From: a virus
Virus record (IMG/VR): IMGVR_UViG_3300047471_000189
Location: 1-64,000 of that record
Length of the DNA stretch: 64,000 nucleotides
Reading direction: 5' to 3' (one strand)
Shown: positions 1-64,000 of the stretch, in pieces
Position numbering within the stretch: the stretch's first letter is position 1
Layout: each line of letters starts with the position of its first letter
Made by a program: the position numbers and the translations under genes
The notes under the pieces: generated by a model
Told to the model about the DNA's origin: nothing
Database searches by the model: none
The model's input: the letters and a program-made list of their open reading frames with translations, nothing else

Positions 1-421
1 TATGCGTTCGGAAGATATCTATTGCCCCTGCGGTAAATGGATCGGTCAAGACTACCCCAACACGTGGCACGAACAAGGGTACTACGAAGGAATCAGCGAC
101 TACTGGAGCGAGAAATTGCAACGGTATTGCTGCTCACCCCAGTGCCTGAACGAAGCGGAGGAAAATGAAGAATAGCTTGTACTGGTCTTTCAACCTGCCG
201 TTGCAGATGTTACCCTACGGAGATGACTATCGCATCTTAAACTACATGCCCCACAGAGGATCAATTGCGTTCCTGAACATGAGCGATGTCCTCGGGGACC
301 AGACGAAAGAAGAGTTCTGCGAACAGGCTGCGCTCACGTTGGAGAATCTGGCCCGGTTGTTCCGGCAACTACACCAGAACAAAGTCAATCTAATTTACTA
401 CCCAGATGAAGGGATGAACAA

Positions 422-1345
422 ATGAGTAGCCTAGCGAACGATCTTAGACCCGAGTCTCTGGACCAAGTAATAGGACAGGACGCGGCCAAGCAAGCCATCA
501 AGTCCTTCGCCGCAAAAGGCAACTGGCCGAACGTGTTTCTGTTCTACGGACCGCCGGGAACAGGCAAGACCACGCTGGCCGAGATCGTAGCTAAGATGGT
601 GGGGGCCGATGAGTCGTGCATCCACAACATCAACGGATCTGTCCAGAACAAGGTGGAGGATGCCCGGGCACTGGCTGAGATGGCCGAGAGTGTGCCCTTC
701 ACCGGAACCCGGCGGGTATTCATCCTCAATGAGTTCCACCGGTTCACGGACGCCGCGCAGGACGCCCTCAAGGACCCGATGGAGAAGACCCCGGCAATGT
801 GGATCATCACCACTGACGCTCCGGACAAAATCAGCGCGGCCATCCTGTCCCGGGCGAAGCCTGCTACGTTCCAGCTTCATCTGCTTAATCTAGAGGGTAT
901 AGACATCCTCATAAACAGGGCCGGGATAGGGAGCGGGGAGCGGGCAGAGATCGGGAAATTCCTGTGGGACAAGCATATTCAATCCCCCCGGGAGATCCTC
1001 GGCATTGTTGACCAATACAAGGCCGGGGTTCCCCTCGAAAAAGCTGCCCACGGAGCCGAGCACGAGCCCCTCTACAAAGACGTGGCCGGTGCTGTACTAC
1101 GTGGGGATTGGACAAAAGCTTCGGCTGCGTTGTCCCAGATCAAGACCGGCGACAGTCGGGGGCTGATTGCTATCACCTCGGCGTTCTTCCGGTCGGAGCT
1201 ACTCAAGACCCCAGTCGGGGGACGCGCCGACGCTTTAGCCGCCTGCTTGGTCGGGATGGATCAGACCGGATTCGCAGACGGCGTGGCCTATGGGGCCGTG
1301 ACTGGGTTGCTGTATAAAGCTTGCAAAGTACTGGGGGCGAAATGA
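422..1345 (+). CDS. AAA+ clamp-loader ATPase (DnaX gamma/tau / RFC-like)
   Basis: LRP..L.QVIGQD N-terminus, Walker A GPPGTGKT, variant Walker B ILNEFH, AQDALK and ILSR motifs; a beta-clamp gene lies downstream. Confidence 0.85.
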   Translation: MSSLANDLRPESLDQVIGQDAAKQAIKSFAAKGNWPNVFLFYGPPGTGKTTLAEIVAKMVGADESCIHNINGSVQNKVEDARALAEMAESVPFTGTRRVFILNEFHRFTDAAQDALKDPMEKTPAMWIITTDAPDKISAAILSRAKPATFQLHLLNLEGIDILINRAGIGSGERAEIGKFLWDKHIQSPREILGIVDQYKAGVPLEKAAHGAEHEPLYKDVAGAVLRGDWTKASAALSQIKTGDSRGLIAITSAFFRSELLKTPVGGRADALAACLVGMDQTGFADGVAYGAVTGLLYKACKVLGAK

Positions 1346-1537
1346 TCGTAAAACTAATTCAGAACGGAACCGCGCTCTACGTAAATTCGGATCAGATGGC
1401 CATCGTGTCACCGCATCCGCAGCTTATCAACCAAACCAACGTCACATTAGGCACCGGCATCAACGTTTTAGTCGAAGGCGCGGCCTCAGAGATCGCCGTT
1501 CTGTTTGGATACAAAGCGGCGTGGGTCACGGAATAAG

Positions 1538-1568
1538 TTTCTCAAATTGAGAAAAAGTGTGGTATAAT
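1538..1568 (+). promoter_or_regulatory. sigma70-type promoter (extended -10 TGTGGTATAAT) overlapped by 17-bp palindrome TTTCTCAAATTGAGAAA
   Basis: TATAAT at 1563-1568 preceded by TG; palindrome at 1538-1554; RBS GGAG and ATG at 1590 follow. Confidence 0.7.
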
Positions 1569-1589
1569 GGAGCATAAACAGGAGAGAAA

Positions 1590-2942
1590 ATGAGTCTGGA
1601 ATTTACAGAGCAGGAACTAGCTGCGATGCGTGCTGAATATTGCAAGGGTGCGACGGATACCCAGTTCGACCTATTCATCAGCGAGTGCAAGGCCCGCAAC
1701 TTGAGGCCCGGGGTTCACCTTGTTTTCCAACTTCGTAACTCGAAGGAGTACGACCCCTCAGTCGGAGCTTCCGTCTTTGTAAAGAAGCCCTATTGGATCA
1801 CGACCATCGCCGCCCTCAGACTTATAGCCCAACGCACCGGGGAATATCTTGGGCAAGGTCCTGATGAGTTTGTGTATCTGGATGACGCCGGGCTGCCGAC
1901 GATCAAATCCGATATTCCATTGCCTGTCAGTAAGACCGATCCAACTCCTCGCGAGCCGTGGGTGGCAAGGGCCAAAGTCTATCGCAAGGGGTTCGCTGAA
2001 CCGATGATCGGGATGGCGCGGTTTGAAGCCTACGCTGGCACCCGCAAGATAGATAAAAACAGCAATGAAGTGGTCCTAACCGACATGTGGCTCAAGCGGG
2101 GCAGCGAGCAGTTGCAGAAATGCGCTGAGGCTCTTGCGTTAAGAAAAGCCTTTGCCGAGGAAATGTCCGGACTCATGATCCTCGAAGAACTGAAGGAAGT
2201 CGAGGAGCACACAGCACCGGCAGCGGTAACCCCCGCCTCCGTGGTCCCGCTTCCTCCCTCCCCTCCAAAGGTCGACCAGACCCCGGCTGTGGGTAAGAAC
2301 GAGCCGAGGCCGGGAGAGAATGTAGTTTCCTTCCCAAAGTTAGGAACCCCCGCAGGCCCCATTGCGACTGTTCTTGCCGAGGGGGTTGTAATTGACAAGC
2401 ATCTTGGCCCGGTTCCTCCAGTTGACCCAAAACTGGCTGAAGCTCTAGCGGCAGTTCCGAGCCTGAAACCAGCCTCAGAACTTCCTGCTCCAAAGAAGCG
2501 CGGTCGCCAAGCCAAACCGAAGAGTCCAGATAATGGAATTCCTCCGGTAGAGGGGATCTCGGACGCGGATATAGCGTTAGCGGGAACCCCGGCCCCGGTT
2601 GACACCACCGATCCCAAGGTAGCTCAGGAATTCGTGGAGTCAGTAACCAGCTTCACCAGCGAAGAAGCGGCGGCTCAGGGCCTCCCGGAACCACCGGACC
2701 CGATCCCGTCGAAAGAAGAAGGAGCGGCGTTCGTAGCCCGTGCCCGTAAGCTGGTCGAACCCGGGGTAGACATCAAGAGCGTGGGGGACTACACCCTCAA
2801 GCTTGGAGACAAAACCTCGTCCAAGTACCTGACCGTAGGGGACTGGACCAAAGCTTTGACCAACCTCGAAGCGGCCAAGGCTGCCGGGACGTTGAAGGAA
2901 CTGGTGAAGGGGAAGGAGGTTCCACTTGGCGAGTTCCAATAA
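1590..2942 (+). CDS. bet: Bet/RecT-family ssDNA annealing protein with long Pro/Ala-rich C-terminal extension
   Basis: CKGATD.QF.LF..CK..NL.P, LRLIAQRTGEY.G and KCAEALALRKAF are typical of Red-beta-like annealases. Confidence 0.8.
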   Translation: MSLEFTEQELAAMRAEYCKGATDTQFDLFISECKARNLRPGVHLVFQLRNSKEYDPSVGASVFVKKPYWITTIAALRLIAQRTGEYLGQGPDEFVYLDDAGLPTIKSDIPLPVSKTDPTPREPWVARAKVYRKGFAEPMIGMARFEAYAGTRKIDKNSNEVVLTDMWLKRGSEQLQKCAEALALRKAFAEEMSGLMILEELKEVEEHTAPAAVTPASVVPLPPSPPKVDQTPAVGKNEPRPGENVVSFPKLGTPAGPIATVLAEGVVIDKHLGPVPPVDPKLAEALAAVPSLKPASELPAPKKRGRQAKPKSPDNGIPPVEGISDADIALAGTPAPVDTTDPKVAQEFVESVTSFTSEEAAAQGLPEPPDPIPSKEEGAAFVARARKLVEPGVDIKSVGDYTLKLGDKTSSKYLTVGDWTKALTNLEAAKAAGTLKELVKGKEVPLGEFQ

Positions 2943-3574
2943 GTGCGATCATTGTTTCCCGACAAATAAATCTCTTACCAACCTATCCAGCCCCGACGGG
3001 AAGAAAGTCCGGGCCGTCTGCGGTGTGTGCATGAAACTCGGGCCATTCTCTGAAATCAGTTGGGGAGACGCAGTCCAAAAATTCTGGGAACAGGAGAAAT
3101 CAATGTCCAACGAAGACTACAAACGTGGAGTTAAAGAAGCGCTTGACCTACCTATCTCCGGGGGATGGTACTCAGCGGAGCGCGTCAAGAATATCATTGA
3201 AGACAGACTCAGGACCCTCCTTGGACCACCCAAGAAGGTAACCAAGTGGGTCATCGTTCTTCCGGCCCCAATGCACGGCGAAGAATACATCTCTCAAGGT
3301 AGACTCTGGGACTCCAAGGAAGCCGCTGAAAAGTTCTCCAAACTCTACTACGTTAAAAACGTTGGGATATTCCCAATCGAGATCGAGGTTGAAATTTGAC
3401 CCACTACAGCGTCCAGCTTCAGGACCAAGCCATACCCATGCCGGTCGAAGCTGAGAAGTTCAATTGTGAAGGAGACGGGTACACTGTGTTCTACGCCCGG
3501 CCTGCCCCGGGAGAGAAATTCGAAGAGGTAGCCCGGTTCCTAACCAAAAACGTAAAACTTGTTGAGGAGACATT

Positions 3575-4156
3575 ATGCCAGACTACATTGTCAAAACGCA
3601 CGAAGGCCGGAATCTGATTATCACCGCAGACGAATATTCCTACGACGGGAAAGCTGAACTGCATCTGTTCCTTACCAACCACAAAGTCGTGGCGACCGTT
3701 CCGTTTAACGCTGCTTTCTCTGTCGCCGAGTACGACGACGCCTACCAAGCGGACTACCACAACGATGACAGCGACCCGCTCGAAGACGAAGCTCCTTGTC
3801 TCTGCAACGCGCTGGACGACTTTTCCAAGTCGGAGACGTTCTTCGACACGGTGGTCAGCATCATCGAGTACTACCACAACGTGATAGCGAAAGAGACGGC
3901 TGAGGCCCCCGTTCAAGCGTGCCCCGTTCCCGAGACACCGACAGCGGTTCCGGACGTCCAGACCGAGCAGTACCCAATCGAGCACTGGCGGACCGTCAGC
4001 GGAGAAGAGTTCTACGGGTTCTGGGTGGGCGGAAAGTTTGTCCACTTCACTTACAAAGATACCGCCGAACTCGGACGTGAAGATCAAATCAACAAACCGG
4101 AGTCCGTTGTCTGGGCCTACAAAGACCTGATCGGCGGAACGAGGTTGGAGGACTAA
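3575..4156 (+). CDS. hypothetical acidic protein
   Basis: ORF with RBS GAGGAG, translationally coupled to ssb. Confidence 0.6.
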   Translation: MPDYIVKTHEGRNLIITADEYSYDGKAELHLFLTNHKVVATVPFNAAFSVAEYDDAYQADYHNDDSDPLEDEAPCLCNALDDFSKSETFFDTVVSIIEYYHNVIAKETAEAPVQACPVPETPTAVPDVQTEQYPIEHWRTVSGEEFYGFWVGGKFVHFTYKDTAELGREDQINKPESVVWAYKDLIGGTRLED

Positions 4157-4620
4157 TGAGCAAGGGATTTAGCTTCGCACAAATAGGCGGTACCCTCGGA
4201 AAAGATCCGGAATCTAGGTCGACTTCTGGGGGCACCAAAATCGTTTCCTTCTCTCTTGCCGTAGAAAAAGGCTTCGGCGAGAAGGCCAGCACCTCTTGGT
4301 TTAATATTATTTCGTTTGACAAGAACGCGGAGTTCGCGGAGAAGTACCTCAAGAAAGGCAAGTCCGTAACCGTGTGCGGAGACCTTCAGATTCGCTCGTG
4401 GGACGACAAGAACTCCGGGCAAAAGAGGTACACCACGGAGATCACTGCGTACAAGATCGACTTCGCGGACAGCGGTACACGGTCTGGCGGAGGGGAACAG
4501 CAGGGACGATCTGCACCAGCCCCGCAGGCGAGGCAGGAGGCGGCAGCGCCGACCCGGGCCGGGTACGACACAGCCCGCACTGACTCGTTCAACGGAGAGG
4601 ACGACGATATCCCGTTCTAG
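4156..4620 (+). CDS. ssb: single-stranded DNA-binding protein
   Basis: IGGTLGKDPE, YLKKGKSV.V.G.LQ.R.W, acidic tail ending DDDIPF. Confidence 0.95.
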   Translation: MSKGFSFAQIGGTLGKDPESRSTSGGTKIVSFSLAVEKGFGEKASTSWFNIISFDKNAEFAEKYLKKGKSVTVCGDLQIRSWDDKNSGQKRYTTEITAYKIDFADSGTRSGGGEQQGRSAPAPQARQEAAAPTRAGYDTARTDSFNGEDDDIPF

Positions 4621-4869
4621 AGGACAAATGAAAATCACAGTAACTCAGAAACACATAGATTTCGGTCTCCGGGGGTCCTGTAGCAGGGACCCCATTTGCT
4701 TGGCTATGCTGGAGGCGGGGCTCGACGATCCGTGGGTAAGTCTCCAATACCTGCGATGGAGTAAAAACAGAAGAACTTACTTCCATCCAATCCCGGAAAG
4801 TGTTATACTGTTCATGAAAAGATTTGACAACCAGAGGCCAACCGGGCCATTCATATTCGAGGTGGAGTT

Positions 4870-5214
4870 ATGACAGCTAAAGAGATTCGTAATACAAATT
4901 GGATATCAGGAGTCGAAACCCTAGCGATTGCGGAGTTTCTCCAAGAAATTGCGGCCCAACTAGCCGACCTAAACGAACTGTTCAAAGGTACTGTATCTGA
5001 GGATGGATGTTCCCTCGACGTATCATTTTTACCGAAGTAGTCCGAATAATGGACAGGAGGGGTGATGGCGAAGTGGAGAGTGACCGTTAATTACTGGGAG
5101 TGGGAAGGCGAAGCCGACGACGAAGGCGATGCGCTGATGCAGGCCGACTACGACTTCGGCTTCATGAGCGAAGCTAGTGCAGAAGAAATCTCCGACGACG
5201 AAGAGGAGGGGTGA
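4870..5214 (+). CDS. two small hypothetical ORFs (4870-5040 and 5065-5214) not in the ORF track
   Basis: ATG starts with RBS, open frames read manually; they fill the gap between neighbouring genes. Confidence 0.55.
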
Positions 5215-5643
5215 TGCGTATTCTGTGTAAGCTGATGGGGTGCGAAACCGGTCTCAGTCCATGCTGCCGCCGCTGCGGTTCCGACCTGTACGAATATGAC
5301 TTCATTCAACAAGGTTGGTTACAACCGTGGTTCAGAGCCGTCTGGTGGGTTGCCTCCAAGCAGGAGTGGATACGCCACAGGTGCGATGTGTGCAGGAAGC
5401 CGATGTATTTCACTGACGCGAGTTGCTGCTCAGAAGAATGTTACGAAGATTGGTACCCGTTTTAAGGAGGGGTGATGGGACGAGAATTTGATGCTGCCGG
5501 GGAATATTTGATTATGAACGGGATCAACCTTGGGGATCAAGTACCAGCACACAAGGTCCGGGAACTGCTGGCTAACTTTCACAGAGAGAACCCGTATGTA
5601 GTCGGCTCTCAGTTCAAGCAATGGTGGAAAGACCACATCCATT

Positions 5644-6681
5644 ATGCCCCCAAAGAAAAGTAGTCCAAAACCGATTACTCTGAACGACGAGCAACGATCT
5701 GTAGTCGATGCTCGGACTGGGTACTGGTGCTGCATGGCGGGTCCCGGGAGCGGCAAGAGTGCGTCCATTGTGGCCCGGTTCGCTGCCCTGATCCAAGAAG
5801 GGGTCAGCCCGGACGACATCCTTTCCCTCAGCTTCACCAAGACGGCAGCGAAGAACCTGCGCGACCGGGTAGAAGCTCAGGTCGGACAGCTAACCACAAC
5901 CCAAACCGCCGGGGCCGTGACGTTCCATTCTCTCGCCCTTTCGTTTGCTCAGGAGCAGAGAGATGATTTTGGTTTTGACCTTGCGGAGTTTCCTCTTGCC
6001 GACGAACCGACAGCCAACAAATTGTCCGGAGAATCTGCCCGACGATTTGAAGTTAATCCCCGCGATCTTCGGCCCGTTATCAGCCTTTGGAAACGAAAAC
6101 GGCTTCGTCCTGCTGCGGTCATTAAAGATTGTGAAAATAAGCTTGATGCCAAAGGACTGAAGCTGGGGCTGGCCTACAAGGACTACGAGAAGCGGTGCCG
6201 GGAGAAGGGCGTGCTCGACTTCGACAGCCTGATTCTGGAGATGGTTGAGATCCTAGATAAGAAACCGGGAGTGAGAGCGCGATGGAAAAGAAACTGGCTG
6301 CAACTGGACGAGAGTCAGGACATGTCGAAGATCGAGTGGGATTTGGCCAGACTGGTATCTGGCAAGAGCGTTCTCGCAGTGGGGGACGTATCTCAGGGTA
6401 TCTACGGCTTCCGTGGGTCGGACCCGAAAATATTCGCGGAGATGGGCGCTATTTTCCCGGGGACACAAATTTTATACTTGGCTTGCAACTACAGGTCGAC
6501 GCCCCAGATTGTTCAATTTATCAAACCCATAGCGGCCAGCCAAGACCTCGCCGCCTTGTTCCACACGAGTAATCCAGCCGGGCCGGAGCCCACGATACGC
6601 GGCTTCAACTCCCCCGGAGAAGAGGCGAACTGGGTGGTATCTAAAATTAAGGAGTCTTTATGTCAGACAACAACAGTCTAG
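5644..6681 (+). CDS. UvrD/PcrA/Rep-family SF1 helicase, N-terminal half
   Basis: LNDEQ, AGPGSGKS (I), SFTKTAA (Ia), LDESQD (II), VGDVSQGIYGFRG (III), NYRS (IV); ends before motifs IVa-VI. Confidence 0.9.
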   Translation: MPPKKSSPKPITLNDEQRSVVDARTGYWCCMAGPGSGKSASIVARFAALIQEGVSPDDILSLSFTKTAAKNLRDRVEAQVGQLTTTQTAGAVTFHSLALSFAQEQRDDFGFDLAEFPLADEPTANKLSGESARRFEVNPRDLRPVISLWKRKRLRPAAVIKDCENKLDAKGLKLGLAYKDYEKRCREKGVLDFDSLILEMVEILDKKPGVRARWKRNWLQLDESQDMSKIEWDLARLVSGKSVLAVGDVSQGIYGFRGSDPKIFAEMGAIFPGTQILYLACNYRSTPQIVQFIKPIAASQDLAALFHTSNPAGPEPTIRGFNSPGEEANWVVSKIKESLCQTTTV

Positions 6682-7166
6682 GTCAATCGCAATTCGCGAG
6701 CCAGCAATGCAGCGACATATACGGGTTGCAAGGCTCTTTCGGGGGGTTCTGGGGTAACCTGCTAGGTGGTGTTGGGATCACGGGTTCGTGCTCGATGATG
6801 TTCTCCAGCTACGATGAATACGCCAGATACGTGACCCGTGGGCTGCCAGTGGCTCCCGACGCCGACGGCTGGTATGAGTACATAGGCAACGCCCCAACCA
6901 AAGAAGCCCTGTGCCAGTTCAAACAAGGGCACGAGGAGAACGAAGGGGAACCGTGGGTGGGGTACGCCGATTTCCACCCGGAATTCAACGTGGCTTACCT
7001 CAAGTGGAGATACACCGGCATCTCCAAGGAGCAAGGGTATGGGAAATGACTGGATGTCCAACTTAGGTCTGGCGCTGTTTGTGTTGTTCGCGCTGATCGC
7101 TTATTACAAGTATGACCAAGGGGATTGGTTCTAATACTTTTTCTCAAATTGAGAAAGGAGTCTGTA

Positions 7167-7508
7167 ATGGAAAAGTGGATAAGCGTACGCGAGAAGATGC
7201 CGCCGAACACCGTATCGGTTCTGGTGTGGTGTCCGGAACGGAAGAACAAGTATACAGCCTGTTGGGTTGCTCCAAAATGGAGACACTTCGGAGGAATCTC
7301 GTTCGAAGAACTACACGAAGACGTGACACACTGGAGACCTACCCCTGAACCACCTCCTCCACCCCTTACCAAGAAAGAACAAATCGTGGAAACGATTGTC
7401 GACACGATCCAGAAGATTGGTCGTATGCCGACGTGGGGAGATGAAATCCGTCCGTTTGCAAAAACCTTGGCGCATGAAATTCTTCATGATCTCGGGGAGT
7501 CCAAATAA
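7167..7508 (+). CDS. DUF551-like phage protein
   Basis: WISV.EKMP...VLVW...VTHWRPTPEPP signature; ATG at 7167 after AAGGAG. Confidence 0.7.
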   Translation: MEKWISVREKMPPNTVSVLVWCPERKNKYTACWVAPKWRHFGGISFEELHEDVTHWRPTPEPPPPPLTKKEQIVETIVDTIQKIGRMPTWGDEIRPFAKTLAHEILHDLGESK

Positions 7509-7677
7509 TGGACATCGATCCGAAAGAGATTACCATCGGGGAGTACGCCGACTATTACATCGAGTGGGACGGTATGGTTGAGAGCGGACCCGGTTGCCTA
7601 GAACGTATGCAGGCTAGAATCGACGCTTTGCCTGACGGTCACCGGAGCAAGGTTCAGTTGATACCCAAGGAGTCCGA

Positions 7678-8079
7678 ATGAAAGAAACTATACCGCAAAT
7701 ACACACTCAAATGTTCGCCGGTAAGAAGCTGGAGAAAGTCACCGGGGCCGACCCGTATATCCGCTACCACTTCGAAGGCGGCGGGTATTTCGAGCATTAC
7801 CAGCACCTCGGCGAACTGAATTGGATCAAGGTGGAGGACGGTCTGCCACCGAATAGCCCGGTGGGTCCGGAAACCGACCTAGTCCTCGTCCACACGAACC
7901 GGGAGTACCTCCCGACCATTTCCACAGCCATTGGAGAATACACGGAAGATGGCTTTATGTGGCGTATCGATCAGGGGCAGGTCCTCGCACCGGTGTGGGG
8001 AGGAAAGTCCAAACTCGGGGTAACCCACTGGGCCGCTATTAGCCTCCCAATAAATCATGAGGGAAAGGCGTCCGAATAA
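7678..8079 (+). CDS. DUF551-like phage protein
   Basis: WIKVEDGLP...VLV...VTHWA. Confidence 0.55.
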   Translation: MKETIPQIHTQMFAGKKLEKVTGADPYIRYHFEGGGYFEHYQHLGELNWIKVEDGLPPNSPVGPETDLVLVHTNREYLPTISTAIGEYTEDGFMWRIDQGQVLAPVWGGKSKLGVTHWAAISLPINHEGKASE

Positions 8080-8264
8080 TGAGGAACACTACGCAGATTT
8101 ATGAATTGGTTTTGTTAACTTTTGGTTACTCCTTTTTGGTGGTATTTGCCGTCTCCGTATTATATTTTCTGCTTGATATCCTCAAAGAGATCATCGAGGG
8201 ACTGATCGACGTGTGGAGGTTCTTCGCTTCGTTGATAAATTAACACAGAAAAGGAGTCCAGATA

Positions 8265-9095
8265 ATGGACAAAACCGTAGCCATCCTAGCTCGGACCAAC
8301 CGGGCCCTCATGCTGTTCGAGCAGGCTCTGACCGAGGCTCAGGTGAAGTACCACCTCGTGGGCCGGTCGGGTTTCTGGGCCCAACCAGAAGTCAAGTCCG
8401 TGCTGGCTTATCTCGGTTGTGTCCTCTACCCGGCTGACTGGCTCGTGGCCGGGGCTATCCGCAGCCCGTTCTTCCCGTCTCAGTACCTACCGAAGACCAA
8501 GCTGCTGGCCACGCTCAAGGAGTTTCATGCGGAACAAGCTGAATCTAGCTCTGCTACGTCTTACTGGATGGGGTTAACCCAAAAACCAGAAGCGTTTGTA
8601 GAGGCTAAGAACCTCGGCTCTCTCCGGGACTTCACCGGATTCATCCACAGCCTCAGCCGGTACCGGGACCTGCCTGCGGTCGACGCTTTACGCAAGGTGA
8701 TCGAAGCCCTGAAGGTCATCGAGTTCTACCACGGAGAGGAAGCCAGTCCGGATAACGACCCTCTGGGCAACCTGTCCGAGCTTCTCAAGCTGGCCGGTCG
8801 GCGTGGATCAGTAAAGGACTTCCTCGACTACTGCCGACGGGCATCCGCTGCGAGCAAGAGCAAGAAGGGTGTCGCCTTAGCCACGTGTCACGCGGCCAAG
8901 GGTATGGAGTTTTCGACGGTGTACCTAGTGACTTGTCAGGACGGCATGATGCCGCACGCCAAGGCGACCGATCTCGAAGAGGAACGGAACATCTACTTCG
9001 TTGCCTGCTCCCGGGCGGAGCGCGAGCTTCACATTACGTATTCCGGAACACCCAGTCCATTTTTGGCCAACCAGTTTTCAAAACCCGTGGTATAA
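8265..9095 (+). CDS. UvrD/PcrA/Rep-family SF1 helicase, C-terminal half
   Basis: AILARTN (IVa), LATCHAAKGMEF (V), EERNIYFVACSRAERELHI (VI); own RBS AAGGAG. Confidence 0.9.
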   Translation: MDKTVAILARTNRALMLFEQALTEAQVKYHLVGRSGFWAQPEVKSVLAYLGCVLYPADWLVAGAIRSPFFPSQYLPKTKLLATLKEFHAEQAESSSATSYWMGLTQKPEAFVEAKNLGSLRDFTGFIHSLSRYRDLPAVDALRKVIEALKVIEFYHGEEASPDNDPLGNLSELLKLAGRRGSVKDFLDYCRRASAASKSKKGVALATCHAAKGMEFSTVYLVTCQDGMMPHAKATDLEEERNIYFVACSRAERELHITYSGTPSPFLANQFSKPVV

Positions 9096-9096
9096 T
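9087..9096 (+). promoter_or_regulatory. extended -10 promoter element GTGGTATAAT
   Basis: Same motif as at 1559-1568, at a gene boundary upstream of ORF 9114. Confidence 0.5.
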
Positions 9097-10485
9097 AACC
9101 GAAAGGAAAACCCATGAACCCAGTTAGTCCAGTAATCAAGAAATTTGCGGATCGTGAAATTCTTCTTGGAGAAGGACAACCACAGTATTTTCCTATCCCG
9201 ACTTTAGTTATGGATGGGGAAGACAAAACCTTCATCAGTCGGTGGGAATTTACGGAGGAAGAACGAAAGAAAATCTCTTCCGGAGCCTCGTTGTTTTTCT
9301 ACCAGAGCACCTTTGGTCTTCCGTTCCAGCCCGTTCTAATGATGGTCGAGGAGTCAGAATGACTTGGTGGAACCGTAAATCAAAACCCAAAGACGAAATC
9401 ACCGACCCCGTTGGGTCTACCGCTGGGACGTATTCAGTCCCTCTGGATGCGTATGCGAATATACCTCACCCCGAAGCCACGGGGAAGGTGATCCCTTACG
9501 TAAACGTCATAGCAGAAACAGCCCCCCAAAAACCCGAACCCGATCTATCCACCAAACCCGAAGACTATATTGGGTACTGCTTCGGGTATGTCTGCCCAAA
9601 GAAACACGTGAACTCGACGTTTGAGAACATCACGGTCGACGGATATAAGGAACGCCGGGCCTGCCAGTACTGCGGGGGCGTGGGCAAACCGGCGGTCGTC
9701 AAGAGGACAGCGGAGCCTATATGGGGGATGACCAACCGCGCCCGTAGACTGCGTCAAGAATGGCGAGGAGAAGTTGTGGAAGCTCCGACGTGGAGTTGGA
9801 GCTTACTGTACGACGACTTTACCATCAGGTGGATGCGCCTCGAATTTGTCCATTATCTGGACACACCGAAGCCGAGGAAGAAGAAATGAAATACAAACGC
9901 AAGACCCATGTCCTCCACGAAATAAACCAGAAAATTCAAGGGGACGAACCGTTTCTGAACTTCATACACCCGTGGATGATCGTCAACCTCAACGGAGGCC
10001 CCCGAGGGTCTCATAACTTCTTCGAGGGACACTCAGATTCCATGTCTAAACTCTTTCCCGGGGACACTTTAAGATTCCAAGTCCAGCGGGTATCTCTGGT
10101 CCCGATGAAGTGGTACGAACGAGTGTGGGTGTGGATCAAGGAGAGGATATGATCGAAGATACCGCAGCAAAGAAAACATCCTACGAGGCCCGGATGAAGC
10201 TGACTGAACTCAGGAACGTAATGTACGATTACCCGACCAACGTCGACCAGTCTTGCTACAACCTTGTGATGCACTTGCTGGACGCGCTGCAAACCGCTAT
10301 CCGTTTGGCTGGAGAGGTAAAGGAATGAAAACAACAAACGAAGTCATGACCGAGTGGTTCGACATATCCGTCGAGATTCTGGTCTCGATTATTTTTCTTC
10401 CCTTCGTAATACTCATGTCGATCCCGCTGGCCCCTTTCTGGGTCGCGGCCAAGATTTACACGACGTGGTTTCAGAAGGAGAGCAA

Positions 10486-11679
10486 GTGAGTCTCTACAAA
10501 TCAGCATCAGGCCGGGAAGTCAACCACGCCAGTTCAAGTTCGATTGATACCTTCAGGCTGTGCCGCCGAAAGTTCAAGCTGTCCCGGATCGACGGTTACC
10601 GTCAGAAAGACAAGAAGGCCAGCCTCGAATTCGGGAAGTGTGTAGAAGCTGGAGTCCAGTATTACCACGACAACGGCCTGAAACCAGACGACGGGGTCGC
10701 AGAGTTCACCCGGCTGTGGGTTAAATTCATCGACCAGCCTCTATCCTATACCGATCAGGAAGGCAACTGGAAATCCCTCAACACGATGGGCAAAGAGATG
10801 CTCCGGCTGTACGAGATCAAGCTCCCGGAACTGCCGATCAAGAACCCGAAGTGGCAACTCCAGTTCCTGAAGAGTCTCTGGCCGGGGACCGATCTGGCCG
10901 ACCTGCAATTCATGGCGTATGTCGACCTGCTGTCTACTCTGGACGACGGGTCCCGAATCATCATCGACATCAAGACCGCGAAGGCTCCGCTCGACGTGAC
11001 GCCGGGCATGATGGCTCTGGACGGTCAGCTTCGGAAATACGCATGGGTGTCCGGTATCCGGGATGTCGGCTTCCTGAACTTCGTCAAGGCAGAGCCGGAG
11101 GGGTTCAAGAAGGGCAGCCGGGTTACGTTGCTCGAAGACTGTGCGTCATGGCACGCCGGGGACCAGTTGACCGTGGTGAAGTTCCAAGCACCCAAGGAAT
11201 CCATAGAGGTGTCGGGCGGAGTCAAGATGGCCCCAGTGCCATGGCTCATGCTGGTAGCCACAGACGAGACTGTCCAGAAAATGGACGAGGAGATCGAGAA
11301 GATTTCCGGGAAGGGTGCGACTGAGAAAAAGGAAGCGGTCGTTTCCACCTACTTGTCCAGTGGAACTCTGGGGTCGGTTACCCGCGAGTCGATCACAAAA
11401 ACTCGGCTCCAGTTCGTTCGTGGTATAATCCCGGAAGAAGAACTGGCAGAAATCGGGCAGCAGATAGGCGGGGACGTCTTCGCCTTGAAGAACGCCCACG
11501 ACACGGGTGCCTATCCCAAAGACGGCGGAGTAAGATTCCCAAATGCAATCTGTGGCTGGTGCGAGATGCGTGGTATCTGCCTGAAGGACGACAAACTTAG
11601 GGACGACATCTTGGTCCAGATTGGGGCCAAGGAAGAAGAGAAAGACTGGTTGTCAGAAATGGAGGAGGATTCAGAATGA
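10486..11679 (+). CDS. PD-(D/E)XK nuclease (RecB/AddB/Cas4-like) with Cys cluster
   Basis: S.SSI.TF..C.RKF, FG..V, YVDLL...IIDIKT, QL.KY, C-terminal CGWCEMRGIC; GTG start at 10486 after AAGGAG. Confidence 0.85.
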   Translation: MSLYKSASGREVNHASSSSIDTFRLCRRKFKLSRIDGYRQKDKKASLEFGKCVEAGVQYYHDNGLKPDDGVAEFTRLWVKFIDQPLSYTDQEGNWKSLNTMGKEMLRLYEIKLPELPIKNPKWQLQFLKSLWPGTDLADLQFMAYVDLLSTLDDGSRIIIDIKTAKAPLDVTPGMMALDGQLRKYAWVSGIRDVGFLNFVKAEPEGFKKGSRVTLLEDCASWHAGDQLTVVKFQAPKESIEVSGGVKMAPVPWLMLVATDETVQKMDEEIEKISGKGATEKKEAVVSTYLSSGTLGSVTRESITKTRLQFVRGIIPEEELAEIGQQIGGDVFALKNAHDTGAYPKDGGVRFPNAICGWCEMRGICLKDDKLRDDILVQIGAKEEEKDWLSEMEEDSE

Positions 11680-12068
11680 ACGAGATAAATGATTTTGACG
11701 AACGTTTCTGGGAAGCGTGGCCCCGCTGGCGTTTCATAAACAACTGGCATGAGTACGAGGGTACCCGCACATTTGGTCTCCTTGGGGTCTGGTGGACCAA
11801 AAGAGGCTCTATGGGGGTTACCGTATTCAACTTCGGTGTCGAGTTTAACCCCCACCACAAGGAGAAGTCATGACAACGCCTTATGACGAGTATGCGGAGA
11901 AGTGCATAAACGGGGGATATCTCTCGTTGCAAAGTCTTGTTATGCGCCCGAACGGCTGGCAGGGGGAGTGGCATTATGACTTCTCCGAAAGTGAGCTTAG
12001 AGAGGTTCTCAAAAACGCTTGGATGGCCGGGCTCAACCACAGCTTGAAACTGATTGAAGGAGTGAAAA

Positions 12069-12269
12069 ATGACACAAACAATTCTGCATAACCGCATCCG
12101 TTGCAAAAAGTGCAACGACATCATTGAGTCCGTTCACGTCCATGATTTCAACTACTGCAAGTGCGGTAAAGTGTTTGTGGATGGTGGCCGCGAATATGGC
12201 CGGTTCGGATTCCCCGGCGGTAACATAGAAGACTGGATTGAAGACCTGTCGGAATACAAGTCCGAATAA
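12069..12269 (+). CDS. small Cys-rich zinc-binding phage protein
   Basis: N.IRCKKCNDIIES...HDF..CKCG.V.VDGG. Confidence 0.6.
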   Translation: MTQTILHNRIRCKKCNDIIESVHVHDFNYCKCGKVFVDGGREYGRFGFPGGNIEDWIEDLSEYKSE

Positions 12270-12282
12270 TGGACGGAGAATT

Positions 12283-12690
12283 ATGCCAGCACGAGTAGTG
12301 GACGGAGACGCGGTGTACCTGTCAGACAAGGTCAAGGCGCTCAAGCCGGAGCACCGGGCGGAGTACTCTTACCTGCTCCCTCTGGCCGAGGCTAACGGTG
12401 TGTTCGAGGCAAATCCTCACCGAATCTGGGTGACGGCTTATGCTTTTCATCGTGACGGGACCAGTCCGGGATGGGTCCGGGACTTGATTTCCGACCTCGA
12501 AAAGGTGGATCTTCTGCGGACTTGGGACGAGGCTGGAAAAACTTGGGGATACTGGGTCGGAATCGACAAACCCGGTCGACTTCCAACCAAAGCTCACCTC
12601 AATAGATACAAGAACTTACCCCCTAATCCACCCCTCCGTATCCGGTCCGGAGAACTTGTCCCGGATGAATCCGGGATAGATCCGGAGTAG
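12283..12690 (+). CDS. putative replication initiator/organiser N-terminal domain protein
   Basis: Phage Rep-N-like pattern, followed by short repeats and an AT-rich tract, upstream of the primase-helicase. Confidence 0.45.
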   Translation: MPARVVDGDAVYLSDKVKALKPEHRAEYSYLLPLAEANGVFEANPHRIWVTAYAFHRDGTSPGWVRDLISDLEKVDLLRTWDEAGKTWGYWVGIDKPGRLPTKAHLNRYKNLPPNPPLRIRSGELVPDESGIDPE

Positions 12691-12780
12691 TCCCGCTAGG
12701 ATTGGTATGGATTGGATTGGATTGGTATGGAGTGGAGCCCTCCCGGCGGGGAGCTTTAAAAAACTTCTTTTTAAAAACAT
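12640..12780. repeat. TCCGG repeats, 5-nt tandem repeats (GGATT/GGTAT) and an AT-rich tract; candidate replication origin
   Basis: TCCCGGA-TGAA-TCCGGGA inverted repeat; ggattggtatggattggattggattggtatgg; tttaaaaaacttctttttaaaaac. Confidence 0.45.
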
Positions 12781-12795
12781 CGGACAAGGAAAACA

Positions 12796-13419
12796 ATGAA
12801 AATCAAGAAGCAGCTTCAAGCTATCTGCGCGGGATTCGGAGTGAGTGGCAAAGGTTACCAAGCCACGTGGGAAGAAGCCCAAGCTCTGGGTATCGTCCAT
12901 TCCGTGGGTGCCGTCTCCCGTGACTTCGAGGCGTGGATGACCGAGAACCAAGGGGACGACTTCCCGTATGGGGCGGTTTCTGCCTACCTTCAAGTTGCCT
13001 CAAGCAGGCTTTCCGGCCCCACAGCGCCTCTAGGAGCCTCTATACGCGATTCGGAGGTGGTTTCCCTAGCCCGGGAGCTTTCCTACGCCTCTGGGGGGCT
13101 TATAAGCTTCATGGACAAGCAGCGTGTCAGGCTGGCCGAAGTCCTGAAAGACTTCACGGCTGCGGAGATCAAGGCGGCATTTACCTCGTGGCTTGCGGAT
13201 CAGGACACAAACAACCCCAAAAACGTGACGTTCTTGGCCGGGAAGTTTGTCCAGATGGCTGACGGGCTGGCGTATGCCACTCGAAGAAGGAAACAGGAAT
13301 CCGATAAACTTCAGATCGCCCGAGACGCTCTGGCCCGGAAGTTGCAGGATGACGCAGAGGCCGAGAGGCAGAAAGCGGCTCAGAAGGAAAAGAACGAAGC
13401 GTTCGATCCGTTCGCTTAA
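12796..13419 (+). CDS. hypothetical protein (replication module)
   Basis: 207-aa ORF with RBS and charged helical C-terminus. Confidence 0.6.
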   Translation: MKIKKQLQAICAGFGVSGKGYQATWEEAQALGIVHSVGAVSRDFEAWMTENQGDDFPYGAVSAYLQVASSRLSGPTAPLGASIRDSEVVSLARELSYASGGLISFMDKQRVRLAEVLKDFTAAEIKAAFTSWLADQDTNNPKNVTFLAGKFVQMADGLAYATRRRKQESDKLQIARDALARKLQDDAEAERQKAAQKEKNEAFDPFA

Positions 13420-13423
13420 TTCC

Positions 13424-13453
13424 GTCCATTTTCTGGACAAATCGTGGTACAAT
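13424..13453 (+). promoter_or_regulatory. extended -10 promoter (GTGGTACAAT) with a 15-bp repeat copy in the spacer/-35 zone
   Basis: GTCCATTTTCTGGAC at 13424-13438, then TACAAT at 13448-13453, upstream of the primase-helicase operon. Confidence 0.55.
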
Positions 13454-13645
13454 AGGGGCACATGCTAATCAGAGAATTCAATCTTCGTCATCAGAGGAAC
13501 CTGCCTGAAACTGTCCTGTACGCAGGAGATTTCCTTGAACACATTGGGTTCATCTTCATGATCGACTTCGGGGTTTTAAACGCCATTGACATCGCCTCGA
13601 CCGAATACACCAAGTGGCTGGACGACTTGTACTACTGGGAGCTAA

Positions 13646-15517
13646 ATGGGTAACGAAGATTTAGACGCGATAAAATCCGATCCCGGTGTAATCAGGGTTT
13701 ACGGGCAGTATGTCCAAGGATTGAAGAAGACCGGAGACAAGTGGGTCGGGTTGTGCCCGATTCACGGGGAGAAGACTCCGTCCTTCACGATCTTCAAGGA
13801 CATGAGGTTCCAGTGCTTCGGGTGTTCGGAATCCGGAAACATCTTCCAGCTAGTTCAGAAAATTGACAGTTGTGATTTCAAATCTGCGTTGGCAAAGGTG
13901 AAGGTGGAGGTTGGGGACTGGGCGGAGACGAAAGAAAGATTCCACTCGGCCTTCCAGCCTGTAACTGAGACCAAGGTTTACAAAACCTTTCCAACAGACC
14001 AGTGGAACAAGCTGGAGGACGCCCTCACCAATTCCAAAGTGGCCCTCAACTGGCTCAACAAGGAAAGAGGGATAGGGCCCGGCACCGCACAAAGAATGCA
14101 CCTCGGGTTCACCCAGAACATCGGAAAACTCGCGGGAGAGTCCGGAGCCGACATTGCCGACGGCGGATGGATAGCCTTCCCCTGCATCGAAGACGACAAA
14201 GTTGTCAGCATCAAGTATCGCTCCATCGTTCGCAAGAAGCCGGGAGGATTTGCCCGGCAGTCCGGGATGGCAACAGCCATGTTCGGGATGGAAGAGATTG
14301 ATCCGTTCGAACCAGTCTACCTCGTGGAAGGAGAATTCGATCAACTGTGCATGACCCAAGCGGGATTCAGGTCTGTTTCTGTGCCGTCTGCCGGGGTGAA
14401 GTTGACCCCGGAAATGAAAGACAAGCTGATGCAAGCGAGCCAAGTGATCTTGGCCGGGGACAACGATGCGACCGGCTCCGGATACATGTCCAAGCTCTGG
14501 AAGGAACTGGGGGAGCGGACATATCTGCTGGCGTGGCCCGAGGGGATCAAGGACGCGAATGAGTTCTTCCTCAAAACCTGTAACCGGGATGTGTCTGTTT
14601 TCCAGACTAAGGTTGAGGAGCTAACCCAGACAGCTAAGTCCAAACCAACTCCTGACGTGTATGCGATTCAGGAGGTCATGCGGAACGGAGAAGATACCAG
14701 CCTCGCGGACCGCGCCGACCGTCTGCGTTTTCCGTGGACTGAGGTGGACAAAATGGCTATCCTGCTGCCCGGCTCCGTGCTGGGGCTCATGGCCACTTCG
14801 ACTGGTATGGGTAAAACAGCGTTCTCCTTGCAACTCAGTTTGTTCAATGCACGTAAGTACAACGCCACAGTAATCAACTGGCAGTGCGAATTGTCCCCGT
14901 CTGAGATCGCTACGATGGTAACTGCACAGGTCCTCAGAAAGAACAGGAACTTTGTCGGGAAAGAAGATCAGAAAAAGGCCGCTGATGATCTCGACGGAGT
15001 GCAATATTATGTCGGAAATAATCCAGCGACTCATGGTATAATGGAAGTATTAGACCTGATGGAAGCAGCTATTCGCAGGACCGGTGCCACGATTGCCGTC
15101 TTGGATAACTTGCATTACTACACCACAGGCATTGACGACGAAGTCCGGGTACAGGCAGCGTCTATGATCCGCATCAAGCAGATTGCTGTCCAACTAGGTT
15201 GCATCTTCATCGTGGTCTTTCAGCCCCGTAAGGCGACCAGCCAGAGCAAGGGCAAGAAGACCCACATCTCGGACGTGAAGGGTTCCGGGGCCGCAGGCGA
15301 TACCACAGACTCTGTCATGGCCATCCACCGCGACGGGGTTAAAGAAGACGGCAAGTCCGACACCTACGAAGAGAAGACGCTGGTTGAAATGCTGAAGACG
15401 CGGTCCAAGGGTATAGGAAAAGCAAGTTGCTTCCTGCACTTCTTCGGTGAATTTGCGGCTTTCGAAGCTCTGGAGACAAGGCACGAGGAGGAACCGAATG
15501 GATACGAATTGGGTTAA
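13646..15517 (+). CDS. bifunctional primase-helicase (CHC2 Zn finger + TOPRIM + DnaB-like helicase)
   Basis: CPIHGEKTPSF..CFGC; LVEGEFD and GDND (TOPRIM); STGMGKT Walker A, LDNLH, SDVKGSG. Confidence 0.9.
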   Translation: MGNEDLDAIKSDPGVIRVYGQYVQGLKKTGDKWVGLCPIHGEKTPSFTIFKDMRFQCFGCSESGNIFQLVQKIDSCDFKSALAKVKVEVGDWAETKERFHSAFQPVTETKVYKTFPTDQWNKLEDALTNSKVALNWLNKERGIGPGTAQRMHLGFTQNIGKLAGESGADIADGGWIAFPCIEDDKVVSIKYRSIVRKKPGGFARQSGMATAMFGMEEIDPFEPVYLVEGEFDQLCMTQAGFRSVSVPSAGVKLTPEMKDKLMQASQVILAGDNDATGSGYMSKLWKELGERTYLLAWPEGIKDANEFFLKTCNRDVSVFQTKVEELTQTAKSKPTPDVYAIQEVMRNGEDTSLADRADRLRFPWTEVDKMAILLPGSVLGLMATSTGMGKTAFSLQLSLFNARKYNATVINWQCELSPSEIATMVTAQVLRKNRNFVGKEDQKKAADDLDGVQYYVGNNPATHGIMEVLDLMEAAIRRTGATIAVLDNLHYYTTGIDDEVRVQAASMIRIKQIAVQLGCIFIVVFQPRKATSQSKGKKTHISDVKGSGAAGDTTDSVMAIHRDGVKEDGKSDTYEEKTLVEMLKTRSKGIGKASCFLHFFGEFAAFEALETRHEEEPNGYELG

Positions 15518-15785
15518 AACCTCCAAGAGGAGATACACGAATGAAAGTTGAGGAGCTAGTAAAACAATGTATAGACTCGATAAACAATCCACTCCGATCT
15601 CCGGAAAGTTACGGCCCTTTGATTACTCTCGTTGGAAAACACACTCTATTTCCAAGGGGAGGAGGGCCCAGACCTGTTGAACTATTGTGCGTAAATTCAA
15701 ACGGAGATAAGGTTTGGTTATACTCTGCCACTAAGGTTCTAGCCGCTCTTGTGGCGAATGGTTTAGTTGAAATAAAGGAAGGGAT

Positions 15786-16844
15786 ATGAACATCTCCGCA
15801 GCAGAATTAAAACACGCGCTGAAGAAGCTCTCGCCCGTCAAGACCGAGACCTATGTCTTCGACGTAGACGGAATCAGGGCGCAGGACTCGGACGTTCTGG
15901 TCGTGGTTCCGGGGCCTACCTTCGGTGGGACGTTTACGGTGTCGGGCAAGAAGCTGGCTCAGGTCGTGAATCGCATGACCGGCCAGATCGAAATTTCTCA
16001 ATTTGAGAAAAAGTTGACCCTCAAGTCTGCTAAAGCCGTAGTCGATCTTGAGATTCAACTGGTCAAGTCAATCCCCCTCCCGGACGGCCCGGCTTGCTCC
16101 TTGGCCTTGAGTTTGACCCCGTTCAAGAAGGCAATGTCCATTGCTTCCGCCTCGGCTTCCCCTGCCAAGTCCGCTGCGTTCGGCGGCGTCGTGCTGTTAC
16201 AGAATCTGCCGCTGGGCATCGAGGAGACAATCTCCTCCGGGTACCGGATCACAGGCACCGATGCCGTCGTTCTGACAGCGGTTACCGTGGAGACGCCGGT
16301 CGACCTCCAGTTCCGGGCCCTCGTGAACCTGACAGCTTCCGCTGTTGTCCAGTTAATGGACGGCGAGACGATTGAGGTCGGGGACACGAACAAGTGTCTG
16401 GTCCTCAAATCTGGTGGGGTCTCCATCTACGCCTCAAAGCCGGTTCAGAAATATCCCGATTTTGACGGGTTAATGGCTAAAATTCCAGAGATACGGGTCG
16501 GGTTTAACCCCCAAGAACTTCTGTCCGCGCTGAAGACGGTCGAGCCATTGATCGACGAAACCGTGGACAAAGGTGCGGTGAGTTTACATTTCGACTCCAG
16601 TGTGGTAAAATGTTCTAATATTGGAGTTGGATCAACAGCTTCCGATGAATCTGCTTATGAGCAGATAGAACCGGACCCGGTTTTCGACCCGAGGGAGTTT
16701 AACTTAAAACTTACAGCTAAATATTTATCTGGGTTCCTAAGCCGGGCCGGGGAACAAGCCACTCTGGGCGTTACAGACGGACCAGTAAGATTAGAATCTG
16801 AAAACGTGATCGTGCTGACTATGCCAGCAAAGGTGGGAAAATGA
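15786..16844 (+). CDS. DNA polymerase III beta sliding-clamp homolog
   Basis: 352 aa, three-domain pattern, ITGTD and KYPDF motifs, C-terminal LTMP; DnaX-like loader in the same arm. Confidence 0.7.
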   Translation: MNISAAELKHALKKLSPVKTETYVFDVDGIRAQDSDVLVVVPGPTFGGTFTVSGKKLAQVVNRMTGQIEISQFEKKLTLKSAKAVVDLEIQLVKSIPLPDGPACSLALSLTPFKKAMSIASASASPAKSAAFGGVVLLQNLPLGIEETISSGYRITGTDAVVLTAVTVETPVDLQFRALVNLTASAVVQLMDGETIEVGDTNKCLVLKSGGVSIYASKPVQKYPDFDGLMAKIPEIRVGFNPQELLSALKTVEPLIDETVDKGAVSLHFDSSVVKCSNIGVGSTASDESAYEQIEPDPVFDPREFNLKLTAKYLSGFLSRAGEQATLGVTDGPVRLESENVIVLTMPAKVGK

Positions 16845-17554
16845 ACGAACCGACCTACCTAGAGCCCCTGAACAAAGACGCCGCCCTCCGGCTGTCTGAG
16901 GACATCGATGCCCTCCTCGGCCAGATCAGTACCCACGAGATCAAGCTGGCCCGTTCCTACGCCCGTCTAGGGGGTCTTCTCAGAGAGGTCAAGAACCAGC
17001 AGTACTGGATGTCCTACGGGTACGACCGGTTCTCCTCCTACCTAGAATTCGTACGGGGAAAGATCGGAAGAGAGCGCAGTCAGGTGTACGCGATCCTGTC
17101 CGTGGCTGAGGCTCTGCTCCCTCTGATGACCGAGTCGGAACTGGAGACCGTTGGGATTACGAAGGCCCACGAACTCCGCAGGCTGGTGGGTCAGGGAGGC
17201 AGTCTAGAGGCTACGTTCGAAGTCGCAGTCTCCGCCGGGGGGAACGACTGGACCGAATCTGTCCGAATAATGGACTACGCCGCGAGCCCCAAGGTCACCG
17301 CAAAACAGCTTCGGGTAAAGGTGAATGAGATTCTCCACATCCACGAAGACAGGCAGGGGCTCTGGTTCGACCCGGGCGGGTTCTACGCAACCCCGGATGA
17401 ACGTAAAGAGATCGACCAGTTCTGGTCTGTGGGTAGACAGTTGTTTGGGTCTAAGGACGAGCAGCCGGACCACGTATGGAAGAAAGAAGTGTTCTTGGCT
17501 GCGATACGAGAGTCGCTAAGTACGTGGGCTGCGGAGGTCGCGGATGGTCGTTGA
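16841..17554 (+). CDS. hypothetical protein (possibly DNA-binding)
   Basis: LG.LL.EVK..QYW..GY..F..Y pattern; coupled to the clamp gene. Confidence 0.55.
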   Translation: MNEPTYLEPLNKDAALRLSEDIDALLGQISTHEIKLARSYARLGGLLREVKNQQYWMSYGYDRFSSYLEFVRGKIGRERSQVYAILSVAEALLPLMTESELETVGITKAHELRRLVGQGGSLEATFEVAVSAGGNDWTESVRIMDYAASPKVTAKQLRVKVNEILHIHEDRQGLWFDPGGFYATPDERKEIDQFWSVGRQLFGSKDEQPDHVWKKEVFLAAIRESLSTWAAEVADGR

Positions 17555-17706
17555 TGCGTTGTTAGAGACAATCAAAATTTGGATGACGGGGTTGATAAGA
17601 GGGTCGGCGTTCTGGCTTCTTTGCATGGTTGCGGTTCCGAATAAATCTCTTACGATAGGGCAACTCATTCTTTGTTACTTGGCTGGACTCTTCTGGGAAT
17701 ACGCGA

Positions 17707-18099
17707 ATGAAAAGTAAAACCGTCCACGTAGAGATCGACGAAACGGGCCTACCCTGCCGCATCTTCCGAACGAAGGAGTGGAGGAACCTCCCCAGTACTC
17801 AAGTCCTGACTATGAGCAGAGCGGATGCGGTTGGGGCTATAAGGCGTCGGGTATACCAGCGGTCCCGCCAGAGTCTTGGTCACGCTGAATGCGAGCGGTG
17901 CGGAAGATTTATAACCGAAGATAGTTTCGAGATGAACGAGATACGCCCTAAAGGAGCAAGCGGAGGCAAAACGGGAGGGGAAGTTAGCCTATCGAATTGC
18001 GAAGCTCTATGTCATGCCTGCCATCAGGGAGGACCAGATTCAGCCCACGGCGACCGCCGCTGGCAAACAGCAAAAATCAAGTCCGAAGAAGGACAATAA
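17707..18099 (+). CDS. HNH endonuclease
   Basis: CERCG ... GGEVSLSNCEALCHACH. Confidence 0.75.
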   Translation: MKSKTVHVEIDETGLPCRIFRTKEWRNLPSTQVLTMSRADAVGAIRRRVYQRSRQSLGHAECERCGRFITEDSFEMNEIRPKGASGGKTGGEVSLSNCEALCHACHQGGPDSAHGDRRWQTAKIKSEEGQ

Positions 18100-18641
18100 T
18101 GGAAGTCGATATCACTAAATACGCCCCCGTAATTTCAAAAATTTTAACCAAGTTGAAGGTCAAGAAGCAGGACCGGGAAGACTTGACTCAGGAGTGCTAC
18201 TTAGCCCTCTTGGAAAAACATAAACACTTGGTTCGGGGGATAGAACTCGGGACCGAAAACAGCTTCGCGACCTCGATTTGCCGAAGCCGAGTTACCGACA
18301 TATGGAGACGGGACCATCAGGACCGGGGACAGTACAAGACCAAAGCAGGAGTCCGGTTCGACTCTTTGTCCGACCCCCGGGTATACAGGAAAGCGGCCAA
18401 GGTTATTGAGCCAATTGCCGAGTTAGACTCAGAGATAGATTCCGGAGAATTGGAAGCAGCTATCCTCAGCCTGCCGTTCGACGAGTTCAGGGTTATTTAC
18501 GAAGTGTTTGTTGAAGGAAAGACACAAGCGTCGGTGGCTCAGGAATTGGGCATAAGTATTCGCACCGTCGGGACCCGCCAGCAAAAAGGAATTTCTGGGT
18601 TAAAGAAGTATTTTAAGGTGGACAACGAACCTGAATTGTAG
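18099..18641 (+). CDS. ECF-like sigma-70 family factor
   Basis: DREDLTQECYLALL (region 2); LSLP..FRVI....EGKTQASVAQELGISIRTV (region 4 HTH). Confidence 0.8.
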   Translation: MEVDITKYAPVISKILTKLKVKKQDREDLTQECYLALLEKHKHLVRGIELGTENSFATSICRSRVTDIWRRDHQDRGQYKTKAGVRFDSLSDPRVYRKAAKVIEPIAELDSEIDSGELEAAILSLPFDEFRVIYEVFVEGKTQASVAQELGISIRTVGTRQQKGISGLKKYFKVDNEPEL

Positions 18642-19086
18642 TAAAATGTAGTTACATCAAGAAAAGAGTGTGTACCTTGGGGATTCAGACCAGAATCACA
18701 GTTTCCTGTGACTACGCGGGCTGCAAGCAGTCCGTGTCATGGATCAAGGAAGACGTCGAGAGCGGCCAAGTTCCTGCTCCAGAAGAAGGTCTGTACCTAG
18801 TGTTATTCCAACAGATGGGAGTAACCAAGTCCTTCTGCGGCCAGTACCACGCCGCGATGTACTTCATGCCTCCCGGGTACGACGTTACCAAGAAGAAGGT
18901 TGTGCAGGTTCCTGCTGTAGAAGTTGTGAAGCACGAGCCAATCGCGCAGGCCGATGGGGCTGGACCGGAAGAGGTATTGTGTAATTGCGGTCACCCGGTT
19001 AATGAGCATAACAACTGGGGATGCTGCGTAACTCTTTCGGATACGATTGGTGATTTCTGTAAGTGTGAAAACCAAGGACCCCTAGT

Positions 19087-19455
19087 ATGACATCTTCCGA
19101 CTTCACCAAATCGATCATCGCTCTGGCTTGCTGGAGGGCAGCGCGAACCGAGCTACACCAAGCGATGCTGTCCGTTTGCATGGTGTTCCTGAACCGGGCC
19201 AGAGATGGATGGTACGAAGGCAGCGTGTATGAGAATGCCTGCCACTGGCTGTCCGAGCATGACGGGGGTTTCCCGGACGAGCGGGACCCTCAGTTTCTAC
19301 AGATGCTTGTCAAGATCGATGCGGTAACGGCTGGACTGATACCGGACAAAACGGGCGGGGCGTTGTGGTTCTACCCGAAGACAGAAGAGGATATCCAGAT
19401 TCCTGAAGGATACAACATAACGACAACGATTGGCAGTCTGGTTTTCGTGAGGTAA
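19087..19455 (+). CDS. SleB/Hydrolase_2-like cell-wall hydrolase homolog, catalytic Glu apparently absent
   Basis: WRAARTE..AM..V..V.LNR, D.TGGALWFY, IG.LVF; expected EARGE reads AARTE. Confidence 0.65.
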   Translation: MTSSDFTKSIIALACWRAARTELHQAMLSVCMVFLNRARDGWYEGSVYENACHWLSEHDGGFPDERDPQFLQMLVKIDAVTAGLIPDKTGGALWFYPKTEEDIQIPEGYNITTTIGSLVFVR

Positions 19456-19456
19456 A

Positions 19457-19624
19457 ATGGCAATTTACTCATACGTTTGTAAAAGATGCTCTCACCAGTT
19501 CGACCAGCTTATTGTCCGAAAAATGGACGACCCACCTCCGTGCCCCGAATGCGGAGGATATACACAGAAAACATGGAGTGTCCCCAGTCAGGCTCAATGG
19601 AAATGCAGCAAGGGGAGTCTGTAA
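19457..19624 (+). CDS. FmdB-like zinc-ribbon protein
   Basis: Manual translation MAIYSYVCKRCSHQFD...CPECGG. Confidence 0.75.
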   Translation: MAIYSYVCKRCSHQFDQLIVRKMDDPPPCPECGGYTQKTWSVPSQAQWKCSKGSL

Positions 19625-19868
19625 TGGGGTCAGAATATCTCGGAGAGGTGGTCTACCTTTTATGGAAGGTTAATCGATCCTATGATTCCAGAGAACTAGT
19701 CGGGGTATTTAGCTCTCAGGAAAAAGCTCGGGGGCATGTCGTTCTTCACCCTTCAGAGAAAAGTATAACTAGGTGGGTAGATCACGTAGAAGAAACAACT
19801 CGGAATATACCATACGAACTTCAGGAAGCAAGAATAGATTGGTGGGCTACTAATAAGAGGGCACCGGC

Positions 19869-20414
19869 ATGAAGAAACCCAAGACGCAGGCGCAGGCAGA
19901 CAAAGCGGCCAACGCCCGGCTCCAGAAAACATACAACCGGGATCTAGCTTGGTACGACGAACAGTTGGAGAAGCAAAACGGAGGCTGCGCGATCTGCGGT
20001 CGACCGGCAGGTACCAGACGGCTCCACATCGACCACGACCACTCATGGAAGAAGTCCAAGATTGTTTCAAGGAAGCTGGACTCGATTCTAAGTACGTGGA
20101 TCGCAGAAGGATCATATCTAGACAAGGGCTACATCGCTAGGGACACGAAGAAATCTCTGGCGGTCCGGGCAGTAAAGCGGATGATGCTCCGGGACAGCGT
20201 CCGTGGGTTACTGTGCTATTCGCATAACGCCGGGCTCCAGAAGTTCCAAGACGATCCGGAGTTGCTTAGGTCGGCGGCGGACTATCTAGAGAATCATCAG
20301 ATCTCTACGCAGGATCAATGGTGCGACGGATGCGACGGCACTGGGCTGATGGAAGGATGGAACCGGAGGGACGGATACTCCTGTCCAAAGTGTAAAGGAA
20401 AAGCGACCGTATGA
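19869..20414 (+). CDS. endonuclease VII family protein
   Basis: QNGGCAICG, LHIDHDH, VRGLLC..HNAGL..FQDD..LLRSAADYL. Confidence 0.85.
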   Translation: MKKPKTQAQADKAANARLQKTYNRDLAWYDEQLEKQNGGCAICGRPAGTRRLHIDHDHSWKKSKIVSRKLDSILSTWIAEGSYLDKGYIARDTKKSLAVRAVKRMMLRDSVRGLLCYSHNAGLQKFQDDPELLRSAADYLENHQISTQDQWCDGCDGTGLMEGWNRRDGYSCPKCKGKATV

Positions 20415-20734
20415 GGACCACGGGAGAAAAGCTGGTTGAACTCTGCACGAAGTTTGTGACCGAGCAGGAAATTACCTGTTCCGAATCCGTGTACCAAAGT
20501 GATCGGGTGATAGAAAACGCATACGAACTGATTGACCGGATTTGCAAGATTGTTGGGTTTTATAAAGACCCGGAGGACGAAGATGAGTAGACCAATTTCA
20601 CAATACAGCACGCCAAGGAAATGCTCGGTATGTCTGAAGCCAGCTACCGTCTGGGTGCTGGCGTCTCTGGACCAACGGGGCGGACCGGACAAGAGTTCTG
20701 TCCAGCCGAGATGTGCGGAGCACGAGGAGGCGCG

Positions 20735-21244
20735 ATGAAGACCAAGATCATGCTGGCTCTGTTGATGGTGTGTGTCGCTGCCGGGGCGCAGGGTACCGAC
20801 TCCAAAGTAAACAAGAAAGTCCGGTCCTGTGAGAAGCGGAACTGGCCGGTCGACGACTCTGTCTGCCACGGGTACGCGCTCGCGATGGCTCATGAGTATT
20901 ACGTTGAGCATCCTGATTTCTTTGCGGCCCCGAAGCCGCCTGTTACACAACCGGACCTTTCTATCAACGGAGCAGGACCGATCACATACGGTCAGATATC
21001 CGGCGGTAGCCTCAACATCACCTATCCCGAAACCCCGGCACTGATCTGCGATAAGTATCAGCATGTCGAGGCGTCGTATGTCTCTATGGATGGAGATCAG
21101 ATGACCTATCACCCGAGCCGGTGCGTAGACGATATTCACATGGTCACTGAAAAGGAGTGGCAGGAGTTGACGGAGCGGCTCAAGACCTTTTGGTACATCG
21201 GTCAAGGGTTGACGACCAACGTAAGTACCGGGGGAGCGAAATGA
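20735..21244 (+). CDS. secreted hypothetical protein (signal peptide, paired Cys)
   Basis: MKTKIMLALLMVCVAAGAQG after RBS GAGGAGG. Confidence 0.6.
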   Translation: MKTKIMLALLMVCVAAGAQGTDSKVNKKVRSCEKRNWPVDDSVCHGYALAMAHEYYVEHPDFFAAPKPPVTQPDLSINGAGPITYGQISGGSLNITYPETPALICDKYQHVEASYVSMDGDQMTYHPSRCVDDIHMVTEKEWQELTERLKTFWYIGQGLTTNVSTGGAK

Positions 21245-21406
21245 AGATTTCCGACTCAATGGTACAGAAGCTCAAGGAATGTGCGGCCCAAGAGATGGCT
21301 CGCAGCATTCACGTAGAGGACCAGAAAGTGTACGCCCGTGGGGTAGCCGACGGAGCCACTGTTCTCGCACAAACGATACTTGAAAATTTGGAAGAGGAGA
21401 CCCCAG

Positions 21407-22702
21407 TTGCCGAATAATCCAGTACAGGACTCCATTAAGCAGAGAGTTGTTGACCTGAAGGCAATGCACCCGGACTGGTCGAGCCGAAAGATTGCGAAGT
21501 TGATCGGTATTCACCACAAGACAGTGAACCGGATTTTGAAGCTGGCAAACTTCGCTCAAGAGATCTCCGAATTCGAGGAACTCAGCCAAGTGACTGAACC
21601 CTCTCGGACCTTGTCAGAAACTTGCGAGGTCAAGGGAGACAACTGGACCATCACCCTTCCTAAAACACGTATCCACACCTTGGAAGAATTGCTTGAGTAT
21701 TTCAAAGTCGACATCCTTATCTGGGAAGTCGAGAGATTCGTCTGCAACAAATGGGAGATGGCGTACAAGGATAAGGATGACAACGCGAAAGTCGAGCCGT
21801 TGTTCCAAGTTAAGGCTTTCCTCAAGAAGAAGAAAGACGTAGAATCCGTTCTCAAAGAAATTGAGGAATTAAAGGAACAAGCGAAAACACACGCCCCAGA
21901 AGCCCCCTTCGTTGTCCAGACCGCTTCGTCCGATTTGATGTTAGAAATCAACTTCCCAGACGCCCATTTGGGCAAGCTGGCTTGGGGAGTTGAGACCGGT
22001 CACGGAAACTACGACGTCAAGATAGCGGAGCAAGTTTATTGGACGGCTCTAGAAACTATTCTGCAAAGGGTTGAGCCGCATAATTTCGATCATATACTTT
22101 ACGTGGTAGGAAACGACCTACTCAACTCGGATGACATTGAGGGCCGCACGACTTCTGGGACGTACGTAAGCTCAGACGCTCGGTATCACAAGACCTTCGG
22201 GGCCGTCCGGAACTTGATGGTAAAGTCTATCGAGCGGTTGCGTCAGATCGCTCCGGTGAAGGTAATGATCGTAAGTGGTAACCACGATCAGCTTTCTTGC
22301 TGGCACATGGGGGACTCGCTGGAATGCTTCTTCCATAACTACGGGGATGTCCAGATCGACAATCTTCCCCGGTCCCGAAAGTATCACGAATTCGGTAACG
22401 TGGGTTTGATGTTTACTCATGGGCACAAGGGGAAGCGGACGGACTACCCGGCCCTGATGGCTGCGGAACAGCCCCAGATGTGGGGAAGGACCAAATACCG
22501 CGAGTGTCACACCGGTCACCTTCACATGACCAAAACCGACGAACAGCATGGGTTCCGGACGAGGATTCTACCTTCGTTGACTGCTCCCGACGACTGGCTG
22601 TCCACGAACGGATTTGTTGGCAACCTTCGGAACGCAGAAGGGTACATCTGGTCAAAGCAAGAAGGGTTGATCGGACAGGTGTACTACACGGTACCGGAAT
22701 AG
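21407..22702 (+). CDS. HTH + calcineurin-like metallophosphoesterase
   Basis: N-terminal HTH SSRKIAKLIGIHHKTV; DAHLG, GNDLL, GNHD, THGH, GHLH motifs. Confidence 0.85.
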   Translation: MPNNPVQDSIKQRVVDLKAMHPDWSSRKIAKLIGIHHKTVNRILKLANFAQEISEFEELSQVTEPSRTLSETCEVKGDNWTITLPKTRIHTLEELLEYFKVDILIWEVERFVCNKWEMAYKDKDDNAKVEPLFQVKAFLKKKKDVESVLKEIEELKEQAKTHAPEAPFVVQTASSDLMLEINFPDAHLGKLAWGVETGHGNYDVKIAEQVYWTALETILQRVEPHNFDHILYVVGNDLLNSDDIEGRTTSGTYVSSDARYHKTFGAVRNLMVKSIERLRQIAPVKVMIVSGNHDQLSCWHMGDSLECFFHNYGDVQIDNLPRSRKYHEFGNVGLMFTHGHKGKRTDYPALMAAEQPQMWGRTKYRECHTGHLHMTKTDEQHGFRTRILPSLTAPDDWLSTNGFVGNLRNAEGYIWSKQEGLIGQVYYTVPE

Positions 22703-22709
22703 GAGAAAC

Positions 22710-23537
22710 ATGAGCACACCGCTTGTAATCTATCACGGCAACTGTCAGGACGGGTTTACCGCCGCTTGGGCTATCTGGAAGAAGTTTCCGGACTTTGAAT
22801 TCTACCCCGGAAAGTATCAGGAAACTCCTCCAGATGTATCAGGTCGAGATGTATTCTTCGTCGACTTCTCTTATAAGCGCCCAGTAATTCTGGAGATGGC
22901 GGCAAAGGCGAATTCGATCACGATCTTAGATCATCACGCCTCAGCGGAGAAGGACCTTGTCGATCTACCTGAAAATGTGTTCGTAATTTTCGATATGGAA
23001 CGCTCCGGTGCCCGTATAACGTGGGAGTTTTTTCATAGCAAAGAAGAGGTCCCGGCTCTCGTAAAGTACGTCGAGGACCGAGACCTGTGGAGATTCAAGT
23101 ACGAGGAAACCAAATCACTTTCTGCGTATTTGTTCAGCTTCGAGTACAGCTTTGCTATCTGGGATCAGGCCGTCCGAATAATGGACGATCTTAATAGGAG
23201 GAACGCTGCCGAGTTACAAGGACAGTCGATTCTCCGCAAGCAAGCCAAGGACATCGACGAACTTCTCCAGAACAAGTTTCGGATGACCATCGGCGGCACA
23301 GAAGTATGGTCGGCGAACCTGCCGTATACCTTATGCTCTGAAGCCGGACACATCTTGTCCAAAGGAGAGCCCTTCGCTGCGACATTTTACCTAGACGGAA
23401 AGTCGGCTATCTTTAGTCTTCGATCTGCTGAGGACGGAATCGATGTATCAGAGGTTGCCAAGAAGTATGGGGGCGGGGGCCACAAACACGCCGCAGGATT
23501 CAAGGTACCTTCACCTGTAGCATGGGAGTTAAAATGA
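22710..23537 (+). CDS. DHH/DHHA1 phosphoesterase (NrnB-like)
   Basis: YH.NC.DG, VDFS, LDHH, EDRDLW, SLRS, GGGGHKHAAGF. Confidence 0.9.
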   Translation: MSTPLVIYHGNCQDGFTAAWAIWKKFPDFEFYPGKYQETPPDVSGRDVFFVDFSYKRPVILEMAAKANSITILDHHASAEKDLVDLPENVFVIFDMERSGARITWEFFHSKEEVPALVKYVEDRDLWRFKYEETKSLSAYLFSFEYSFAIWDQAVRIMDDLNRRNAAELQGQSILRKQAKDIDELLQNKFRMTIGGTEVWSANLPYTLCSEAGHILSKGEPFAATFYLDGKSAIFSLRSAEDGIDVSEVAKKYGGGGHKHAAGFKVPSPVAWELK

Positions 23538-23899
23538 AACTTATCAGAAAGATCGCAGCTTGGGTTTTGAAGGATAACGTGTTGGGTTACTGTATGCAGC
23601 AAGACATGGATTCCGGATGGATATATGGCGAGGGATGGCATCTTAACTTCGGAAGGGGGACAGAAAAATGAGAGACCCACGCGCTTTTGAAATATGGCTT
23701 TCGTGGCTGAAGGATTTGGGTGGAAGCTACACCCCTGTCCGAAACCTCGATGAACCCAAACCCCCAACCGGTCGACGGGACCCGGACAAAAAACCTCGCC
23801 AGTACGAACTTGGAGAAAAATACGGTATCAATTCCAACGGAAGTGTGATACGATTAGAAATTAAACCATAACTTTCCATTATTCGGACCGGAGGGAAAC

Positions 23900-24220
23900 G
23901 TGTCGAGAGGGATGGGAAAAGCGAGACGCCGTCACCTTTACCAAAAGCAGAAGGGGAAGTGCTTCTGGTGTGGGGGTACCTGCCTCGATGTTAGGATCGG
24001 AGGTAGCTTCTCGGACATATTCACCGTCGATCACATCGTCCCTCGTTCGAGGGGAGGAAGCAACGAGTGGGGCAACTTGGTTGGGGCCTGTTACTCCTGT
24101 AATGCAAAACGAAACGAAATCGAAATCAAGTTGGATTCTGTCCGGAAATTTTACGACTACTTCAAGAAGCAGCCCCTGCATATGTTTCCCGTGGATCACC
24201 CAGAAGATGTACGAAACTAA
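23900..24220 (+). CDS. HNH endonuclease
   Basis: CFWCG, TVDHIVPRSRGGSN..NLV.AC.SCN. Confidence 0.85.
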   Translation: MSRGMGKARRRHLYQKQKGKCFWCGGTCLDVRIGGSFSDIFTVDHIVPRSRGGSNEWGNLVGACYSCNAKRNEIEIKLDSVRKFYDYFKKQPLHMFPVDHPEDVRN

Positions 24221-24232
24221 ATTGGAGGAACC

Positions 24233-24652
24233 ATGAAGGTCTACTTAGCCTCACGATACCCACGACGGAAAGAGTTGTCGGCTCTGGTACCTCTTCTCAA
24301 GGAGCACAACATTTCCGTCACCAGCCGGTGGTTAAACGAGACCCTGTCTCCAAACACAACCCTGCACGAGGTGTCCCCAGCTTTCTGCCTAGAGACCGCC
24401 CTAATCGATCTCGAAGATATTGACCGAGCAGACACAATCGTATTCTTCTCCGAGGACCCGCTGATCGGAACTCCCCGGGGAGGCAGACACGTTGAGTTCG
24501 GGTACGCTTTAGCCAAGGGAAAAAGAATTATAGTCCTCGGTGGGAATGAGAATATATTCCATTTCCTGCCGCATATCATCCATTACTCAACCATACAAGA
24601 CTTCTTGGAAGCGGAGGGGATACCAAATGAAACTGCTGTCGATGCCGACTGA
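24233..24652 (+). CDS. nucleoside 2-deoxyribosyltransferase-like protein
   Basis: VYLAS, DLEDIDRAD, GGRHVEFGYALAKGK. Confidence 0.75.
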   Translation: MKVYLASRYPRRKELSALVPLLKEHNISVTSRWLNETLSPNTTLHEVSPAFCLETALIDLEDIDRADTIVFFSEDPLIGTPRGGRHVEFGYALAKGKRIIVLGGNENIFHFLPHIIHYSTIQDFLEAEGIPNETAVDAD

Positions 24653-24935
24653 GGCTGCGGAACGTAAGAAGATTCCAATTTGGTCGGGGTTGTTCAAATA
24701 CTTTCCGGACGCACTCATCGAAGTGGCTCGGCTGTCCTACATCGGAAACGAGCAACACAACCCGGGTGAACCCCTTCATTGGGCCCGGGAGAAGTCGGCG
24801 GATCAGGAAGACACACTGCTCCGGCACCTGATGCAGTCGGACGAAATAGATACAGACGGAGTCCCCCATATCATCAAGGCGACGTGGAGATGTCTGGCAG
24901 CCAGCCAGTTGTTCTTGGAGTCACAGAAAAAGTAA
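24627..24935 (+). CDS. dATP/dGTP diphosphohydrolase-like protein (DUF5664 type)
   Basis: FPDALIEVARLS..GN.QHNPG..LHW...KS.D..D.LLRHL...DG..H...AxWR.LA. Confidence 0.7.
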   Translation: MKLLSMPTEAAERKKIPIWSGLFKYFPDALIEVARLSYIGNEQHNPGEPLHWAREKSADQEDTLLRHLMQSDEIDTDGVPHIIKATWRCLAASQLFLESQKK

Positions 24936-24951
24936 TTTGTAACGAACACAA

Positions 24952-24979
24952 AAATGCCCCGGTTTTGGCCGGGGCGTTT
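24952..24979. terminator. probable bidirectional intrinsic terminator between convergent arms
   Basis: AAATGCCCCGG-TTTTGG-CCGGGGCGTTT with A/T flanks at the strand switch. Confidence 0.75.
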
Positions 24980-24990
24980 CTGTCTATGGA

Positions 24991-25530
24991 CTACTTCTTG
25001 TCTGGTTTCTTCTTGGGTATCTGTTTTGCGCGTTCGTCAAAAAGAACTTTCCCGTTGGGGGCGATAAGCTGATCTTTGTCGTTCCACGTTGGTCCGCCCG
25101 GTTTTGCGTAGATGGACTCTCCCGAAAATGACTCGTGATACGGAGTCTTCCATGCGTCATTAAAGTGCAGACGATGGTCGTTGGGATTTACCTGTTGAAC
25201 AGCCCGGGGATCACCGGCCTGACCCGCCTTGAACCAACCACGATAATCATAACCGGCGTGAGGGGAGTCCGGGTCATCCATGCCGGGATGGGCGGTGCTA
25301 TACGACTTCCACCATTGCCGGAACTGCTGTTCGTCTTTCGGTGGCAACGTAGTGACGTATGGTCCCGGTTTCGCGTACTGAGCTTGCCAAGGTGGGGGCT
25401 GGGGCTGGGTGGGAGCGTCTGGAACGTACCCGGTCGGTGGAGTTACGTCTAGCTTGTAACCCACCGGGGGTATAGGAGTCGACGGAAGAGTTTGAACTTC
25501 CGCGAGTTGTCCATTATCTGGACTATCCAT
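24991..25530 (-). CDS. hypothetical protein, probably virion-associated
   Basis: Coupled to the giant gene; Pro-rich N-terminus, YDYRG and KTPYHESFS..S.YA segments. Confidence 0.55.
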   Translation of the reverse strand: MDSPDNGQLAEVQTLPSTPIPPVGYKLDVTPPTGYVPDAPTQPQPPPWQAQYAKPGPYVTTLPPKDEQQFRQWWKSYSTAHPGMDDPDSPHAGYDYRGWFKAGQAGDPRAVQQVNPNDHRLHFNDAWKTPYHESFSGESIYAKPGGPTWNDKDQLIAPNGKVLFDERAKQIPKKKPDKK

Positions 25531-28500
25531 TTACAGCCTCTCCCGTTTGGTGATCGAACCAGTTCTGTCCGTCATCAGATCCAACCCTGTGTCCGGTCTG
25601 GGGGTGGGTTGCCGTGTAGAGGTAGGCAACCTCCTTCTGGAGAGGAGACTGTGCGGTCGGAGGAGGAGTATAGGACGACTGCGGTTGAGGAGCGGCCTGC
25701 TGTTGTTGCTGCGGGATCATTCTCATGAACCGGTTGAACGTCGGGTCCTTCGCCCGCTCGGCTGGGGTCATCTCCTTCTTCACCTTGTTCAGGTAACGCT
25801 TCTGGACCTGTAGGGTCAAGGTAGCGAGGGCTGCCTTCTCCTGCGGGTTCAGAACGTCGTACAGCTTCAAGTACTCAGCCGCCGGTAACCGGGCCGCTCT
25901 GGTGTAGAGAGAAGCCATGTCCGGGGGAATGCCTTGGGTCTTCTTGAAGTTGTTCTGGATCTGCTTCAGTTCCGATTCCTTCAACTGGTCCGTCTGGTAG
26001 GTAAGCTTGACCAAGTCGGGCCACGTGATTTGTCCGGAACGTAGCTGGTCCTCTAGCTGCATCACTCTGCGGTGGCGAGCCATCTGGGTTGAATCGACGG
26101 GACCATCCTCGTTGTGGTTGGAGGCAAGTTCTGCCGCCAGCTTCTGAGCCGGGGTGTTATAGACCTGTGCCGTGCCTCCGGAGGCTTTCCATGCTTGGCC
26201 GAGGTTTCCGATTTCAGGACCGGTGCCAGTTACCGCTTGTCCGATACTCTGGGCAGCGATAGGAGCCATGTTCCTGAAGATGTCGACCCACATGTCTTCC
26301 GGCGCGAGCTTGCGGCCAAACTGGTCGCGCTGGGTAAGGAGTTCCTGACCCATACGGACAGTTGGGGACAACCGGCCCTTGATGAAGCCAACAGGATCGT
26401 CTGCGGCGTGGAGCAAGTCGGTTGGGAGGGTACGGATTCCGAAGATGGTTTCCTTGCCTTCCTTGTTCTTTACGGCCAGTCCGAACGGAGCTTCGTAGTG
26501 AGCGTTGCCTGTGGTAAGCAGGTTCAACACACGGGCAATTCCCCAGAGTCCGAGAGCCATCTTGGCAACCTGAGCCCTGCCTAGTCCCCCTTCATCACGG
26601 TTGAACAACCGGACTCCGGAACGCATTTCTGATTCGAGCCAGTCAGGAGCGAGCAGCATCAAGCGGCCCCAGTCCTGTGTGGTCGCGCTGCGGCCCATAG
26701 CCTTCCAGTTGATTCCACCGAAGCTGTCGTTGGCGTGAGTTGCCGCCATCTTGGCTACCTTGTCTGTGGACCACTCTGGGTGCAGGCGCTGGTATTCGTC
26801 GAACATGTGCTCGGCTGCCGTAGCCTTGATCGCCGGGATGTAGCGACGGAACAGCAGGTCTTGGAACCAGTCCATTGAGCCAGCCAATACCTTACCAACT
26901 CCGGGGATCATACGCAGGGCACCGCCTCCGGCAGATACGCCTTCGGAGTGTTCCTGCATGGCCCGGTAGTCAGTTCCGACGGTCAATCCCTGCTCGGCCA
27001 TCTTGTACATCTTGGTGGGCGAGTTCGGGTCCATCGGGTCGATCTTCGCTCCGTGGATCAAATCAGGTGCGTGCAGCGTGAACGGGTTGACCCCGGTCAT
27101 AACTCCGCGCAGAGCAATCTGCACCATGTGGAACGGAGACAACGAAAGCAACGTGTGCTTCAGTTTGGTTCCCGCTCCGAGCAATGCTTTGCCAACAGGG
27201 TTCTGGCCAATGGTCGACGGGTTCAGTCCGAGGCGATTCTTCAGGTACTCCGCGAATTCCGGGTGAACCTTGATGTCCGACCGGACGAGCACGCCGTTTC
27301 CGGCAGAGTCGTTGGTGACGAAGTTCCACCCCTTCATCGCCCCGTTGTCGAGACTGATGTAGTCCTGCGGGTCCCAAGCATATTTCTTGGGTTGCGCGTC
27401 GTTGAACTCCTTCAATCCAGAGAAGTCGTTGTTGTTGAGCATCGACTTCAGATACATGAGATCAGTCCTGAGTTTGTTGTTACCGACCTGATCGTACTGA
27501 GCTTCCTTAGACTCCGCCCTGTCTTCGAGGCGTGCGATAGCGGCCCGAATGTTACCCGGGTGAACGTAGGGAGTAATATCCTTTAGAGTCCCGTCCGCTA
27601 TGAACCGGTCGAAGTCTCCGTTCTTCTTGAGTCCCCTTACCATGTCGTCGGACAAGTTGATCTTCCGGACGCGGTTCGGGTCGATGAACGTTTTCGGGTC
27701 TTCCCCGTTCTGTCCAGTTACAACGCGACCTGTTCCGGATAGAACGACTGCCGGGCGACCGTCTGATGCACGGGTTCCTGCGTCACGCAGCTTGTCAATC
27801 AACTGCCGATTAGCGGCAGCCTTGATAAGCTGGGCCCGGCCCTGTGCCGTGGTCTGGACCGGGTCAAGGAATAACTCTTTTGGAGACTTGAGCAGAGCGG
27901 TAACCGTAGAATCGTACACGCGCTGCCGGGCCATGTTCACGTCGGTCGCGAACTTACCCTGCTTGGAATCGGACAGAATAAGTTTACCTTTCGGGTTCTC
28001 GTCCTTGTAGACGCGGGTCATGTAGTCTTCGATGTGGTTATGGAGCAGGTCGTTCGCTGAACCGAGTTGCCAGTTCTTGTCCTGCTCGTCCCTCAAGTAT
28101 TTGGCTGTCTGGAGCACTCGGTCGGGAGACGTACCGCTGGCCACGCGCTCGTACGCACGGATCACGCGGTCCTTATATTCCTTGGGCATGTTCTTGAACT
28201 TGTTGTCCCGGATCATGTCATCGATATTCGACGGTAGTCCATTATCTGGACCACCACGGGCGAACAACGGCTGCCCCTGCTTGAGTACGGACTCACGCAT
28301 GGAATCGGTGATTGGGAAGTAGGGAACGGATTTTGACTCCGGGACGGCCATGTTCATTTTGCCGCCAAGTTTTTCGGCCAGTGCTAGACTACCGTTACGC
28401 CGCATTGCGTCTTCGAAGGAGTACCCGGACAGCTTCATATCATTGGCTATTGCCTGTGCCTGATGAGGCAGGGAGACAGGCCCACCTTCTTTAAGCCACT

Positions 28501-31500
28501 TATTCCCCATTTTAATTAGTTCGAGAGAATCATATGACGGACCTTCGTACGTCCATTCGGAACGACCAATAGAAGGAGGAAGGTCGATCTTCGTCTCCCC
28601 AACCTTAGCTCCAAACTGTTTTCCAAGTTTGTTGGCTAGGTCTGGGACGATTTTGTCGTAGAAGCCACGCATACCTTCGCCGCCGACTTTGAGGTCAACA
28701 CCTGAAAGCTCGTGACTGGCTAAGTGTCTAAGTTCTACAAACCACCTATTTTCCTTACCACCAACTTCGGAAACCATTATGCTTTCGCGGGGGTTTCCTT
28801 CGTTGAGTCTTCGGTCTGGGTGTAGAATAACTTCGACTGGCTTCCCGTCAGGGTTTCCGCTAGGGGGAACCATCGCCCGATCCCCGTCCTTCATAGTATC
28901 TGTATCGACACGGGGGGTCCGGAGAAGCTTGTTTGCTGCCTCTTTGCCAATATAGTCAGGAAGTTTTTCAGGAGACGAGTTTTCTGTAAGGATTTGATTT
29001 CCGGAGTGATCGAAGGCCCGGAGTGTTCCGTCTACCGGAGCATACGTAACCCGGCTAATCTGCTTCGACAAATCATACCGAGTGGCTTGGTCTTCTCCCG
29101 GTGTCCACAAAACTCCGTCATACCCGTGTTCCGCAGCGTACCGGACCATCCTCTTCATTAAGAGTTCTGGCCATGTTTTCTTGAAGGGGGCGTCAGGGAC
29201 CCCGCCATTCTTTTTCTTATTGAGGCTCTCAAGTTCTCTATCGAGAGTCTCCATTCTAGAAGTTGCTTCGTTAAAAGCAGTACTGTCTTGCTCTTGGCGG
29301 TGATACGCTCTTTCCTCTGCCGCTACGTTTCTTTCTCTAGCTACCTGATAGCGTCGTTGTTCTTCCTCGGGGGTGAGTTCAGATTTGTACCCCTGTGTCC
29401 GTCCCTTCTGGTGCCAGTCGCTCTGCAACTCTTCGAGGTGCAACAGTTTTTCACCGTTGGGGCCGGTGCGGTCGTTGAAGCGGACGTGTCCTACTACGTT
29501 GGGTTCGTCCCAGTGAGAACTGCGGAAGTTTCCGTGTTCTTCGGTAGAGGAATTAGCGGTGTAGTCGTACTGCACTTGACCGTCTTCGTCCAAGTGAGAG
29601 CTAACATACCGATGCGCTTCCACCTCTGTTGGGAACGTAGCTAGAATTTTGTTCGGATTTGCTGGGTTATAAACGTGGAATCCGGACACTGTCTTCTGGG
29701 GCAGCGTCAACAGCATCTCTCGGTAGTTCTCACCACCGGGAAGGGTGTAGGTGCCGAATTTAGGAGCGTCGTGGGGTTGATCTCGGTGGTCCATCAAGCG
29801 GTGGAGGGCCGCTCGTTCCAACTCTCCGATGCGGGTAACCTCTTCGTAGTCCGCTTTGGCTCCGGAAGCTTCTGCCTTTTTCATAGCTTCCGAGCGTTCA
29901 TCTCCGAGGCGGAAGTAGTCGTTTCTTAGAGCTTCTTCTCTTCCTGCATCCGCGCCCTTCGTAACTTCCTGCACCTGTAGGTTATTAGCTGCCAAGTACT
30001 GCCGGACTTCGTCCGGGCGCACCGGTTCCTTCCCCTTCGAGCGGAGGAATTCGTCGAGACCGGTGTACTTCATTTCGTCCGGTTTTACGCCGTTGTTCTC
30101 CAGCATTTTCTGGACGGTGTCGGCGGGCATCGGTCCCTGCATCCGGGAGCCGATAATCTGGTTGGATTTCAGGTACCACTGCGGAGCGGGGTTGTCCCGG
30201 GCGTACAACGGTATGTACTTGGCACCGATTCCGGTACCGCCGCCGATATGCTGATCCATGTATGCCGGGTTGAAGTCTGTTGCCGCTCCAAAATCAAACG
30301 CGCTTTGCGGCCCGGACTTCGCTTCTAGGTGCCGCTGGATTGCCGAGTTGGCGCGGGCGGCTTCGAGTCGACCAGCCGCGTTAAGAAGTCGGTCAGAAAC
30401 TCCCGAAGTTTCTCCTTGGGCAGGGCGTTCGGGGACATAGGACTTGAGTTTTTCGTCGAAGGCATTTAGGTCTCCTCCTAATTTGGTTATGAGACCCCGA
30501 ATTTGGGGGTCATGTTGTAACAGGTCAGCGAAGTCCGCCGAATGCGCGGCCACGAGTTCTGGGGTCAGAAGACCCTGCTTCACGATCTGCTGTGGAGGTA
30601 TCCAGCGGTCGTTACCCCATCCGGACAGTTCGGCGAGGCTCTTGATGAAGCTCCACGCTGCGGCCTGAGCCTGACGCGGGGCTATCCCGTGCGCCTCTGC
30701 GGCTTCCCGGACCTTGGCGGACATCGAGTCGTAGACTGCGGGTTTGTTGATGCGGCCCGGGTCCTGACCGGCGAGCACAGCCATCCACGTGTCGTTAGTT
30801 ACGCGGTTGACATCCTCTCCGAGATTCTTGGTAAACGCCGAGACCTTGGGTCCCGATAGTGGTTCTCCTTGCAGAGCACGAATAGCGTTACCCAAACGCG
30901 ATTGTAAGTCTACGCCCCGGCGCATCATCTGGTAGAGCTTGGCCGATTTGTTTGGTTTCCCGTCTTTCCAGACAACATCGGTTGGGCGACCAGCCTTGTC
31001 CCACTTCGCCCATTGTTCAATGGCCATAACAAGGTTTGTCTTGACCGGCTGAACTGGGCTGAGAGCAGCGACGAAATTCAGGAACTTGTCTTTGTCCGCT
31101 GGGTGAAGGCGGTCGAATCCCGAATCAAGGAGGGCGTCGAACGCACGCGACGAACGCTCATACCACATCTGCCCGGCCCGGCCAGCCCTAACGGCGTCGG
31201 ACCATTCTTCTGCGTCAGGCAGTGAGTTGAATGCGGCGACTAGTGAGTTCTTCTTTTCGTCGGTGTTGTGTTTTGCTTGTTCCTCGTCGGTGAGGTATTT
31301 CTTGATGGAGTTCCAATCACGAGAGTAGAGACCCGAGAAGTTCTGGCGGAAGTAGTTCACACTGCCGTACGCCGGGGCAGCGTGTTGTCCGCGTCCTTCG
31401 TCCCAGTCCCTCAGCTTCCGGAGAATGGTATCCTTGTCTCCCGCCGAGGCGCTGAAGCCTTTTTCTCCTTTGGGGTGGATGAATTCGATTTGATAATGCT

Positions 31501-34500
31501 TGGCCTCTGGGGAAGAAGCAATGGACTGATAAACACGGTCCACTGTGTCCGGGTCGTTCTTCTGAAACTCTACGTTCAATCCGCCGCGCATCGTACGCAG
31601 GCGTACTCCACCAGCCTTAAAGAGGGCAGTGTATGCGTCATCATATCCTTTTGGTACGATCCCGGCTTCATCCATCAGGTCTTCGTGCCAGTCCCCGACA
31701 AATGTTTTGTTCTTTCCTGTTACAATAGCCGCGCTACCGGGCTCTCCCATTCCCGCACGGAGTTTGAGACCGCCAAGCTTTTTGAATTCTTCCTTCTCCT
31801 TGGCGGTGAAGTCGCGAGCAGCCAACCCGAGGGCCGGAACTTGTCCAGATAATGGACTGGTTCCCTCCCGCATCTGTTGCTCGACCGGTGTGTCTTTGAA
31901 CGTGGCTATTTCTCCGCCCGGGTGGTAGTACCCGTCGTAGCCTGCGTCCTTCATCATCCGTTCGTAGATTGTGCCGATTGCCCCTCTCTGGCCTTGAATG
32001 CCACGAGCCGCCGCTTCTTGATACGCGGCAGACATCAGCTTGTCCGGGTCGTCCACCCACGGGTACAGGTTCTCGTTGTTAAAACGAGCTTTGTACTGGT
32101 AGGGTTGGCGTTCGTAGAACGGCTCGCCGTGCGACCCCTCGACACGCCAGTAAGACTTCTTGACGTAGTCCTTGGGGAAGTTGGCTGCCCGTTCCCGTTC
32201 CGCGCCCTTCTGCGGGCCCGTGAATTGCTTCTCGGGTGAGACTGTATCTAGACCTTCTGCTCTAGTGCCGTGAACGGCGTCGACGAAGGGTTCCCTTGGC
32301 TCGCGTGTGAGTTTCGATAGCCCCACGTAATCGGGCCTTGATTCGAAAGCTTTACGAACTGGACCCCACGTGGGATGCTTTGATTCAAGCTCGGCGAGTC
32401 TGGTATCGAGGACCCGCTGGGCGGCGTCCCGGCTTTCGTAGTCGCCGTGTTGGAATGCTCTGCCATTTGTTTCTCCTATGTTTCCTGCGTCGAGGCGTGA
32501 AGCTACTTCCGCGACCTGTGGGCGGTACCTGTCTCCCGGGCTAACTATGTGGACAAGGTGTCCTCCCGGGATTGGCTCGATGGTGTCGCCGGGGATTCCG
32601 TGGGCTTCGAGTACGGCACCAATCTGACTGGCGTCCGCCGTAGAGAGAGGAACCCGGAACTGGAACAACTTGTCCGAGCCAGCGCCCGGCACGAATCCGG
32701 CACCCATGTTCTGGTAACCAGCTTTGGTGATGAAGGCGTTGTGGTATTCAACTGCATCGGGGTCTGTACCCGGAGCGAACCTCTGTAGGGTAGAGTTTTC
32801 TGCTCCACCTTCCCAGTGGCCAATGGCCGGACGCACGACTGCCTTGACCCCGGGGAGGGCCTCGGCAAAGTCTTTCGATAATGTTTCAGCGAGTTTCTGC
32901 GGGCGGGAATTGAGACGGAACTCTGCGTCCTGTACATTTGGTAGGTTATGTACGTTCGGGGAGACGAACCCGATGGGGCTCTGAACCTCGTCTTCGTGGA
33001 GTTCCCGGGCTGTTAGGCCGGGTTTTGCTGGGACTTCTGGTTCTGCTTCACCCACTCCAGCAGGGCGGCGTCCCCCTTCTTGAACGCCTGCCACGCTCCG
33101 GTCAACTGGTCCTTGCTTGGTAGCGCGAGTTGCGGCTTCTGTTTGGGCATGTATATCCTCCACGTGTTGACGTGCTATTTCGTTGATTTTGTCGAGGTTG
33201 GCAAAAGCGTCTTTGCCGTGCTTTGCTTCTACCTCTTTGAAGTATTCTTTGATAAACTTGAATTGCTCTTCCGGGGAGATGATTCCCTCGGCCCGGCCAG
33301 CCAAGAACTGGGCGGCGGTTTCGACGACACGAACAACTGGGCTGGGATCGTACCCAACGTCACTCTGACGCTTTGCCCATTCTGCCGGTATGAGGCCATG
33401 AAGCCGGTCCCACTGGGAGCCCGGGGCCACGGTAACACTGCCGTCGGGATGTGTGGTGGCTCCGTCGAGATGGTTGACGATGTCCCCGTCCTTGGACAAC
33501 TCGCGCTGCCAAGTGTGGTGGAGTTCCTCGGAGACGATGGGGATCGCTTGATCTTTGAGCAACGTTGGGTGGGCGGCGGTGGTGAGCAGCCCTTGCTTGG
33601 ACAGCGTCGTGGCGGACTGGAACAACTCCTGAATTTCTTTGTTCTGGCTGACTCCGGCGTTCTCCAGACTGCGGCCCAGAGTCCCGATTTCATCCGGGGC
33701 AAAGCTGACGCCCTTGATCGGGTTACCCGGTTCGGTGGCATGGTTAAACTGCGCCCACGCGCTGGGGGTAAGCCAGACAACGGGGCGACCGTCGGCTCCA
33801 ATACGAACCTGACCGGCATCGTTCGAGTGTGCTACTTCTGTCCCGGCCCTCGGCGGCATGTCCGCTGGGGCAATCGGGGTTCCAGTGGGCGGCTGTCCAT
33901 TATTCGGATCGATTTCATCTGCCCGGCCATCTGCCCGTCTTAGAGCAGAAGCGATGGCTGCGGCCTTCTCGGCGTCCGATCCTGTCTCGGCGTGTGCGAA
34001 AGTCTCCGCAAGTTCATCATTCTTAAGTGCTTTAACTTCTGTGGAGTCTCCCAAAACTGCACGCGGTTCTTCGTGCCCGAGCAACTGCCGGGCATGTTGG
34101 TCGATCTCTATTGCGTGCTGTTCGGCGACGGCGTGCTGGGCTTCCCGCTCTTTGTTCGTGCGGTCGACGGCCAGCCACTCGTCATTCGGGCGGAATGCCC
34201 CTTCCTGAATCAGCGGCTTGAATAACTCACCGGCTGAGTGGAGGGCGTGGGTAGCCCCGAGAACTCCCAATCCGTATCCGGCGACCATCTCGGTGCCGTA
34301 CTCCATAGCCTTGTCATAGTCCCCGGACTTGAGGGCGTCGAGGAACTGGGGGGACATCTGGGCCCCCATCTCAAGCTGTTGGTAAGTAAACCCAGCATTC
34401 AGAAGGTAGTTGGCCGTCTTAGCCGCTCTTGCCGTTGCGGCTATCGGCATAGTGGGAACAGCCTTCCGTATAAGCTGGAAGGACCCACGTTCCATCAGGT

Positions 34501-35383
34501 TCCCACCAATCAGATCGTGCTCGGTGAGACCGTTCTTGTAAAGGATGTCCTGCCCACGCTTCCACAGCGCAGGGTCGACCCCGGCTTCGCGCACGGCGTC
34601 TTCGACCGGCTTGAACGCTTCCCGGGCTTTCGCGATAGTTGCGGAGGTTTTAGCCAGAGCTTCCCGCTGTATATCCGAAAGCCCCGCCTTCTCCAGAACA
34701 CTCTGGACGGCTGGCTCCCCAAACATAGTATCGGGAACGAGGTTGGAGGTGATCTCCTTAGCCCGCCGTAGAAGGTCCAGATCATGCCCTCCTGCCTCTA
34801 GCGCGGCGTTGACGGCAGGTTCTATTGCCTTCTGGTCCTTGAACGCTTGTATGGCCGCTTCTGAGGCTTTAACGATCTGTGGGATTTCGGTGTCAGTAAA
34901 CAAACGGGTACCAGTTTCGGTAACCGCTTCTTTGAGAGCCGTGGCCCCAGCGCTTTCGATAGCTCCGCCGGTACCGAACGTGGCAGCGGTAAGAGCGACA
35001 GACAACGGGGAGGTTAATCCGGAGGCAATCTTCTCGACACCCCGTTCAAACCCACCGGCACCTTCGCGGTACTCAGGCATTCCGAACAAGCTTTCGGTAA
35101 CCGGGGTATTCGCCCAGTCCCACGCACGCTTGTACCACGGCTGGGATTCGTCTTGATATAGGTGAGACGCTGGTCCCTCCGGAGCAGAAGGTTGTCCATT
35201 ATTCGGACCGGAAAGACCGGCATCGAATAGGTTTCCAGTAGCTGCTGGGGAAACGGGAGCAGACGGAGAAACCCCTCCGCCCCCGGTTAACCCTTGGTCA
35301 AACAGGTTTCCGGAAGCGATAGGGGTTGTCTTTGTGACAGGAGAAGACTCCAGTCCTTGGTCAAACAGATTGGTATTGGCCAT
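25523..35383 (-). CDS. 3286-aa polyvalent internal virion (ejection) protein
   Basis: Last large gene of the ejection-protein block; ART-like module (HGT...KDAGYDGYY..GEIATF), HhH-glycosylase-like module (WY..ALSP..GPKVSAF..NL..VTNDTW), EELQSDWHQ domain, EELHH zincin-like motif. Confidence 0.75.
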   Translation of the reverse strand: MANTNLFDQGLESSPVTKTTPIASGNLFDQGLTGGGGVSPSAPVSPAATGNLFDAGLSGPNNGQPSAPEGPASHLYQDESQPWYKRAWDWANTPVTESLFGMPEYREGAGGFERGVEKIASGLTSPLSVALTAATFGTGGAIESAGATALKEAVTETGTRLFTDTEIPQIVKASEAAIQAFKDQKAIEPAVNAALEAGGHDLDLLRRAKEITSNLVPDTMFGEPAVQSVLEKAGLSDIQREALAKTSATIAKAREAFKPVEDAVREAGVDPALWKRGQDILYKNGLTEHDLIGGNLMERGSFQLIRKAVPTMPIAATARAAKTANYLLNAGFTYQQLEMGAQMSPQFLDALKSGDYDKAMEYGTEMVAGYGLGVLGATHALHSAGELFKPLIQEGAFRPNDEWLAVDRTNKEREAQHAVAEQHAIEIDQHARQLLGHEEPRAVLGDSTEVKALKNDELAETFAHAETGSDAEKAAAIASALRRADGRADEIDPNNGQPPTGTPIAPADMPPRAGTEVAHSNDAGQVRIGADGRPVVWLTPSAWAQFNHATEPGNPIKGVSFAPDEIGTLGRSLENAGVSQNKEIQELFQSATTLSKQGLLTTAAHPTLLKDQAIPIVSEELHHTWQRELSKDGDIVNHLDGATTHPDGSVTVAPGSQWDRLHGLIPAEWAKRQSDVGYDPSPVVRVVETAAQFLAGRAEGIISPEEQFKFIKEYFKEVEAKHGKDAFANLDKINEIARQHVEDIHAQTEAATRATKQGPVDRSVAGVQEGGRRPAGVGEAEPEVPAKPGLTARELHEDEVQSPIGFVSPNVHNLPNVQDAEFRLNSRPQKLAETLSKDFAEALPGVKAVVRPAIGHWEGGAENSTLQRFAPGTDPDAVEYHNAFITKAGYQNMGAGFVPGAGSDKLFQFRVPLSTADASQIGAVLEAHGIPGDTIEPIPGGHLVHIVSPGDRYRPQVAEVASRLDAGNIGETNGRAFQHGDYESRDAAQRVLDTRLAELESKHPTWGPVRKAFESRPDYVGLSKLTREPREPFVDAVHGTRAEGLDTVSPEKQFTGPQKGAERERAANFPKDYVKKSYWRVEGSHGEPFYERQPYQYKARFNNENLYPWVDDPDKLMSAAYQEAAARGIQGQRGAIGTIYERMMKDAGYDGYYHPGGEIATFKDTPVEQQMREGTSPLSGQVPALGLAARDFTAKEKEEFKKLGGLKLRAGMGEPGSAAIVTGKNKTFVGDWHEDLMDEAGIVPKGYDDAYTALFKAGGVRLRTMRGGLNVEFQKNDPDTVDRVYQSIASSPEAKHYQIEFIHPKGEKGFSASAGDKDTILRKLRDWDEGRGQHAAPAYGSVNYFRQNFSGLYSRDWNSIKKYLTDEEQAKHNTDEKKNSLVAAFNSLPDAEEWSDAVRAGRAGQMWYERSSRAFDALLDSGFDRLHPADKDKFLNFVAALSPVQPVKTNLVMAIEQWAKWDKAGRPTDVVWKDGKPNKSAKLYQMMRRGVDLQSRLGNAIRALQGEPLSGPKVSAFTKNLGEDVNRVTNDTWMAVLAGQDPGRINKPAVYDSMSAKVREAAEAHGIAPRQAQAAAWSFIKSLAELSGWGNDRWIPPQQIVKQGLLTPELVAAHSADFADLLQHDPQIRGLITKLGGDLNAFDEKLKSYVPERPAQGETSGVSDRLLNAAGRLEAARANSAIQRHLEAKSGPQSAFDFGAATDFNPAYMDQHIGGGTGIGAKYIPLYARDNPAPQWYLKSNQIIGSRMQGPMPADTVQKMLENNGVKPDEMKYTGLDEFLRSKGKEPVRPDEVRQYLAANNLQVQEVTKGADAGREEALRNDYFRLGDERSEAMKKAEASGAKADYEEVTRIGELERAALHRLMDHRDQPHDAPKFGTYTLPGGENYREMLLTLPQKTVSGFHVYNPANPNKILATFPTEVEAHRYVSSHLDEDGQVQYDYTANSSTEEHGNFRSSHWDEPNVVGHVRFNDRTGPNGEKLLHLEELQSDWHQKGRTQGYKSELTPEEEQRRYQVARERNVAAEERAYHRQEQDSTAFNEATSRMETLDRELESLNKKKNGGVPDAPFKKTWPELLMKRMVRYAAEHGYDGVLWTPGEDQATRYDLSKQISRVTYAPVDGTLRAFDHSGNQILTENSSPEKLPDYIGKEAANKLLRTPRVDTDTMKDGDRAMVPPSGNPDGKPVEVILHPDRRLNEGNPRESIMVSEVGGKENRWFVELRHLASHELSGVDLKVGGEGMRGFYDKIVPDLANKLGKQFGAKVGETKIDLPPSIGRSEWTYEGPSYDSLELIKMGNKWLKEGGPVSLPHQAQAIANDMKLSGYSFEDAMRRNGSLALAEKLGGKMNMAVPESKSVPYFPITDSMRESVLKQGQPLFARGGPDNGLPSNIDDMIRDNKFKNMPKEYKDRVIRAYERVASGTSPDRVLQTAKYLRDEQDKNWQLGSANDLLHNHIEDYMTRVYKDENPKGKLILSDSKQGKFATDVNMARQRVYDSTVTALLKSPKELFLDPVQTTAQGRAQLIKAAANRQLIDKLRDAGTRASDGRPAVVLSGTGRVVTGQNGEDPKTFIDPNRVRKINLSDDMVRGLKKNGDFDRFIADGTLKDITPYVHPGNIRAAIARLEDRAESKEAQYDQVGNNKLRTDLMYLKSMLNNNDFSGLKEFNDAQPKKYAWDPQDYISLDNGAMKGWNFVTNDSAGNGVLVRSDIKVHPEFAEYLKNRLGLNPSTIGQNPVGKALLGAGTKLKHTLLSLSPFHMVQIALRGVMTGVNPFTLHAPDLIHGAKIDPMDPNSPTKMYKMAEQGLTVGTDYRAMQEHSEGVSAGGGALRMIPGVGKVLAGSMDWFQDLLFRRYIPAIKATAAEHMFDEYQRLHPEWSTDKVAKMAATHANDSFGGINWKAMGRSATTQDWGRLMLLAPDWLESEMRSGVRLFNRDEGGLGRAQVAKMALGLWGIARVLNLLTTGNAHYEAPFGLAVKNKEGKETIFGIRTLPTDLLHAADDPVGFIKGRLSPTVRMGQELLTQRDQFGRKLAPEDMWVDIFRNMAPIAAQSIGQAVTGTGPEIGNLGQAWKASGGTAQVYNTPAQKLAAELASNHNEDGPVDSTQMARHRRVMQLEDQLRSGQITWPDLVKLTYQTDQLKESELKQIQNNFKKTQGIPPDMASLYTRAARLPAAEYLKLYDVLNPQEKAALATLTLQVQKRYLNKVKKEMTPAERAKDPTFNRFMRMIPQQQQQAAPQPQSSYTPPPTAQSPLQKEVAYLYTATHPQTGHRVGSDDGQNWFDHQTGEAVNG

Positions 35384-35407
35384 GTATTCCTAAATTTCGG
35401 CTAGTGG

Positions 35408-37084
35408 TTAAAGCATATTTCCGGGATTGAACGGAGTAGGCTGGACATTTAGAATCTTTTCGCCTACAGAGCCTTTCGGAACGGAGTCAAAGAAAGGTTT
35501 AGGAGCGGCAGGTGTTCTTCCGATAGACGTTAGAATTTTATTCTTCACATCTTCCGATAACTTGGAGGACTGTAGTTGAGCCACTATTTCGTCTGGAGAT
35601 AGGCTCGCAATCTTTTGTGCGGTCTGTGGATCAAACCCGGGGATGTTTTGTAGAATTGCCAGTACCCCTTGATTCGGATTGGCTCCGGGGGTCTTCCCTA
35701 TGGTAGTCAACGCCCTTTGTCCCAAACTTGTCAAGTTCTGAATCTGCCGGAGTACTTCTCCGGCTTCCGCCTGAGAGTTCGGATTCATGGTATCATCGAT
35801 CAGCGTCTTATACTGCTGGTTAAGAGCAGGGACCATTTTGTTCATGGACTCTGCTATTATAACACGAGAACCCGGGCTTATCGCATCAAAATTACCACCC
35901 TTATCATTTAATTCTTTCAGGGCGTTATTAAACTGTTCGGCTTGGGTTCTCCCGAGGGCCGCATCCTTGGCTTCCTGACGGATTCGGCTTGCGTCGGCCA
36001 GATACTTTGCTTTCTCGGCGTTGTCTTTGTCGATCTCAACCTGAACCTTCTTGACTCCTAAATCCTGAAGTTGTCGAGTCAGATTATCAGCACGCACTTT
36101 ATCTGCATCCCGCTTAATCGAGACAAACTGGGATGCGGTAAGTTGTTTGTTGTCTTTTAGAACTGCACCATATTCTGGGAACCTATCAAATACGCCGTCC
36201 TTCTTCCACTGATCGTATGTGGCCGTAGACACATTGACTTTGCCCTTCGGATCATAGGCAGTATAAACCCCCTCATACGCTGGTTTTCCGTCGGGACCAA
36301 CCGTCAGTTTTGTTCCTGTTAGCTCCCAATCCAATGTTGTTGACCCGGGGTGATCCGCGATATATTGAGTCTGTTCTGATTCGGGAATGTCTTTAGCCAC
36401 CGGGGTCATCCCGGCGTCGACATATGACTGAATCTGTGCTTTTCCGGCATCGGCCATTTTTTGATGAAGTTCGAAACTTTCTCCCTGCATCGTCTGATTC
36501 ATCCGGAGCGTTTCCACATTAGATAAGGCGATTTGAGCTTTGCGAAGAGTCTCCTCGCTGGATGCTGCGGCTTGTGCCCGCTTCTCTCTTTCTTGTGCCT
36601 GCTGGTTCTGGAACTGCTGTTGGGACTCTGCTTGCAGTTTGTCCCTCTGTTGTTCCTGTTGCTGTTGTGCAGCACCGGCACCAACGGCGAACGAACCGAT
36701 ACCTCCGCCCATCTTTGCTTGGGCACCAGAGGCCATGCCCATAATGGCTCCAGACAAAATGCTGCGGAACAACTGACCGGCGGTGTTCTGTTGCTGGACT
36801 ACAGTTCCGTTCGGTCCGACTTCACCGTGCGTGCCCATGAGGGCGTGCCACCCCAGTCCAGCTTTAGCCAGTCTCGGGTCGATAGTTGGGGTCTCGGGTT
36901 GAGGGGCATCTGGTCTTTGCTGCGCGTTCTGTGCGGAACTCAGCACATACTGGGCGGCACCCTGTGGCATAGAGGATAACTGAGCCGGGGCGGCGTCCTG
37001 CATATTGAGAGGCGTGGAGACGTCAGCAGGGGCCGGGGCAGCCGTGGGGGTAGCAACAGGTTGAGAGGCTAGAGGATCGGCCAT
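35408..37084 (-). CDS. probable internal virion/ejection protein
   Basis: Gly/Ala-rich hydrophobic segment, then Q-rich coiled coil; lies just upstream of the giant gene. Confidence 0.55.
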   Translation of the reverse strand: MADPLASQPVATPTAAPAPADVSTPLNMQDAAPAQLSSMPQGAAQYVLSSAQNAQQRPDAPQPETPTIDPRLAKAGLGWHALMGTHGEVGPNGTVVQQQNTAGQLFRSILSGAIMGMASGAQAKMGGGIGSFAVGAGAAQQQQEQQRDKLQAESQQQFQNQQAQEREKRAQAAASSEETLRKAQIALSNVETLRMNQTMQGESFELHQKMADAGKAQIQSYVDAGMTPVAKDIPESEQTQYIADHPGSTTLDWELTGTKLTVGPDGKPAYEGVYTAYDPKGKVNVSTATYDQWKKDGVFDRFPEYGAVLKDNKQLTASQFVSIKRDADKVRADNLTRQLQDLGVKKVQVEIDKDNAEKAKYLADASRIRQEAKDAALGRTQAEQFNNALKELNDKGGNFDAISPGSRVIIAESMNKMVPALNQQYKTLIDDTMNPNSQAEAGEVLRQIQNLTSLGQRALTTIGKTPGANPNQGVLAILQNIPGFDPQTAQKIASLSPDEIVAQLQSSKLSEDVKNKILTSIGRTPAAPKPFFDSVPKGSVGEKILNVQPTPFNPGNML

Positions 37085-37479
37085 TACTTATCTCCTTCTA
37101 AAAACCAAGCCAGCGGCGTGGTTGTAGTAACTGATTGGTCTTTCAGGGCCCGCTTCAGGAATTTAACGATCTGTTGCTGGCCGAGCTTTTCCACGACACC
37201 GAAGACGCGCAACACGTTTTCGAGGGTGTCCTCGGCCTTGATTCCGGCGCGGGACTTACCTTCGATCTTGATTTGCAGGTCGAACAACCCGGCGCGAATA
37301 CCAGCGAGCGAGGAAGTGAATACGCGGGTACCGTCGTCTGTAATCTCGTTCTTGCCCGGCCTAGAGAACGACTTGACAAGGAGCGGATTACGAAGCTGGT
37401 AGCAAACGGAATCGGGGTTGGACCAACCCTTCAAACTGGCGAGCGCGTCAAACAATGCTTCTAAGCGTGTAACGGACAT
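37084..37479 (-). CDS. lysozyme-like virion protein homolog (degenerate)
   Basis: DALASLKG..RNP..VF.S..AGIRA...DL..TLE.VL resembles the A..EG..NNPGN..F....G.RA family. Confidence 0.4.
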   Translation of the reverse strand: MSVTRLEALFDALASLKGWSNPDSVCYQLRNPLLVKSFSRPGKNEITDDGTRVFTSSLAGIRAGLFDLQIKIEGKSRAGIKAEDTLENVLRVFGVVEKLGQQQIVKFLKRALKDQSVTTTTPLAWFLEGDK

Positions 37480-37504
37480 TCTCTTCTCCTGTGTCCCTTT
37501 AAAA

Positions 37505-38230
37505 TTACGGTTTCTTTGCAAGTCCGCCGGTTAGATAAGCGCCCGCTGCCCCACCCACCGCCCCCAAAATCGCGTTGAACGGGTTGGCTGCTTGGTTCTC
37601 TTGGGCAATCTGGTTCCACGAATTTCCTGCGGCGGTACTCGCCCCTGTAGCTTGTCCAGCAAACCCTGTAGGGTTATAACCAGCGGCAACTCCGCCCAAC
37701 TGGCCGAGAGCAGATTCATACATGTTGTAGCCCTGTTGATACCCGGCGTTCTGAATTCCCAGAAGCTGGTCGGACGCTTGGTTAGCCGCGCTCGACGCCA
37801 ATGCCGAATTCTGTTGGGCGTTAACTCCGGACGGGAGCAGGACGTTGCCTCCCCCGGCTGCCGCTTGATTCTCAGCCAGAGCCTTTTTCGCATGGGCATA
37901 CTGCTGGCCGGTCCCCTGAATGGCTTGGGAGTTGAGGACGTTTGTCTGGGCATCAGAGAAACCGAATTGATTTGGGCCTTTGGCAACAATAGGATTCAGA
38001 GTATTCACCAGAGTCTGGTAAATAGCCTCCGAATTTCCAAATGTTTGCTTCGCGTCATCCATCATCTGTTTGGTGAAGGCCGTCTGCGCGTTAGCCAAAT
38101 CAGTCTGTTGAGGGGAAGCTCCTTTGCAAAGAGCTACAGGACCTGTCCATTTTTCGGACACGCGCCTGACGAGAATGTACCGGCTCTGCCGATCACTCCA
38201 GATATACGAAACCGATGTGGTTATTTTCAT
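37505..38230 (-). CDS. probable internal virion/pilot protein
   Basis: Q/A/G/N-rich, C-terminal GAVGGAAGAYLTGG segment. Confidence 0.55.
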   Translation of the reverse strand: MKITTSVSYIWSDRQSRYILVRRVSEKWTGPVALCKGASPQQTDLANAQTAFTKQMMDDAKQTFGNSEAIYQTLVNTLNPIVAKGPNQFGFSDAQTNVLNSQAIQGTGQQYAHAKKALAENQAAAGGGNVLLPSGVNAQQNSALASSAANQASDQLLGIQNAGYQQGYNMYESALGQLGGVAAGYNPTGFAGQATGASTAAGNSWNQIAQENQAANPFNAILGAVGGAAGAYLTGGLAKKP

Positions 38231-38631
38231 TCTAGGTCCTTTAACTTGACGCGAAATACTCGAAACGGGAGTTCCTCGAAGATATGGTTCTTGGCAAACT
38301 CATCCGTCGAGTCGTCGCTTCCCAGAAAATAAATTTCCCCAACTCCAATACCAGCGGCCTGCGTCACAGCGTTCTGTGTGAGTTCCTTCATCGCCGCAGC
38401 GGCTTGGAGCTTGGTAGACCCCGGCCTCATTGCCAGACTCTCCAACATGAATGGATGCTGAATAGTCTGGAAGGCAAGAGGTCCGTCTTTATCGAACGCG
38501 CACCAAGTTGAGCTAGTGGGGAACAACGCCACTTGGGGGTCGAATTCGTTAGCCGGGTTTTCTTTGGCCCAGTCGAAAAACATCTGGCCTTCATCGGGCC
38601 GGACCGGTCGTACAAAAATTGGTTTACTCAT
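38227..38631 (-). CDS. GNAT-fold-like protein in the tail/ejection module
   Basis: VRPVRPDE start, GVGEIYF, F....FEEL pattern; position like T7 gp13. Confidence 0.45.
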   Translation of the reverse strand: MSKPIFVRPVRPDEGQMFFDWAKENPANEFDPQVALFPTSSTWCAFDKDGPLAFQTIQHPFMLESLAMRPGSTKLQAAAAMKELTQNAVTQAAGIGVGEIYFLGSDDSTDEFAKNHIFEELPFRVFRVKLKDLE

Positions 38632-38959
38632 TATCCTTGATTTTCTGAAGAAGGATCAGACGGAAGTCGTCCTTCATATCCGACAAATGTTCGTTGGTCT
38701 TCTGCAACTCAGCAAGAATGTGCGGGAGGTGGTTCGTAGAGAGAAGCTCGACAGTCCCCTTGACACTGGTGATAGTCTGCTCGGCCTGTGTAAATCTGGT
38801 TAGAGCCATGTTAATCCCTGTGACCGCCCGGGCGAGAGCCGCACCGATACGGTAAAGAACAACCAAGACAGTGGCCCAGCCACAAACCGCTTGCCAATTT
38901 GACGCAATCCAATTGATAACTTGCATAGTAATTCCAACGAGTTGAGTGTGTGTTGACAT
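38624..38959 (-). CDS. holin-like membrane protein
   Basis: One N-terminal TM segment followed by a coiled coil with NHL.H. Confidence 0.45.
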   Translation of the reverse strand: MSTHTQLVGITMQVINWIASNWQAVCGWATVLVVLYRIGAALARAVTGINMALTRFTQAEQTITSVKGTVELLSTNHLPHILAELQKTNEHLSDMKDDFRLILLQKIKDNE

Positions 38960-39355
38960 CAAGCGTGCCCTTCCCGGGGTATGAAAACTAAGTGGCTGGA
39001 ACGAGTGAAGTAAGAATCCCATTAACGAGAGTGATGCTCCCGTTAGTTCCCCCGACCGTTAGCTTTGCTGTAACGATTGTCGTGCTGAGTCCAGTGGGGG
39101 CCGCTGTTTTTGGTGCGGCGGACAAGGGTGCTACCGGGGTAAGTCTGTATTGCGGAATCGAACCACCAGCGTAGTACTGACGAAGGTTGTCCGAAGTAGA
39201 CGAAACCCCCACTACAGGGAGGGGGCAGCGCAAAGTCGTGCTGAGAACCGGAGCAGCCTCCGCCGACGTTGGGGCCGACGGAAAATGCTGCGCCGACCGC
39301 ACGTAGGAACCGCCTACCGGAGAACTTGTATCAAGTCTTGAAGCTATTGAAGGCA

Positions 39356-42300
39356 TCACTTCTCCTGATCGAACCCGCCGAATAACGACAAGCTCAACAA
39401 CTCATTTTTAACTGTGTCCGATCCCCAGTTCACCATGACCTGAAGGTGACGGCACTTGGCCGGTAGCTGGGTCTGAGATACATAGAACCGTTGGGCATAG
39501 GTGCTGACGCTGGGTTCGAGTTCTGTCGGGTCTTGAACGTACAAGGTGAGAGGTTCAAAGTAGCTGACCGAGGTTATGTTCACAGACAGTGCCTGACCTG
39601 TTCCTCCGGTAGTAGCCAGAGCCGTTCCTGTAGCTGGGTATCCTTCTCCGGGAAGGAGTAAGGAAAGTCCAGTTACTGGACCGGTGGGTCCTCCGGATAC
39701 GCTCGTAACTTTCGCAAGCCCGCCGGTTCCTCCGGGATAAACCACGGCGACTATGTCTCCGACGGTGTATCCGGCTCCAGCGTTGTTAGGAGTTATGAAA
39801 TTGATTCCGAAATACGGAGCGATTTCATCTAGCTGGATAGCAAGAGAAATTGGAGTTCCGATAGCTTTGGAGTCCGAGGTGAAGCTTTCAATCGTACCCA
39901 ACTGGCCGGGCTGCGCGATAACGATGCTGCCAAGGGTGGCCCACGCCGGGTAAGCAGAACCGTTGTCCGTAGAAACCGTGTAGTCCCTCTTCAAGATCGG
40001 GCCGCTGGTCTGTGGTCCGAGCAGAAGTTCGTGCGTACCCGGAAGAACTTCGATGGATTGTACAGCGGAGAACCCGCCAACGATCTGGGCTTTGGGGCTC
40101 CATGTTGTGCCGGTTTCGGGAGACGGTGTGGGAGTCATCCTCCACCAAACTCCGTTGAAGTCCGAAACGTATAATCCCTTATCCTGTGATCCAGCGACGT
40201 GCCAAGATATAAAAGTGCTGGACGGAGTAAAGGTTCCCGTGCCGAGGCCGGGCCCAAATTGATCGCCTATTGGAAACCCGATTTCGGATACACCCGAGCT
40301 TGGGTCCAACGTGAGGACCTGATTGTCGGATGAGTACAGGTATACGATGCTTCCGTTGACAGAAAAGGCGTCGTAGGAAACGAGCCCGATGTCTGTCAGG
40401 AACGGAGCAGAGAAGAACGCGCTTGTTGGTGTTCCTAACCCCTGAATGATGAAGATATCAGAGATCGTAAACACGAGCAGCCCGGAGGATGTTGGGAACA
40501 ACCTCGTCACCGTTTCCGGGAACGCGAATACGTTCGACGCAGACCAAGCTTCGTTTCCATTTCCGGCGGTTACATCCGGACCGGTAGAGAAGTAGACAAG
40601 GTTGTTGACTGCTCCCCAGATTCTTCCGAGGTGGTAAGTTAATGCCAGTAGTCCGGTCGGAGGGGGGTCGTTGATTCCGTCGATAGGAGCTTCGATGAGT
40701 TCATTAAGTCCGGTATCGGGAGTAGTATCCGTGTATGTCCACGTCGCTCCGCCACCGGGGTTCGGAATTTCATCTAGGAAGAAGAGGACCGATCCACCCT
40801 GTACCGTTCTCCAGATTACAATTGTGTCGATCTGTGTCGCAGAAGACCCGGCACCTTGGATAATGGCTAGGTTATCGGCACTGACGAGAATCGGAGCGCT
40901 TTCTTGACTTGCTGTCCCAATGTGCCCAGTAATGCTGTTTTTGTAACTGTAGGCATAGATCCACGCCCCAGTGTTTGCTTCTCCGAAAGGACCAGAGTTC
41001 AACCACAGTTCTGTGCTGTCCGTGGTGTAGGCACCAACAGCGGTAGCCCATGTCGGAGCCGTGGTTCCGCTTTCTCCGAGAATGGTGGTTTTCTCGACGG
41101 CGTTGTTAGAATCGAGAATAGCTGTGGCAAGACTTAGAGTCTGGGTGCTGCCGGGCCACGGGGATAAGGAAGGACCGCTCTGGTTTACCCACACCACTGT
41201 GTTGTCAATAGTGGTGGTCCCAACTCCGTTGGTCCAGTTCGGAAACGTGGTTCCGCTGGTTCCACCAATCGTGCATTGGAATAAGCAGTCTACCGTGACT
41301 GCTTGCTGAAAAGTTACAAAGACCGGGTTCCCAAACTCATCTGTCCCATTTTGTTCAGACGTGGTGATGTAGTAAGTGAAGGTAACCGCAAGTATGTCCC
41401 CGGCCACATAAGTATGACCCGTCAACCATGTCCCGGGACCGATACATGACCAAGTGACGTCCCCGTCGGCAGTAGTTCCCCCGATGATGGTGTTCCAAGT
41501 AGGAGCGGAACCGCCGGTCTGGTGAGGAGCACTTCCTGTAGAGATAAGTTTCTGGAGGTTGCTGTTCGAATCCAGAATAACGAACAACGGAGCATACCAC
41601 GTGCTGGCTCCCCACGCCGGGTAAACGGCAGGAGACGGGGCCTGTGTAACGGTAGGCGTTACAGTGGGAGTAGGTATTCCCCACGGTTCGACCTGTGATC
41701 CGAGGTTCTCCCATTGCGCCCCGCCGTCTTGAGTTATCGCATGAAGAACGGTCGACCACGTCGGTTGTGCGGCACCGGTAGTCCCGCTGCCCGTTGTGAT
41801 CTGGCCGGTCTCTGCGGCAAACGCTTGAGTCCCGCCGTTAGCAAATTGAACCTGCTGGCTATTTGAGTTTCCTGTCGAAGTCTGAGTCGTTCCATTTAAA
41901 GCAGGAACTGTAGTTAAACCAGACAGGGTGACCTTAGTTCCAACCGGAATTTCAAGAGAAGTACCGGTCCCCAAGAAAATCGTGGCTGTTCCGGAAGCGA
42001 TCTGTATGTCGGCAATGTTGCCTGTTTGGCTCCCGATGTTTAGCTGCAAATTCCCGTTGGGGTCTACGATGTACTGACCAGAGGTAAATGCCGTGTTGGC
42101 TTTCCAGATTAGTGGACTTTCTATAAGCTGGTTGGTAGACACTCCGTCCGAGAAGTAGAGAGTGTTTCCTACTCCCTGAAAGCTGGTGACCTTCGCGTCA
42201 GGGTTCTTGTTCCACAGAATCTGATTTGTGCTCGGTCCCGTTACATCTCGGACCGTGCCGCCTAATCCCGGGATAGGAGTAATAACCGCCTGCCCGGTAT

Positions 42301-42928
42301 CCGGGCTAGTGAAGAAGTTAAAGGTCCCGAACTGGAACATCGCCTGATTAGCGCCGAGAGTTATCCCAGAACCAGACGGAGGGGTTGTCGGGCCGAGGAC
42401 CTGTCCATTAAGGGCGGTGTAATTCGTCAGCCCGGAGAAGCTGTAGGTCTGACCAGAGACCGTTGCCGGTACGTTGGTCGAGAAGGTTACGATGGCAAAA
42501 TACCGGAAGATCGGCTGATGTAACGGGGTGTATCCGATAACCAGTCTGAGACTCTCCGTGGCCGTGACTAACCGGGTGCCATGCGGAGCAGCGGTTCCTT
42601 GGACATCAGCGATAACTCTGATCTGCTCTTGGTTGTTGATGACCGGGCTGAAGGCGTAGTACCGATTGATGCCGGGGAAAGTCTGGTTGTTGTAGACAGA
42701 GGTTCCCGGTCTCCGGATGAAGGTTAGCTTCGTGGAGATTTCAGAGTTGAGACCAGAAATGGCCGTGTCTGCCCGAGACCCGTAGTACTCTGCCTCGATG
42801 TGTGGGGCATTACCACGCAGCGGGTTTCTCTGGGTAACCACACCGTCGTAGAAGGTGTCGATCCAGAGAACTCCGTAGCGGGTTGGCTTAGAGGGTTGTG
42901 CCCCTTTTTTGGCAAGCTCGTTTGGCAC
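39356..42928 (-). CDS. tail nozzle/stabilisation protein with inserted Trp-rich repeats
   Basis: RRPGT N-terminus, GNTLYFSDG, YHLGRIWG..VYFS propeller motifs; about 4 G.TG..P.W.T..G.T.D...W repeats. Confidence 0.6.
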   Translation of the reverse strand: MPNELAKKGAQPSKPTRYGVLWIDTFYDGVVTQRNPLRGNAPHIEAEYYGSRADTAISGLNSEISTKLTFIRRPGTSVYNNQTFPGINRYYAFSPVINNQEQIRVIADVQGTAAPHGTRLVTATESLRLVIGYTPLHQPIFRYFAIVTFSTNVPATVSGQTYSFSGLTNYTALNGQVLGPTTPPSGSGITLGANQAMFQFGTFNFFTSPDTGQAVITPIPGLGGTVRDVTGPSTNQILWNKNPDAKVTSFQGVGNTLYFSDGVSTNQLIESPLIWKANTAFTSGQYIVDPNGNLQLNIGSQTGNIADIQIASGTATIFLGTGTSLEIPVGTKVTLSGLTTVPALNGTTQTSTGNSNSQQVQFANGGTQAFAAETGQITTGSGTTGAAQPTWSTVLHAITQDGGAQWENLGSQVEPWGIPTPTVTPTVTQAPSPAVYPAWGASTWYAPLFVILDSNSNLQKLISTGSAPHQTGGSAPTWNTIIGGTTADGDVTWSCIGPGTWLTGHTYVAGDILAVTFTYYITTSEQNGTDEFGNPVFVTFQQAVTVDCLFQCTIGGTSGTTFPNWTNGVGTTTIDNTVVWVNQSGPSLSPWPGSTQTLSLATAILDSNNAVEKTTILGESGTTAPTWATAVGAYTTDSTELWLNSGPFGEANTGAWIYAYSYKNSITGHIGTASQESAPILVSADNLAIIQGAGSSATQIDTIVIWRTVQGGSVLFFLDEIPNPGGGATWTYTDTTPDTGLNELIEAPIDGINDPPPTGLLALTYHLGRIWGAVNNLVYFSTGPDVTAGNGNEAWSASNVFAFPETVTRLFPTSSGLLVFTISDIFIIQGLGTPTSAFFSAPFLTDIGLVSYDAFSVNGSIVYLYSSDNQVLTLDPSSGVSEIGFPIGDQFGPGLGTGTFTPSSTFISWHVAGSQDKGLYVSDFNGVWWRMTPTPSPETGTTWSPKAQIVGGFSAVQSIEVLPGTHELLLGPQTSGPILKRDYTVSTDNGSAYPAWATLGSIVIAQPGQLGTIESFTSDSKAIGTPISLAIQLDEIAPYFGINFITPNNAGAGYTVGDIVAVVYPGGTGGLAKVTSVSGGPTGPVTGLSLLLPGEGYPATGTALATTGGTGQALSVNITSVSYFEPLTLYVQDPTELEPSVSTYAQRFYVSQTQLPAKCRHLQVMVNWGSDTVKNELLSLSLFGGFDQEK

Positions 42929-42944
42929 TCAGGCTCCTAGTTCG

Positions 42945-44036
42945 TTATCCGTTGAAGGGCCCGGGTCCGTAAGGCCACGCGGCCCCGATACCTTGCCAGT
43001 TAGCTGTCCAGCTTCCGTCGATACCCATTGCTCCGCGTTCCGGAGTCATGCGAAATTCTTCCTGCTGCCGGTCGGCACCACGGACGGATTTCATGAGTTG
43101 TTCTTCCCACTCTAGGTAAGACGCCTGTGCGTCCTTGGCTCCGTTGAAAGCCTTGAGCGCGGCCCGGCAGCCCTGCCGGAAAGTAAAGAACATGCTCTGT
43201 GGGATCGGGTCCAGAGACTGCTGTAGCGTAGCCACAACAGGGGGAAGCATTTGATACCGAGGAACAATCCACCAGCAGAGGCCGTTCAGAGCCGGGACAG
43301 GGGATAGCCGGAACCCATAACCGTTGGGGTCGGCAACTGTCCAGATTACGGTGTTGTCCTGAATTCTAGTTCCCGGGGTAGATTGTGGGGGAGCGGCTGG
43401 CTCGGTAGCCCCAGAGATACCGTAAGGAGAAAATCCGGGCGGTATGATCGTGGTCCCTGTGTACCCCGGAGACTCGATAGTCAAACCCAGTTGGGTCGAG
43501 TCAAGGAACAGAATGTTTCCGTTCACGTCGATAAACTGTTGTATAGGGGTCCGAGGAGTCATCGACACACCGTACCCACTGGAGTATTCGGTGTTCGGCT
43601 GCCACTGTCCCATGATTGCAAAGTTATTCTGGATGAAGCAGATTTGGAGAGGGACGCTTTGTGCCGATACCTGCGGAATGTCTCTGACGGTTTCTACGAC
43701 GAACGTCGGCTTTGGGGCCCCATTGTTATTGGACGTAGAGTTGTTGATGTCGACCCGCCACGCATCCTCCAACCACCCTATGTCTGTGAGGTTAGTGACA
43801 TAATCCTGCTGCAAGCTGGACGTGAGAAACGGTGGAGCAACTTTCCGGTTCCACTTCCACGGCATGTTCTCATCGAGAACCCGTTGCATCACCTCGTTCA
43901 CAATGGTGAGCATCGGCTCAGTGCTGTATCCAGCAGCACCTCCGAGAACATTATAGAATTCCGGATTGGCCTTTAGCTGGTTCGCGATCTGCTGACCAGT
44001 TAAGGAGTAAGCGTGATTTCCGGGGATTAAAGGCAT
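42945..44036 (-). CDS. head-tail adaptor-like protein
   Basis: V.Q.VL...PWKWNR, T...QDY, GWLE.A shared with 55009-55722. Confidence 0.55.
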   Translation of the reverse strand: MPLIPGNHAYSLTGQQIANQLKANPEFYNVLGGAAGYSTEPMLTIVNEVMQRVLDENMPWKWNRKVAPPFLTSSLQQDYVTNLTDIGWLEDAWRVDINNSTSNNNGAPKPTFVVETVRDIPQVSAQSVPLQICFIQNNFAIMGQWQPNTEYSSGYGVSMTPRTPIQQFIDVNGNILFLDSTQLGLTIESPGYTGTTIIPPGFSPYGISGATEPAAPPQSTPGTRIQDNTVIWTVADPNGYGFRLSPVPALNGLCWWIVPRYQMLPPVVATLQQSLDPIPQSMFFTFRQGCRAALKAFNGAKDAQASYLEWEEQLMKSVRGADRQQEEFRMTPERGAMGIDGSWTANWQGIGAAWPYGPGPFNG

Positions 44037-44063
44037 GAAGTCTCCGTCCGAATAATGGACAAG

Positions 44064-45314
44064 TTAGTTAGAGGCCCAGCAGGTCGTCGCGAGTGCCGCT
44101 ATAGTGCGACCAGCGTCTTGTCGGCTATCAATGTTATAGGAAAAAGTGGTGGTCGTTTGTGCGCTGATGTTAATCGCAAACCCACCCCGGTTCCCGATAG
44201 TTCCTCCGCCAGACCAAGTTCCTACCTGACACCACATGTAGTAAGTAGCGGGAAGTGTAGCTCCCCATGCTTGGGTAGCTTCGCATCCTTCTCCAGCGTT
44301 TCCGTCATCGACTACCGTGCAGGAAGTGAAAGTAACTTTCCCTATAATCGTAGTGGTAGGTCCTGTAGGGTAAGTAATCGCAACAGCGGTCTGGGCAGTT
44401 GTGCGACCCTTACCGTCGGTAGTTACCTGACACACATGGGTAGCATCTCCGCACGATCCCGGTGACCCGTTCACTGTGTTGAGGGTAAGGGGCTGCACTC
44501 CTCCGCCGCTTGGAGTAGTTGCGTCTCCGCCGCCGTTGATCTGTGTGATTCCGGCAGACGCCGACCCGCAGTTAGCTGCTCCTGACACCGCGATTCCTGT
44601 AGCGAATTGTCCACCCGGGCATTGTGCCGGAGTGGTGGCTAGAGCCGTAGCGGTTGCTGCGAGAGTGGCTGTGCCTGCGTTTCCTGAAGTGTTCGCGGCG
44701 TTGTCCGGGATGTCTGCACTTACTAACCCACGGATAGCAAGAGCCGCCGACCCTCCGGATGCTGGCCCGGCCAGTACCGTGTTTGCCGCAGCGGAAGACC
44801 CGGCTAAAATATTCGTCCAAGCTCCGGGGGCGGTTTGTGCTCCGGTTCCACCTTGGAGAATAGTAGCGAAATTCTCTCCACTTATGGTAGTTCCACCGGC
44901 TGCATAATACGCAAGTTGACCGGTAGTTCCGGGGTTGATTAACCCGGTTGTGGTGCTACTGACGACACAGACATTCGGAATCACTATCCCGCCCGCGCTC
45001 GGGTAGGAGATGGTTTCCGTTACGCAGTACCCCAACGGGATGTAGTAGTCGTAGTTACCGCCTTCGTCTGCGGTCACGACGGACGGGATAATCGGGGCTG
45101 TTAATAACGGGTCCGAGTATATCGTGGCTGCCATATCGGTCGCGGTGGAGGTGACGGCAACTGTTGAGTACGGTTGAATCACAGCTTCCACCCCGGACGA
45201 CCCGCGAGCTAAGACCTGTCCGACACGGTGATACCCGATGGTAACCTGACCATCGCTGTGTGCAGCGATAGCCAAGGCCATCAGTGTGCCGGAAATTATA
45301 TGAACTAATTTCAT
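44064..45314 (-). CDS. tail fibre-like protein with signal peptide
   Basis: MKLVHIISGTLMALAIAAHSDG|Q; ATIY.DP...TAD..GNY.YY domain; GGTGA.TA and VTTDGKGRTT fibre repeats. Confidence 0.65.
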   Translation of the reverse strand: MKLVHIISGTLMALAIAAHSDGQVTIGYHRVGQVLARGSSGVEAVIQPYSTVAVTSTATDMAATIYSDPLLTAPIIPSVVTADEGGNYDYYIPLGYCVTETISYPSAGGIVIPNVCVVSSTTTGLINPGTTGQLAYYAAGGTTISGENFATILQGGTGAQTAPGAWTNILAGSSAAANTVLAGPASGGSAALAIRGLVSADIPDNAANTSGNAGTATLAATATALATTPAQCPGGQFATGIAVSGAANCGSASAGITQINGGGDATTPSGGGVQPLTLNTVNGSPGSCGDATHVCQVTTDGKGRTTAQTAVAITYPTGPTTTIIGKVTFTSCTVVDDGNAGEGCEATQAWGATLPATYYMWCQVGTWSGGGTIGNRGGFAINISAQTTTTFSYNIDSRQDAGRTIAALATTCWASN

Positions 45315-45323
45315 CCTAACTCC

Positions 45324-48300
45324 TTATCGCAAAACCGAACCTTTGAAGTGTCCACCGTGTCCCTTAGAACCGTGGGTTGTCGGGTTCGTCACAGTGAGTC
45401 CAGTTGAACCGGATACACTTGACGAGGTAGCCATGATCGTCGTGCTACCTGCCAGAACGCCTGTGGCTAATCCCCCTGCCGAGATCGTGGCGATGCTTGT
45501 GAAGGTGCTGGACCACGTAACAGTTGATGTGCAATTTGTTGTGGTCGAATCGGACCAGTGGCAAGTTGCGGTGTACTGCTTCGTCGACCCCACAACAACC
45601 GAGGTACCGGCTGGGGTCACGACGATGCTGGTTAGGGTCGGCGGGATATTGATCGTATACAACGAACTTCCCACAGAGCTATTCGTAAACCCTGACGCAG
45701 AGGCTATCGCCTTGACTGTCTGGGTCGTCGAGACGGTGAGAGGGGAAGAGTAGACCGTCGATCCTGTTGTTGGGGTCGATCCGTTGGTTGTGTAATAAAT
45801 GGTAGATGCAGGCGTGGTATCGGAGAGCGCCACTGTCTGGGTAGACGTGTACGTTCCGGCGTTCGGGCTGGTCACTGGCGTAGCGACAACCGGAGCGTTG
45901 ATTGTATAGGCTGCGCTGCCTGCGGTGGAATCTTGGAATCCTGTTCCGCCAGCGACAGCATACAGAGTTTCACTGGCCGCAACGGAAACAGGTGCGGTGT
46001 ATTTGGTACCGGTTGTACAGCCGGTTGCTCCATCAGTTGCCGGAGACCCGGTCGTGTTGTAGCAGATTACAGATCCCGACGTAGTCGAGATCGTTACCGT
46101 CTGTGTTCCGGTGTAGGTTCCCGCAACAGGAGAGAAGGTTGGGGTAACTGCTATTGGGGCCGTGGAGGCCGTGAAAGACGCCTGATCGAGATTGATAAAA
46201 TACGTCTGTGAACCGCTTGGCGTATTCGCGTCCATCTGAAACTGGAAGCCGTTACCCGACGTCCACCCCATTGGAAGCACGCCTGAGTTCGTCGTGATCC
46301 CGAGGTTATGCACGGTCCCGTTCAAAACGAACGTGTCGTACACCTGACTATTTCCTACCCTGTGATCGGTAGTTGTGATGTGGTTCCACCCTATTAACGG
46401 TGCCTGCGTCACACCTGAGTCAATCCACTGTATTGTGGCCTGATCCCATGCGTCCCACGAATTATGGCCACCCGGACATCCTGCGCCGTTGTAGCAGTAC
46501 TGCCAGCCGAACATGTACTCCCGATTCAAACCGACCGAGAACAGGAAGGCAGTGTCTAACTCCAAGGCACCAAGATTCGAAGTGGAAGGAAGATATACTT
46601 CAAAATCGGATGCAAAGTTTGTGCAAAGGTCGCAAACTGGAGCGAGCCAGTAGAATAGAACATTGGTGTCTGGTTGGTTTGCGACCATACTCATTTGCAT
46701 GGACGACCCAGACAAGGAGGGTGAAGCGTTTCTGATAGTCTGATTGGTTGAGACGGGGATTCCTGTTCCCCCGGGATCGCATCCCGGTTTGATGCAGGTG
46801 TTCCAGCCAGTAAGTGAATTCCACAAGCCGGGCAAGTTAATCGTGTAAGCGGCACTTCCGACAGAGCTAGTCACAAACCCGGCTGCGGTAGCGATAGCCT
46901 TCACTGTGGTGTTGGAATTCAGGGTGATTGCTCCCGAATAGACAGTTGACCCGGTCGTGGGGGTTGAGCCGTCCAGAGTGTAGTAGATTGTCGAGCTTGG
47001 GGTTGTATCAGAGATTGTTACTGTCTGAATGCTCGTGTAGGTTCCAGCAGTCGGGGAGAAGGTCGGAGTTGCAACAGTCGGAGTGGAGTTATCTACTGCT
47101 CCAATGATGCCTCCGGTCGAACTGGTCACTACTGTGGATCTGGCCGTAGCGTAGTGCGTGTTCGCGTTGAATTGAAAACGCACCGGCATGTTCGCCGCAC
47201 CACCGCTCAGCCCAGTACCGCTCTGCGGGGAAACCGGCACATAAGTTCCCGTGGTAAATGGCTGGCTTGCGGTCGATATGAAGTTGCCCGAGGATAACCC
47301 TGTTATGTGATTATTGATTGGCGTGACTGAGGTAAAGAGGGGAAGATCACTCCTTGTGCTTTCCCACCCGCTGTTCAGATTGCAGGCGCTTGATGGAGAG
47401 ATCGGCGTCGTGATATTCATCAAAGAGCCAGCCGCAACGACGTTGGTTGTGAAATCACTAACGAACGTCTCAGTACTATTCCAGCAGGCGCTTGTTCCCG
47501 GTGTTTGCCAGATAATATTATTCTGCGCCATGACGCGGGGGTACTCGAAGGGAGTCCCGCCGCCATTGTCGTTCGTGTCCAGAATCCCCGAACCAAGAAA
47601 CGTGCCGGTGAAGCTCAATGTGTTGTTGTAGAAGTAGAGATTGCCGGGACGTGCTGCTCCGTAGGGACCGTGATCGCCTATAAAGTGGACCCCGAAAAGA
47701 GCGGTTGAGTTCTGGATGATGTTGCCATAGATATGATAGGTGTGAAACTGATCGTACCAAGCGGTCATCAGGTCCATCGTCATGATGTTGCCCTGCGCCC
47801 ATCCATTAGGGATGTAGTTGTACGCTCCCATATATTGCGGGGAATCTTGGTTATCTACGGCATCGATCACTCGCTGCGGACTGTTCGGGGTTCCTCCGGC
47901 ACCATCGCCAAAATAGTTGTACCGAACGATTGTCCCTACGCCTCGATCCTTTAGATTGATTCCTCCAGAGTTGAAAAGCATCTTGTCGATGACGTTGAAT
48001 TGGACAAGCTGCAACCAGCCTTGCAGGTAGAACTGATGGATGCTTCCGTTGCCGCTGACGCCGGTTCCGTGGACGTGGTTACCTTCATAATCGGTGTTCT
48101 GAACCAGCGCCCAGCCGTTATTGGTATTGAAGTCGGAGAAGATTCCAAAGTCGCTGTTTGAAACATCGTTCCCACGGATGACCGTATCCATACTGGGCCA
48201 CACGCGAAGCCCGGATGTTGCCAGCGCCCAATTCGCTACCGTCCCACCCGGGGCCGTGTGACTCACAGAGGATGAGGCATTCTTGATCGCCAATCCTTCA

Positions 48301-50276
48301 AGGATCAAATACTGCGGTCCTGTCCACGGTCCGGGAGCATAGTTGCCCCACCAGTTTGTTGAGTAATTTCCGCCAACCGATACCGCCGCATATTGCTCAA
48401 TTGTGTAAGCAAAGGATGTGCTGATGGCTGGAGTAGCGTTTTGGCCGTCAATGACCGGAAGGTTTCCCGCAGAATCAGGAACACCGCAAACACGAATTGG
48501 CTGTGTTCTGGTTCCGGTTCCGCTGAACGGGAAGTATTCGTGATAGGTGGTCGGACTCGACCCGCTTAAATCTTCATTGTGAATGCGGACTGTAGAACCG
48601 GCGGTGAGCGCGGTCCACGGAACGGACGTAATAGTATGATAAGTCGCTTGCGTCGGTCCTACGTCATAGACAGTTCCTGTTGAACTTGGGTCGGCGGTGC
48701 AGTCCACCGGCATTGTCTGCGAGGGTGTTACCGGATACGGGAGAGCGTGGCCTGTAACATAAAGAGTAGCCGTCTGAGTCTTGGTTCCGTCAGCCACACT
48801 CGTCGCCAATACCGTATAGCGACCAGCAACCGTAGCGGAGAACACCGTATCTCTGTTTGTAATATCGCTGAGAATACCGTCCCCTCCCCCCGGCTGCGAA
48901 GTGATTGCCCAAGTCACGGCTTGGTTACTATTACCGAGAACCCATGTCTGTAAGTCGACTTTTTGGTTAGCGTACAGGGCTTCATAGAACGGGGTTACAA
49001 TTACCTGAGTGCTTGGCTGACACACATCGATTGGAAAATCTACAGTCTTGCTTGTATCGTCCACGCTCTGTGCCCTGATCGTCACAATGGCAGTAGAGGT
49101 TGCCGTATAGGTGACGTTGCCGCTGCCAGAGCCGGGAGATACGGAACAGGTTCCCGGCGTCGAGCCAACGGTGACATCCACCCACGGAAAGGTATTTGCC
49201 GTAGCGGACAATGTGGCGGAGGCTCCGCCTGTTGTCGAGGCTACACTCCAGTTCACCTTATTGGTCGTTCCGTTGGTGATCGTCGCGTAGATACGCCGCA
49301 CATCACCCGGAAGAACCTGCCAGCCATATTGGGATTGGTTCGCAGTGATAGCAACGGCTGGGGGAGGGGTTCCCTGCGTATACGACCACGAGTTAATAAG
49401 CACCGCACCGGCATTGCCTGCCGAGACGGTAGAAGCAGTGATGCCTGCGAGGGCTGTATTACTTCCGCCTACGATGGACGGGATGTTGACTCCTGTCCAA
49501 GTATGGGTAAAGCAGGAAGGTCCCGGACATGTCCCGCCAGCCGTCACGTCGAACAGGTTCTCAATAAGATTCGATCCGTCATAGGTGATCGTTACCGAGT
49601 AGACGTGGCCGGTGGTTGTGTTGAACTGAGTAGCTGGGGAGTTCAGCGGAACGGGATTAGTAACAAAGCTAGCGTAAGACCGATAACCGGGGTCGCCATC
49701 ATTTGGGTGGCATGGATCATAGCCAGACGTATAGAGGTTAGTCGTGCTGTAGGTAAATCCGTTGGCAAAGGGACCGTTGGCAACCGGGTCCACGTTGTTG
49801 AACCCGTCCATCGTTATGGCAAAGACGTTGTTCAGGTAAGTACCGGATAGGGTCACGTTCGGAGCCTGATAGAACCCGCCTTCGCAGCCAGCGCCGTTGA
49901 AGAACCCGATCCCCTGATAGCCGGGTTGATTGTTGGTGTTCTGGAGCACGAAGGCCAGCGTATTACCGCTGGGAATGAAGGTGTAGGTTGTCGAGAATGC
50001 CTGCACGTTGACCGGGGTCGTGAAGTTGGCAGACATTGCAGTGTGAGAACTATGCGCGGGTGCTAACTGCACTTGGCCTGAGCCGGTAATGCTGGTGGTG
50101 GTAGTACTGTTGAGCTTGAAGTTGTTCGCGCCCAGCGTGTTGTTGCTGCCTGATGCCCCGCAGGTGCCAGCACCTGAATTGAACGCGGAACAGTTAAAGA
50201 TAGTCTGTCCGTGGCTATGAGCAGCGATTGCTAAAGCAAGAAGGCCGCCAGAAAGAATGCGAATGATTTTCATCAT
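45324..50276 (-). CDS. 1650-aa secreted multidomain adhesin/receptor-binding-like protein
   Basis: Signal peptide; lectin-like domain, Ig-like domains, beta-helix, three ATP.FSP.AGTY...TVT...IYYT.DG..PT (CHB_HEX_C-type) repeats, C-terminal BIG2-like domain. Confidence 0.7.
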   Translation of the reverse strand: MMKIIRILSGGLLALAIAAHSHGQTIFNCSAFNSGAGTCGASGSNNTLGANNFKLNSTTTTSITGSGQVQLAPAHSSHTAMSANFTTPVNVQAFSTTYTFIPSGNTLAFVLQNTNNQPGYQGIGFFNGAGCEGGFYQAPNVTLSGTYLNNVFAITMDGFNNVDPVANGPFANGFTYSTTNLYTSGYDPCHPNDGDPGYRSYASFVTNPVPLNSPATQFNTTTGHVYSVTITYDGSNLIENLFDVTAGGTCPGPSCFTHTWTGVNIPSIVGGSNTALAGITASTVSAGNAGAVLINSWSYTQGTPPPAVAITANQSQYGWQVLPGDVRRIYATITNGTTNKVNWSVASTTGGASATLSATANTFPWVDVTVGSTPGTCSVSPGSGSGNVTYTATSTAIVTIRAQSVDDTSKTVDFPIDVCQPSTQVIVTPFYEALYANQKVDLQTWVLGNSNQAVTWAITSQPGGGDGILSDITNRDTVFSATVAGRYTVLATSVADGTKTQTATLYVTGHALPYPVTPSQTMPVDCTADPSSTGTVYDVGPTQATYHTITSVPWTALTAGSTVRIHNEDLSGSSPTTYHEYFPFSGTGTRTQPIRVCGVPDSAGNLPVIDGQNATPAISTSFAYTIEQYAAVSVGGNYSTNWWGNYAPGPWTGPQYLILEGLAIKNASSSVSHTAPGGTVANWALATSGLRVWPSMDTVIRGNDVSNSDFGIFSDFNTNNGWALVQNTDYEGNHVHGTGVSGNGSIHQFYLQGWLQLVQFNVIDKMLFNSGGINLKDRGVGTIVRYNYFGDGAGGTPNSPQRVIDAVDNQDSPQYMGAYNYIPNGWAQGNIMTMDLMTAWYDQFHTYHIYGNIIQNSTALFGVHFIGDHGPYGAARPGNLYFYNNTLSFTGTFLGSGILDTNDNGGGTPFEYPRVMAQNNIIWQTPGTSACWNSTETFVSDFTTNVVAAGSLMNITTPISPSSACNLNSGWESTRSDLPLFTSVTPINNHITGLSSGNFISTASQPFTTGTYVPVSPQSGTGLSGGAANMPVRFQFNANTHYATARSTVVTSSTGGIIGAVDNSTPTVATPTFSPTAGTYTSIQTVTISDTTPSSTIYYTLDGSTPTTGSTVYSGAITLNSNTTVKAIATAAGFVTSSVGSAAYTINLPGLWNSLTGWNTCIKPGCDPGGTGIPVSTNQTIRNASPSLSGSSMQMSMVANQPDTNVLFYWLAPVCDLCTNFASDFEVYLPSTSNLGALELDTAFLFSVGLNREYMFGWQYCYNGAGCPGGHNSWDAWDQATIQWIDSGVTQAPLIGWNHITTTDHRVGNSQVYDTFVLNGTVHNLGITTNSGVLPMGWTSGNGFQFQMDANTPSGSQTYFINLDQASFTASTAPIAVTPTFSPVAGTYTGTQTVTISTTSGSVICYNTTGSPATDGATGCTTGTKYTAPVSVAASETLYAVAGGTGFQDSTAGSAAYTINAPVVATPVTSPNAGTYTSTQTVALSDTTPASTIYYTTNGSTPTTGSTVYSSPLTVSTTQTVKAIASASGFTNSSVGSSLYTINIPPTLTSIVVTPAGTSVVVGSTKQYTATCHWSDSTTTNCTSTVTWSSTFTSIATISAGGLATGVLAGSTTIMATSSSVSGSTGLTVTNPTTHGSKGHGGHFKGSVLR

Positions 50277-50280
50277 GCTC

Positions 50281-51075
50281 CTAAGAGATTCCGTACTTGG
50301 TTCGGAAGTACGCTTCGTTCTGTTGTACCTGTGGGAGGGTGAGGGCCGACTGGTAGACGATCAACTCCACAAATTTGCCAGCAAATAAGGCAGTACCAGT
50401 AGCGTTACCATCTCCGCCAATAACAGTAGGGCCACCAATTAGACCGCCACCGGCAGCGGACGTACTAACATCCACCGCACTTGCCATTCGAAAGTTAGTA
50501 GAAGTGCTCTGTATCCATGTAACGTTGGTCTGCGTAAACGTGTTTGCTGTGGCATGAGTCACACCTACGGCTACTAGATGGTCATCTTGTCCGGAATAAC
50601 TATTGAAATTGAGATCTGTTGCCTCACCGAATGCCGGACCCAAATAGCCGGAGCCAATCACATACCCCGATGAGGTACTAGGTGGAATGCTAAAGACAAA
50701 GAATACTGTCTGCTGACTTATACAGCACCCGCTCGGAGGAACTGTAAAAGCCAACGCCCCCCAGCAACTACTAAAGGTGACGGCTGGCAGGCCGTTCACT
50801 TGGTTGGTGTTGAATGTGCAAGTGCCGTGATTCAGGGTGGCATCGTTGGCGTTGCCGCTTCTATCAGCCCAAGCAGTGATGTTAGTACCGTTGCTCGGGG
50901 TCCCGCATACGCTGCTGGGATATGTGATGCAATCAGAAGATAACCATAGAGCCATCCCGGCCACTGGGCCTGAAGCGGCAGCGGTAACCGTGCGGTGATT
51001 TCCGGTACTGATAACCTGCCCGCCGTTGGCAGCGAGCAGAGGAATAAGAGCGAGGAGCACTAGTAATTTCTTCAT
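50281..51075 (-). CDS. secreted LamG/ConA-like lectin-domain protein
   Basis: True start MKKLLVLLALIPLLAANGGQ at 51075 (TAATG overlap); LWL..D, W.DRSGN.NDA, NGLPAV.F, G...E.IVY..AL, Y...KYGI. Confidence 0.7.
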   Translation of the reverse strand: MKKLLVLLALIPLLAANGGQVISTGNHRTVTAAASGPVAGMALWLSSDCITYPSSVCGTPSNGTNITAWADRSGNANDATLNHGTCTFNTNQVNGLPAVTFSSCWGALAFTVPPSGCCISQQTVFFVFSIPPSTSSGYVIGSGYLGPAFGEATDLNFNSYSGQDDHLVAVGVTHATANTFTQTNVTWIQSTSTNFRMASAVDVSTSAAGGGLIGGPTVIGGDGNATGTALFAGKFVELIVYQSALTLPQVQQNEAYFRTKYGIS

Positions 51076-54000
51076 TAGTATGTTCCCTGAACAACCCAAG
51101 TTGCTTGCTTCGAGGTTCCGTCTGCGACGAAAGTAAATTTGATATAATCTCCATTCGTCAACGCTACATTTCCGCTCTGTGACGCTGTAGCGAATGAACT
51201 TGTACAAGTTACTGCGCCCGTCAGAAGTGCCCCAAGCGTGTTCCCTGCCGCGTTCATCGTCGAGGTTCCAGAGTTGTCGGTGAAGCATTGCAGACCAGTG
51301 AGTGTAACCGTCGACCCGGTTGTGTTCTTACAGGTCGACTGGAGATAGGTTCCCGCTGTGATTGCGTTCAAGCCGTCACCAAGACCCGGCTGGCAAGACC
51401 ATTGACGTGTTCCGCCCACTACAGCCGCATCGACATAAGCTGTCGTCGCAACCTTAGTGGAGTTATCCGCCGGAGATTGAGTCGTTGCCGTCGTTCCGTT
51501 AGGGATTGCGTTTGTGCCGCTAACAGCAGTCCCGGTTCCAGCGTAATAAGCTATCTGGTTTGCTGTTCCGCTATTGACGGTACCGCTTCCACCTCCGCCT
51601 GTGCATCCGATATTCGTCAAGCCACCGTGAGTTCCGTTAAAACAGGCAGGGTTTGGGCTTGCGGAGGTCGCAATACTCGGGATCGTAAACTCGCCGCTAG
51701 CATAAGCTCGAAACACATCGGTAGACCCACCATACGGACGAACCATATAGTAGTTGTTGGTAGACGTCGAACTCGTGTAATTGAAGCCGTGACAGAAGGC
51801 GTTGTTGTTTCCTGTATCCCGCCCAAGGCAATCCCCGAACCAGTCACCAGATGCTAGGGTAGAATTCCACTCTCGGATTAGCGTTGGTGGTCCGCCTGTT
51901 GTTGAATGCGAGTAAATGTCCATGCCAAGGAACCCGCCCGCGTTCGCTTGCCACGCCATGAAATTAAACCAGTTGGAATCGAACCATAATCTCGCAGCCG
52001 GAGCGTATACGCTCTGAACATCGGCACCGAGGCCGCTTGCTGAATACGAGAAGGTATCCGCAGGTTGGATCGGTAGCCCTCCCTTAGCAGCGAAAGCTTC
52101 GTTAACCGTTTGCGCCCAAATTACATCTGCATGGGGGTCCGGTAGCGATGGGGTGTTATCTGCGACATGCAGTAGAGCCCTAGCCGTGTCCGCGTAATAG
52201 TCGATGTACTGACCGTTCGACACCATCGTCGCGTTCTTGCCCATGTACTGGGTCCACATGAAGTAGTTCACTTGACCGGGCTTAACGTCTGCTCCGGTGA
52301 GGCCGTACTGGGCAGGAACGATGGTCGTTTCTAACACCTTCATTCCAGCCGTATGAGCCGCAGCCCAGAGTGTCTGCTTGTCGGCCTCTACTTGAGTTGA
52401 GCTTCTTCCGCCAAGAAAGTCGTTCTGGCCGGTCTGATCGATCAGGAACATGGGTGACGCGCTGATGCTGGCAACCCAAGTTGCCAGATTTGCTGCGGCA
52501 GCCTGAGTGGTTGTTTCAAACCCGTAGATAGTCCCGTGACCGTAAATATAAGATTGCTTTCCAAACTGCCATATACCCCACAACGATGCGTCGTAGGTAG
52601 TGCCGGTGCAAGGGGAGCAAGTGTAGGTTAAAGTGGTCGGGGTCGTGAAAGTAATCTGTGTTGACGAAGGGACGGTGGTGACTTGGAAAGATCCATACTG
52701 GGCAGCCTGCTGAACTGATCCGATGATACCGGCGGGCCAACTAGCCAAATTGGACATATCGACTGCATCCCCTATGGACAGACTATGTGCAGAACCGTAG
52801 GTGACGGTGCAGGTTGAAGTGGAGGTATGAACGCAACTTACGCTGGACGGAACACCAAGCGAACGACTGTTCTGTGCGTTTGCATCGTCGTAAAGCCCAG
52901 AGAATGACGTAACCACATAAGCCGTTGTAATCGGGTTGTACTGAACTCCGCTTGATCCTCCTGCGGTGGTAAGATCGATGTCATTTGTGGTTGTGCTGAC
53001 CGTGACGCTTGCGTCAGATGAATGAATTGTGACTGCTGGTCCGGTCTGGGAATTGATGCTTGTAATGCCGCCTCCGCCTCCTCCACCAAACGGGGCTTCT
53101 GCTACTCCGTTTTCTGAGTGAACGAGTTGGTGCGTAACCGCATCGCAGCGGATGTAATCGACCCCAGCAGCCGGAACTCCGGCAGTAGAGGATTCATCAC
53201 AAGAAAATCCGTGGGCCCCTGAAGGGAGAGCGGCGTCTGCGGCTGGCGATACCGTGCCTGCTGTTAGAGAAGGCGCTGTGACAGCTTCAGAACACGCAAC
53301 GGTTGTGCCGTTGTCGGTGCAGGCCGAAGCGGCGTGGCTCCCTGCCGTAGACCCAACCATCTGCATCTGACCAGCGGTCCCGACCGTGGGACTACCGCTT
53401 CCTCCACTCCCGTACGGCACCCAAGCGGTTCCATTACTCTGGCAAAGATGAGATGTGGACCCGGTGCCTGCTGCGCAATCCAAGGCGTCAACGGCGTTAT
53501 CGACGGCGATAATTGCGTACGGCCATGAGGTAGCGGGAGGAAGTTCCTGAATCCATCTTGACTGCAATCCCTTGCCCCAGAAGTTCGCGTTCGGATCAAT
53601 CGAAAGCCCCTCGGTCGCGCTATATAAGAGCGGGACATTGACCGGAATGAAGCCGGGAGATGAAACAGGAGATCCTGTGTAATAGAGGAACAACCTCACG
53701 CCATTAACGGTGGTATCGCTTGCTCCCCTGAAGTCGCCTGACATGGCAATCGATGTGAGAACCTGTGTTGTATCGACGTTGGCTCCTGTCAGACTGACCA
53801 GTTGGCCGGTGGCCGGTACGGATTCAAACTCTTCTGAGGAGATGGGGAATAAACTTCCGCCCGTTGCTCCGGTGGCCGTTGCCGTTGCGCTGAAAGCCGC
53901 GACGTTATAGGTAGACGCGCTTAAACAGCCATCAGCTACGGGCAAGATACCGTGATTGGCACCAACCGCAGCAGCATAAACCGCCGTGATTCTACCGGGA

Positions 54001-55007
54001 GAGGCTGCTAGATCGGGATACTGGGCTTCGAGCGCCCCCGTAAAGGTCCATGTCGCGGTACCGCTAGAGCCGAAGGAGCAATACGACCCAGATGCCATAT
54101 CCGCAGAAGTCAAGTCACCCGTCACGGTGACAGCGGGAGCATCAGTCTTCGAGAATCCTGTCGGGGTAAGAATGACGTACTGACCGGAAATAGGGGGCTG
54201 GATGAACTGTCCTATCCCGCTGGTAACATCTACGTCGGCAGTTTCAATTCCTCCGCTGGGGTTTCGGAACCGAACGGTGGGGCTGTCCTGAAAATCAAGT
54301 AAAACCTGACTGGTGTTGTCAATCTCGTCCGTCTGTAAGTTCACACTTGGGTTGGCCGAGATGACCCCAGCAACGCAATTCGTGGTCGTGCCGTCACACT
54401 GCGCGGCTCCCTTGGACGAATTGGTCGCATTGGGAACAGTCGCTGATTCGATTCCCCCACTGGGGTTCGTGAACTTAACCGTAGCCGTATCTTTGAAGTT
54501 GAGGATGGTTTGTAGAGCGTTATCGACATCGTTGGTTTGAATCTCTGCGCCGGTAGTGTTAGAAAACGTACAAGTGTTTCCTGTGCAACTTACATTTGCC
54601 CCAGTGAAAGTAAACGGACCGGAAACAGAGTTTATGCTGGAAACGATAGCTCCTCCGGCTCCGGCCAGAGAGCATATGTTAATAGTCGTAAAGTTCCCTG
54701 ATCCCGGGTATTGGACACGCTCGTTTACGCAGTATCCCAAGGGCATGTAATACGAGAAGTTACCGCTGGAGTCAGCCGTCACCATTCCCGTGGGGATCGG
54801 AATAGTCAGAAGAGGGTCCCGGTAGATGGTAGCCAACGCACCGGTAGCCGTCGACGTAACATAGATGTTCGCGTTGGGGACAACTACAGCCTCTGTCCCG
54901 GACGAACCACGGGCCACGACTTGGTTTACCCGGTGAAACCCGATGGTCACTTGTCCGAATAATGGACCAGCTATAAGAAGAAGTGCGGATAGAAGAAATT
55001 TCTTCAC
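51075..55007 (-). CDS. tailspike/fibre-like protein with signal peptide and SGNH-like domain
   Basis: MKKFLLSALLLIAGPLFG|Q; N-domain paralogous to 44064-45314; GQNDF and D.H motifs; TQ..ADNSTKVATTAYV fibre motif. Confidence 0.65.
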   Translation of the reverse strand: MKKFLLSALLLIAGPLFGQVTIGFHRVNQVVARGSSGTEAVVVPNANIYVTSTATGALATIYRDPLLTIPIPTGMVTADSSGNFSYYMPLGYCVNERVQYPGSGNFTTINICSLAGAGGAIVSSINSVSGPFTFTGANVSCTGNTCTFSNTTGAEIQTNDVDNALQTILNFKDTATVKFTNPSGGIESATVPNATNSSKGAAQCDGTTTNCVAGVISANPSVNLQTDEIDNTSQVLLDFQDSPTVRFRNPSGGIETADVDVTSGIGQFIQPPISGQYVILTPTGFSKTDAPAVTVTGDLTSADMASGSYCSFGSSGTATWTFTGALEAQYPDLAASPGRITAVYAAAVGANHGILPVADGCLSASTYNVAAFSATATATGATGGSLFPISSEEFESVPATGQLVSLTGANVDTTQVLTSIAMSGDFRGASDTTVNGVRLFLYYTGSPVSSPGFIPVNVPLLYSATEGLSIDPNANFWGKGLQSRWIQELPPATSWPYAIIAVDNAVDALDCAAGTGSTSHLCQSNGTAWVPYGSGGSGSPTVGTAGQMQMVGSTAGSHAASACTDNGTTVACSEAVTAPSLTAGTVSPAADAALPSGAHGFSCDESSTAGVPAAGVDYIRCDAVTHQLVHSENGVAEAPFGGGGGGGITSINSQTGPAVTIHSSDASVTVSTTTNDIDLTTAGGSSGVQYNPITTAYVVTSFSGLYDDANAQNSRSLGVPSSVSCVHTSTSTCTVTYGSAHSLSIGDAVDMSNLASWPAGIIGSVQQAAQYGSFQVTTVPSSTQITFTTPTTLTYTCSPCTGTTYDASLWGIWQFGKQSYIYGHGTIYGFETTTQAAAANLATWVASISASPMFLIDQTGQNDFLGGRSSTQVEADKQTLWAAAHTAGMKVLETTIVPAQYGLTGADVKPGQVNYFMWTQYMGKNATMVSNGQYIDYYADTARALLHVADNTPSLPDPHADVIWAQTVNEAFAAKGGLPIQPADTFSYSASGLGADVQSVYAPAARLWFDSNWFNFMAWQANAGGFLGMDIYSHSTTGGPPTLIREWNSTLASGDWFGDCLGRDTGNNNAFCHGFNYTSSTSTNNYYMVRPYGGSTDVFRAYASGEFTIPSIATSASPNPACFNGTHGGLTNIGCTGGGGSGTVNSGTANQIAYYAGTGTAVSGTNAIPNGTTATTQSPADNSTKVATTAYVDAAVVGGTRQWSCQPGLGDGLNAITAGTYLQSTCKNTTGSTVTLTGLQCFTDNSGTSTMNAAGNTLGALLTGAVTCTSSFATASQSGNVALTNGDYIKFTFVADGTSKQATWVVQGTY

Positions 55008-55008
55008 G

Positions 55009-55722
55009 TTAACCTCTGCCTCCCTGAATGGCGGCTAGTTGTCGGAGAGAATTCAGTTTGTCGGCGAGCCAAACATTCTTTTGGGACTGGCTCAAGCCCT
55101 GAGATTCCGTTGCCAAATCAGTCATGAATATCTGCATTGATGTCGTAAACCGGGGGTCGTTGCTGTACTCGAACGCTTTCGCTTGGAACCCCTCGTTATA
55201 CAGGTAGCTTAGATAATCCGGAATCGGGTTCCATGTCTGGTTAAGAGCAGTGAACAACGGAGCCGACTTCTGATAATCAACCACAACGTTGTAAATTTTG
55301 TCCGGAGCGGGAAAAACCCGGAAGGTTATGTTCCCCGAGTCGTCATCGTATTGGGCTGAAATTCTGGCTGGTTGATTGGGTAGGGGTTCTTCGCCTTTGA
55401 TTAACTCGACCTGTAACTCAAACGCAGCAAACCCGTCCCCGGGGAGGTAGGCCACAGCCTTCTCAATCCAACCAAACGTAGGCAGGTTGACGATGTAATC
55501 CGAAACCCCGATGTCGGTCGTAAACGTAGGAGTAGACGGTGTGGCCCCCACGCGGTTCCATCTCCACCCGCCTAAAGCAGGAGACAAGATCGTCTGCATC
55601 ACCCAGTCGGCGTTGGAAAACGCCGGGTCGTTCGCAGTATTAGCCGTGAACGTCAAGGGGGCGAGACGCTGGTATTGCTGGGCCAAGTTAATGGTCCGCT
55701 GTAACTGGATTGTGCTTGCCAT
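55009..55722 (-). CDS. head-tail adaptor/tail tubular-like protein
   Basis: WRWNR, GWIEKA, FRVFPAPDK.Y.V...YQK, IPDY pattern. Confidence 0.55.
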   Translation of the reverse strand: MASTIQLQRTINLAQQYQRLAPLTFTANTANDPAFSNADWVMQTILSPALGGWRWNRVGATPSTPTFTTDIGVSDYIVNLPTFGWIEKAVAYLPGDGFAAFELQVELIKGEEPLPNQPARISAQYDDDSGNITFRVFPAPDKIYNVVVDYQKSAPLFTALNQTWNPIPDYLSYLYNEGFQAKAFEYSNDPRFTTSMQIFMTDLATESQGLSQSQKNVWLADKLNSLRQLAAIQGGRG

Positions 55723-55723
55723 A

Positions 55724-56125
55724 CTACCTTGGTGGGATTAGATTTTTGGGGAGGGTTTTTAAGATAACCATCGTCAGCTTTTGGGTCTGCTGTTCCAAGA
55801 TGTTCATAAAGAAGGGAGAGGTAATTTCTGAGAGATACGGATTCGAAAACTCATGGAACGGATCAAAGAAGACATGGACTAACTCGTGAACCAAAGCCAT
55901 AACTAACGTCTTCATTTGTCCAGAATCAAAATCTCGTTTAGCTGGCGGATAGACGTGGACCAGTACGTGCTGGTAGTTAGAGTTTATCGTAGCCTCGGCG
56001 TAAGAATTTCCTTTCCCTTCTTCGGGAAACTCTACGCCGATGGCCCATCCGTTCAGATTTAAATGAGACCCGACTCGGGAAAGAAACTCGGATACCCACT
56101 GTTCGTAGGGAAGCGGTATCTTCAT
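55724..56125 (-). CDS. HExxH zinc-metallopeptidase-like protein
   Basis: LVHELVHV. Confidence 0.55.
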   Translation of the reverse strand: MKIPLPYEQWVSEFLSRVGSHLNLNGWAIGVEFPEEGKGNSYAEATINSNYQHVLVHVYPPAKRDFDSGQMKTLVMALVHELVHVFFDPFHEFSNPYLSEITSPFFMNILEQQTQKLTMVILKTLPKNLIPPR

Positions 56126-56139
56126 ACGCCCTCGTCGGT

Positions 56140-56718
56140 TTAGTTATCGTGTAGGTAGGACTCTTCTCTTGCACGAACCGGGTCCAGAACGGACCGGTAA
56201 CCAGAAGCGGACAGCTTGTTAAAGCTAGGCTTCTTGCGCCATGAGGCGTAGTCAGACTGCCCGGGACGGAAGATTCTCTGACACACGGTGCAGATGCCCA
56301 CATCCACGTTGACGTCGTTGCGGTGCCAGATGATACTGGTGCGCCCGGCGATGTCGCGCTGCTCGGAGAGCGGGGAGCCGCCTGCGATGTGGTCGCAACT
56401 GTCCTGCTCGGCCTTCTGCGTTTCCTTCTGGCGTTTTGCCAGTTCCTTGGCGCGTTCGTCGAACAGTTTGTTGTTGGCGTCTTCCGCGATTTCCTTCTGG
56501 GACTTGACGTATTCGCGGGGCTCGGTGGTCTTGATGATGGCGGCAGCAAGCGCTTGGTTCGCGGCTGAGGCTTCCTTCTGTGCCTGCGCGGTCTGCTGTT
56601 GCAGAGTTACGATAAGGGCCAGAAGTTGGTCTGTACTCAAAGGTACAGGAGCTTGAGTTTCAGTAGAAACGGGGTTTTCAGCATCTGCTGAAAGTGGCTT
56701 AATGGGTTTAATCGACAT
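56140..56718 (-). CDS. hypothetical coiled-coil/Zn-binding protein
   Basis: Start MSIKP after GAGGAG; C.H...H...C..C. Confidence 0.55.
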   Translation of the reverse strand: MSIKPIKPLSADAENPVSTETQAPVPLSTDQLLALIVTLQQQTAQAQKEASAANQALAAAIIKTTEPREYVKSQKEIAEDANNKLFDERAKELAKRQKETQKAEQDSCDHIAGGSPLSEQRDIAGRTSIIWHRNDVNVDVGICTVCQRIFRPGQSDYASWRKKPSFNKLSASGYRSVLDPVRAREESYLHDN

Positions 56719-56735
56719 GCTCTCTCCTCGGGAAA

Positions 56736-57455
56736 TCACTCCCAGACGGGTTTGTTGTTCAAGTTTTTGGAATTGCGATACTGGTGAAGTTTCTTGTACC
56801 AGTATGTTGAATCTGCGATGCCGGACGGGCGTCCAAACTCTTGGTATACCTGTTCTTCGGTCAGGATTCTGTTCTTGATGAACCGAAGTAAGACGTCTCT
56901 CCAACCGATTCGAGTAGCTCTCTGCATCACGTCGCGAGAATCAAACTCGTATTCGTTGTACTCAGGCATGGGCCCGATGGTGACGTAACCCATGTACTTC
57001 GCGGTATTCCCGTGCCAATCAGGATTGGAAGTTCCGGAAGTAGCGAATAAGGAGATGTCTACAGGAACTCCCCCGACGGTTACAGCCCCGGGGGTGATGT
57101 AGAGGCGAGGATAAACGTTGTGAAGCTTTTGGAGGAACAGGGAGTAGTCCATCATTTCCCCGCGCCGTTCTTTGTGGAAGTCGTCCTGATCGGGGTGCCG
57201 CATCCGCTTGGTGCCTTCGGAGTTGTAGTTCCGTTCCCGGAGACGAGCGGTGTGTTCCGCGATACTTAATTTGGGTTGCTTCTTGCACCACGAGCACTGG
57301 GGGTCGTACCCTGATTTGTAAGCTTCGTTCCGGTCGAAGAACCCGCCAGCGAAGGTCAGCAAACGAAAACAGCTTTGACATTCCTGCCCGCGAATCTCGT
57401 TGTCGACTCCGGCTGCCCAGTTGACTACGTCGAAATCGGACTCGATTAAACTCAT
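56736..57455 (-). CDS. hypothetical protein with CxxC pairs
   Basis: CQSC ... CSWCK. Confidence 0.55.
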   Translation of the reverse strand: MSLIESDFDVVNWAAGVDNEIRGQECQSCFRLLTFAGGFFDRNEAYKSGYDPQCSWCKKQPKLSIAEHTARLRERNYNSEGTKRMRHPDQDDFHKERRGEMMDYSLFLQKLHNVYPRLYITPGAVTVGGVPVDISLFATSGTSNPDWHGNTAKYMGYVTIGPMPEYNEYEFDSRDVMQRATRIGWRDVLLRFIKNRILTEEQVYQEFGRPSGIADSTYWYKKLHQYRNSKNLNNKPVWE

Positions 57456-57783
57456 GCAGGCACCCATAGCTTACTGGGTTCCGGCTGATTCGGATCGGGG
57501 AAAGCTTCATTGAGCTTACGCTCGATAGTCTTTACTACGGATTCGGCGAGGCCGTTGTCTTCCGCGTTGTCGGCATGAACGGCGACTTCTCGTTCGAGGG
57601 TGATGCCGCCGTCGGCTTGTTTTACGACAGCGGCGATTACGTACCCTATCACGTTGTCCAGATCAACCAATTCGGTATTCGGATATTCCGTTGGAGAAAT
57701 ATACGACAGGTCGTTTAGTTTCCAAACACCAATAGCTACTGACATCTTCACATCCTTAGTCCATTATTCGGACAAGTTGTAGG

Positions 57784-58794
57784 TTAGACCTTTTCGAGCA
57801 CGAACTCCCGAACCGTGATCGAGTTGGCCGGGGAGGCAAACCCGAACGTTACGGAAGCGAGGAAGGACAGATCAGCCAGAGCCAGAGCCGTTACTACGTT
57901 CGTTACCACGGTTGTGGTTGTGAAGTAGGAAGAGGAACCGGCTGCCAGATTCGAGCTATACCATCCCGACAGAATTCCCGATGCCGAGTCCCACTGTAGA
58001 ACAGCAGTGATCTCGAAATCGAACGTTCCGCCTGCGGTTGCAATCGACTGTGCGGCAATGGCCCCAATCGCGTGATCGTTGGCCAGAGTAGAGGACGTTC
58101 CCTGATAGAGCTTGAACCCTACCTGAGAGGTCCCTGCGGCTGGAAGAGCGCCTGCTGGGGTAATTGACCCATCATCTACGAACTGTAGAGTCGGGGCCGC
58201 AACGGTTGCCATGAACAGTTCGCCACCGGTTGTGCGCCCGTACACCTTGTACGAGGTAGCTCCGGTGACAGCGTGCCACTTGACCGTGACGGTGTTGATG
58301 TTGGTCCCCGGGGGGCCCGTGGTGATGCTGGTCTCGGTTGAGGCCAGAGAGGTTCCTCCCGAAGCGTTGACTGCCGCCACCCTGTAATAATAGGCAGTGG
58401 AGTCTAGGAGGGTTCCGCCGGTTGCCGCCGTCGTGAAGGTGTCGTTAACCGGAGCAGCTAACTGCGCTGCCGAGCTTCCGACGCCTGTGATACGAACTTT
58501 AAACGGGCGGCCATCCCATGTATCTGAGGTGAATTGGTCGTTTGATTCGCCGAACGGAAGGCCGTATTCACGTTGTGATCTTCCGGTAACGGCTTGGTTA
58601 GCGTTGATGTTCAGCTTCGAGGACGCGCCACGAATAGACCCGACCCGGGGAGCTACGACAAAAGCTGTCGCAGTCCCCGTATCGGTATTGACTACCAGAG
58701 CGGTCTCCGTAGCGGTCGCAACTGCCTGAGCAGAGAACTGATTGCGAGCCGAACTGTTTCCGGAGAAACCAGCTACACTGTTGGAGTTGCTCAT
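57784..58794 (-). CDS. probable virion structural protein, paralog of 58798-59484 with FN3-like insertion
   Basis: Shared QAVA.ATE.ALVVNTDTGTATA...GESNDQF.SD.W.GR.FK...TVREFV.EKV; insert YYYRVAAVNASG..V.W.AVTGATSYKVYGR. Confidence 0.6.
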   Translation of the reverse strand: MSNSNSVAGFSGNSSARNQFSAQAVATATETALVVNTDTGTATAFVVAPRVGSIRGASSKLNINANQAVTGRSQREYGLPFGESNDQFTSDTWDGRPFKVRITGVGSSAAQLAAPVNDTFTTAATGGTLLDSTAYYYRVAAVNASGGTSLASTETSITTGPPGTNINTVTVKWHAVTGATSYKVYGRTTGGELFMATVAAPTLQFVDDGSITPAGALPAAGTSQVGFKLYQGTSSTLANDHAIGAIAAQSIATAGGTFDFEITAVLQWDSASGILSGWYSSNLAAGSSSYFTTTTVVTNVVTALALADLSFLASVTFGFASPANSITVREFVLEKV

Positions 58795-58797
58795 TGC

Positions 58798-59484
58798 TTA
58801 GACCTTTTCTACGACGAATTCCCGGACCGTAACCGTGCTTGCTGTGGTGTTGGCCAGCTTGATGCCCGCGCAGAAGGTAAGACCGGCTGCCGCCACGCTT
58901 GTTTGCACGTTGGTGATGACCGTCGTGGTCGTGAACTGCGAGGTGGTTCCGTTCGCGATGTTCGCGGTGTAGTAGCCGGACAGAATCTGCGACGTTGGGT
59001 CCCAGAGGCCGGTGAACTCGATCAGGAAGTTGCTGGGTGTGGTCGAGGTTCCTGCACCCGGATACGCCGCGCCCGTGAGAGCGATGCGGTTTCCGGCAGT
59101 GCCGACAACCGTGGCCGCGCCGTTGTACAGGTAGAAGATTGCCGTCTGGGTTGCGCCCAAGCTGGCAATACCTGACAAGCGGATCTTGAAGGCTCTGCCG
59201 TTCCAAGAATCGGACGAGAACTGGTCGTTCGACTCGCCGGACGGAACCCCATACTCGCGTCCACCACGGGTGGTGATGGCTGCGTTCGAGTTCACGTCAA
59301 ACTTGGGGCTGGCTCCAAGAACAACTCCACCGACGGGAACGGTGACCAAGGCGGTCGCGGTACCTGTGTCGGTGTTTACAACGAGTGCGGCTTCCGTTGC
59401 CGAGGCAACAGCTTGTGTGGGAAATTTGTCTCTGAGGGTTCCGCTTCCGGCGTAACCGCCAAGTACTGTATTGGTGTTCGACAT
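58798..59484 (-). CDS. probable virion structural (decoration-like) protein
   Basis: T/A/G/S-rich beta-type protein; tandem paralog of the downstream gene. Confidence 0.55.
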   Translation of the reverse strand: MSNTNTVLGGYAGSGTLRDKFPTQAVASATEAALVVNTDTGTATALVTVPVGGVVLGASPKFDVNSNAAITTRGGREYGVPSGESNDQFSSDSWNGRAFKIRLSGIASLGATQTAIFYLYNGAATVVGTAGNRIALTGAAYPGAGTSTTPSNFLIEFTGLWDPTSQILSGYYTANIANGTTSQFTTTTVITNVQTSVAAAGLTFCAGIKLANTTASTVTVREFVVEKV

Positions 59485-59567
59485 TGATTTTTGTCCTTAA
59501 TTGATTTTGGTTACGCCCGCATCGCGGGGTGTGTTACATTCTGGTCCTCGTTGAAGGCAGGACTAAA

Positions 59568-60200
59568 TTACGAGATTGTGCTGGACCGGCTTCCGGTTTC
59601 CTTCACCGGCTTAAACACGGGACAGGCGCAGAGCTTGCCGCGCTCTACGTGGGCCGCTGCGACCCCTCCCGGGTGAACTAATACTCCGTGGTGGTCGCCC
59701 ATTGTGATCGACCCGAGTTCATGGACAATACTGCTGTGTCCAACGAGTAGGGGAGGGATTCCGCAGTCCATAAATATGTGGAGAGCTTCTTGGAAGCAGG
59801 GAGCTATCCGGCTTTTGAAATCGTTCAGGGATTCGCCGCCGGGGATCACAGAGTCCGGGTTGTCCAGATAAACTTGCAGCCGGGCTTCAGATTCCTTGTT
59901 TCTCGGAGTGCCGGAGAATGAGCCAACGTTGAGGGCCCGGAGTTGTTCAGAAGAGTGGACAGGGAGTCCTTTAGCTGCGGCTATGATCTCGGCTGTTTTA
60001 GTCGCTCGTTGTTTGTCGGAGCATAGGATGCAGGAGATATCGATGTCGGAGAACAGGTCCGCGAGCTTGTGCGCCTGCTTCAGGCCGGTTGCATCGAGAG
60101 GGGGATTGGCGTTCCCTCGAAACATTCCAGAAGCGTTGAGGACCGTCTGTCCGTGCCGAACGACATAGAAGGCGGTTTGCTTATTCTGCTGGAGAGGCAT
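59568..60200 (-). CDS. histidine phosphatase (phosphoglycerate mutase family)
   Basis: VVRHGQT..N, L..TG..QA, SD..RA..TA, PGGESL.DF..R, LVGHS. Confidence 0.9.
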   Translation of the reverse strand: MPLQQNKQTAFYVVRHGQTVLNASGMFRGNANPPLDATGLKQAHKLADLFSDIDISCILCSDKQRATKTAEIIAAAKGLPVHSSEQLRALNVGSFSGTPRNKESEARLQVYLDNPDSVIPGGESLNDFKSRIAPCFQEALHIFMDCGIPPLLVGHSSIVHELGSITMGDHHGVLVHPGGVAAAHVERGKLCACPVFKPVKETGSRSSTIS

Positions 60201-60603
60201 CAACGGGTTCCTTTGGCTTGCGCGTTCTCTGGGGCTGGGGCGGTACGGGATCGGCGGGGGCGGGCGGAACATCAGGCTCCGTTTCGGGTACATGGCCGTC
60301 AGAAAACATCGTAGCGGTGGTTACGCTCGCGACCAGAGGACCCGAGTTCTTCGCAGGGGCTTCCTCGGGGGCCGGGTACTCAAACTGGAGGCCGTCAAGT
60401 TCTACGTCTAACTCAGCTTTGAGGTCGGCCAACTCTGGATGGTTAGCCAGAGAGGATTTGCGGACAACCAAGACCTCCACAGCTTGCCGACGGTAGTCGC
60501 GCTCGGCGCAATCGTTTCGGGCTATGTCTCGCAGGACGTAATCAGGAAGGAGTTTCAGGTGAGCGTGGTAGTCAAAGAATGGGTCTTTAAGGCGGTCGGT
60601 CAT
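60181..60603 (-). CDS. hypothetical protein
   Basis: 140-aa ORF with RBS GAGG. Confidence 0.55.
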   Translation of the reverse strand: MTDRLKDPFFDYHAHLKLLPDYVLRDIARNDCAERDYRRQAVEVLVVRKSSLANHPELADLKAELDVELDGLQFEYPAPEEAPAKNSGPLVASVTTATMFSDGHVPETEPDVPPAPADPVPPQPQRTRKPKEPVDASPAE

Positions 60604-60821
60604 GAAACCTCGTGGTCCATTATTCGGACGGGGTTAAGTCAAATTCTCGGCAGTCGGATAAGAGATGGGGACATTCAATGCGACACCGGGGAGTAGAAGA
60701 ATGAGCCACCCATTCCGGGTCTCGAAAACTCATCAAGACCGTTTCGTGGTTCAGGTACGCTGGCTCTACCTGACAATCGAAATAATGTCCTCTTTTATAT
60801 GACATCATAGATTTGAAAAGT

Positions 60822-61004
60822 GCAGGTCGTAAGTTGTAACAGGTTAAGAGCGAGCTTGCCCGGCGGTAGGACCAGATTGACTACTTTTGCGGTGAGATCG
60901 TCACTGCTTTCGCCGAATCTGTTCTTTCCACCAGCCCGAACCACGTTCCCGACAACTCGGGGCTAACGAGAAGCCGGTTCAGTTCTGCGTAACAAACGAC
61001 CTGC
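60822..61004 (-). ncRNA. 183-nt structured ncRNA candidate (rod with side branch)
   Basis: 9-bp closing stem GCAGGTCGT/ACGACCTGC, nested helices (CAGATT/AATCTG, GTGA/TCAC); no ORF; G-U pairs mostly favour the minus strand. Confidence 0.55.
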
Positions 61005-61010
61005 GGGGTA

Positions 61011-61173
61011 TGTCCTTATCGGACAAACGGCTGGGGACGACCTTGGTGATCGTCCCTGTATCTCCTTCCGCGCTTGGCGGATGAGAGGGAGGCCGGGACC
61101 AAAGATGAAAGGAGGGAACATTCCTTGGTCCCGGAAACGGGCCTGAAAGTATGTATAAGGAGGCGACCCGTTT
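61011..61173 (-). ncRNA. array of five hairpins with three CCUCC motifs
   Basis: Stems at 61011-61025, 61034-61056, 61067-61081, 61093-61134 (10-bp perfect) and 61135-61173. Confidence 0.5.
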
Positions 61174-61175
61174 AA

Positions 61176-61391
61176 CTAGCGAACTCTTGTAATCTCGTGC
61201 TTGCCTTGGATGTTCTTGAAGAAGAAGTTTCCGTGGCTGTCGGCCTGCTGGTATGCCTGAGCTTTCTCAGGTGGAACGTCGTGGACAGCAAATGTCCCGT
61301 TGTTGAGGTCCAGAGTCAGGCGCTGCGCCTGTGGATCGTACCGGGCCCCTTGTACATGCGAACTGGGCTTCAGCTTGAGCGGTTGATCCAC
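61176..61391 (-). CDS. KTSC-domain protein
   Basis: SSHV..ARYD...Q.L.L...G....DVP.E......ADS.G.FF.KNI.GK. Confidence 0.8.
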   Translation of the reverse strand: MDQPLKLKPSSHVQGARYDPQAQRLTLDLNNGTFAVHDVPPEKAQAYQQADSHGNFFFKNIQGKHEITRVR

Positions 61392-61543
61392 TACTTGACC
61401 CTCTTGAGCTTGGGGTTCTTAGCCTTTGCCGCCGGGCTTGCTTTCCGGGTCGCAGACGCTAAAATGGCTCCAGCCGATTTCTTGCTGTAGCCTTCTCCTT
61501 GAATCTTGTTTTGAACTGCTTTGAAGCCGGGGTGTTTTGCCAT
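61391..61543 (-). CDS. small basic protein (50 aa)
   Basis: MAKHPGFKAVQ...KNPKLKRVK, RBS AAGGAG. Confidence 0.65.
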   Translation of the reverse strand: MAKHPGFKAVQNKIQGEGYSKKSAGAILASATRKASPAAKAKNPKLKRVK

Positions 61544-61561
61544 GTAGCTCCTTATGAAATT

Positions 61562-61665
61562 CCCAGAGAGAACAGACGCTAACGGAGACGCCCTTTCGGG
61601 CATTCTTAGCTCCCGGGTTAGGGGAGTTTTAGGCAAGAAGTAACCGTCAACTACACTACTCTGAG
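61562..61665 (-). ncRNA. Y-RNA-like ncRNA (variant without tRNA-like arms)
   Basis: Terminal stem CTCAGAG/CTCTGGG, TAGTGTAG..CTGTTCT, inner stem TTGACGG/CCGTTAG, GGTTACTTC, two hairpins including GCCC-GAAA-GGGC. Confidence 0.7.
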
Positions 61666-61671
61666 TAAAAC

Positions 61672-61808
61672 TACTGGAAGGAACAGACGAACTCGGAGAT
61701 TTTAGCGTTTTACCTTTAAACTACCGGCCCCCGAAGGGACCGACCGGGACTCGAACCCAGAACTCTTTCATTAGCATTGAAGTAACCGAACTCTACACCA
61801 TTCCAGTA
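61672..61808 (-). ncRNA. yrlA: YrlA-type Y RNA (circularly permuted tRNA mimic)
   Basis: Terminal stem TACTGGAA/TTCCAGTA; T-arm CTGGG-TTCGAGT-CCCGG, acceptor-like stem closed by TTCG, then TA and D-arm GTTT-AAAGGTA-AAAC; immediately 3' of a Ro60 gene. Confidence 0.85.
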
Positions 61809-61814
61809 AAAGAT

Positions 61815-61832
61815 GTGGGGGCGAACCCCCAC
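61815..61832 (-). terminator. hairpin after the Ro60 stop (terminator or processing signal)
   Basis: GTGGGGG-TTCG-CCCCCAC followed by ATCTTTT. Confidence 0.5.
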
Positions 61833-61834
61833 GG

Positions 61835-63160
61835 TTAGGATTGTCTTTCAAGTTCCTGAATGTAGTCTACGACAGCTTCGGACCATCCATCAATCCGGAC
61901 CCAGTCTCTTCCGCCGATTCCGTTCTGGTAAGAAGCAACGTTCAGCATGTATCCCTTGGTCCCGACTAGCGGGTTTCCGATGTTGGTTGCGGATTGCTCG
62001 TCGGTTAAGACGATAACCCGGTCGTAGCCCTTCGAAGCAGCCAGCATAACCGCCGCCTGTGTGTCAGTTCCGTGTCCGAACAACCCGCTGCCGATTGCGT
62101 CGTTTAACGCGAACCCGCGACGGGGAGGAACGAACCCGGCAGTCGATCCGAAGGCTATGATCTGGCAGTCGTCGCAGACTTCACGAAGCAACATGGCCAG
62201 AGCAGCCGCCGCGTCCCGACGGGAGATTTCCGACTTTCCGGATACAGTCGACGACATAGAACCAGAGGTATCTACGCAGAGGACCGTCTTTCCAGACAAC
62301 TTAGGTGCGTCGGCCAAGCACTTGAACATAGCCGCTTCCAACTGCGGTTCGAGCGACGGAGCGTACTTTGCAGCCGAGATGAACCGGAAAGGAAGGACAC
62401 GTTCGACCTTCATCTTCGCCAGACCCTCGCGGATCAGGCTATCCGATACTCCGGACCCCTGCATGTTACGCAGGTTGCGAAGCAAAGCCATTGCCCCGAG
62501 CTTGTTCTCGGACAGCAGGCGCTCAAATGTTCCCTTCTTGTCAGAGCCAGCGCTCAAGGAAACTTCCCATGTGTCCGGGGTTTCCAGAGTCTGGTCGACG
62601 ATCTTCTTGAACAGCACAGTCTCGTCGTTGGACGAAGGCTTTGCGTGTGTCAAGAACAGAACGTCCCGCAGCTTGATGGCCGCGTCTGACTTCTGCCACT
62701 TGGCGAATGAGTACTCGTTGAACTTGTTGAAGGCCGCAGCCAGACCCTTCTTGACCTGAGCCGAGAGGGGCTGCTTGCCATCCTTCCAGTAAATCGCGAG
62801 AAATTCCGCGATCTCGTCCGGACGCTGGATGACACGGGTGAGGGTTTCCCCTACCAGCTTGCGGGCTTCCTTGTTCGGGTGCCGGGCAAGTTCCCGTACC
62901 AAGAACAGCGGGATGTGCCGCAGCTTCATCTTTTCGCGGGCTTCGACAGCGATCTGAGACACTTCAAACGGATCGGCTTCGAGCAACGCTTCGCGGACGT
63001 ACTGGGCGTGAGAAACTCCGTCCACGTAGAAGCTGTCTTCCCACAACAGCGAGGCCATCACCAACCGGCGAAGCTTCTGGCTCTTGTTCAGACGGGCAGC
63101 CTGTGCTCCCTCGTGGGTGCGCTCCAGTACCGCCGATGCTGCATTCGTGTTCGTTCTCAT
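61835..63160 (-). CDS. rsr: Ro60/Rsr homolog (TROVE + vWA domains)
   Basis: THEGA.A, LLWEDSFY, KWQK...LRDVLFLTHAKP, TWEV.LS, MALLRNLRNM, VLPFRF, MIDAS DTSGS..T..TDEQ. Confidence 0.92.
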   Translation of the reverse strand: MRTNTNAASAVLERTHEGAQAARLNKSQKLRRLVMASLLWEDSFYVDGVSHAQYVREALLEADPFEVSQIAVEAREKMKLRHIPLFLVRELARHPNKEARKLVGETLTRVIQRPDEIAEFLAIYWKDGKQPLSAQVKKGLAAAFNKFNEYSFAKWQKSDAAIKLRDVLFLTHAKPSSNDETVLFKKIVDQTLETPDTWEVSLSAGSDKKGTFERLLSENKLGAMALLRNLRNMQGSGVSDSLIREGLAKMKVERVLPFRFISAAKYAPSLEPQLEAAMFKCLADAPKLSGKTVLCVDTSGSMSSTVSGKSEISRRDAAAALAMLLREVCDDCQIIAFGSTAGFVPPRRGFALNDAIGSGLFGHGTDTQAAVMLAASKGYDRVIVLTDEQSATNIGNPLVGTKGYMLNVASYQNGIGGRDWVRIDGWSEAVVDYIQELERQS

Positions 63161-63190
63161 GACTTCCTCCAGCCGAAGCTCGGATGATTA

Positions 63191-63258
63191 AGACCGGGAA
63201 TAAGCGGAAAGGGTAGTTTTTCATGCAAGAGAAGTAACCCTAGCCTTCACCACGGTCT
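63191..63258 (-). ncRNA. minimal Y-RNA-like element in the Ro60 leader
   Basis: Stem AGACCG/CGGTCT, TGGTGAAG..CTTATTCC, AGGG/CCCT, GGTTACTTC; same architecture as the two downstream RNAs. Confidence 0.65.
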
Positions 63259-63272
63259 GACTTGACTAAAAA

Positions 63273-63301
63273 CATTGTACCACAACGAAACTCGATTGTA
63301 T
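63273..63301 (-). promoter_or_regulatory. sigma70-type promoter of the Ro60/Y-RNA operon
   Basis: Minus strand TATACA-N17-TACAAT with extended TG (TGTGGTACAAT). Confidence 0.65.
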
Positions 63302-63320
63302 ACCCTAATCTAAAAATAAT

Positions 63321-63557
63321 TTATATCGACCGTTCTTCTTTGTCCCAAGTCTGCGGCATGTGGGTAGATACTTCGGCCCGGAGTATCGGAAGCTTTTTCT
63401 CATCTCTTGCGACTTGAAATGCCTTAGTGAAAAGTTCCGTGTCAGACTTACTATCCACTTCTTCTTGGCTGACTAACCCTAACCCGAGGGCGATCCTCAG
63501 TTGCAAGTAATGCGGCAAGTTCATGAAATCGTAGGCCAAACGCCTCTCTTCCGTCAT
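63321..63557 (-). CDS. small helical protein resembling a stand-alone GAAD adaptor domain
   Basis: R.LAY.F.NLP.....IA..LGL.........L...F..AR....L..L..EV, matched from memory only. Confidence 0.45.
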   Translation of the reverse strand: MTEERRLAYDFMNLPHYLQLRIALGLGLVSQEEVDSKSDTELFTKAFQVARDEKKLPILRAEVSTHMPQTWDKEERSI

Positions 63558-64000
63558 GCTGCTACCAACTCTTTCTCAATTTGAGAAACTTGGTCCATCC
63601 AGTCGGCTATACGGCGGTGTTCTTCCGAGGTTCCGTTGTTCTTGATTCTGTTCGCACGATAAGATATGACGGCTATATTGCCGGGGACGTACCCAAGTTC
63701 GGGATTGACGCGATCAAGGCTTGGACAAGCGTCTCTGTTGTCGTCTGCGGAACCGCGAACCAATTTGATTCCGAGTATGGGACAGAATTCGGGAATTACG
63801 ATATCGGTGTCGGCGATTGTGATTGGTAACCCAAACTTCTTTGCCCTTTTACGGGCTTCATAAAGCAGGGCCTTTTCTGGTTTCTCGTTGGCATACCGGC
63901 GGTTGTACTCCAGAAAGTAGTCTCTGTTTTCCGCTTTGTAGACTTTATTTCTCTCCGATATTTTCTCGGCATTATTCCGGTTGTACGCCTTACGGGTTGC
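63554..64000 (-). CDS. HNH-like endonuclease (5' end outside the window)
   Basis: Frame open to the window edge; ARKRAKK, CPILG, PSLDR.NP.LGYVPGN...IS.RAN..KN. Confidence 0.75.
   Translation of the reverse strand, partial: ATRKAYNRNNAEKISERNKVYKAENRDYFLEYNRRYANEKPEKALLYEARKRAKKFGLPITIADTDIVIPEFCPILGIKLVRGSADDNRDACPSLDRVNPELGYVPGNIAVISYRANRIKNNGTSEEHRRIADWMDQVSQIEKELVAA

Follow-up and report, generated by a model that had tools for sequence, protein, structure and literature searches.

The tail region of an uncultured soil phage raises the question of why four consecutive genes resembling those of tail fibers and tailspikes begin with apparent Sec-type signal peptides, and in which compartment their products would be folded and assembled. 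Tailed phages are assumed to build their virions entirely in the cytoplasm, and we know of none whose virion incorporates exported parts. Literature searches for fibers or tailspikes of tailed phages with signal peptides found no published report, the matches inspected using these words in other senses. The genes lie in the 78-kb, podovirus-like IMG/VR record IMGVR_UViG_3300047471_000189, the first 64,000 nt of which form the window, i.e., the whole stretch of DNA under study. An earlier note had suggested that the four products are exported, disulfide-bonded in the periplasm and added to virions at or after lysis, or alternatively that they act at the cell surface. The genes are proposed here, as the best explanation, to form the cassette by which a podovirus-like phage of soil recognizes its host.

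The tail-fiber block consists of four tightly packed genes on the minus strand (55007-44064), flanked by two paralogous adaptor-like genes, and the positions that the earlier note had given for the four open reading frames (1310, 264, 1650, and 416 aa) were confirmed. Adaptor-like protein 1 (55009..55722, minus strand; 237 aa) is free of Cys and has a weak Pfam SU10_adaptor match (E 3.2e-4), which lies below the Pfam cut-off. It is followed on the same strand by a 1310-aa fiber/tailspike-like protein (51075..55007), a 264-aa protein (50281..51075), a 1650-aa multidomain protein (45324..50276), and a 416-aa tail fiber-like protein (44064..45314). The cassette is closed by adaptor-like protein 2 (42945..44036, minus strand; 363 aa), which matches adaptor-like protein 1 in two collinear segments (BLASTP 3e-7 and 6e-6). 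Next comes a leaderless 1190-aa protein with 4 Cys (39356..42928, minus strand), a probable tail hub or nozzle, for which a protein-atlas feature match to the P22 gp10 family (0.89) serves as a lead only. In sequence searches of the PDB, the 1310-, 264-, and 1190-aa proteins had no match, the 363-aa adaptor had one that was insignificant (E 0.19), and the 1650-aa protein had only Ig-like and CHB_HEX_C matches. Within the window, Rfam found nothing and a tRNA search returned none; among public runs, no RNA dataset was listed as carrying the sequence.

The same gene order is found in relatives, in which the adaptor gene as the conserved first cassette gene is followed by one to four signal-bearing genes, the conserved adaptor paralogue, and a nozzle-like protein of ~1000 aa in the position of the 1190-aa protein. 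Three near-complete relatives have a single large gene at this place, which encodes a signal-bearing fiber with the N-domain described below. Some relatives carry such a gene between terminase and portal instead, a placement that looks moron-like.

The starts of the four genes were inspected together with their leaders. The GTG start of the 1310-aa gene is preceded by GGAGG/AGAGG and directly adjoins the stop of the adaptor gene, the start of the 264-aa gene overlaps the upstream stop (TAATG), the 1650-aa gene has AGGAG ahead of ATGATG, and the 416-aa gene has AAGGAG 6 nt ahead of its ATG; none of the four leaves space for a start further upstream. Each leader (54954-55007, 51019-51075, 50208-50276, and 45249-45314, respectively) comprises 18-23 residues in an n-h-c layout ending in G|Q, the boundary Gln being residue 19 of the 1310-aa protein and residue 23 of the 416-aa protein. 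All four n-regions have K or R within residues 2-6. The h-regions contain 13-16 uncharged hydrophobic residues (mean Kyte-Doolittle 2.1-3.0) and are thus too short to span a membrane. All four have Gly at position -1, and position -3 is L, N, S, and S, of which two are canonical and two less usual. Read directly, the four N-termini show no lipobox Cys at +1 and no twin arginine. For each of the four products a Sec-type signal peptide is predicted, as the earlier note had recognized.

A simple n-h-c test applied to all open reading frames of the 78-kb record flagged eight, six of which have Gln at +1. These six are the four cassette genes, a gene at 75587-76660 of the genome, and one at 20735-21244 of the window (plus strand), which encodes a small early-region protein of ~169 aa outside the tail block, with a leader ending in ...AGA|Q or ...GAQ|G and no family match in Pfam. 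Judged from the sequences, four leader genes in a row are far beyond chance. An internal in-frame start producing a leaderless isoform was also considered, as the 1310-aa gene has a GTG right after the Gln codon; it was dropped as a general mechanism because an in-frame start codon is absent from this boundary (Q-A-T-T-G codons) in the 416-aa gene and in most homologues.

The survey of relatives, which the earlier note had called for, revealed that the leaders are kept across large distances. Relatives were defined as 50%-identity clusters found with an N-domain profile, and the best-scoring 150 of 309 clusters were examined. Of these 150, 141 have a leader of at least 15 residues, and in 95 of the leader-bearing clusters a Gln falls precisely on the boundary. 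A single-query search of viral contigs with the 416-aa protein matched only a common fiber repeat (residues ~263-314) on unrelated contigs, and an alignment-based scan was then used. In the 13 aligned homologues of the 416-aa protein, the leader has 16-22 residues, one or two K/R, a hydrophobic core, and in every case the boundary Gln. Leader identity is 32% vs 66% for the N-domain, while charge, hydrophobicity, and the boundary Gln are retained. Among 17 homologues found for the 264-aa protein, 16 likewise have a leader, and so do the two full-length orthologues of the 1650-aa protein. The leaders thus look functional from the comparison.

The Cys pattern agrees with the many paired Cys described in the earlier note. 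The 1310-, 264-, 1650-, and 416-aa proteins contain 26, 6, 22, and 10 Cys, and the five large signal-bearing proteins of this phage have 26, 6, 22, 10, and 6, all even numbers. The MCP, the adaptor, and the 3286-aa internal and 558-aa proteins contain none, and the portal has a single Cys. In 101 of 120 relatives, the Cys count of the mature protein is even. Oxidative folding is supported by these even counts, set against cytoplasmic virion proteins with almost no Cys. A single clade of short N-domain paralogues without a leader has no Cys and no Cys pair. A Fisher test of leader against Cys pair gives p 3.5e-9, but on the tree the leaderless state arose once, so the link represents one evolutionary event rather than nine, and the test is not independent evidence.

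The residue exposed by the predicted cleavage was compared with the likely host. The cellular relatives found belong to Acidobacteria only, and the host is probably an acidobacterium (Terriglobia); one unpublished genome that was also listed contributes to no claim made here. A 400-kb acidobacterial genome sample (GC 55.5%) yielded 70 crude candidates, of which 24 have Gln at +1, far more than any other residue, and the same genome encodes a glutaminyl cyclase. The Gln at +1 of the predicted phage preproteins matches the secretory proteins of this likely host.

The 1310- and 416-aa proteins have in common an N-domain of ~100 residues directly after the leader (54636-54950 and 44940-45248, respectively), 54% identical between the two, in line with the shared domain seen earlier in two of the proteins. 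The HMM matches the 1310-aa protein with E 1e-46 and finds the domain in two copies in this phage, with no anchor N-domain in the 264- and 1650-aa proteins; no leaderless copy was found in the 78-kb record. The profile matches are proteins of 100-1843 aa in which the domain begins at residue 18-27. Modelled at full length with AlphaFold2, the 416-aa protein gave a structure of insufficient quality (pLDDT 48.7), and fold searches used the model of the N-domain alone (pLDDT 72). Its best VIA-align matches are tail chains of Pam1 (7eeq_A, Z 7.3) and Pan3 (9vyg_n, Z 6.9). The P22 gp9 head-binding domain and Sf6 gp14N follow at Z 5.2-5.6, level with chains of generic beta-sandwich type, pilin included (Z 5-6). 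In BFVD, seven matches at E <= 1e-3, with others just above, fall on viral proteins of 200-1050 aa, and the named ones among the matches listed are mostly of tailspike, fiber, or depolymerase type, with a tail spike, a tail fiber, an EPS depolymerase, and beta-helix and pectate-lyase proteins among them. The resemblance to virion-attachment domains of tailspikes proposed in the earlier note gains from these matches, but all Z values are below 8 and generic beta-sandwiches score nearly as high, and the model-based likeness is supported at a moderate level. A complex prediction of the two adaptors with three N-domain copies scored 0.07; made without control runs, this value counts neither for nor against binding.

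Beyond the N-domain, the four proteins differ in their parts. The 1310-aa protein continues into a long Cys-rich body with no Pfam match at E <= 1; an esterase domain is not claimed, as the GxND-like motif was seen by eye only and the GDSL match of an Acidobacteriales homologue is sub-threshold. In the 264-aa protein, the leader is followed by a concanavalin A/LamG-like lectin fold, with a PHROG "virion structural protein" match (6.8e-9) and protein-atlas structure and feature matches to Laminin_G_3 clusters, mostly viral. The 416-aa protein has fiber repeats and a Cys-paired tip, and its homologues exchange their C-terminal tips, two of them carrying Gp53-like_C. The 1650-aa protein is composed of a lectin-like N-region (~24-310), a module at 305-1036, three CHB_HEX_C/Fn3_assoc domains, and a Big_2 domain. 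Over ~730 aa, the 305-1036 module shows 44-50% identity to proteins named Terracidiphilus, Acidobacteriaceae, and Ca. Sulfotelmatobacter, members of a large extracytoplasmic family of Acidobacteria. By these matches, the protein is a mosaic of Acidobacteria-like extracytoplasmic modules.

These observations suggest the following pathway. All four products would be made as preproteins and moved across the inner membrane by the host Sec system; signal peptidase I would cut before the Gln, which may cyclize to pyroglutamate, and the proteins would fold in the periplasm with their paired cysteines forming disulfides. We infer this export and periplasmic disulfide bonding, as the earlier note did, from leader properties that are kept while the sequence is not, the boundary Gln, the even Cys counts, and the Cys-free state of cytoplasmic virion proteins and leaderless paralogues; this comparative evidence supports it strongly, and we consider it probable. 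The 1310- and 416-aa proteins would be tail fibers whose new N-terminus is a ~100-residue beta-sandwich of the podovirus adaptor/nozzle-anchor kind. When lysis merges the compartments, these fibers would meet DNA-filled fiberless particles and dock onto them. Similarly, tailspikes of P22 can be joined to heads in vitro. The two products without the anchor domain, a lectin-fold protein of 264 aa and a host-derived putative glycan-binding protein of 1650 aa, may ride on the fibers or act free after release at lysis. The full chain from export through docking on the virion at or after lysis is plausible though it falls a little short of probable, docking being its most tentative step. As a tentative generalization with a fair measure of doubt, a soil podovirus lineage may build its receptor-binding apparatus in two compartments, with Cys-poor heads and tail core made in the cytoplasm and fibers that are exported, trimmed to (pyro)Gln, disulfide-bonded, and docked at lysis; the short leaderless Cys-free copies in relatives may be placeholders or partners for late docking.

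The alternative that survives best accepts export, but the exported proteins never join the virion and are accessory, acting in or on the infected-cell envelope or free after lysis. They might degrade or mask an exopolysaccharide or LPS receptor, serving superinfection exclusion or the release and spread of progeny, or they might mediate adhesion. In that case, the N-domain would fasten them to some element of the cell surface, as has been proposed for the MAT fibers of Bdellovibrio, and the real receptor binding by the virion would fall to the 1190-aa nozzle-like protein, to the short N-domain proteins that lack a leader in relatives, or to another part. Signal-bearing N-domain proteins do occur as single genes in acidobacterial chromosomes outside prophages and away from phage structural genes, one among metabolic genes and another in an integrase/resolvase island with defence-like ATPases; by analogy, they fit a cell-surface fiber like the MAT proteins, which set a precedent for the same layout with cell-surface display (PMC10769870). 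The earlier note's second suggestion, free or cell-surface action, gains from these cellular homologues and from the host-like module of the 1650-aa protein, and the missing anchor domain in two of the four proteins and the variable gene position among relatives point the same way. What it loses comes from the locus itself, where the genes lie within the tail operon, translationally coupled to the adaptor gene. The absence of a leaderless N-domain copy from the 78-kb record, the match of the N-domain model to anchor domains of phage tailspikes and fibers, and the tip swapping typical of virion receptor-binding proteins also weigh against it. Furthermore, leaderless, Cys-free N-domain copies occupy the same tail slot in relatives, and the partner of the N-domain should therefore be reachable from the cytoplasm, the tail being the simplest such partner. 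An accessory role is thus a possibility to be taken seriously, on which we remain doubtful.

Another alternative is that the leaders do not serve Sec export, or not mainly, but are uncleaved anchors, assembly or timing devices holding the fibers at the inner membrane, or relics of host secreted modules, with the fibers assembled in the cytoplasm as usual. To our knowledge, all studied tailed phages assemble their fibers in the cytoplasm, which speaks for this reading, as does the partly host-derived cassette. It is nevertheless unlikely, since the 141 leader-bearing clusters, diverged as they are, keep a leader of typical cleavable length (16-23 residues, with a core of 13-16) together with the boundary Gln where relics would decay, since the even Cys counts of relatives contrast with the nearly Cys-free cytoplasmic virion proteins, and since the sole leaderless clade also lost the Cys pair. 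An artefact, with true starts downstream, as the earlier note had considered, or with N-termini hydrophobic by chance, is highly improbable, being contradicted by the conservation of the leaders and by the ribosome-binding sites or coupling at the proposed starts, most homologues moreover having no in-frame start codon at the domain boundary.

The preferred reading, export followed by docking, has partial parallels in known systems. The coat proteins pIII and pVIII of filamentous Ff phages carry signal peptides and assemble into virions outside the cytoplasm, but these phages are unrelated, have no tail, and are assembled by extrusion at the membrane without lysing the cell. The tailspikes and fibers of podoviruses (P22 gp9, Sf6 gp14, and those of the cyanophages Pam1 and Pan3) show a similar layout, with a conserved N-terminal beta domain of ~100 residues followed by variable fiber, enzyme, or tip modules, and their genes likewise lie between adaptor and nozzle genes, two fibers sharing the N-domain here; podovirus tailspikes have no signal peptide and are folded in the cytoplasm, whereas here a cleavable-looking leader and paired Cys are present. 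The mosaic adhesive trimer (MAT) fibers of Bdellovibrio bacteriovorus are encoded by chromosomal genes and have been shown at the surface of the predator cell (Caulton et al. 2024, PMC10769870). They have in common with the phage proteins a signal peptide, a beta-rich N-domain (~130 aa in MAT, ~100 here), a phage-fiber-like shaft, and swapped tips, a likeness of layout only (PMC10769870), but the genes here are flanked by adaptor paralogues in the tail operon of a phage. Pfam searches of the phage proteins gave no S74 domain. Sec-exported lysis proteins of tailed phages, such as the endolysin Lys44 of Oenococcus phage fOg44, SAR endolysins, and spanins (reviewed in PMC6116005), are also late proteins that take the Sec route before lysis and are held outside the cytoplasm till lysis, but they are small and are neither virion nor receptor-binding proteins. 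Phages of Porphyromonas gingivalis encode signal-peptide proteins of unknown function that obey the Bacteroidetes Q-rule and were read as envelope modifiers, with no tail parts named (Matrishin et al. 2023, PMC10367356). Under this rule (Bochtler et al. 2018, PMC5837995), as predicted here, cleavage exposes an N-terminal Gln as in the host's own secretory proteins. The host here, however, appears to belong to Acidobacteriota, not Bacteroidota.

Cultured phages are scarce for Acidobacteria, and the finding supplies a link of this phage to such hosts and hints that the Gln-at-+1 habit of secretory proteins extends beyond Bacteroidota. If the preferred reading is true, host-recognition parts that are exported and oxidatively folded would represent a new assembly pathway for tailed phages and would explain how very stable fibers rich in disulfides arise in soil phages. 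Annotation pipelines that count a signal peptide against a virion protein would then mislabel such fibers, and active receptor-binding proteins of this kind would need periplasmic expression.

The late region of this phage, a linear IMG/VR virus record of 78,229 bp (CheckV completeness 71%) of which the window covers bases 1-64000, is laid out as in a short-tailed phage, and one metagenome run each from rhizosphere and soil contains the DNA of the window. The minus-strand order of the late region opens with the terminase large subunit (genome 71008-73059), followed by the portal (genome 68257-70338) and the major head protein (genome 64307-65290). A Ro60/TROVE and vWA protein (window 61835-63160), a histidine phosphatase (window 59568-60293), and adjacent paralogous 228- and 336-aa proteins (window 58798-59484 and 57784-58794) separate the head genes from the tail genes. 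The tail block comprises a 237-aa adaptor-like protein (55009-55722), four signal-bearing genes, a 363-aa adaptor paralogue (42945-44036), and a 1190-aa nozzle-like protein, and a giant 3286-aa protein (window 25523-35383) ends the order. The giant protein, which lacks cysteines and carries DUF7178 and a phage-lytic-domain-like region (PHROG 'endolysin' family), is probably carried inside the virion and ejected from it. The 228- and 336-aa paralogues, alike at their N- and C-termini, have no family match and keep counterparts of ~225-247 aa upstream of the adaptor in relatives; they are candidates for head fibres or decoration proteins. An Rfam search of the window found no Y-RNA-like or any other Rfam family.

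The four genes encode proteins of 1310 (51075-55007), 264 (50281-51075), 1650 (45324-50276), and 416 residues (44064-45314), all on the minus strand, and re-reading the sequence recovered the N-termini that the earlier note had described as Sec-type signal peptides. Each leader has K/R near its start; its hydrophobic core spans 13-16 residues and is uncharged, its last residue is Gly, and Gln comes next. None of the four contains a lipobox Cys or a twin arginine; the leader of the 1650-aa protein resembles that of the 416-aa protein. The leader-bearing starts, rather than downstream ones, are upheld by ribosome-binding sites or by overlap or abutment with the preceding gene. The GTG start of the 1310-aa gene is preceded by GGAGG/AGAGG and abuts the stop of the adaptor gene, the 264-aa gene starts within TAATG, and AGGAG and AAGGAG precede the 1650- and 416-aa genes, respectively. 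The signal-peptide calls rest on a simple rule-based check of charged start, hydrophobic core, and cleavage region (n-h-c test), not on a trained predictor; this test flagged eight ORFs in the whole record, six of them with Gln at +1. These six are the four genes, a 357-aa protein upstream of the terminase (genome 75587-76660, minus strand; L036:13587-14660), and a small protein of ~169 aa in the early region outside the tail block (window 20735-21244, plus strand).

Three lines of comparative evidence, namely conservation of properties, cysteines, and a leaderless clade, say that the leaders are functional. First, leader properties are kept while sequence drifts. Every close homologue of the 416-aa protein has a leader of 16-22 residues with an invariant boundary Gln, and mean pairwise identity in this family is 32% in the leader versus 66% over the 100 residues that follow. 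A profile search of 1.8 billion proteins with the ~100-residue N-domain that directly follows the leader yielded 309 clusters at the 50% identity level. Among the best 150 of these, 141 have at least 15 residues ahead of the N-domain, and 134 of the 141 pass the n-h-c test; Gln falls directly on the boundary in 95, and in 108 it is found among the final four leader residues. A leader is also present in 16/17 homologues of the 264-aa protein and in both full-length orthologues of the 1650-aa protein. Second, the abundance of cysteines noticed earlier was borne out: the 1310-, 264-, 1650-, and 416-aa proteins contain 26, 6, 22, and 10, respectively, and the 357-aa protein 6, all even numbers. 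Cytoplasm-folding proteins have none (major head protein, adaptor, a 558-aa protein, and the 3286-aa protein) or one in 693 residues (portal). Of 120 relatives longer than 250 aa, 101 have an even number of cysteines in the mature protein (binomial p about 1e-14, which overstates independence as the rows are related). Third, one clade of short N-domain paralogues lacks both leader and Cys pair; it is a natural control pointing the way export predicts, and counts as one event because the leaderless state is a single transition on the tree. The four proteins are probably exported and oxidatively folded; this would account for leader conservation, the Gln at the boundary, even cysteine counts, and the Cys-free state of the cytoplasmic virion proteins.

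The N-domain itself is all-beta. The 1310- and 416-aa proteins both carry it, as the earlier note had seen, each matching its HMM with E about 1e-46, and its suggested resemblance to virion-attachment domains of tailspikes is moderately supported. The top fold matches of its model (pLDDT 72) are cyanophage tail-complex chains of Pam1 (Z 7.3) and Pan3 (Z 6.9); the P22 tailspike head-binding domain and Sf6 gp14N score 5.2-5.6, level with pilin and generic beta-sandwich chains (5-6), and all these scores are middling. In a viral structure library the model matches proteins of 200-1050 aa with E down to 2e-4, and named matches include right-handed beta-helix, pectate-lyase, EPS depolymerase, tail fibre, and tail spike proteins. 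With moderate confidence, the N-domain is predicted to be a tailspike- or fibre-type anchor. Downstream of it, the 416-aa family has fibre repeats and then a C-terminal tip exchanged among homologues, two of which carry Gp53-like_C (Pfam). Matches to the fibre repeats only were observed in open frames of 1600-3100 aa in ~20/201 genomes of an acidobacterial order (L040-L047), which are large acidobacterial fibre-repeat proteins. The 264-aa protein has a concanavalin A/LamG-like fold, and most of the clusters closest to it are viral. The 1650-aa protein lacks the anchor N-domain and is a mosaic of a lectin-like region (24-310), an Acidobacteria-type module (305-1036), three CHB_HEX_C/Fn3_assoc units, and Big_2; this cassette member is a captured host extracytoplasmic protein.

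The N-domain is carried by 22 IMG/VR loci. Where covered, the order runs from the adaptor through one to four signal-bearing genes to the adaptor paralogue and a ~1000-aa nozzle-like protein, and the terminase, portal, adaptors, and nozzle-like protein of relatives all lack a leader. The slot of three relatives (CheckV completeness 89-98%) has one large gene only, a signal-bearing N-domain fibre; other relatives have a signal-bearing N-domain gene between terminase and portal. Four relatives with the slot covered (CheckV 89-100%) have a short leaderless, Cys-pair-free N-domain copy between the adaptor gene and the signal-bearing fibre. Such copies (L073:1143-1490; L074:2098-2634, minus; L075:1962-2525, minus; L072:1846-2187, minus; further ones at L022:9971-10504 and L027:1778-2338) consist of the N-domain alone or of the N-domain and a ~64-residue tip, and are candidates for a placeholder, a docking partner, or a short fibre; the record of the window has none.

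The exported fibres would dock on the virion at or after lysis, and this full chain from export and oxidative folding to docking is put forward tentatively, as a reading that may well hold. In its favor, the genes sit in the tail operon and are translationally coupled to the adaptor gene, the N-domain fold is anchor-like, and tips are exchanged among homologues. The leaderless copies in the same tail slot imply a partner reachable from the cytoplasm, and podovirus tailspikes can bind finished heads in vitro. The rival reading, somewhat doubtful but a serious contender, is that the exported proteins act outside the virion. That reading draws on the host-like make-up of the 1650-aa protein and on two single-gene cellular homologues outside prophages, each with leader, N-domain, and fibre-like body. 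The 1148-aa homologue (acidobacterial genome G064, L048:14810-18256) is part of an integrase/resolvase island that also contains KAP NTPase and BrxC-like ATPase genes, and the 796-aa homologue (Acidobacteriales MAG MKSV01000006.1, L035:9938-12328) adjoins metabolic genes; a CHC2 primase-like gene is found 7 kb from the latter. It also draws on the Bdellovibrio MAT fibres, whose architecture closely parallels that of the phage proteins and whose products were shown on the cell surface (PMC10769870). The cellular homologues could be MAT-like surface fibres, or satellite or island cargo.

Several observations link the phage to Acidobacteria. A pattern scan of 185,579 species representatives found cellular N-domains in only one Acidobacteriales MAG, and a sample of 201 genomes from the same order added one more N-domain genome. 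The 1650-aa protein shares 44-50% identity across residues 305-1036 with a large protein family, with several members on contigs of 150-900 kb and named members from Terracidiphilus, Acidobacteriaceae, and Ca. Sulfotelmatobacter. In a 400-kb sample of one acidobacterial genome (G064:C1:1000001-1200000 and 2000001-2200000; L050-L069), GC content is 55.5%, versus 51-59% in the phage, and candidates from a crude signal-peptide test have Gln at +1 far more often than any other residue (24/70). The same genome (L070) encodes a Glu_cyclase_2 glutaminyl cyclase (E 7.7e-95). Gln at +1 in the phage therefore fits the secretory proteins of its likely acidobacterial host. A similar match to host secretory proteins was noted for Porphyromonas phages by Matrishin et al. 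(PMC10367356). The Q-rule was described as a habit confined to Bacteroidetes, with Acidobacteria unmentioned (PMC5837995); given the dominance of Gln and the encoded cyclase, it may reach beyond Bacteroidetes, into Acidobacteria.

Tail fibres or tailspikes of tailed phages with a signal peptide did not turn up in the literature searched; the exported tailed-phage proteins described there are Sec-exported endolysins, SAR endolysins, spanins, and unnamed Q-rule proteins of Porphyromonas phages. The locus adds a host link to Acidobacteria, agreement between its Gln at +1 and that host, leaderless Cys-free anchor-domain paralogues, and a captured host extracytoplasmic protein within the cassette.

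What the first reader, a model, noticed from the sequence alone, without database searches (positions are those of the whole stretch)
61562..63301. Phage Ro60 operon with a family of three Y-like RNAs sharing one scaffold but carrying different distal modules
Seen: a Ro60 (TROVE-vWA) gene with its own promoter and three minus-strand RNAs at 63191-63258, 61672-61808 and 61562-61665. Each has a terminal stem of different sequence that still pairs, a conserved internal element T[GA]GTG[TA]AG opposite YYTRTTCY, an inner stem ending GG, and the invariant GGTTACTTC. The distal part differs: a bare loop (68 nt), a permuted tRNA mimic (137 nt), or two plain hairpins (104 nt). Known: bacterial Ro60 binds Y RNAs at a bulged terminal stem, YrlA RNAs mimic tRNA, and some phages encode Ro plus YrlA. 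Inference: one Ro60 with three interchangeable adaptor RNAs could recruit different partners or act as a decoy against host tRNA-targeting defences. The invariant single-stranded UUACUUC may be a protein site or a pairing seed.
Basis: partly seen in the sequence, partly recalled or inferred. Interest (0 to 1): 0.9.

Follow-up and report, generated by a model that had tools for sequence, protein, structure and literature searches.

The report
Phage Ro60 gene with three Y RNAs
A soil phage carries a Ro60 RNA-binding protein gene flanked by three small Y RNAs that share one Ro60-binding handle but differ in their outer ends; the same unannotated handle recurs beside Ro60 genes in about a hundred other viral contigs and in Acidobacteriota chromosomes.

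Summary
The ORF at 61835-63160(-) is a Ro60 gene (Pfam TROVE and vWA_Ro60). Its nearest solved relative is Thermus phage phiLo Ro60. The motif TRGTGWAG-N5-GGTTACTTC occurs exactly three times in the 78-kb virus record, at the stated places, all on the ro60 strand.

The same motif lies in at least 119 viral contigs, and 85 of those stretches also hold a Ro60 gene. A covariance model of the scaffold finds 211 copies. Of the 189 in stretches with Ro60, 186 are on its strand, at a median distance of 194 nt, with 1-6 copies per locus. Both helices covary strongly, and G8-C70 switches cleanly to A-U.

E2 is a YrlA-type permuted tRNA mimic, below Rfam's threshold. Its T arm, acceptor-like hairpin, D arm and a Levitt-like 15:48 pair are all supported by covariation. 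E1 and E3 carry the same handle without the tRNA core, like YrlB.

GGYGWAG is a relaxed form of the known GNCGAAG Ro60 motif. UUAC is YrlA's known YUAY, and CUUC often starts a hairpin, so UUACUUC is not simply single-stranded.

Expression, Ro60 binding and any decoy role are untested. This is a new variant of a known kind. The scan's only earlier notes are first-reader readings of this same stretch, not of other DNA.

The parts
63274..63302 (-). Promoter-like site TATACA-17-TACAAT with a TG extended -10. It would start transcription a few bases upstream of E1.
   Evidence: the only sigma-70-like match in 61300-63600. This is a consensus match only.
63191..63258 (-). E1, a short Y RNA (68 nt). 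It has a 6-bp terminal stem, the UGGUGAAG / CUUAUUCC internal loop, an inner stem, GGUUACUUC, and a weak UUC...GAA mini-hairpin.
   Evidence: Model R1 scores it 69 bits, E 1e-15, but it was part of the training alignment. It aligns with 46 short copies from other loci.
63161..63190 (-). Spacer between E1 and the ro60 start codon. It holds a small UUCG-capped hairpin and a GGAGG ribosome-binding site, with no terminator.
   Evidence: Sequence. No terminator-like site is reported here.
61835..63160 (-). The ro60 gene (441 aa): a TROVE ring plus a vWA domain with a DTSGS MIDAS-type motif.
   Evidence: Pfam TROVE, vWA_Ro60 and VWA_2. PDB 9KOP/9L5Y phage phiLo Ro60, E 1.5e-23 over residues 14-438.
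61815..61832 (-). GC-rich UUCG hairpin followed by AUCUUUU, directly after the ro60 stop codon. It is terminator-like or a processing/stability hairpin. Its U-tract runs into the first bases of E2.
   Evidence: 7 pairs, 6 of them GC.
61672..61808 (-). E2, a YrlA-type Y RNA (137 nt). It has an 8-bp terminal stem, the handle, UUA, and the hairpin UUCA-AUGCUAA-UGAA. The tRNA-like core follows: T arm 61744-61760, acceptor-like hairpin 61724-61743, D arm 61707-61721.
   Evidence: Rfam YrlA partial hit at 61707-61763. Alignment A2 and RNAalifold. Pair counts including the 15:48-like pair. Model R2 scores it 114 bits, but it was in the training set.
61562..61665 (-). E3, a mid-size Y RNA (104 nt). 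It has the same handle, with UAGUGUAG paired to ...UUCU. The CUUC arm is extended and ends in a CUCCC/GGGAG hairpin, followed by a GCCC-GAAA-GGGC hairpin.
   Evidence: 49.9 bits, not in the training set. Every substitution in paired positions relative to its homologue in L033 keeps the pairing, and two are double compensatory changes.

Best explanation
The region is a phage Ro60 ribonucleoprotein module: one ro60 gene and three paralogous Y RNA genes on the same strand. All three RNAs carry the same Ro60-binding handle. The handle is a terminal stem, a conserved asymmetric internal loop (5' U-GG-YGWA, 3' G-YUUGUU-CC), an 8-bp inner stem, and UUAC. This part is shown by sequence and covariation. 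By homology with YrlA, Yrn1 and the phiLo Yrl RNAs, the handle should dock on Ro60, so the three RNAs would compete for, or share, the one phage Ro60, and possibly the host's Ro60 too. This part is inferred. The distal modules differ. E2 displays a full tRNA-like elbow (T arm, acceptor-like hairpin, D arm) plus an anticodon-arm-like hairpin. E3 displays two plain hairpins, and E1 almost nothing. By analogy with characterised Ro60 particles, the distal ends would tether Ro60 to other factors, with host PNPase the leading candidate, or gate access to the Ro60 cavity. That would redirect RNA decay or repair during infection, perhaps as counter-defence. This part is inferred and untested. Transcription probably starts at the promoter-like site upstream of E1 and gives an E1-ro60 transcript. 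E2 and E3 lie 6 nt apart behind a terminator-like hairpin, so they would arise by read-through and processing, as packed arrays do in relatives.
For: There are three exact motif copies in the record and no others. The motif is found in at least 119 viral contigs, and 85 of those stretches hold a Ro60 homologue of 28-81% identity. Model R1 finds 211 copies. Of 189 in Ro60-bearing loci, 186 are on the Ro60 strand, at a median distance of 194 nt. For the handle, 90% of cells pair against 42-56% when partners are slid. G8-C70 reads GC:38 and AU:9 with none unpaired, and the inner stem, which was not used to select sequences, is 86% paired with 5 of 8 pairs compensatory. For the long class, 94.7% of cells pair against 37-49% slid, 28 of 33 pairs are compensatory, and the Levitt-like pair reads CG:26 and UA:5, with E2 among the UA cases. 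E3 compared with its L033 homologue shows only structure-preserving changes. The handle maps onto published YrlA features: GNCGAAN0-1G, YUAY and the V stem-loop. Cultured phages carry the same family upstream of Ro60: Xanthomonas phage Tenjo at 69.8 and 119.9 bits, CcrColossus, and Brevundimonas phages. Literature: phage phiLo Ro60 binds two phage Yrl RNAs and host PNPase (PMC12135203). The Ro60-like gp130 of phage Bas63 counters the ppl defence system (bioRxiv 10.1101/2024.10.10.617714).
Against: There is no expression or binding evidence for this phage. No Rfam family reaches its gathering score: E2 scores 27.7 against 69, and E1 and E3 match nothing. The strict GNCGAAG motif is not met: E1 is GGUGAAG, E2 is GGUGUAG and E3 is AGUGUAG. 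The outer terminal-stem pairs were a criterion for picking sequences for A1, so their pairing rate is inflated. E1 lies in the ro60 leader with no terminator between them, so it may never exist as a free RNA. The promoter and terminator are consensus matches only, and the host's promoter type is unknown.
Confidence: 0.82

Rival explanations
1. Some or all elements act in cis as Ro60-binding sites within the ro60 mRNA, for autoregulation or mRNA stabilisation, rather than as free Y RNAs. This applies above all to E1, which sits in the 5' leader.
For: E1 lies between the only promoter-like site and the ro60 ribosome-binding site, with no terminator in between. In relatives, 173 of 189 copies lie upstream of ro60 on the same strand, so co-transcription is the rule.
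Against: M. smegmatis YrlA and YrlB are likewise encoded upstream of rsr and are processed from one precursor into free Rsr-bound RNAs (PMC4201824). Arrays of up to 6-8 tightly packed copies are hard to explain as leader operators. E2 and E3, and all four copies in the closest relative L033, lie downstream of ro60.
Confidence: 0.12
2. The RNAs act mainly on their own as tRNA or anticodon-arm decoys or sponges for host tRNA-targeting nucleases or tRNA enzymes, and Ro60 serves only to stabilise them.
For: E2 has a covariation-supported tRNA elbow. The hairpin after UUA has an anticodon-like 7-nt loop (YU-NNN-RA) in 35% of long copies and 21% of short copies, against about 1% in shuffles, and E2 is one of them. 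ARAGORN even calls tRNAs on the 5' halves of three relatives. A phage Ro60-like protein counters a defence system.
Against: E1 and E3 lack the elbow, and E1's hairpin is weak (UUC, an 8-nt loop, GAA). The most conserved part of every copy is the Ro60 handle, not the distal module. No nuclease target is known, and the defence countered by Bas63 gp130 is not known to target tRNA.
Confidence: 0.1
3. The elements are decayed tRNA genes or tRNA-derived repeats that sit near ro60 by common descent within phage tRNA clusters, with no Ro60-related function.
For: Relatives embed the array in tRNA gene clusters: five tRNAs in L033, one in L122, and Streptomyces phage Comrade. The handle's 5' strand resembles tRNA positions 8-25.
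Against: Neither ARAGORN nor Rfam's tRNA model accepts any of the three. The covariation supports the handle helices, not a cloverleaf. The strand- and distance-locked link to Ro60 holds across Ro60 proteins that are only 28-58% identical, and in an Acidobacteriaceae chromosome without phage genes.
Confidence: 0.03

Closest known systems
YrlA (Rfam RF02553; S. Typhimurium, M. smegmatis, mycobacteriophages, CcrColossus; Chen et al. 2014, PMC4201824)
   Same: It is encoded within a few hundred bases of ro60 on the same strand. A terminal stem carries the Ro60 motif near the 5' end, followed by YUAY, a V stem-loop, a T arm, an acceptor-like hairpin and a D arm in the same permuted order. The 15:48 Levitt pair covaries.
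   Different: E2 and all tested relatives score 27-44 bits against the gathering score of 69. The GGCGA/UCGCC helix of the Rfam consensus is replaced by a conserved non-Watson-Crick loop (GGUGWA opposite YUUGUUCC). The internal loop is shorter, and GGUUACUUC is nearly invariant. E2's D stem is GUUU/AAAC instead of GCUC/GAGC.
YrlB / Yrn2: second, non-tRNA-like Y RNAs of Salmonella, M. smegmatis and D. radiodurans
   Same: They are additional Ro60-bound RNAs encoded beside YrlA. They share the 5' Ro60 motif, lack a full tRNA domain, and have a pyrimidine-rich distal part.
   Different: E1 and E3 share with their own YrlA the whole handle plus UUACUUC, so they look like YrlA with the tRNA core removed or replaced. 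YrlB sequences were reported to have no detectable homologues outside Salmonella serovars, whereas the short class here is alignable across about 50 loci.
Thermus phage phiLo Ro60 with Yrl1 and Yrl2 (PMC12135203; PDB 9KOP, 9L5Y)
   Same: A phage Ro60 with more than one phage-encoded stem-bulge-stem Y-like RNA next to the gene. It is the closest solved protein relative (E 1.5e-23). Binding of both RNAs and of host PNPase has been shown experimentally.
   Different: phiLo has two RNAs, both upstream, defined by a CGAA motif, and no tRNA-like member is reported. Here there are three, one upstream and two downstream, with UGWA in place of CGAA, and one is a full tRNA mimic.
Metazoan Y RNAs (hY1-hY5, Xenopus Y3)
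   Same: A stem formed by the 5' and 3' ends with a conserved bulged Ro60-binding region, variable distal loops, and several paralogues per genome that share the handle.
   Different: Metazoan Y RNAs have no tRNA-like module and are Pol III transcripts. No Rfam Y_RNA match was found here. The sequence resemblance is recalled from memory, not tested.

Membership tests
Ro60 / TROVE protein | TROVE (HEAT-repeat ring) domain followed by a vWA domain | tested here: met
   Pfam TROVE 45.3 bits, vWA_Ro60 32 bits and VWA_2 27.3 bits, all above their cut-offs. Full-length match to phage phiLo Ro60, PDB 9KOP.
Bacterial/phage Y RNA (general) | Encoded close to ro60 on the same strand | tested here: met
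   E1 ends 30 nt upstream of the ro60 start codon. E2 begins 26 nt after the stop codon, and E3 follows 6 nt later, all on the minus strand. The same holds for 186 of 189 copies in relatives.
Bacterial/phage Y RNA (general) | The 5' and 3' ends pair into a stem that carries a conserved Ro60-binding region | tested here: met
   Terminal stem, G8-C70/G9-C69 and inner stem are supported by covariation.
Bacterial/phage Y RNA (general) | Physically bound by Ro60 and dependent on it for stable accumulation | not testable with these tools
   No RNA data set holds this phage. This needs RIP, EMSA or Northern blots.
YrlA | GNCGAAN0-1G motif near the 5' end | tested here: not met
   The motif is GGUGAAG in E1, GGUGUAG in E2 and AGUGUAG in E3, so the C is replaced by U in all three. 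The position is homologous: 5 of 34 long-class relatives have GGCG[ACU]AG there, and so do the CcrColossus copies.
YrlA | T arm, acceptor-like stem-loop and D arm in permuted order, with tRNA-like tertiary pairs | tested here: met
   This holds for E2 only: a partial Rfam YrlA match over model positions 28-81, RNAalifold and pair counts, and a 15:48-like pair that is A:U in E2. E1 and E3 lack these arms.
YrlA | Conserved YUAY preceding a V stem-loop upstream of the T arm | tested here: met
   UUAC is present in all three elements. The hairpin is UUCA-AUGCUAA-UGAA in E2, extended in E3 and weak in E1.
YrlA | Rfam RF02553 gathering score (69 bits) | tested here: not met
   E2 scores 27.7 bits, and relatives score 31-44 bits.

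The most novel reading that the evidence does not exclude
The window is one instance of a large clade of modular Y RNA arrays that Rfam and the records examined leave unannotated. They occur in soil and freshwater phages and in Acidobacteriota and Alphaproteobacteria chromosomes, with 1-8 genes per ro60 locus. One fixed Ro60 handle is combined with swappable distal modules: none, plain hairpins, an anticodon-arm mimic, a T arm only, or a full tRNA mimic. The phage copies would load phage or host Ro60 with different adaptors to retarget RNA decay, or would mimic tRNA parts to blunt host defences.
Probability: 0.3. Interest if true: 0.75.

Novelty: new variant of a known kind. Interest (0 to 1): 0.5.

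Why it matters
Ro60 and Y RNAs are conserved from bacteria to humans, yet what the different Y RNAs of one organism do is still open. Bacterial Y RNAs other than YrlA have largely escaped homology searches. This family gives about 300 natural variants of one Ro60 handle. They include minimal RNAs of 60-70 nt and define by covariation which positions pair (for example G8-C70) and which stay invariant and unpaired (U7, G11, A13, UUA, the 3' UU). That is a ready-made mutational map for binding studies. The same handle carries graded distal modules, which makes the adaptor idea directly testable. Its presence in phages, together with reports that a phage Ro60 binds host PNPase and that a Ro60-like phage protein counters a defence system, points to a role in phage-host conflict. 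On the practical side, these RNAs are missed by Rfam, and their 5' halves are sometimes called as tRNA genes.

Tried and rejected
- **Rfam at gathering thresholds** on the whole window found nothing.
- **ARAGORN** found no tRNA in the window or in the rest of the record.
- **Model R1 on the remaining 14 kb** of the virus record gave no convincing copy; the best was 17 bits.
- **Public sequencing runs:** no RNA holder is listed. The runs that were laid are DNA contigs only, so nothing can be said about transcripts.
- **The 2020 Annual Review on bacterial Ro60** (PMC10870794) is not held.
- **Reading the handle's 5' strand as a tRNA D arm** (U8...A14 R15...G18 G19...A21) was rejected as the fold, because the N5-GG segment covaries with the 3' strand. 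It remains a possible trace of tRNA ancestry.
- **The CUUC...GAAR mini-hairpin** is only moderately supported in the short class. The mean stem is 3.2 bp against 1.8 bp in shuffles, and it is weak in E1 itself.
- **Exact-pattern hits without a Ro60 gene nearby** (34 viral and 77 genome stretches) were not counted as family members. By my own arithmetic the pattern should match by chance once per 4.3e9 positions, which is roughly 280 times in the 596-Gb genome collection.
- **Model R1 found nothing in Streptomyces phage Comrade**, whose YrlA has a different handle. Model R2 finds it at 50.6 bits.
- **Earlier-findings look-up** returned only first-reader notes on this same genome.
Full report
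**What is there.** The window is part of a 78-kb IMG/VR virus record, about 71% complete by CheckV's estimate. On the minus strand the ORF at 61835-63160 encodes a 441-aa protein with Pfam TROVE, vWA_Ro60 and VWA_2 domains. It matches the crystal and cryo-EM structures of Thermus phage phiLo Ro60 over nearly its full length (PDB 9KOP and 9L5Y, E 1.5e-23).
- E1 is at 63191-63258, 68 nt.
- E2 is at 61672-61808, 137 nt.
- E3 is at 61562-61665, 104 nt.

The shared 5' motif TRGTGWAG-N5-GGTTACTTC matches exactly three times in the window, all on the ro60 strand. Even allowing three mismatches, only 0.44 matches are expected. The rest of the record has no further copy.

**Is it more than chance? Conservation elsewhere.**
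In 85 of those stretches tblastn finds a Ro60 homologue of 28-81% identity. Among the pattern hits, 102 of 139 have a matching 3' partner: a YYTRTTCY box followed by the complement of the bases upstream of the motif. Their lengths fall into three groups: about 60-76 nt, about 78-117 nt and about 125-149 nt.
- *Pair counts on the short class.* An alignment of 47 short copies (A1) was scored against a structure I specified. 90% of cells pair, against 42-56% when partners are slid, and 12 of 16 pairs show double changes. The pair between the second base of the motif and the last base of the 3' box reads GC:38 and AU:9 with none unpaired. The outer terminal-stem pairs were used to pick the sequences, so their rate is inflated. 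The inner stem was not used for selection and is 86% paired, with 5 of 8 pairs compensatory.
- *Covariance model R1.* In the window, R1 finds only E1, E3 and E2, at 69, 49.9 and 26.6 bits. Across the viral loci it finds 211 copies in 98 loci. Of the 189 copies in loci with Ro60, 186 are on the Ro60 strand, 173 are upstream of it, and the median distance is 194 nt. Copy numbers per locus are 1 (21 loci), 2 (39), 3 (15), 4 (8), 5 (1) and 6 (1). These are lower bounds.
- *Array structure.* Copies are often only 6-13 nt apart. Where all three size classes occur upstream of ro60 (L020, L112; L098 similarly, with two short and two long copies), the order is short, mid, long, then ro60.
- *Closest relative.* L033 has a Ro60 that is 81% identical. 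It carries four copies, all downstream of ro60, followed by five tRNA genes. Its homologue of E3 differs at positions that all preserve pairing, including two double compensatory changes.

**The tRNA-like member.**
- *Rfam.* YrlA matches E2 only locally and below threshold: 27.7 bits against a gathering score of 69, over model positions 28-81. Relatives score 31-44 bits.
- *Consensus fold.* On an alignment of 34 long copies including E2 (A2), RNAalifold independently predicts the handle, a T arm, an acceptor-like hairpin and a D arm, and 27 of 32 pairs are compensatory.
- *Pair counts.* With the structure fixed, 94.7% of cells pair against 37-49% when slid. A tertiary 15:48-like pair reads CG:26 and UA:5, and E2 is one of the UA cases, as are all copies with A at position 15. 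Chen et al. reported the same Levitt-pair covariation for YrlA.
- *Model R2.* R2 was built from A2, so the window's 114 bits follow from its construction. It also finds untrained full-length copies: 119.9 bits in Xanthomonas phage Tenjo, 62-100 bits in CcrColossus and 50.6 bits in Streptomyces phage Comrade.
- *Prevalence.* By my count, at least 72 of the 119 viral loci hold a tRNA-like copy. This fits the published rule that each Ro60 species has at least one tRNA-like copy.

**Mapping onto known YrlA features.** Chen et al. 2014 (PMC4201824) define four features: a 5' motif GNCGAAN0-1G thought to contact Ro60; a conserved YUAY that begins a 'V' stem-loop; a T arm, acceptor-like hairpin and D arm; and location within a few kb of ro60 on the same strand.
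- *The Ro60 motif.* The motif here, GGYGWAG, is a relaxed GNCGAAG. Five of the 34 long copies, and the CcrColossus copies, have GGCG at that position.
- *The handle.* In the Rfam consensus, GGCGA pairs with UCGCC. Here only GG/CC remains paired, and the rest is a conserved, non-covarying internal loop opposite YUUGUU.
- *UUAC and the following hairpin.* The UUAC of the 'invariant GGTTACTTC' is the YUAY. CUUC often forms the 5' strand of the following hairpin: the mean stem is 3.2 bp against 1.8 bp in shuffles for short copies, and 4.2 bp against 3.2 bp for long ones. That hairpin has an anticodon-like 7-nt loop (YU-NNN-RA) in 35% of long copies and 21% of short copies, against about 1% of shuffles. 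E2 has UUCA-AUGCUAA-UGAA.

E1 and E3 are best described as YrlA with the tRNA core deleted or replaced, which makes them functional analogues of YrlB and Yrn2.

**Not phage-specific.** The pattern also occurs in at least 120 genome contigs. About 280 chance hits are expected in that collection, so only those with Ro60 nearby count. There are 43 of these, mostly Acidobacteriota (Terriglobia) with some Alphaproteobacteria. R1 finds arrays of up to 8 copies there (L158). In L182, a 1.1-Mb Acidobacteriaceae contig, ro60 with at least five upstream copies is flanked by ordinary cellular genes: a PIG-L deacetylase, a methyltransferase, an aquaporin and a PfkB kinase. That locus is therefore chromosomal. 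The phage comes from rhizosphere or soil metagenomes, so an Acidobacteriota host is plausible but not shown.

**Transcription.**
- The only promoter-like site in 61300-63600 is TATACA-17-TACAAT with TG, ending 16 nt upstream of E1.
- There is no terminator between E1 and ro60.
- A GC-rich UUCG hairpin with a short U tract follows the ro60 stop codon and abuts E2.
- E2 and E3 are 6 nt apart, and E3 is followed within about 10 nt by the ribosome-binding site of a 50-aa basic protein gene.
- I infer one transcription unit with processing. M. smegmatis YrlA and YrlB are processed from one precursor upstream of rsr.
- No RNA data exist for this phage.

**Mechanism.**
- *Shown:* there is a Ro60 gene; the three RNAs share a handle supported by covariation; and E2 has a tRNA-like fold.
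- *Inferred from homologues:* the handle binds Ro60, and the distal modules engage other factors.
- *Precedent:* Y RNAs tether Ro60 to PNPase in Deinococcus and Salmonella. Phage phiLo Ro60 binds two phage Yrl RNAs and forms complexes with host PNPase. The Ro60-like gp130 of phage Bas63 counters the ppl defence system. Jumbo-phage TROVE genes are grouped with RNA-repair systems.
- *Speculative:* the decoy idea rests only on the tRNA-like and anticodon-like shapes.

**Verdict.** The functional inference is untested. The kind is known: a Ro60 gene with several Y RNAs, including in phages. The new points are the handle variant, the three size classes built on one handle, the array sizes, and the breadth of a family that Rfam does not detect.

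Noticed in passing
L033:831-902, L126:3797-3867, L122:3238-3312; L124:4489-4556: ARAGORN calls tRNA-Thr, tRNA-Asn and tRNA-Ser on the 5' halves of YrlA-like RNAs in three relatives. It reads the handle's 5' strand as acceptor plus D arm and the V hairpin as the anticodon arm. The 'tRNA-Gln' annotated in Caulobacter phage CcrColossus lies inside a 98-bit YrlA-like hit, and ARAGORN does not call it. Some phage 'tRNA genes' next to ro60 are probably Y RNA parts. The resemblance may also be a trace of tRNA ancestry.
   Followed up: partly
window 61561 / 63267: One low-depth contig (depth 3.6, 51-nt side, at least 80% identity) in a watershed metagenome joins 61561 directly to 63267. It therefore skips exactly E3-E2-ro60-E1 and links the promoter region to the small basic protein gene. 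This is a weak hint that the Ro60/Y RNA unit is a discrete insertable cassette (table 5).
   Followed up: no
L182:3136-5698; L158:235-6294: Acidobacteriota genomes carry the same Y RNA family in arrays of at least 5 (L182) and 8 (L158) copies upstream of ro60. The L182 locus is flanked by housekeeping genes, so it is chromosomal rather than prophage.
   Followed up: partly
L126:3733-4328 (Xanthomonas phage Tenjo, LR743531.1): The unannotated 670-nt gap upstream of the 'hypothetical protein' that is this phage's Ro60 holds about five Y RNA copies, including a 119.9-bit YrlA-like one and a 69.8-bit short one. Related Xanthomonas phages also label the Ro60 gene as hypothetical.
   Followed up: partly
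window 63321-63557 and 63554-64000 (-); 61391-61543 and 61176-61391 (-): Neighbours of the module. Upstream are a 78-aa GAAD (GTPase-associated adaptor) domain protein and an ORF running off the window end, which from reading its translation looks like an HNH endonuclease (Pfam gave no match). Downstream are a 50-aa Lys-rich protein and a KTSC-domain protein. No RtcB or RtcA is nearby, unlike the Salmonella rsr operon.
   Followed up: no
window 61500-63279: A second, independent soil metagenome run (X2) holds pieces identical to the window that cover E3, E2, parts of ro60 and E1. The same phage therefore occurs in more than one sample (table 8).
   Followed up: no
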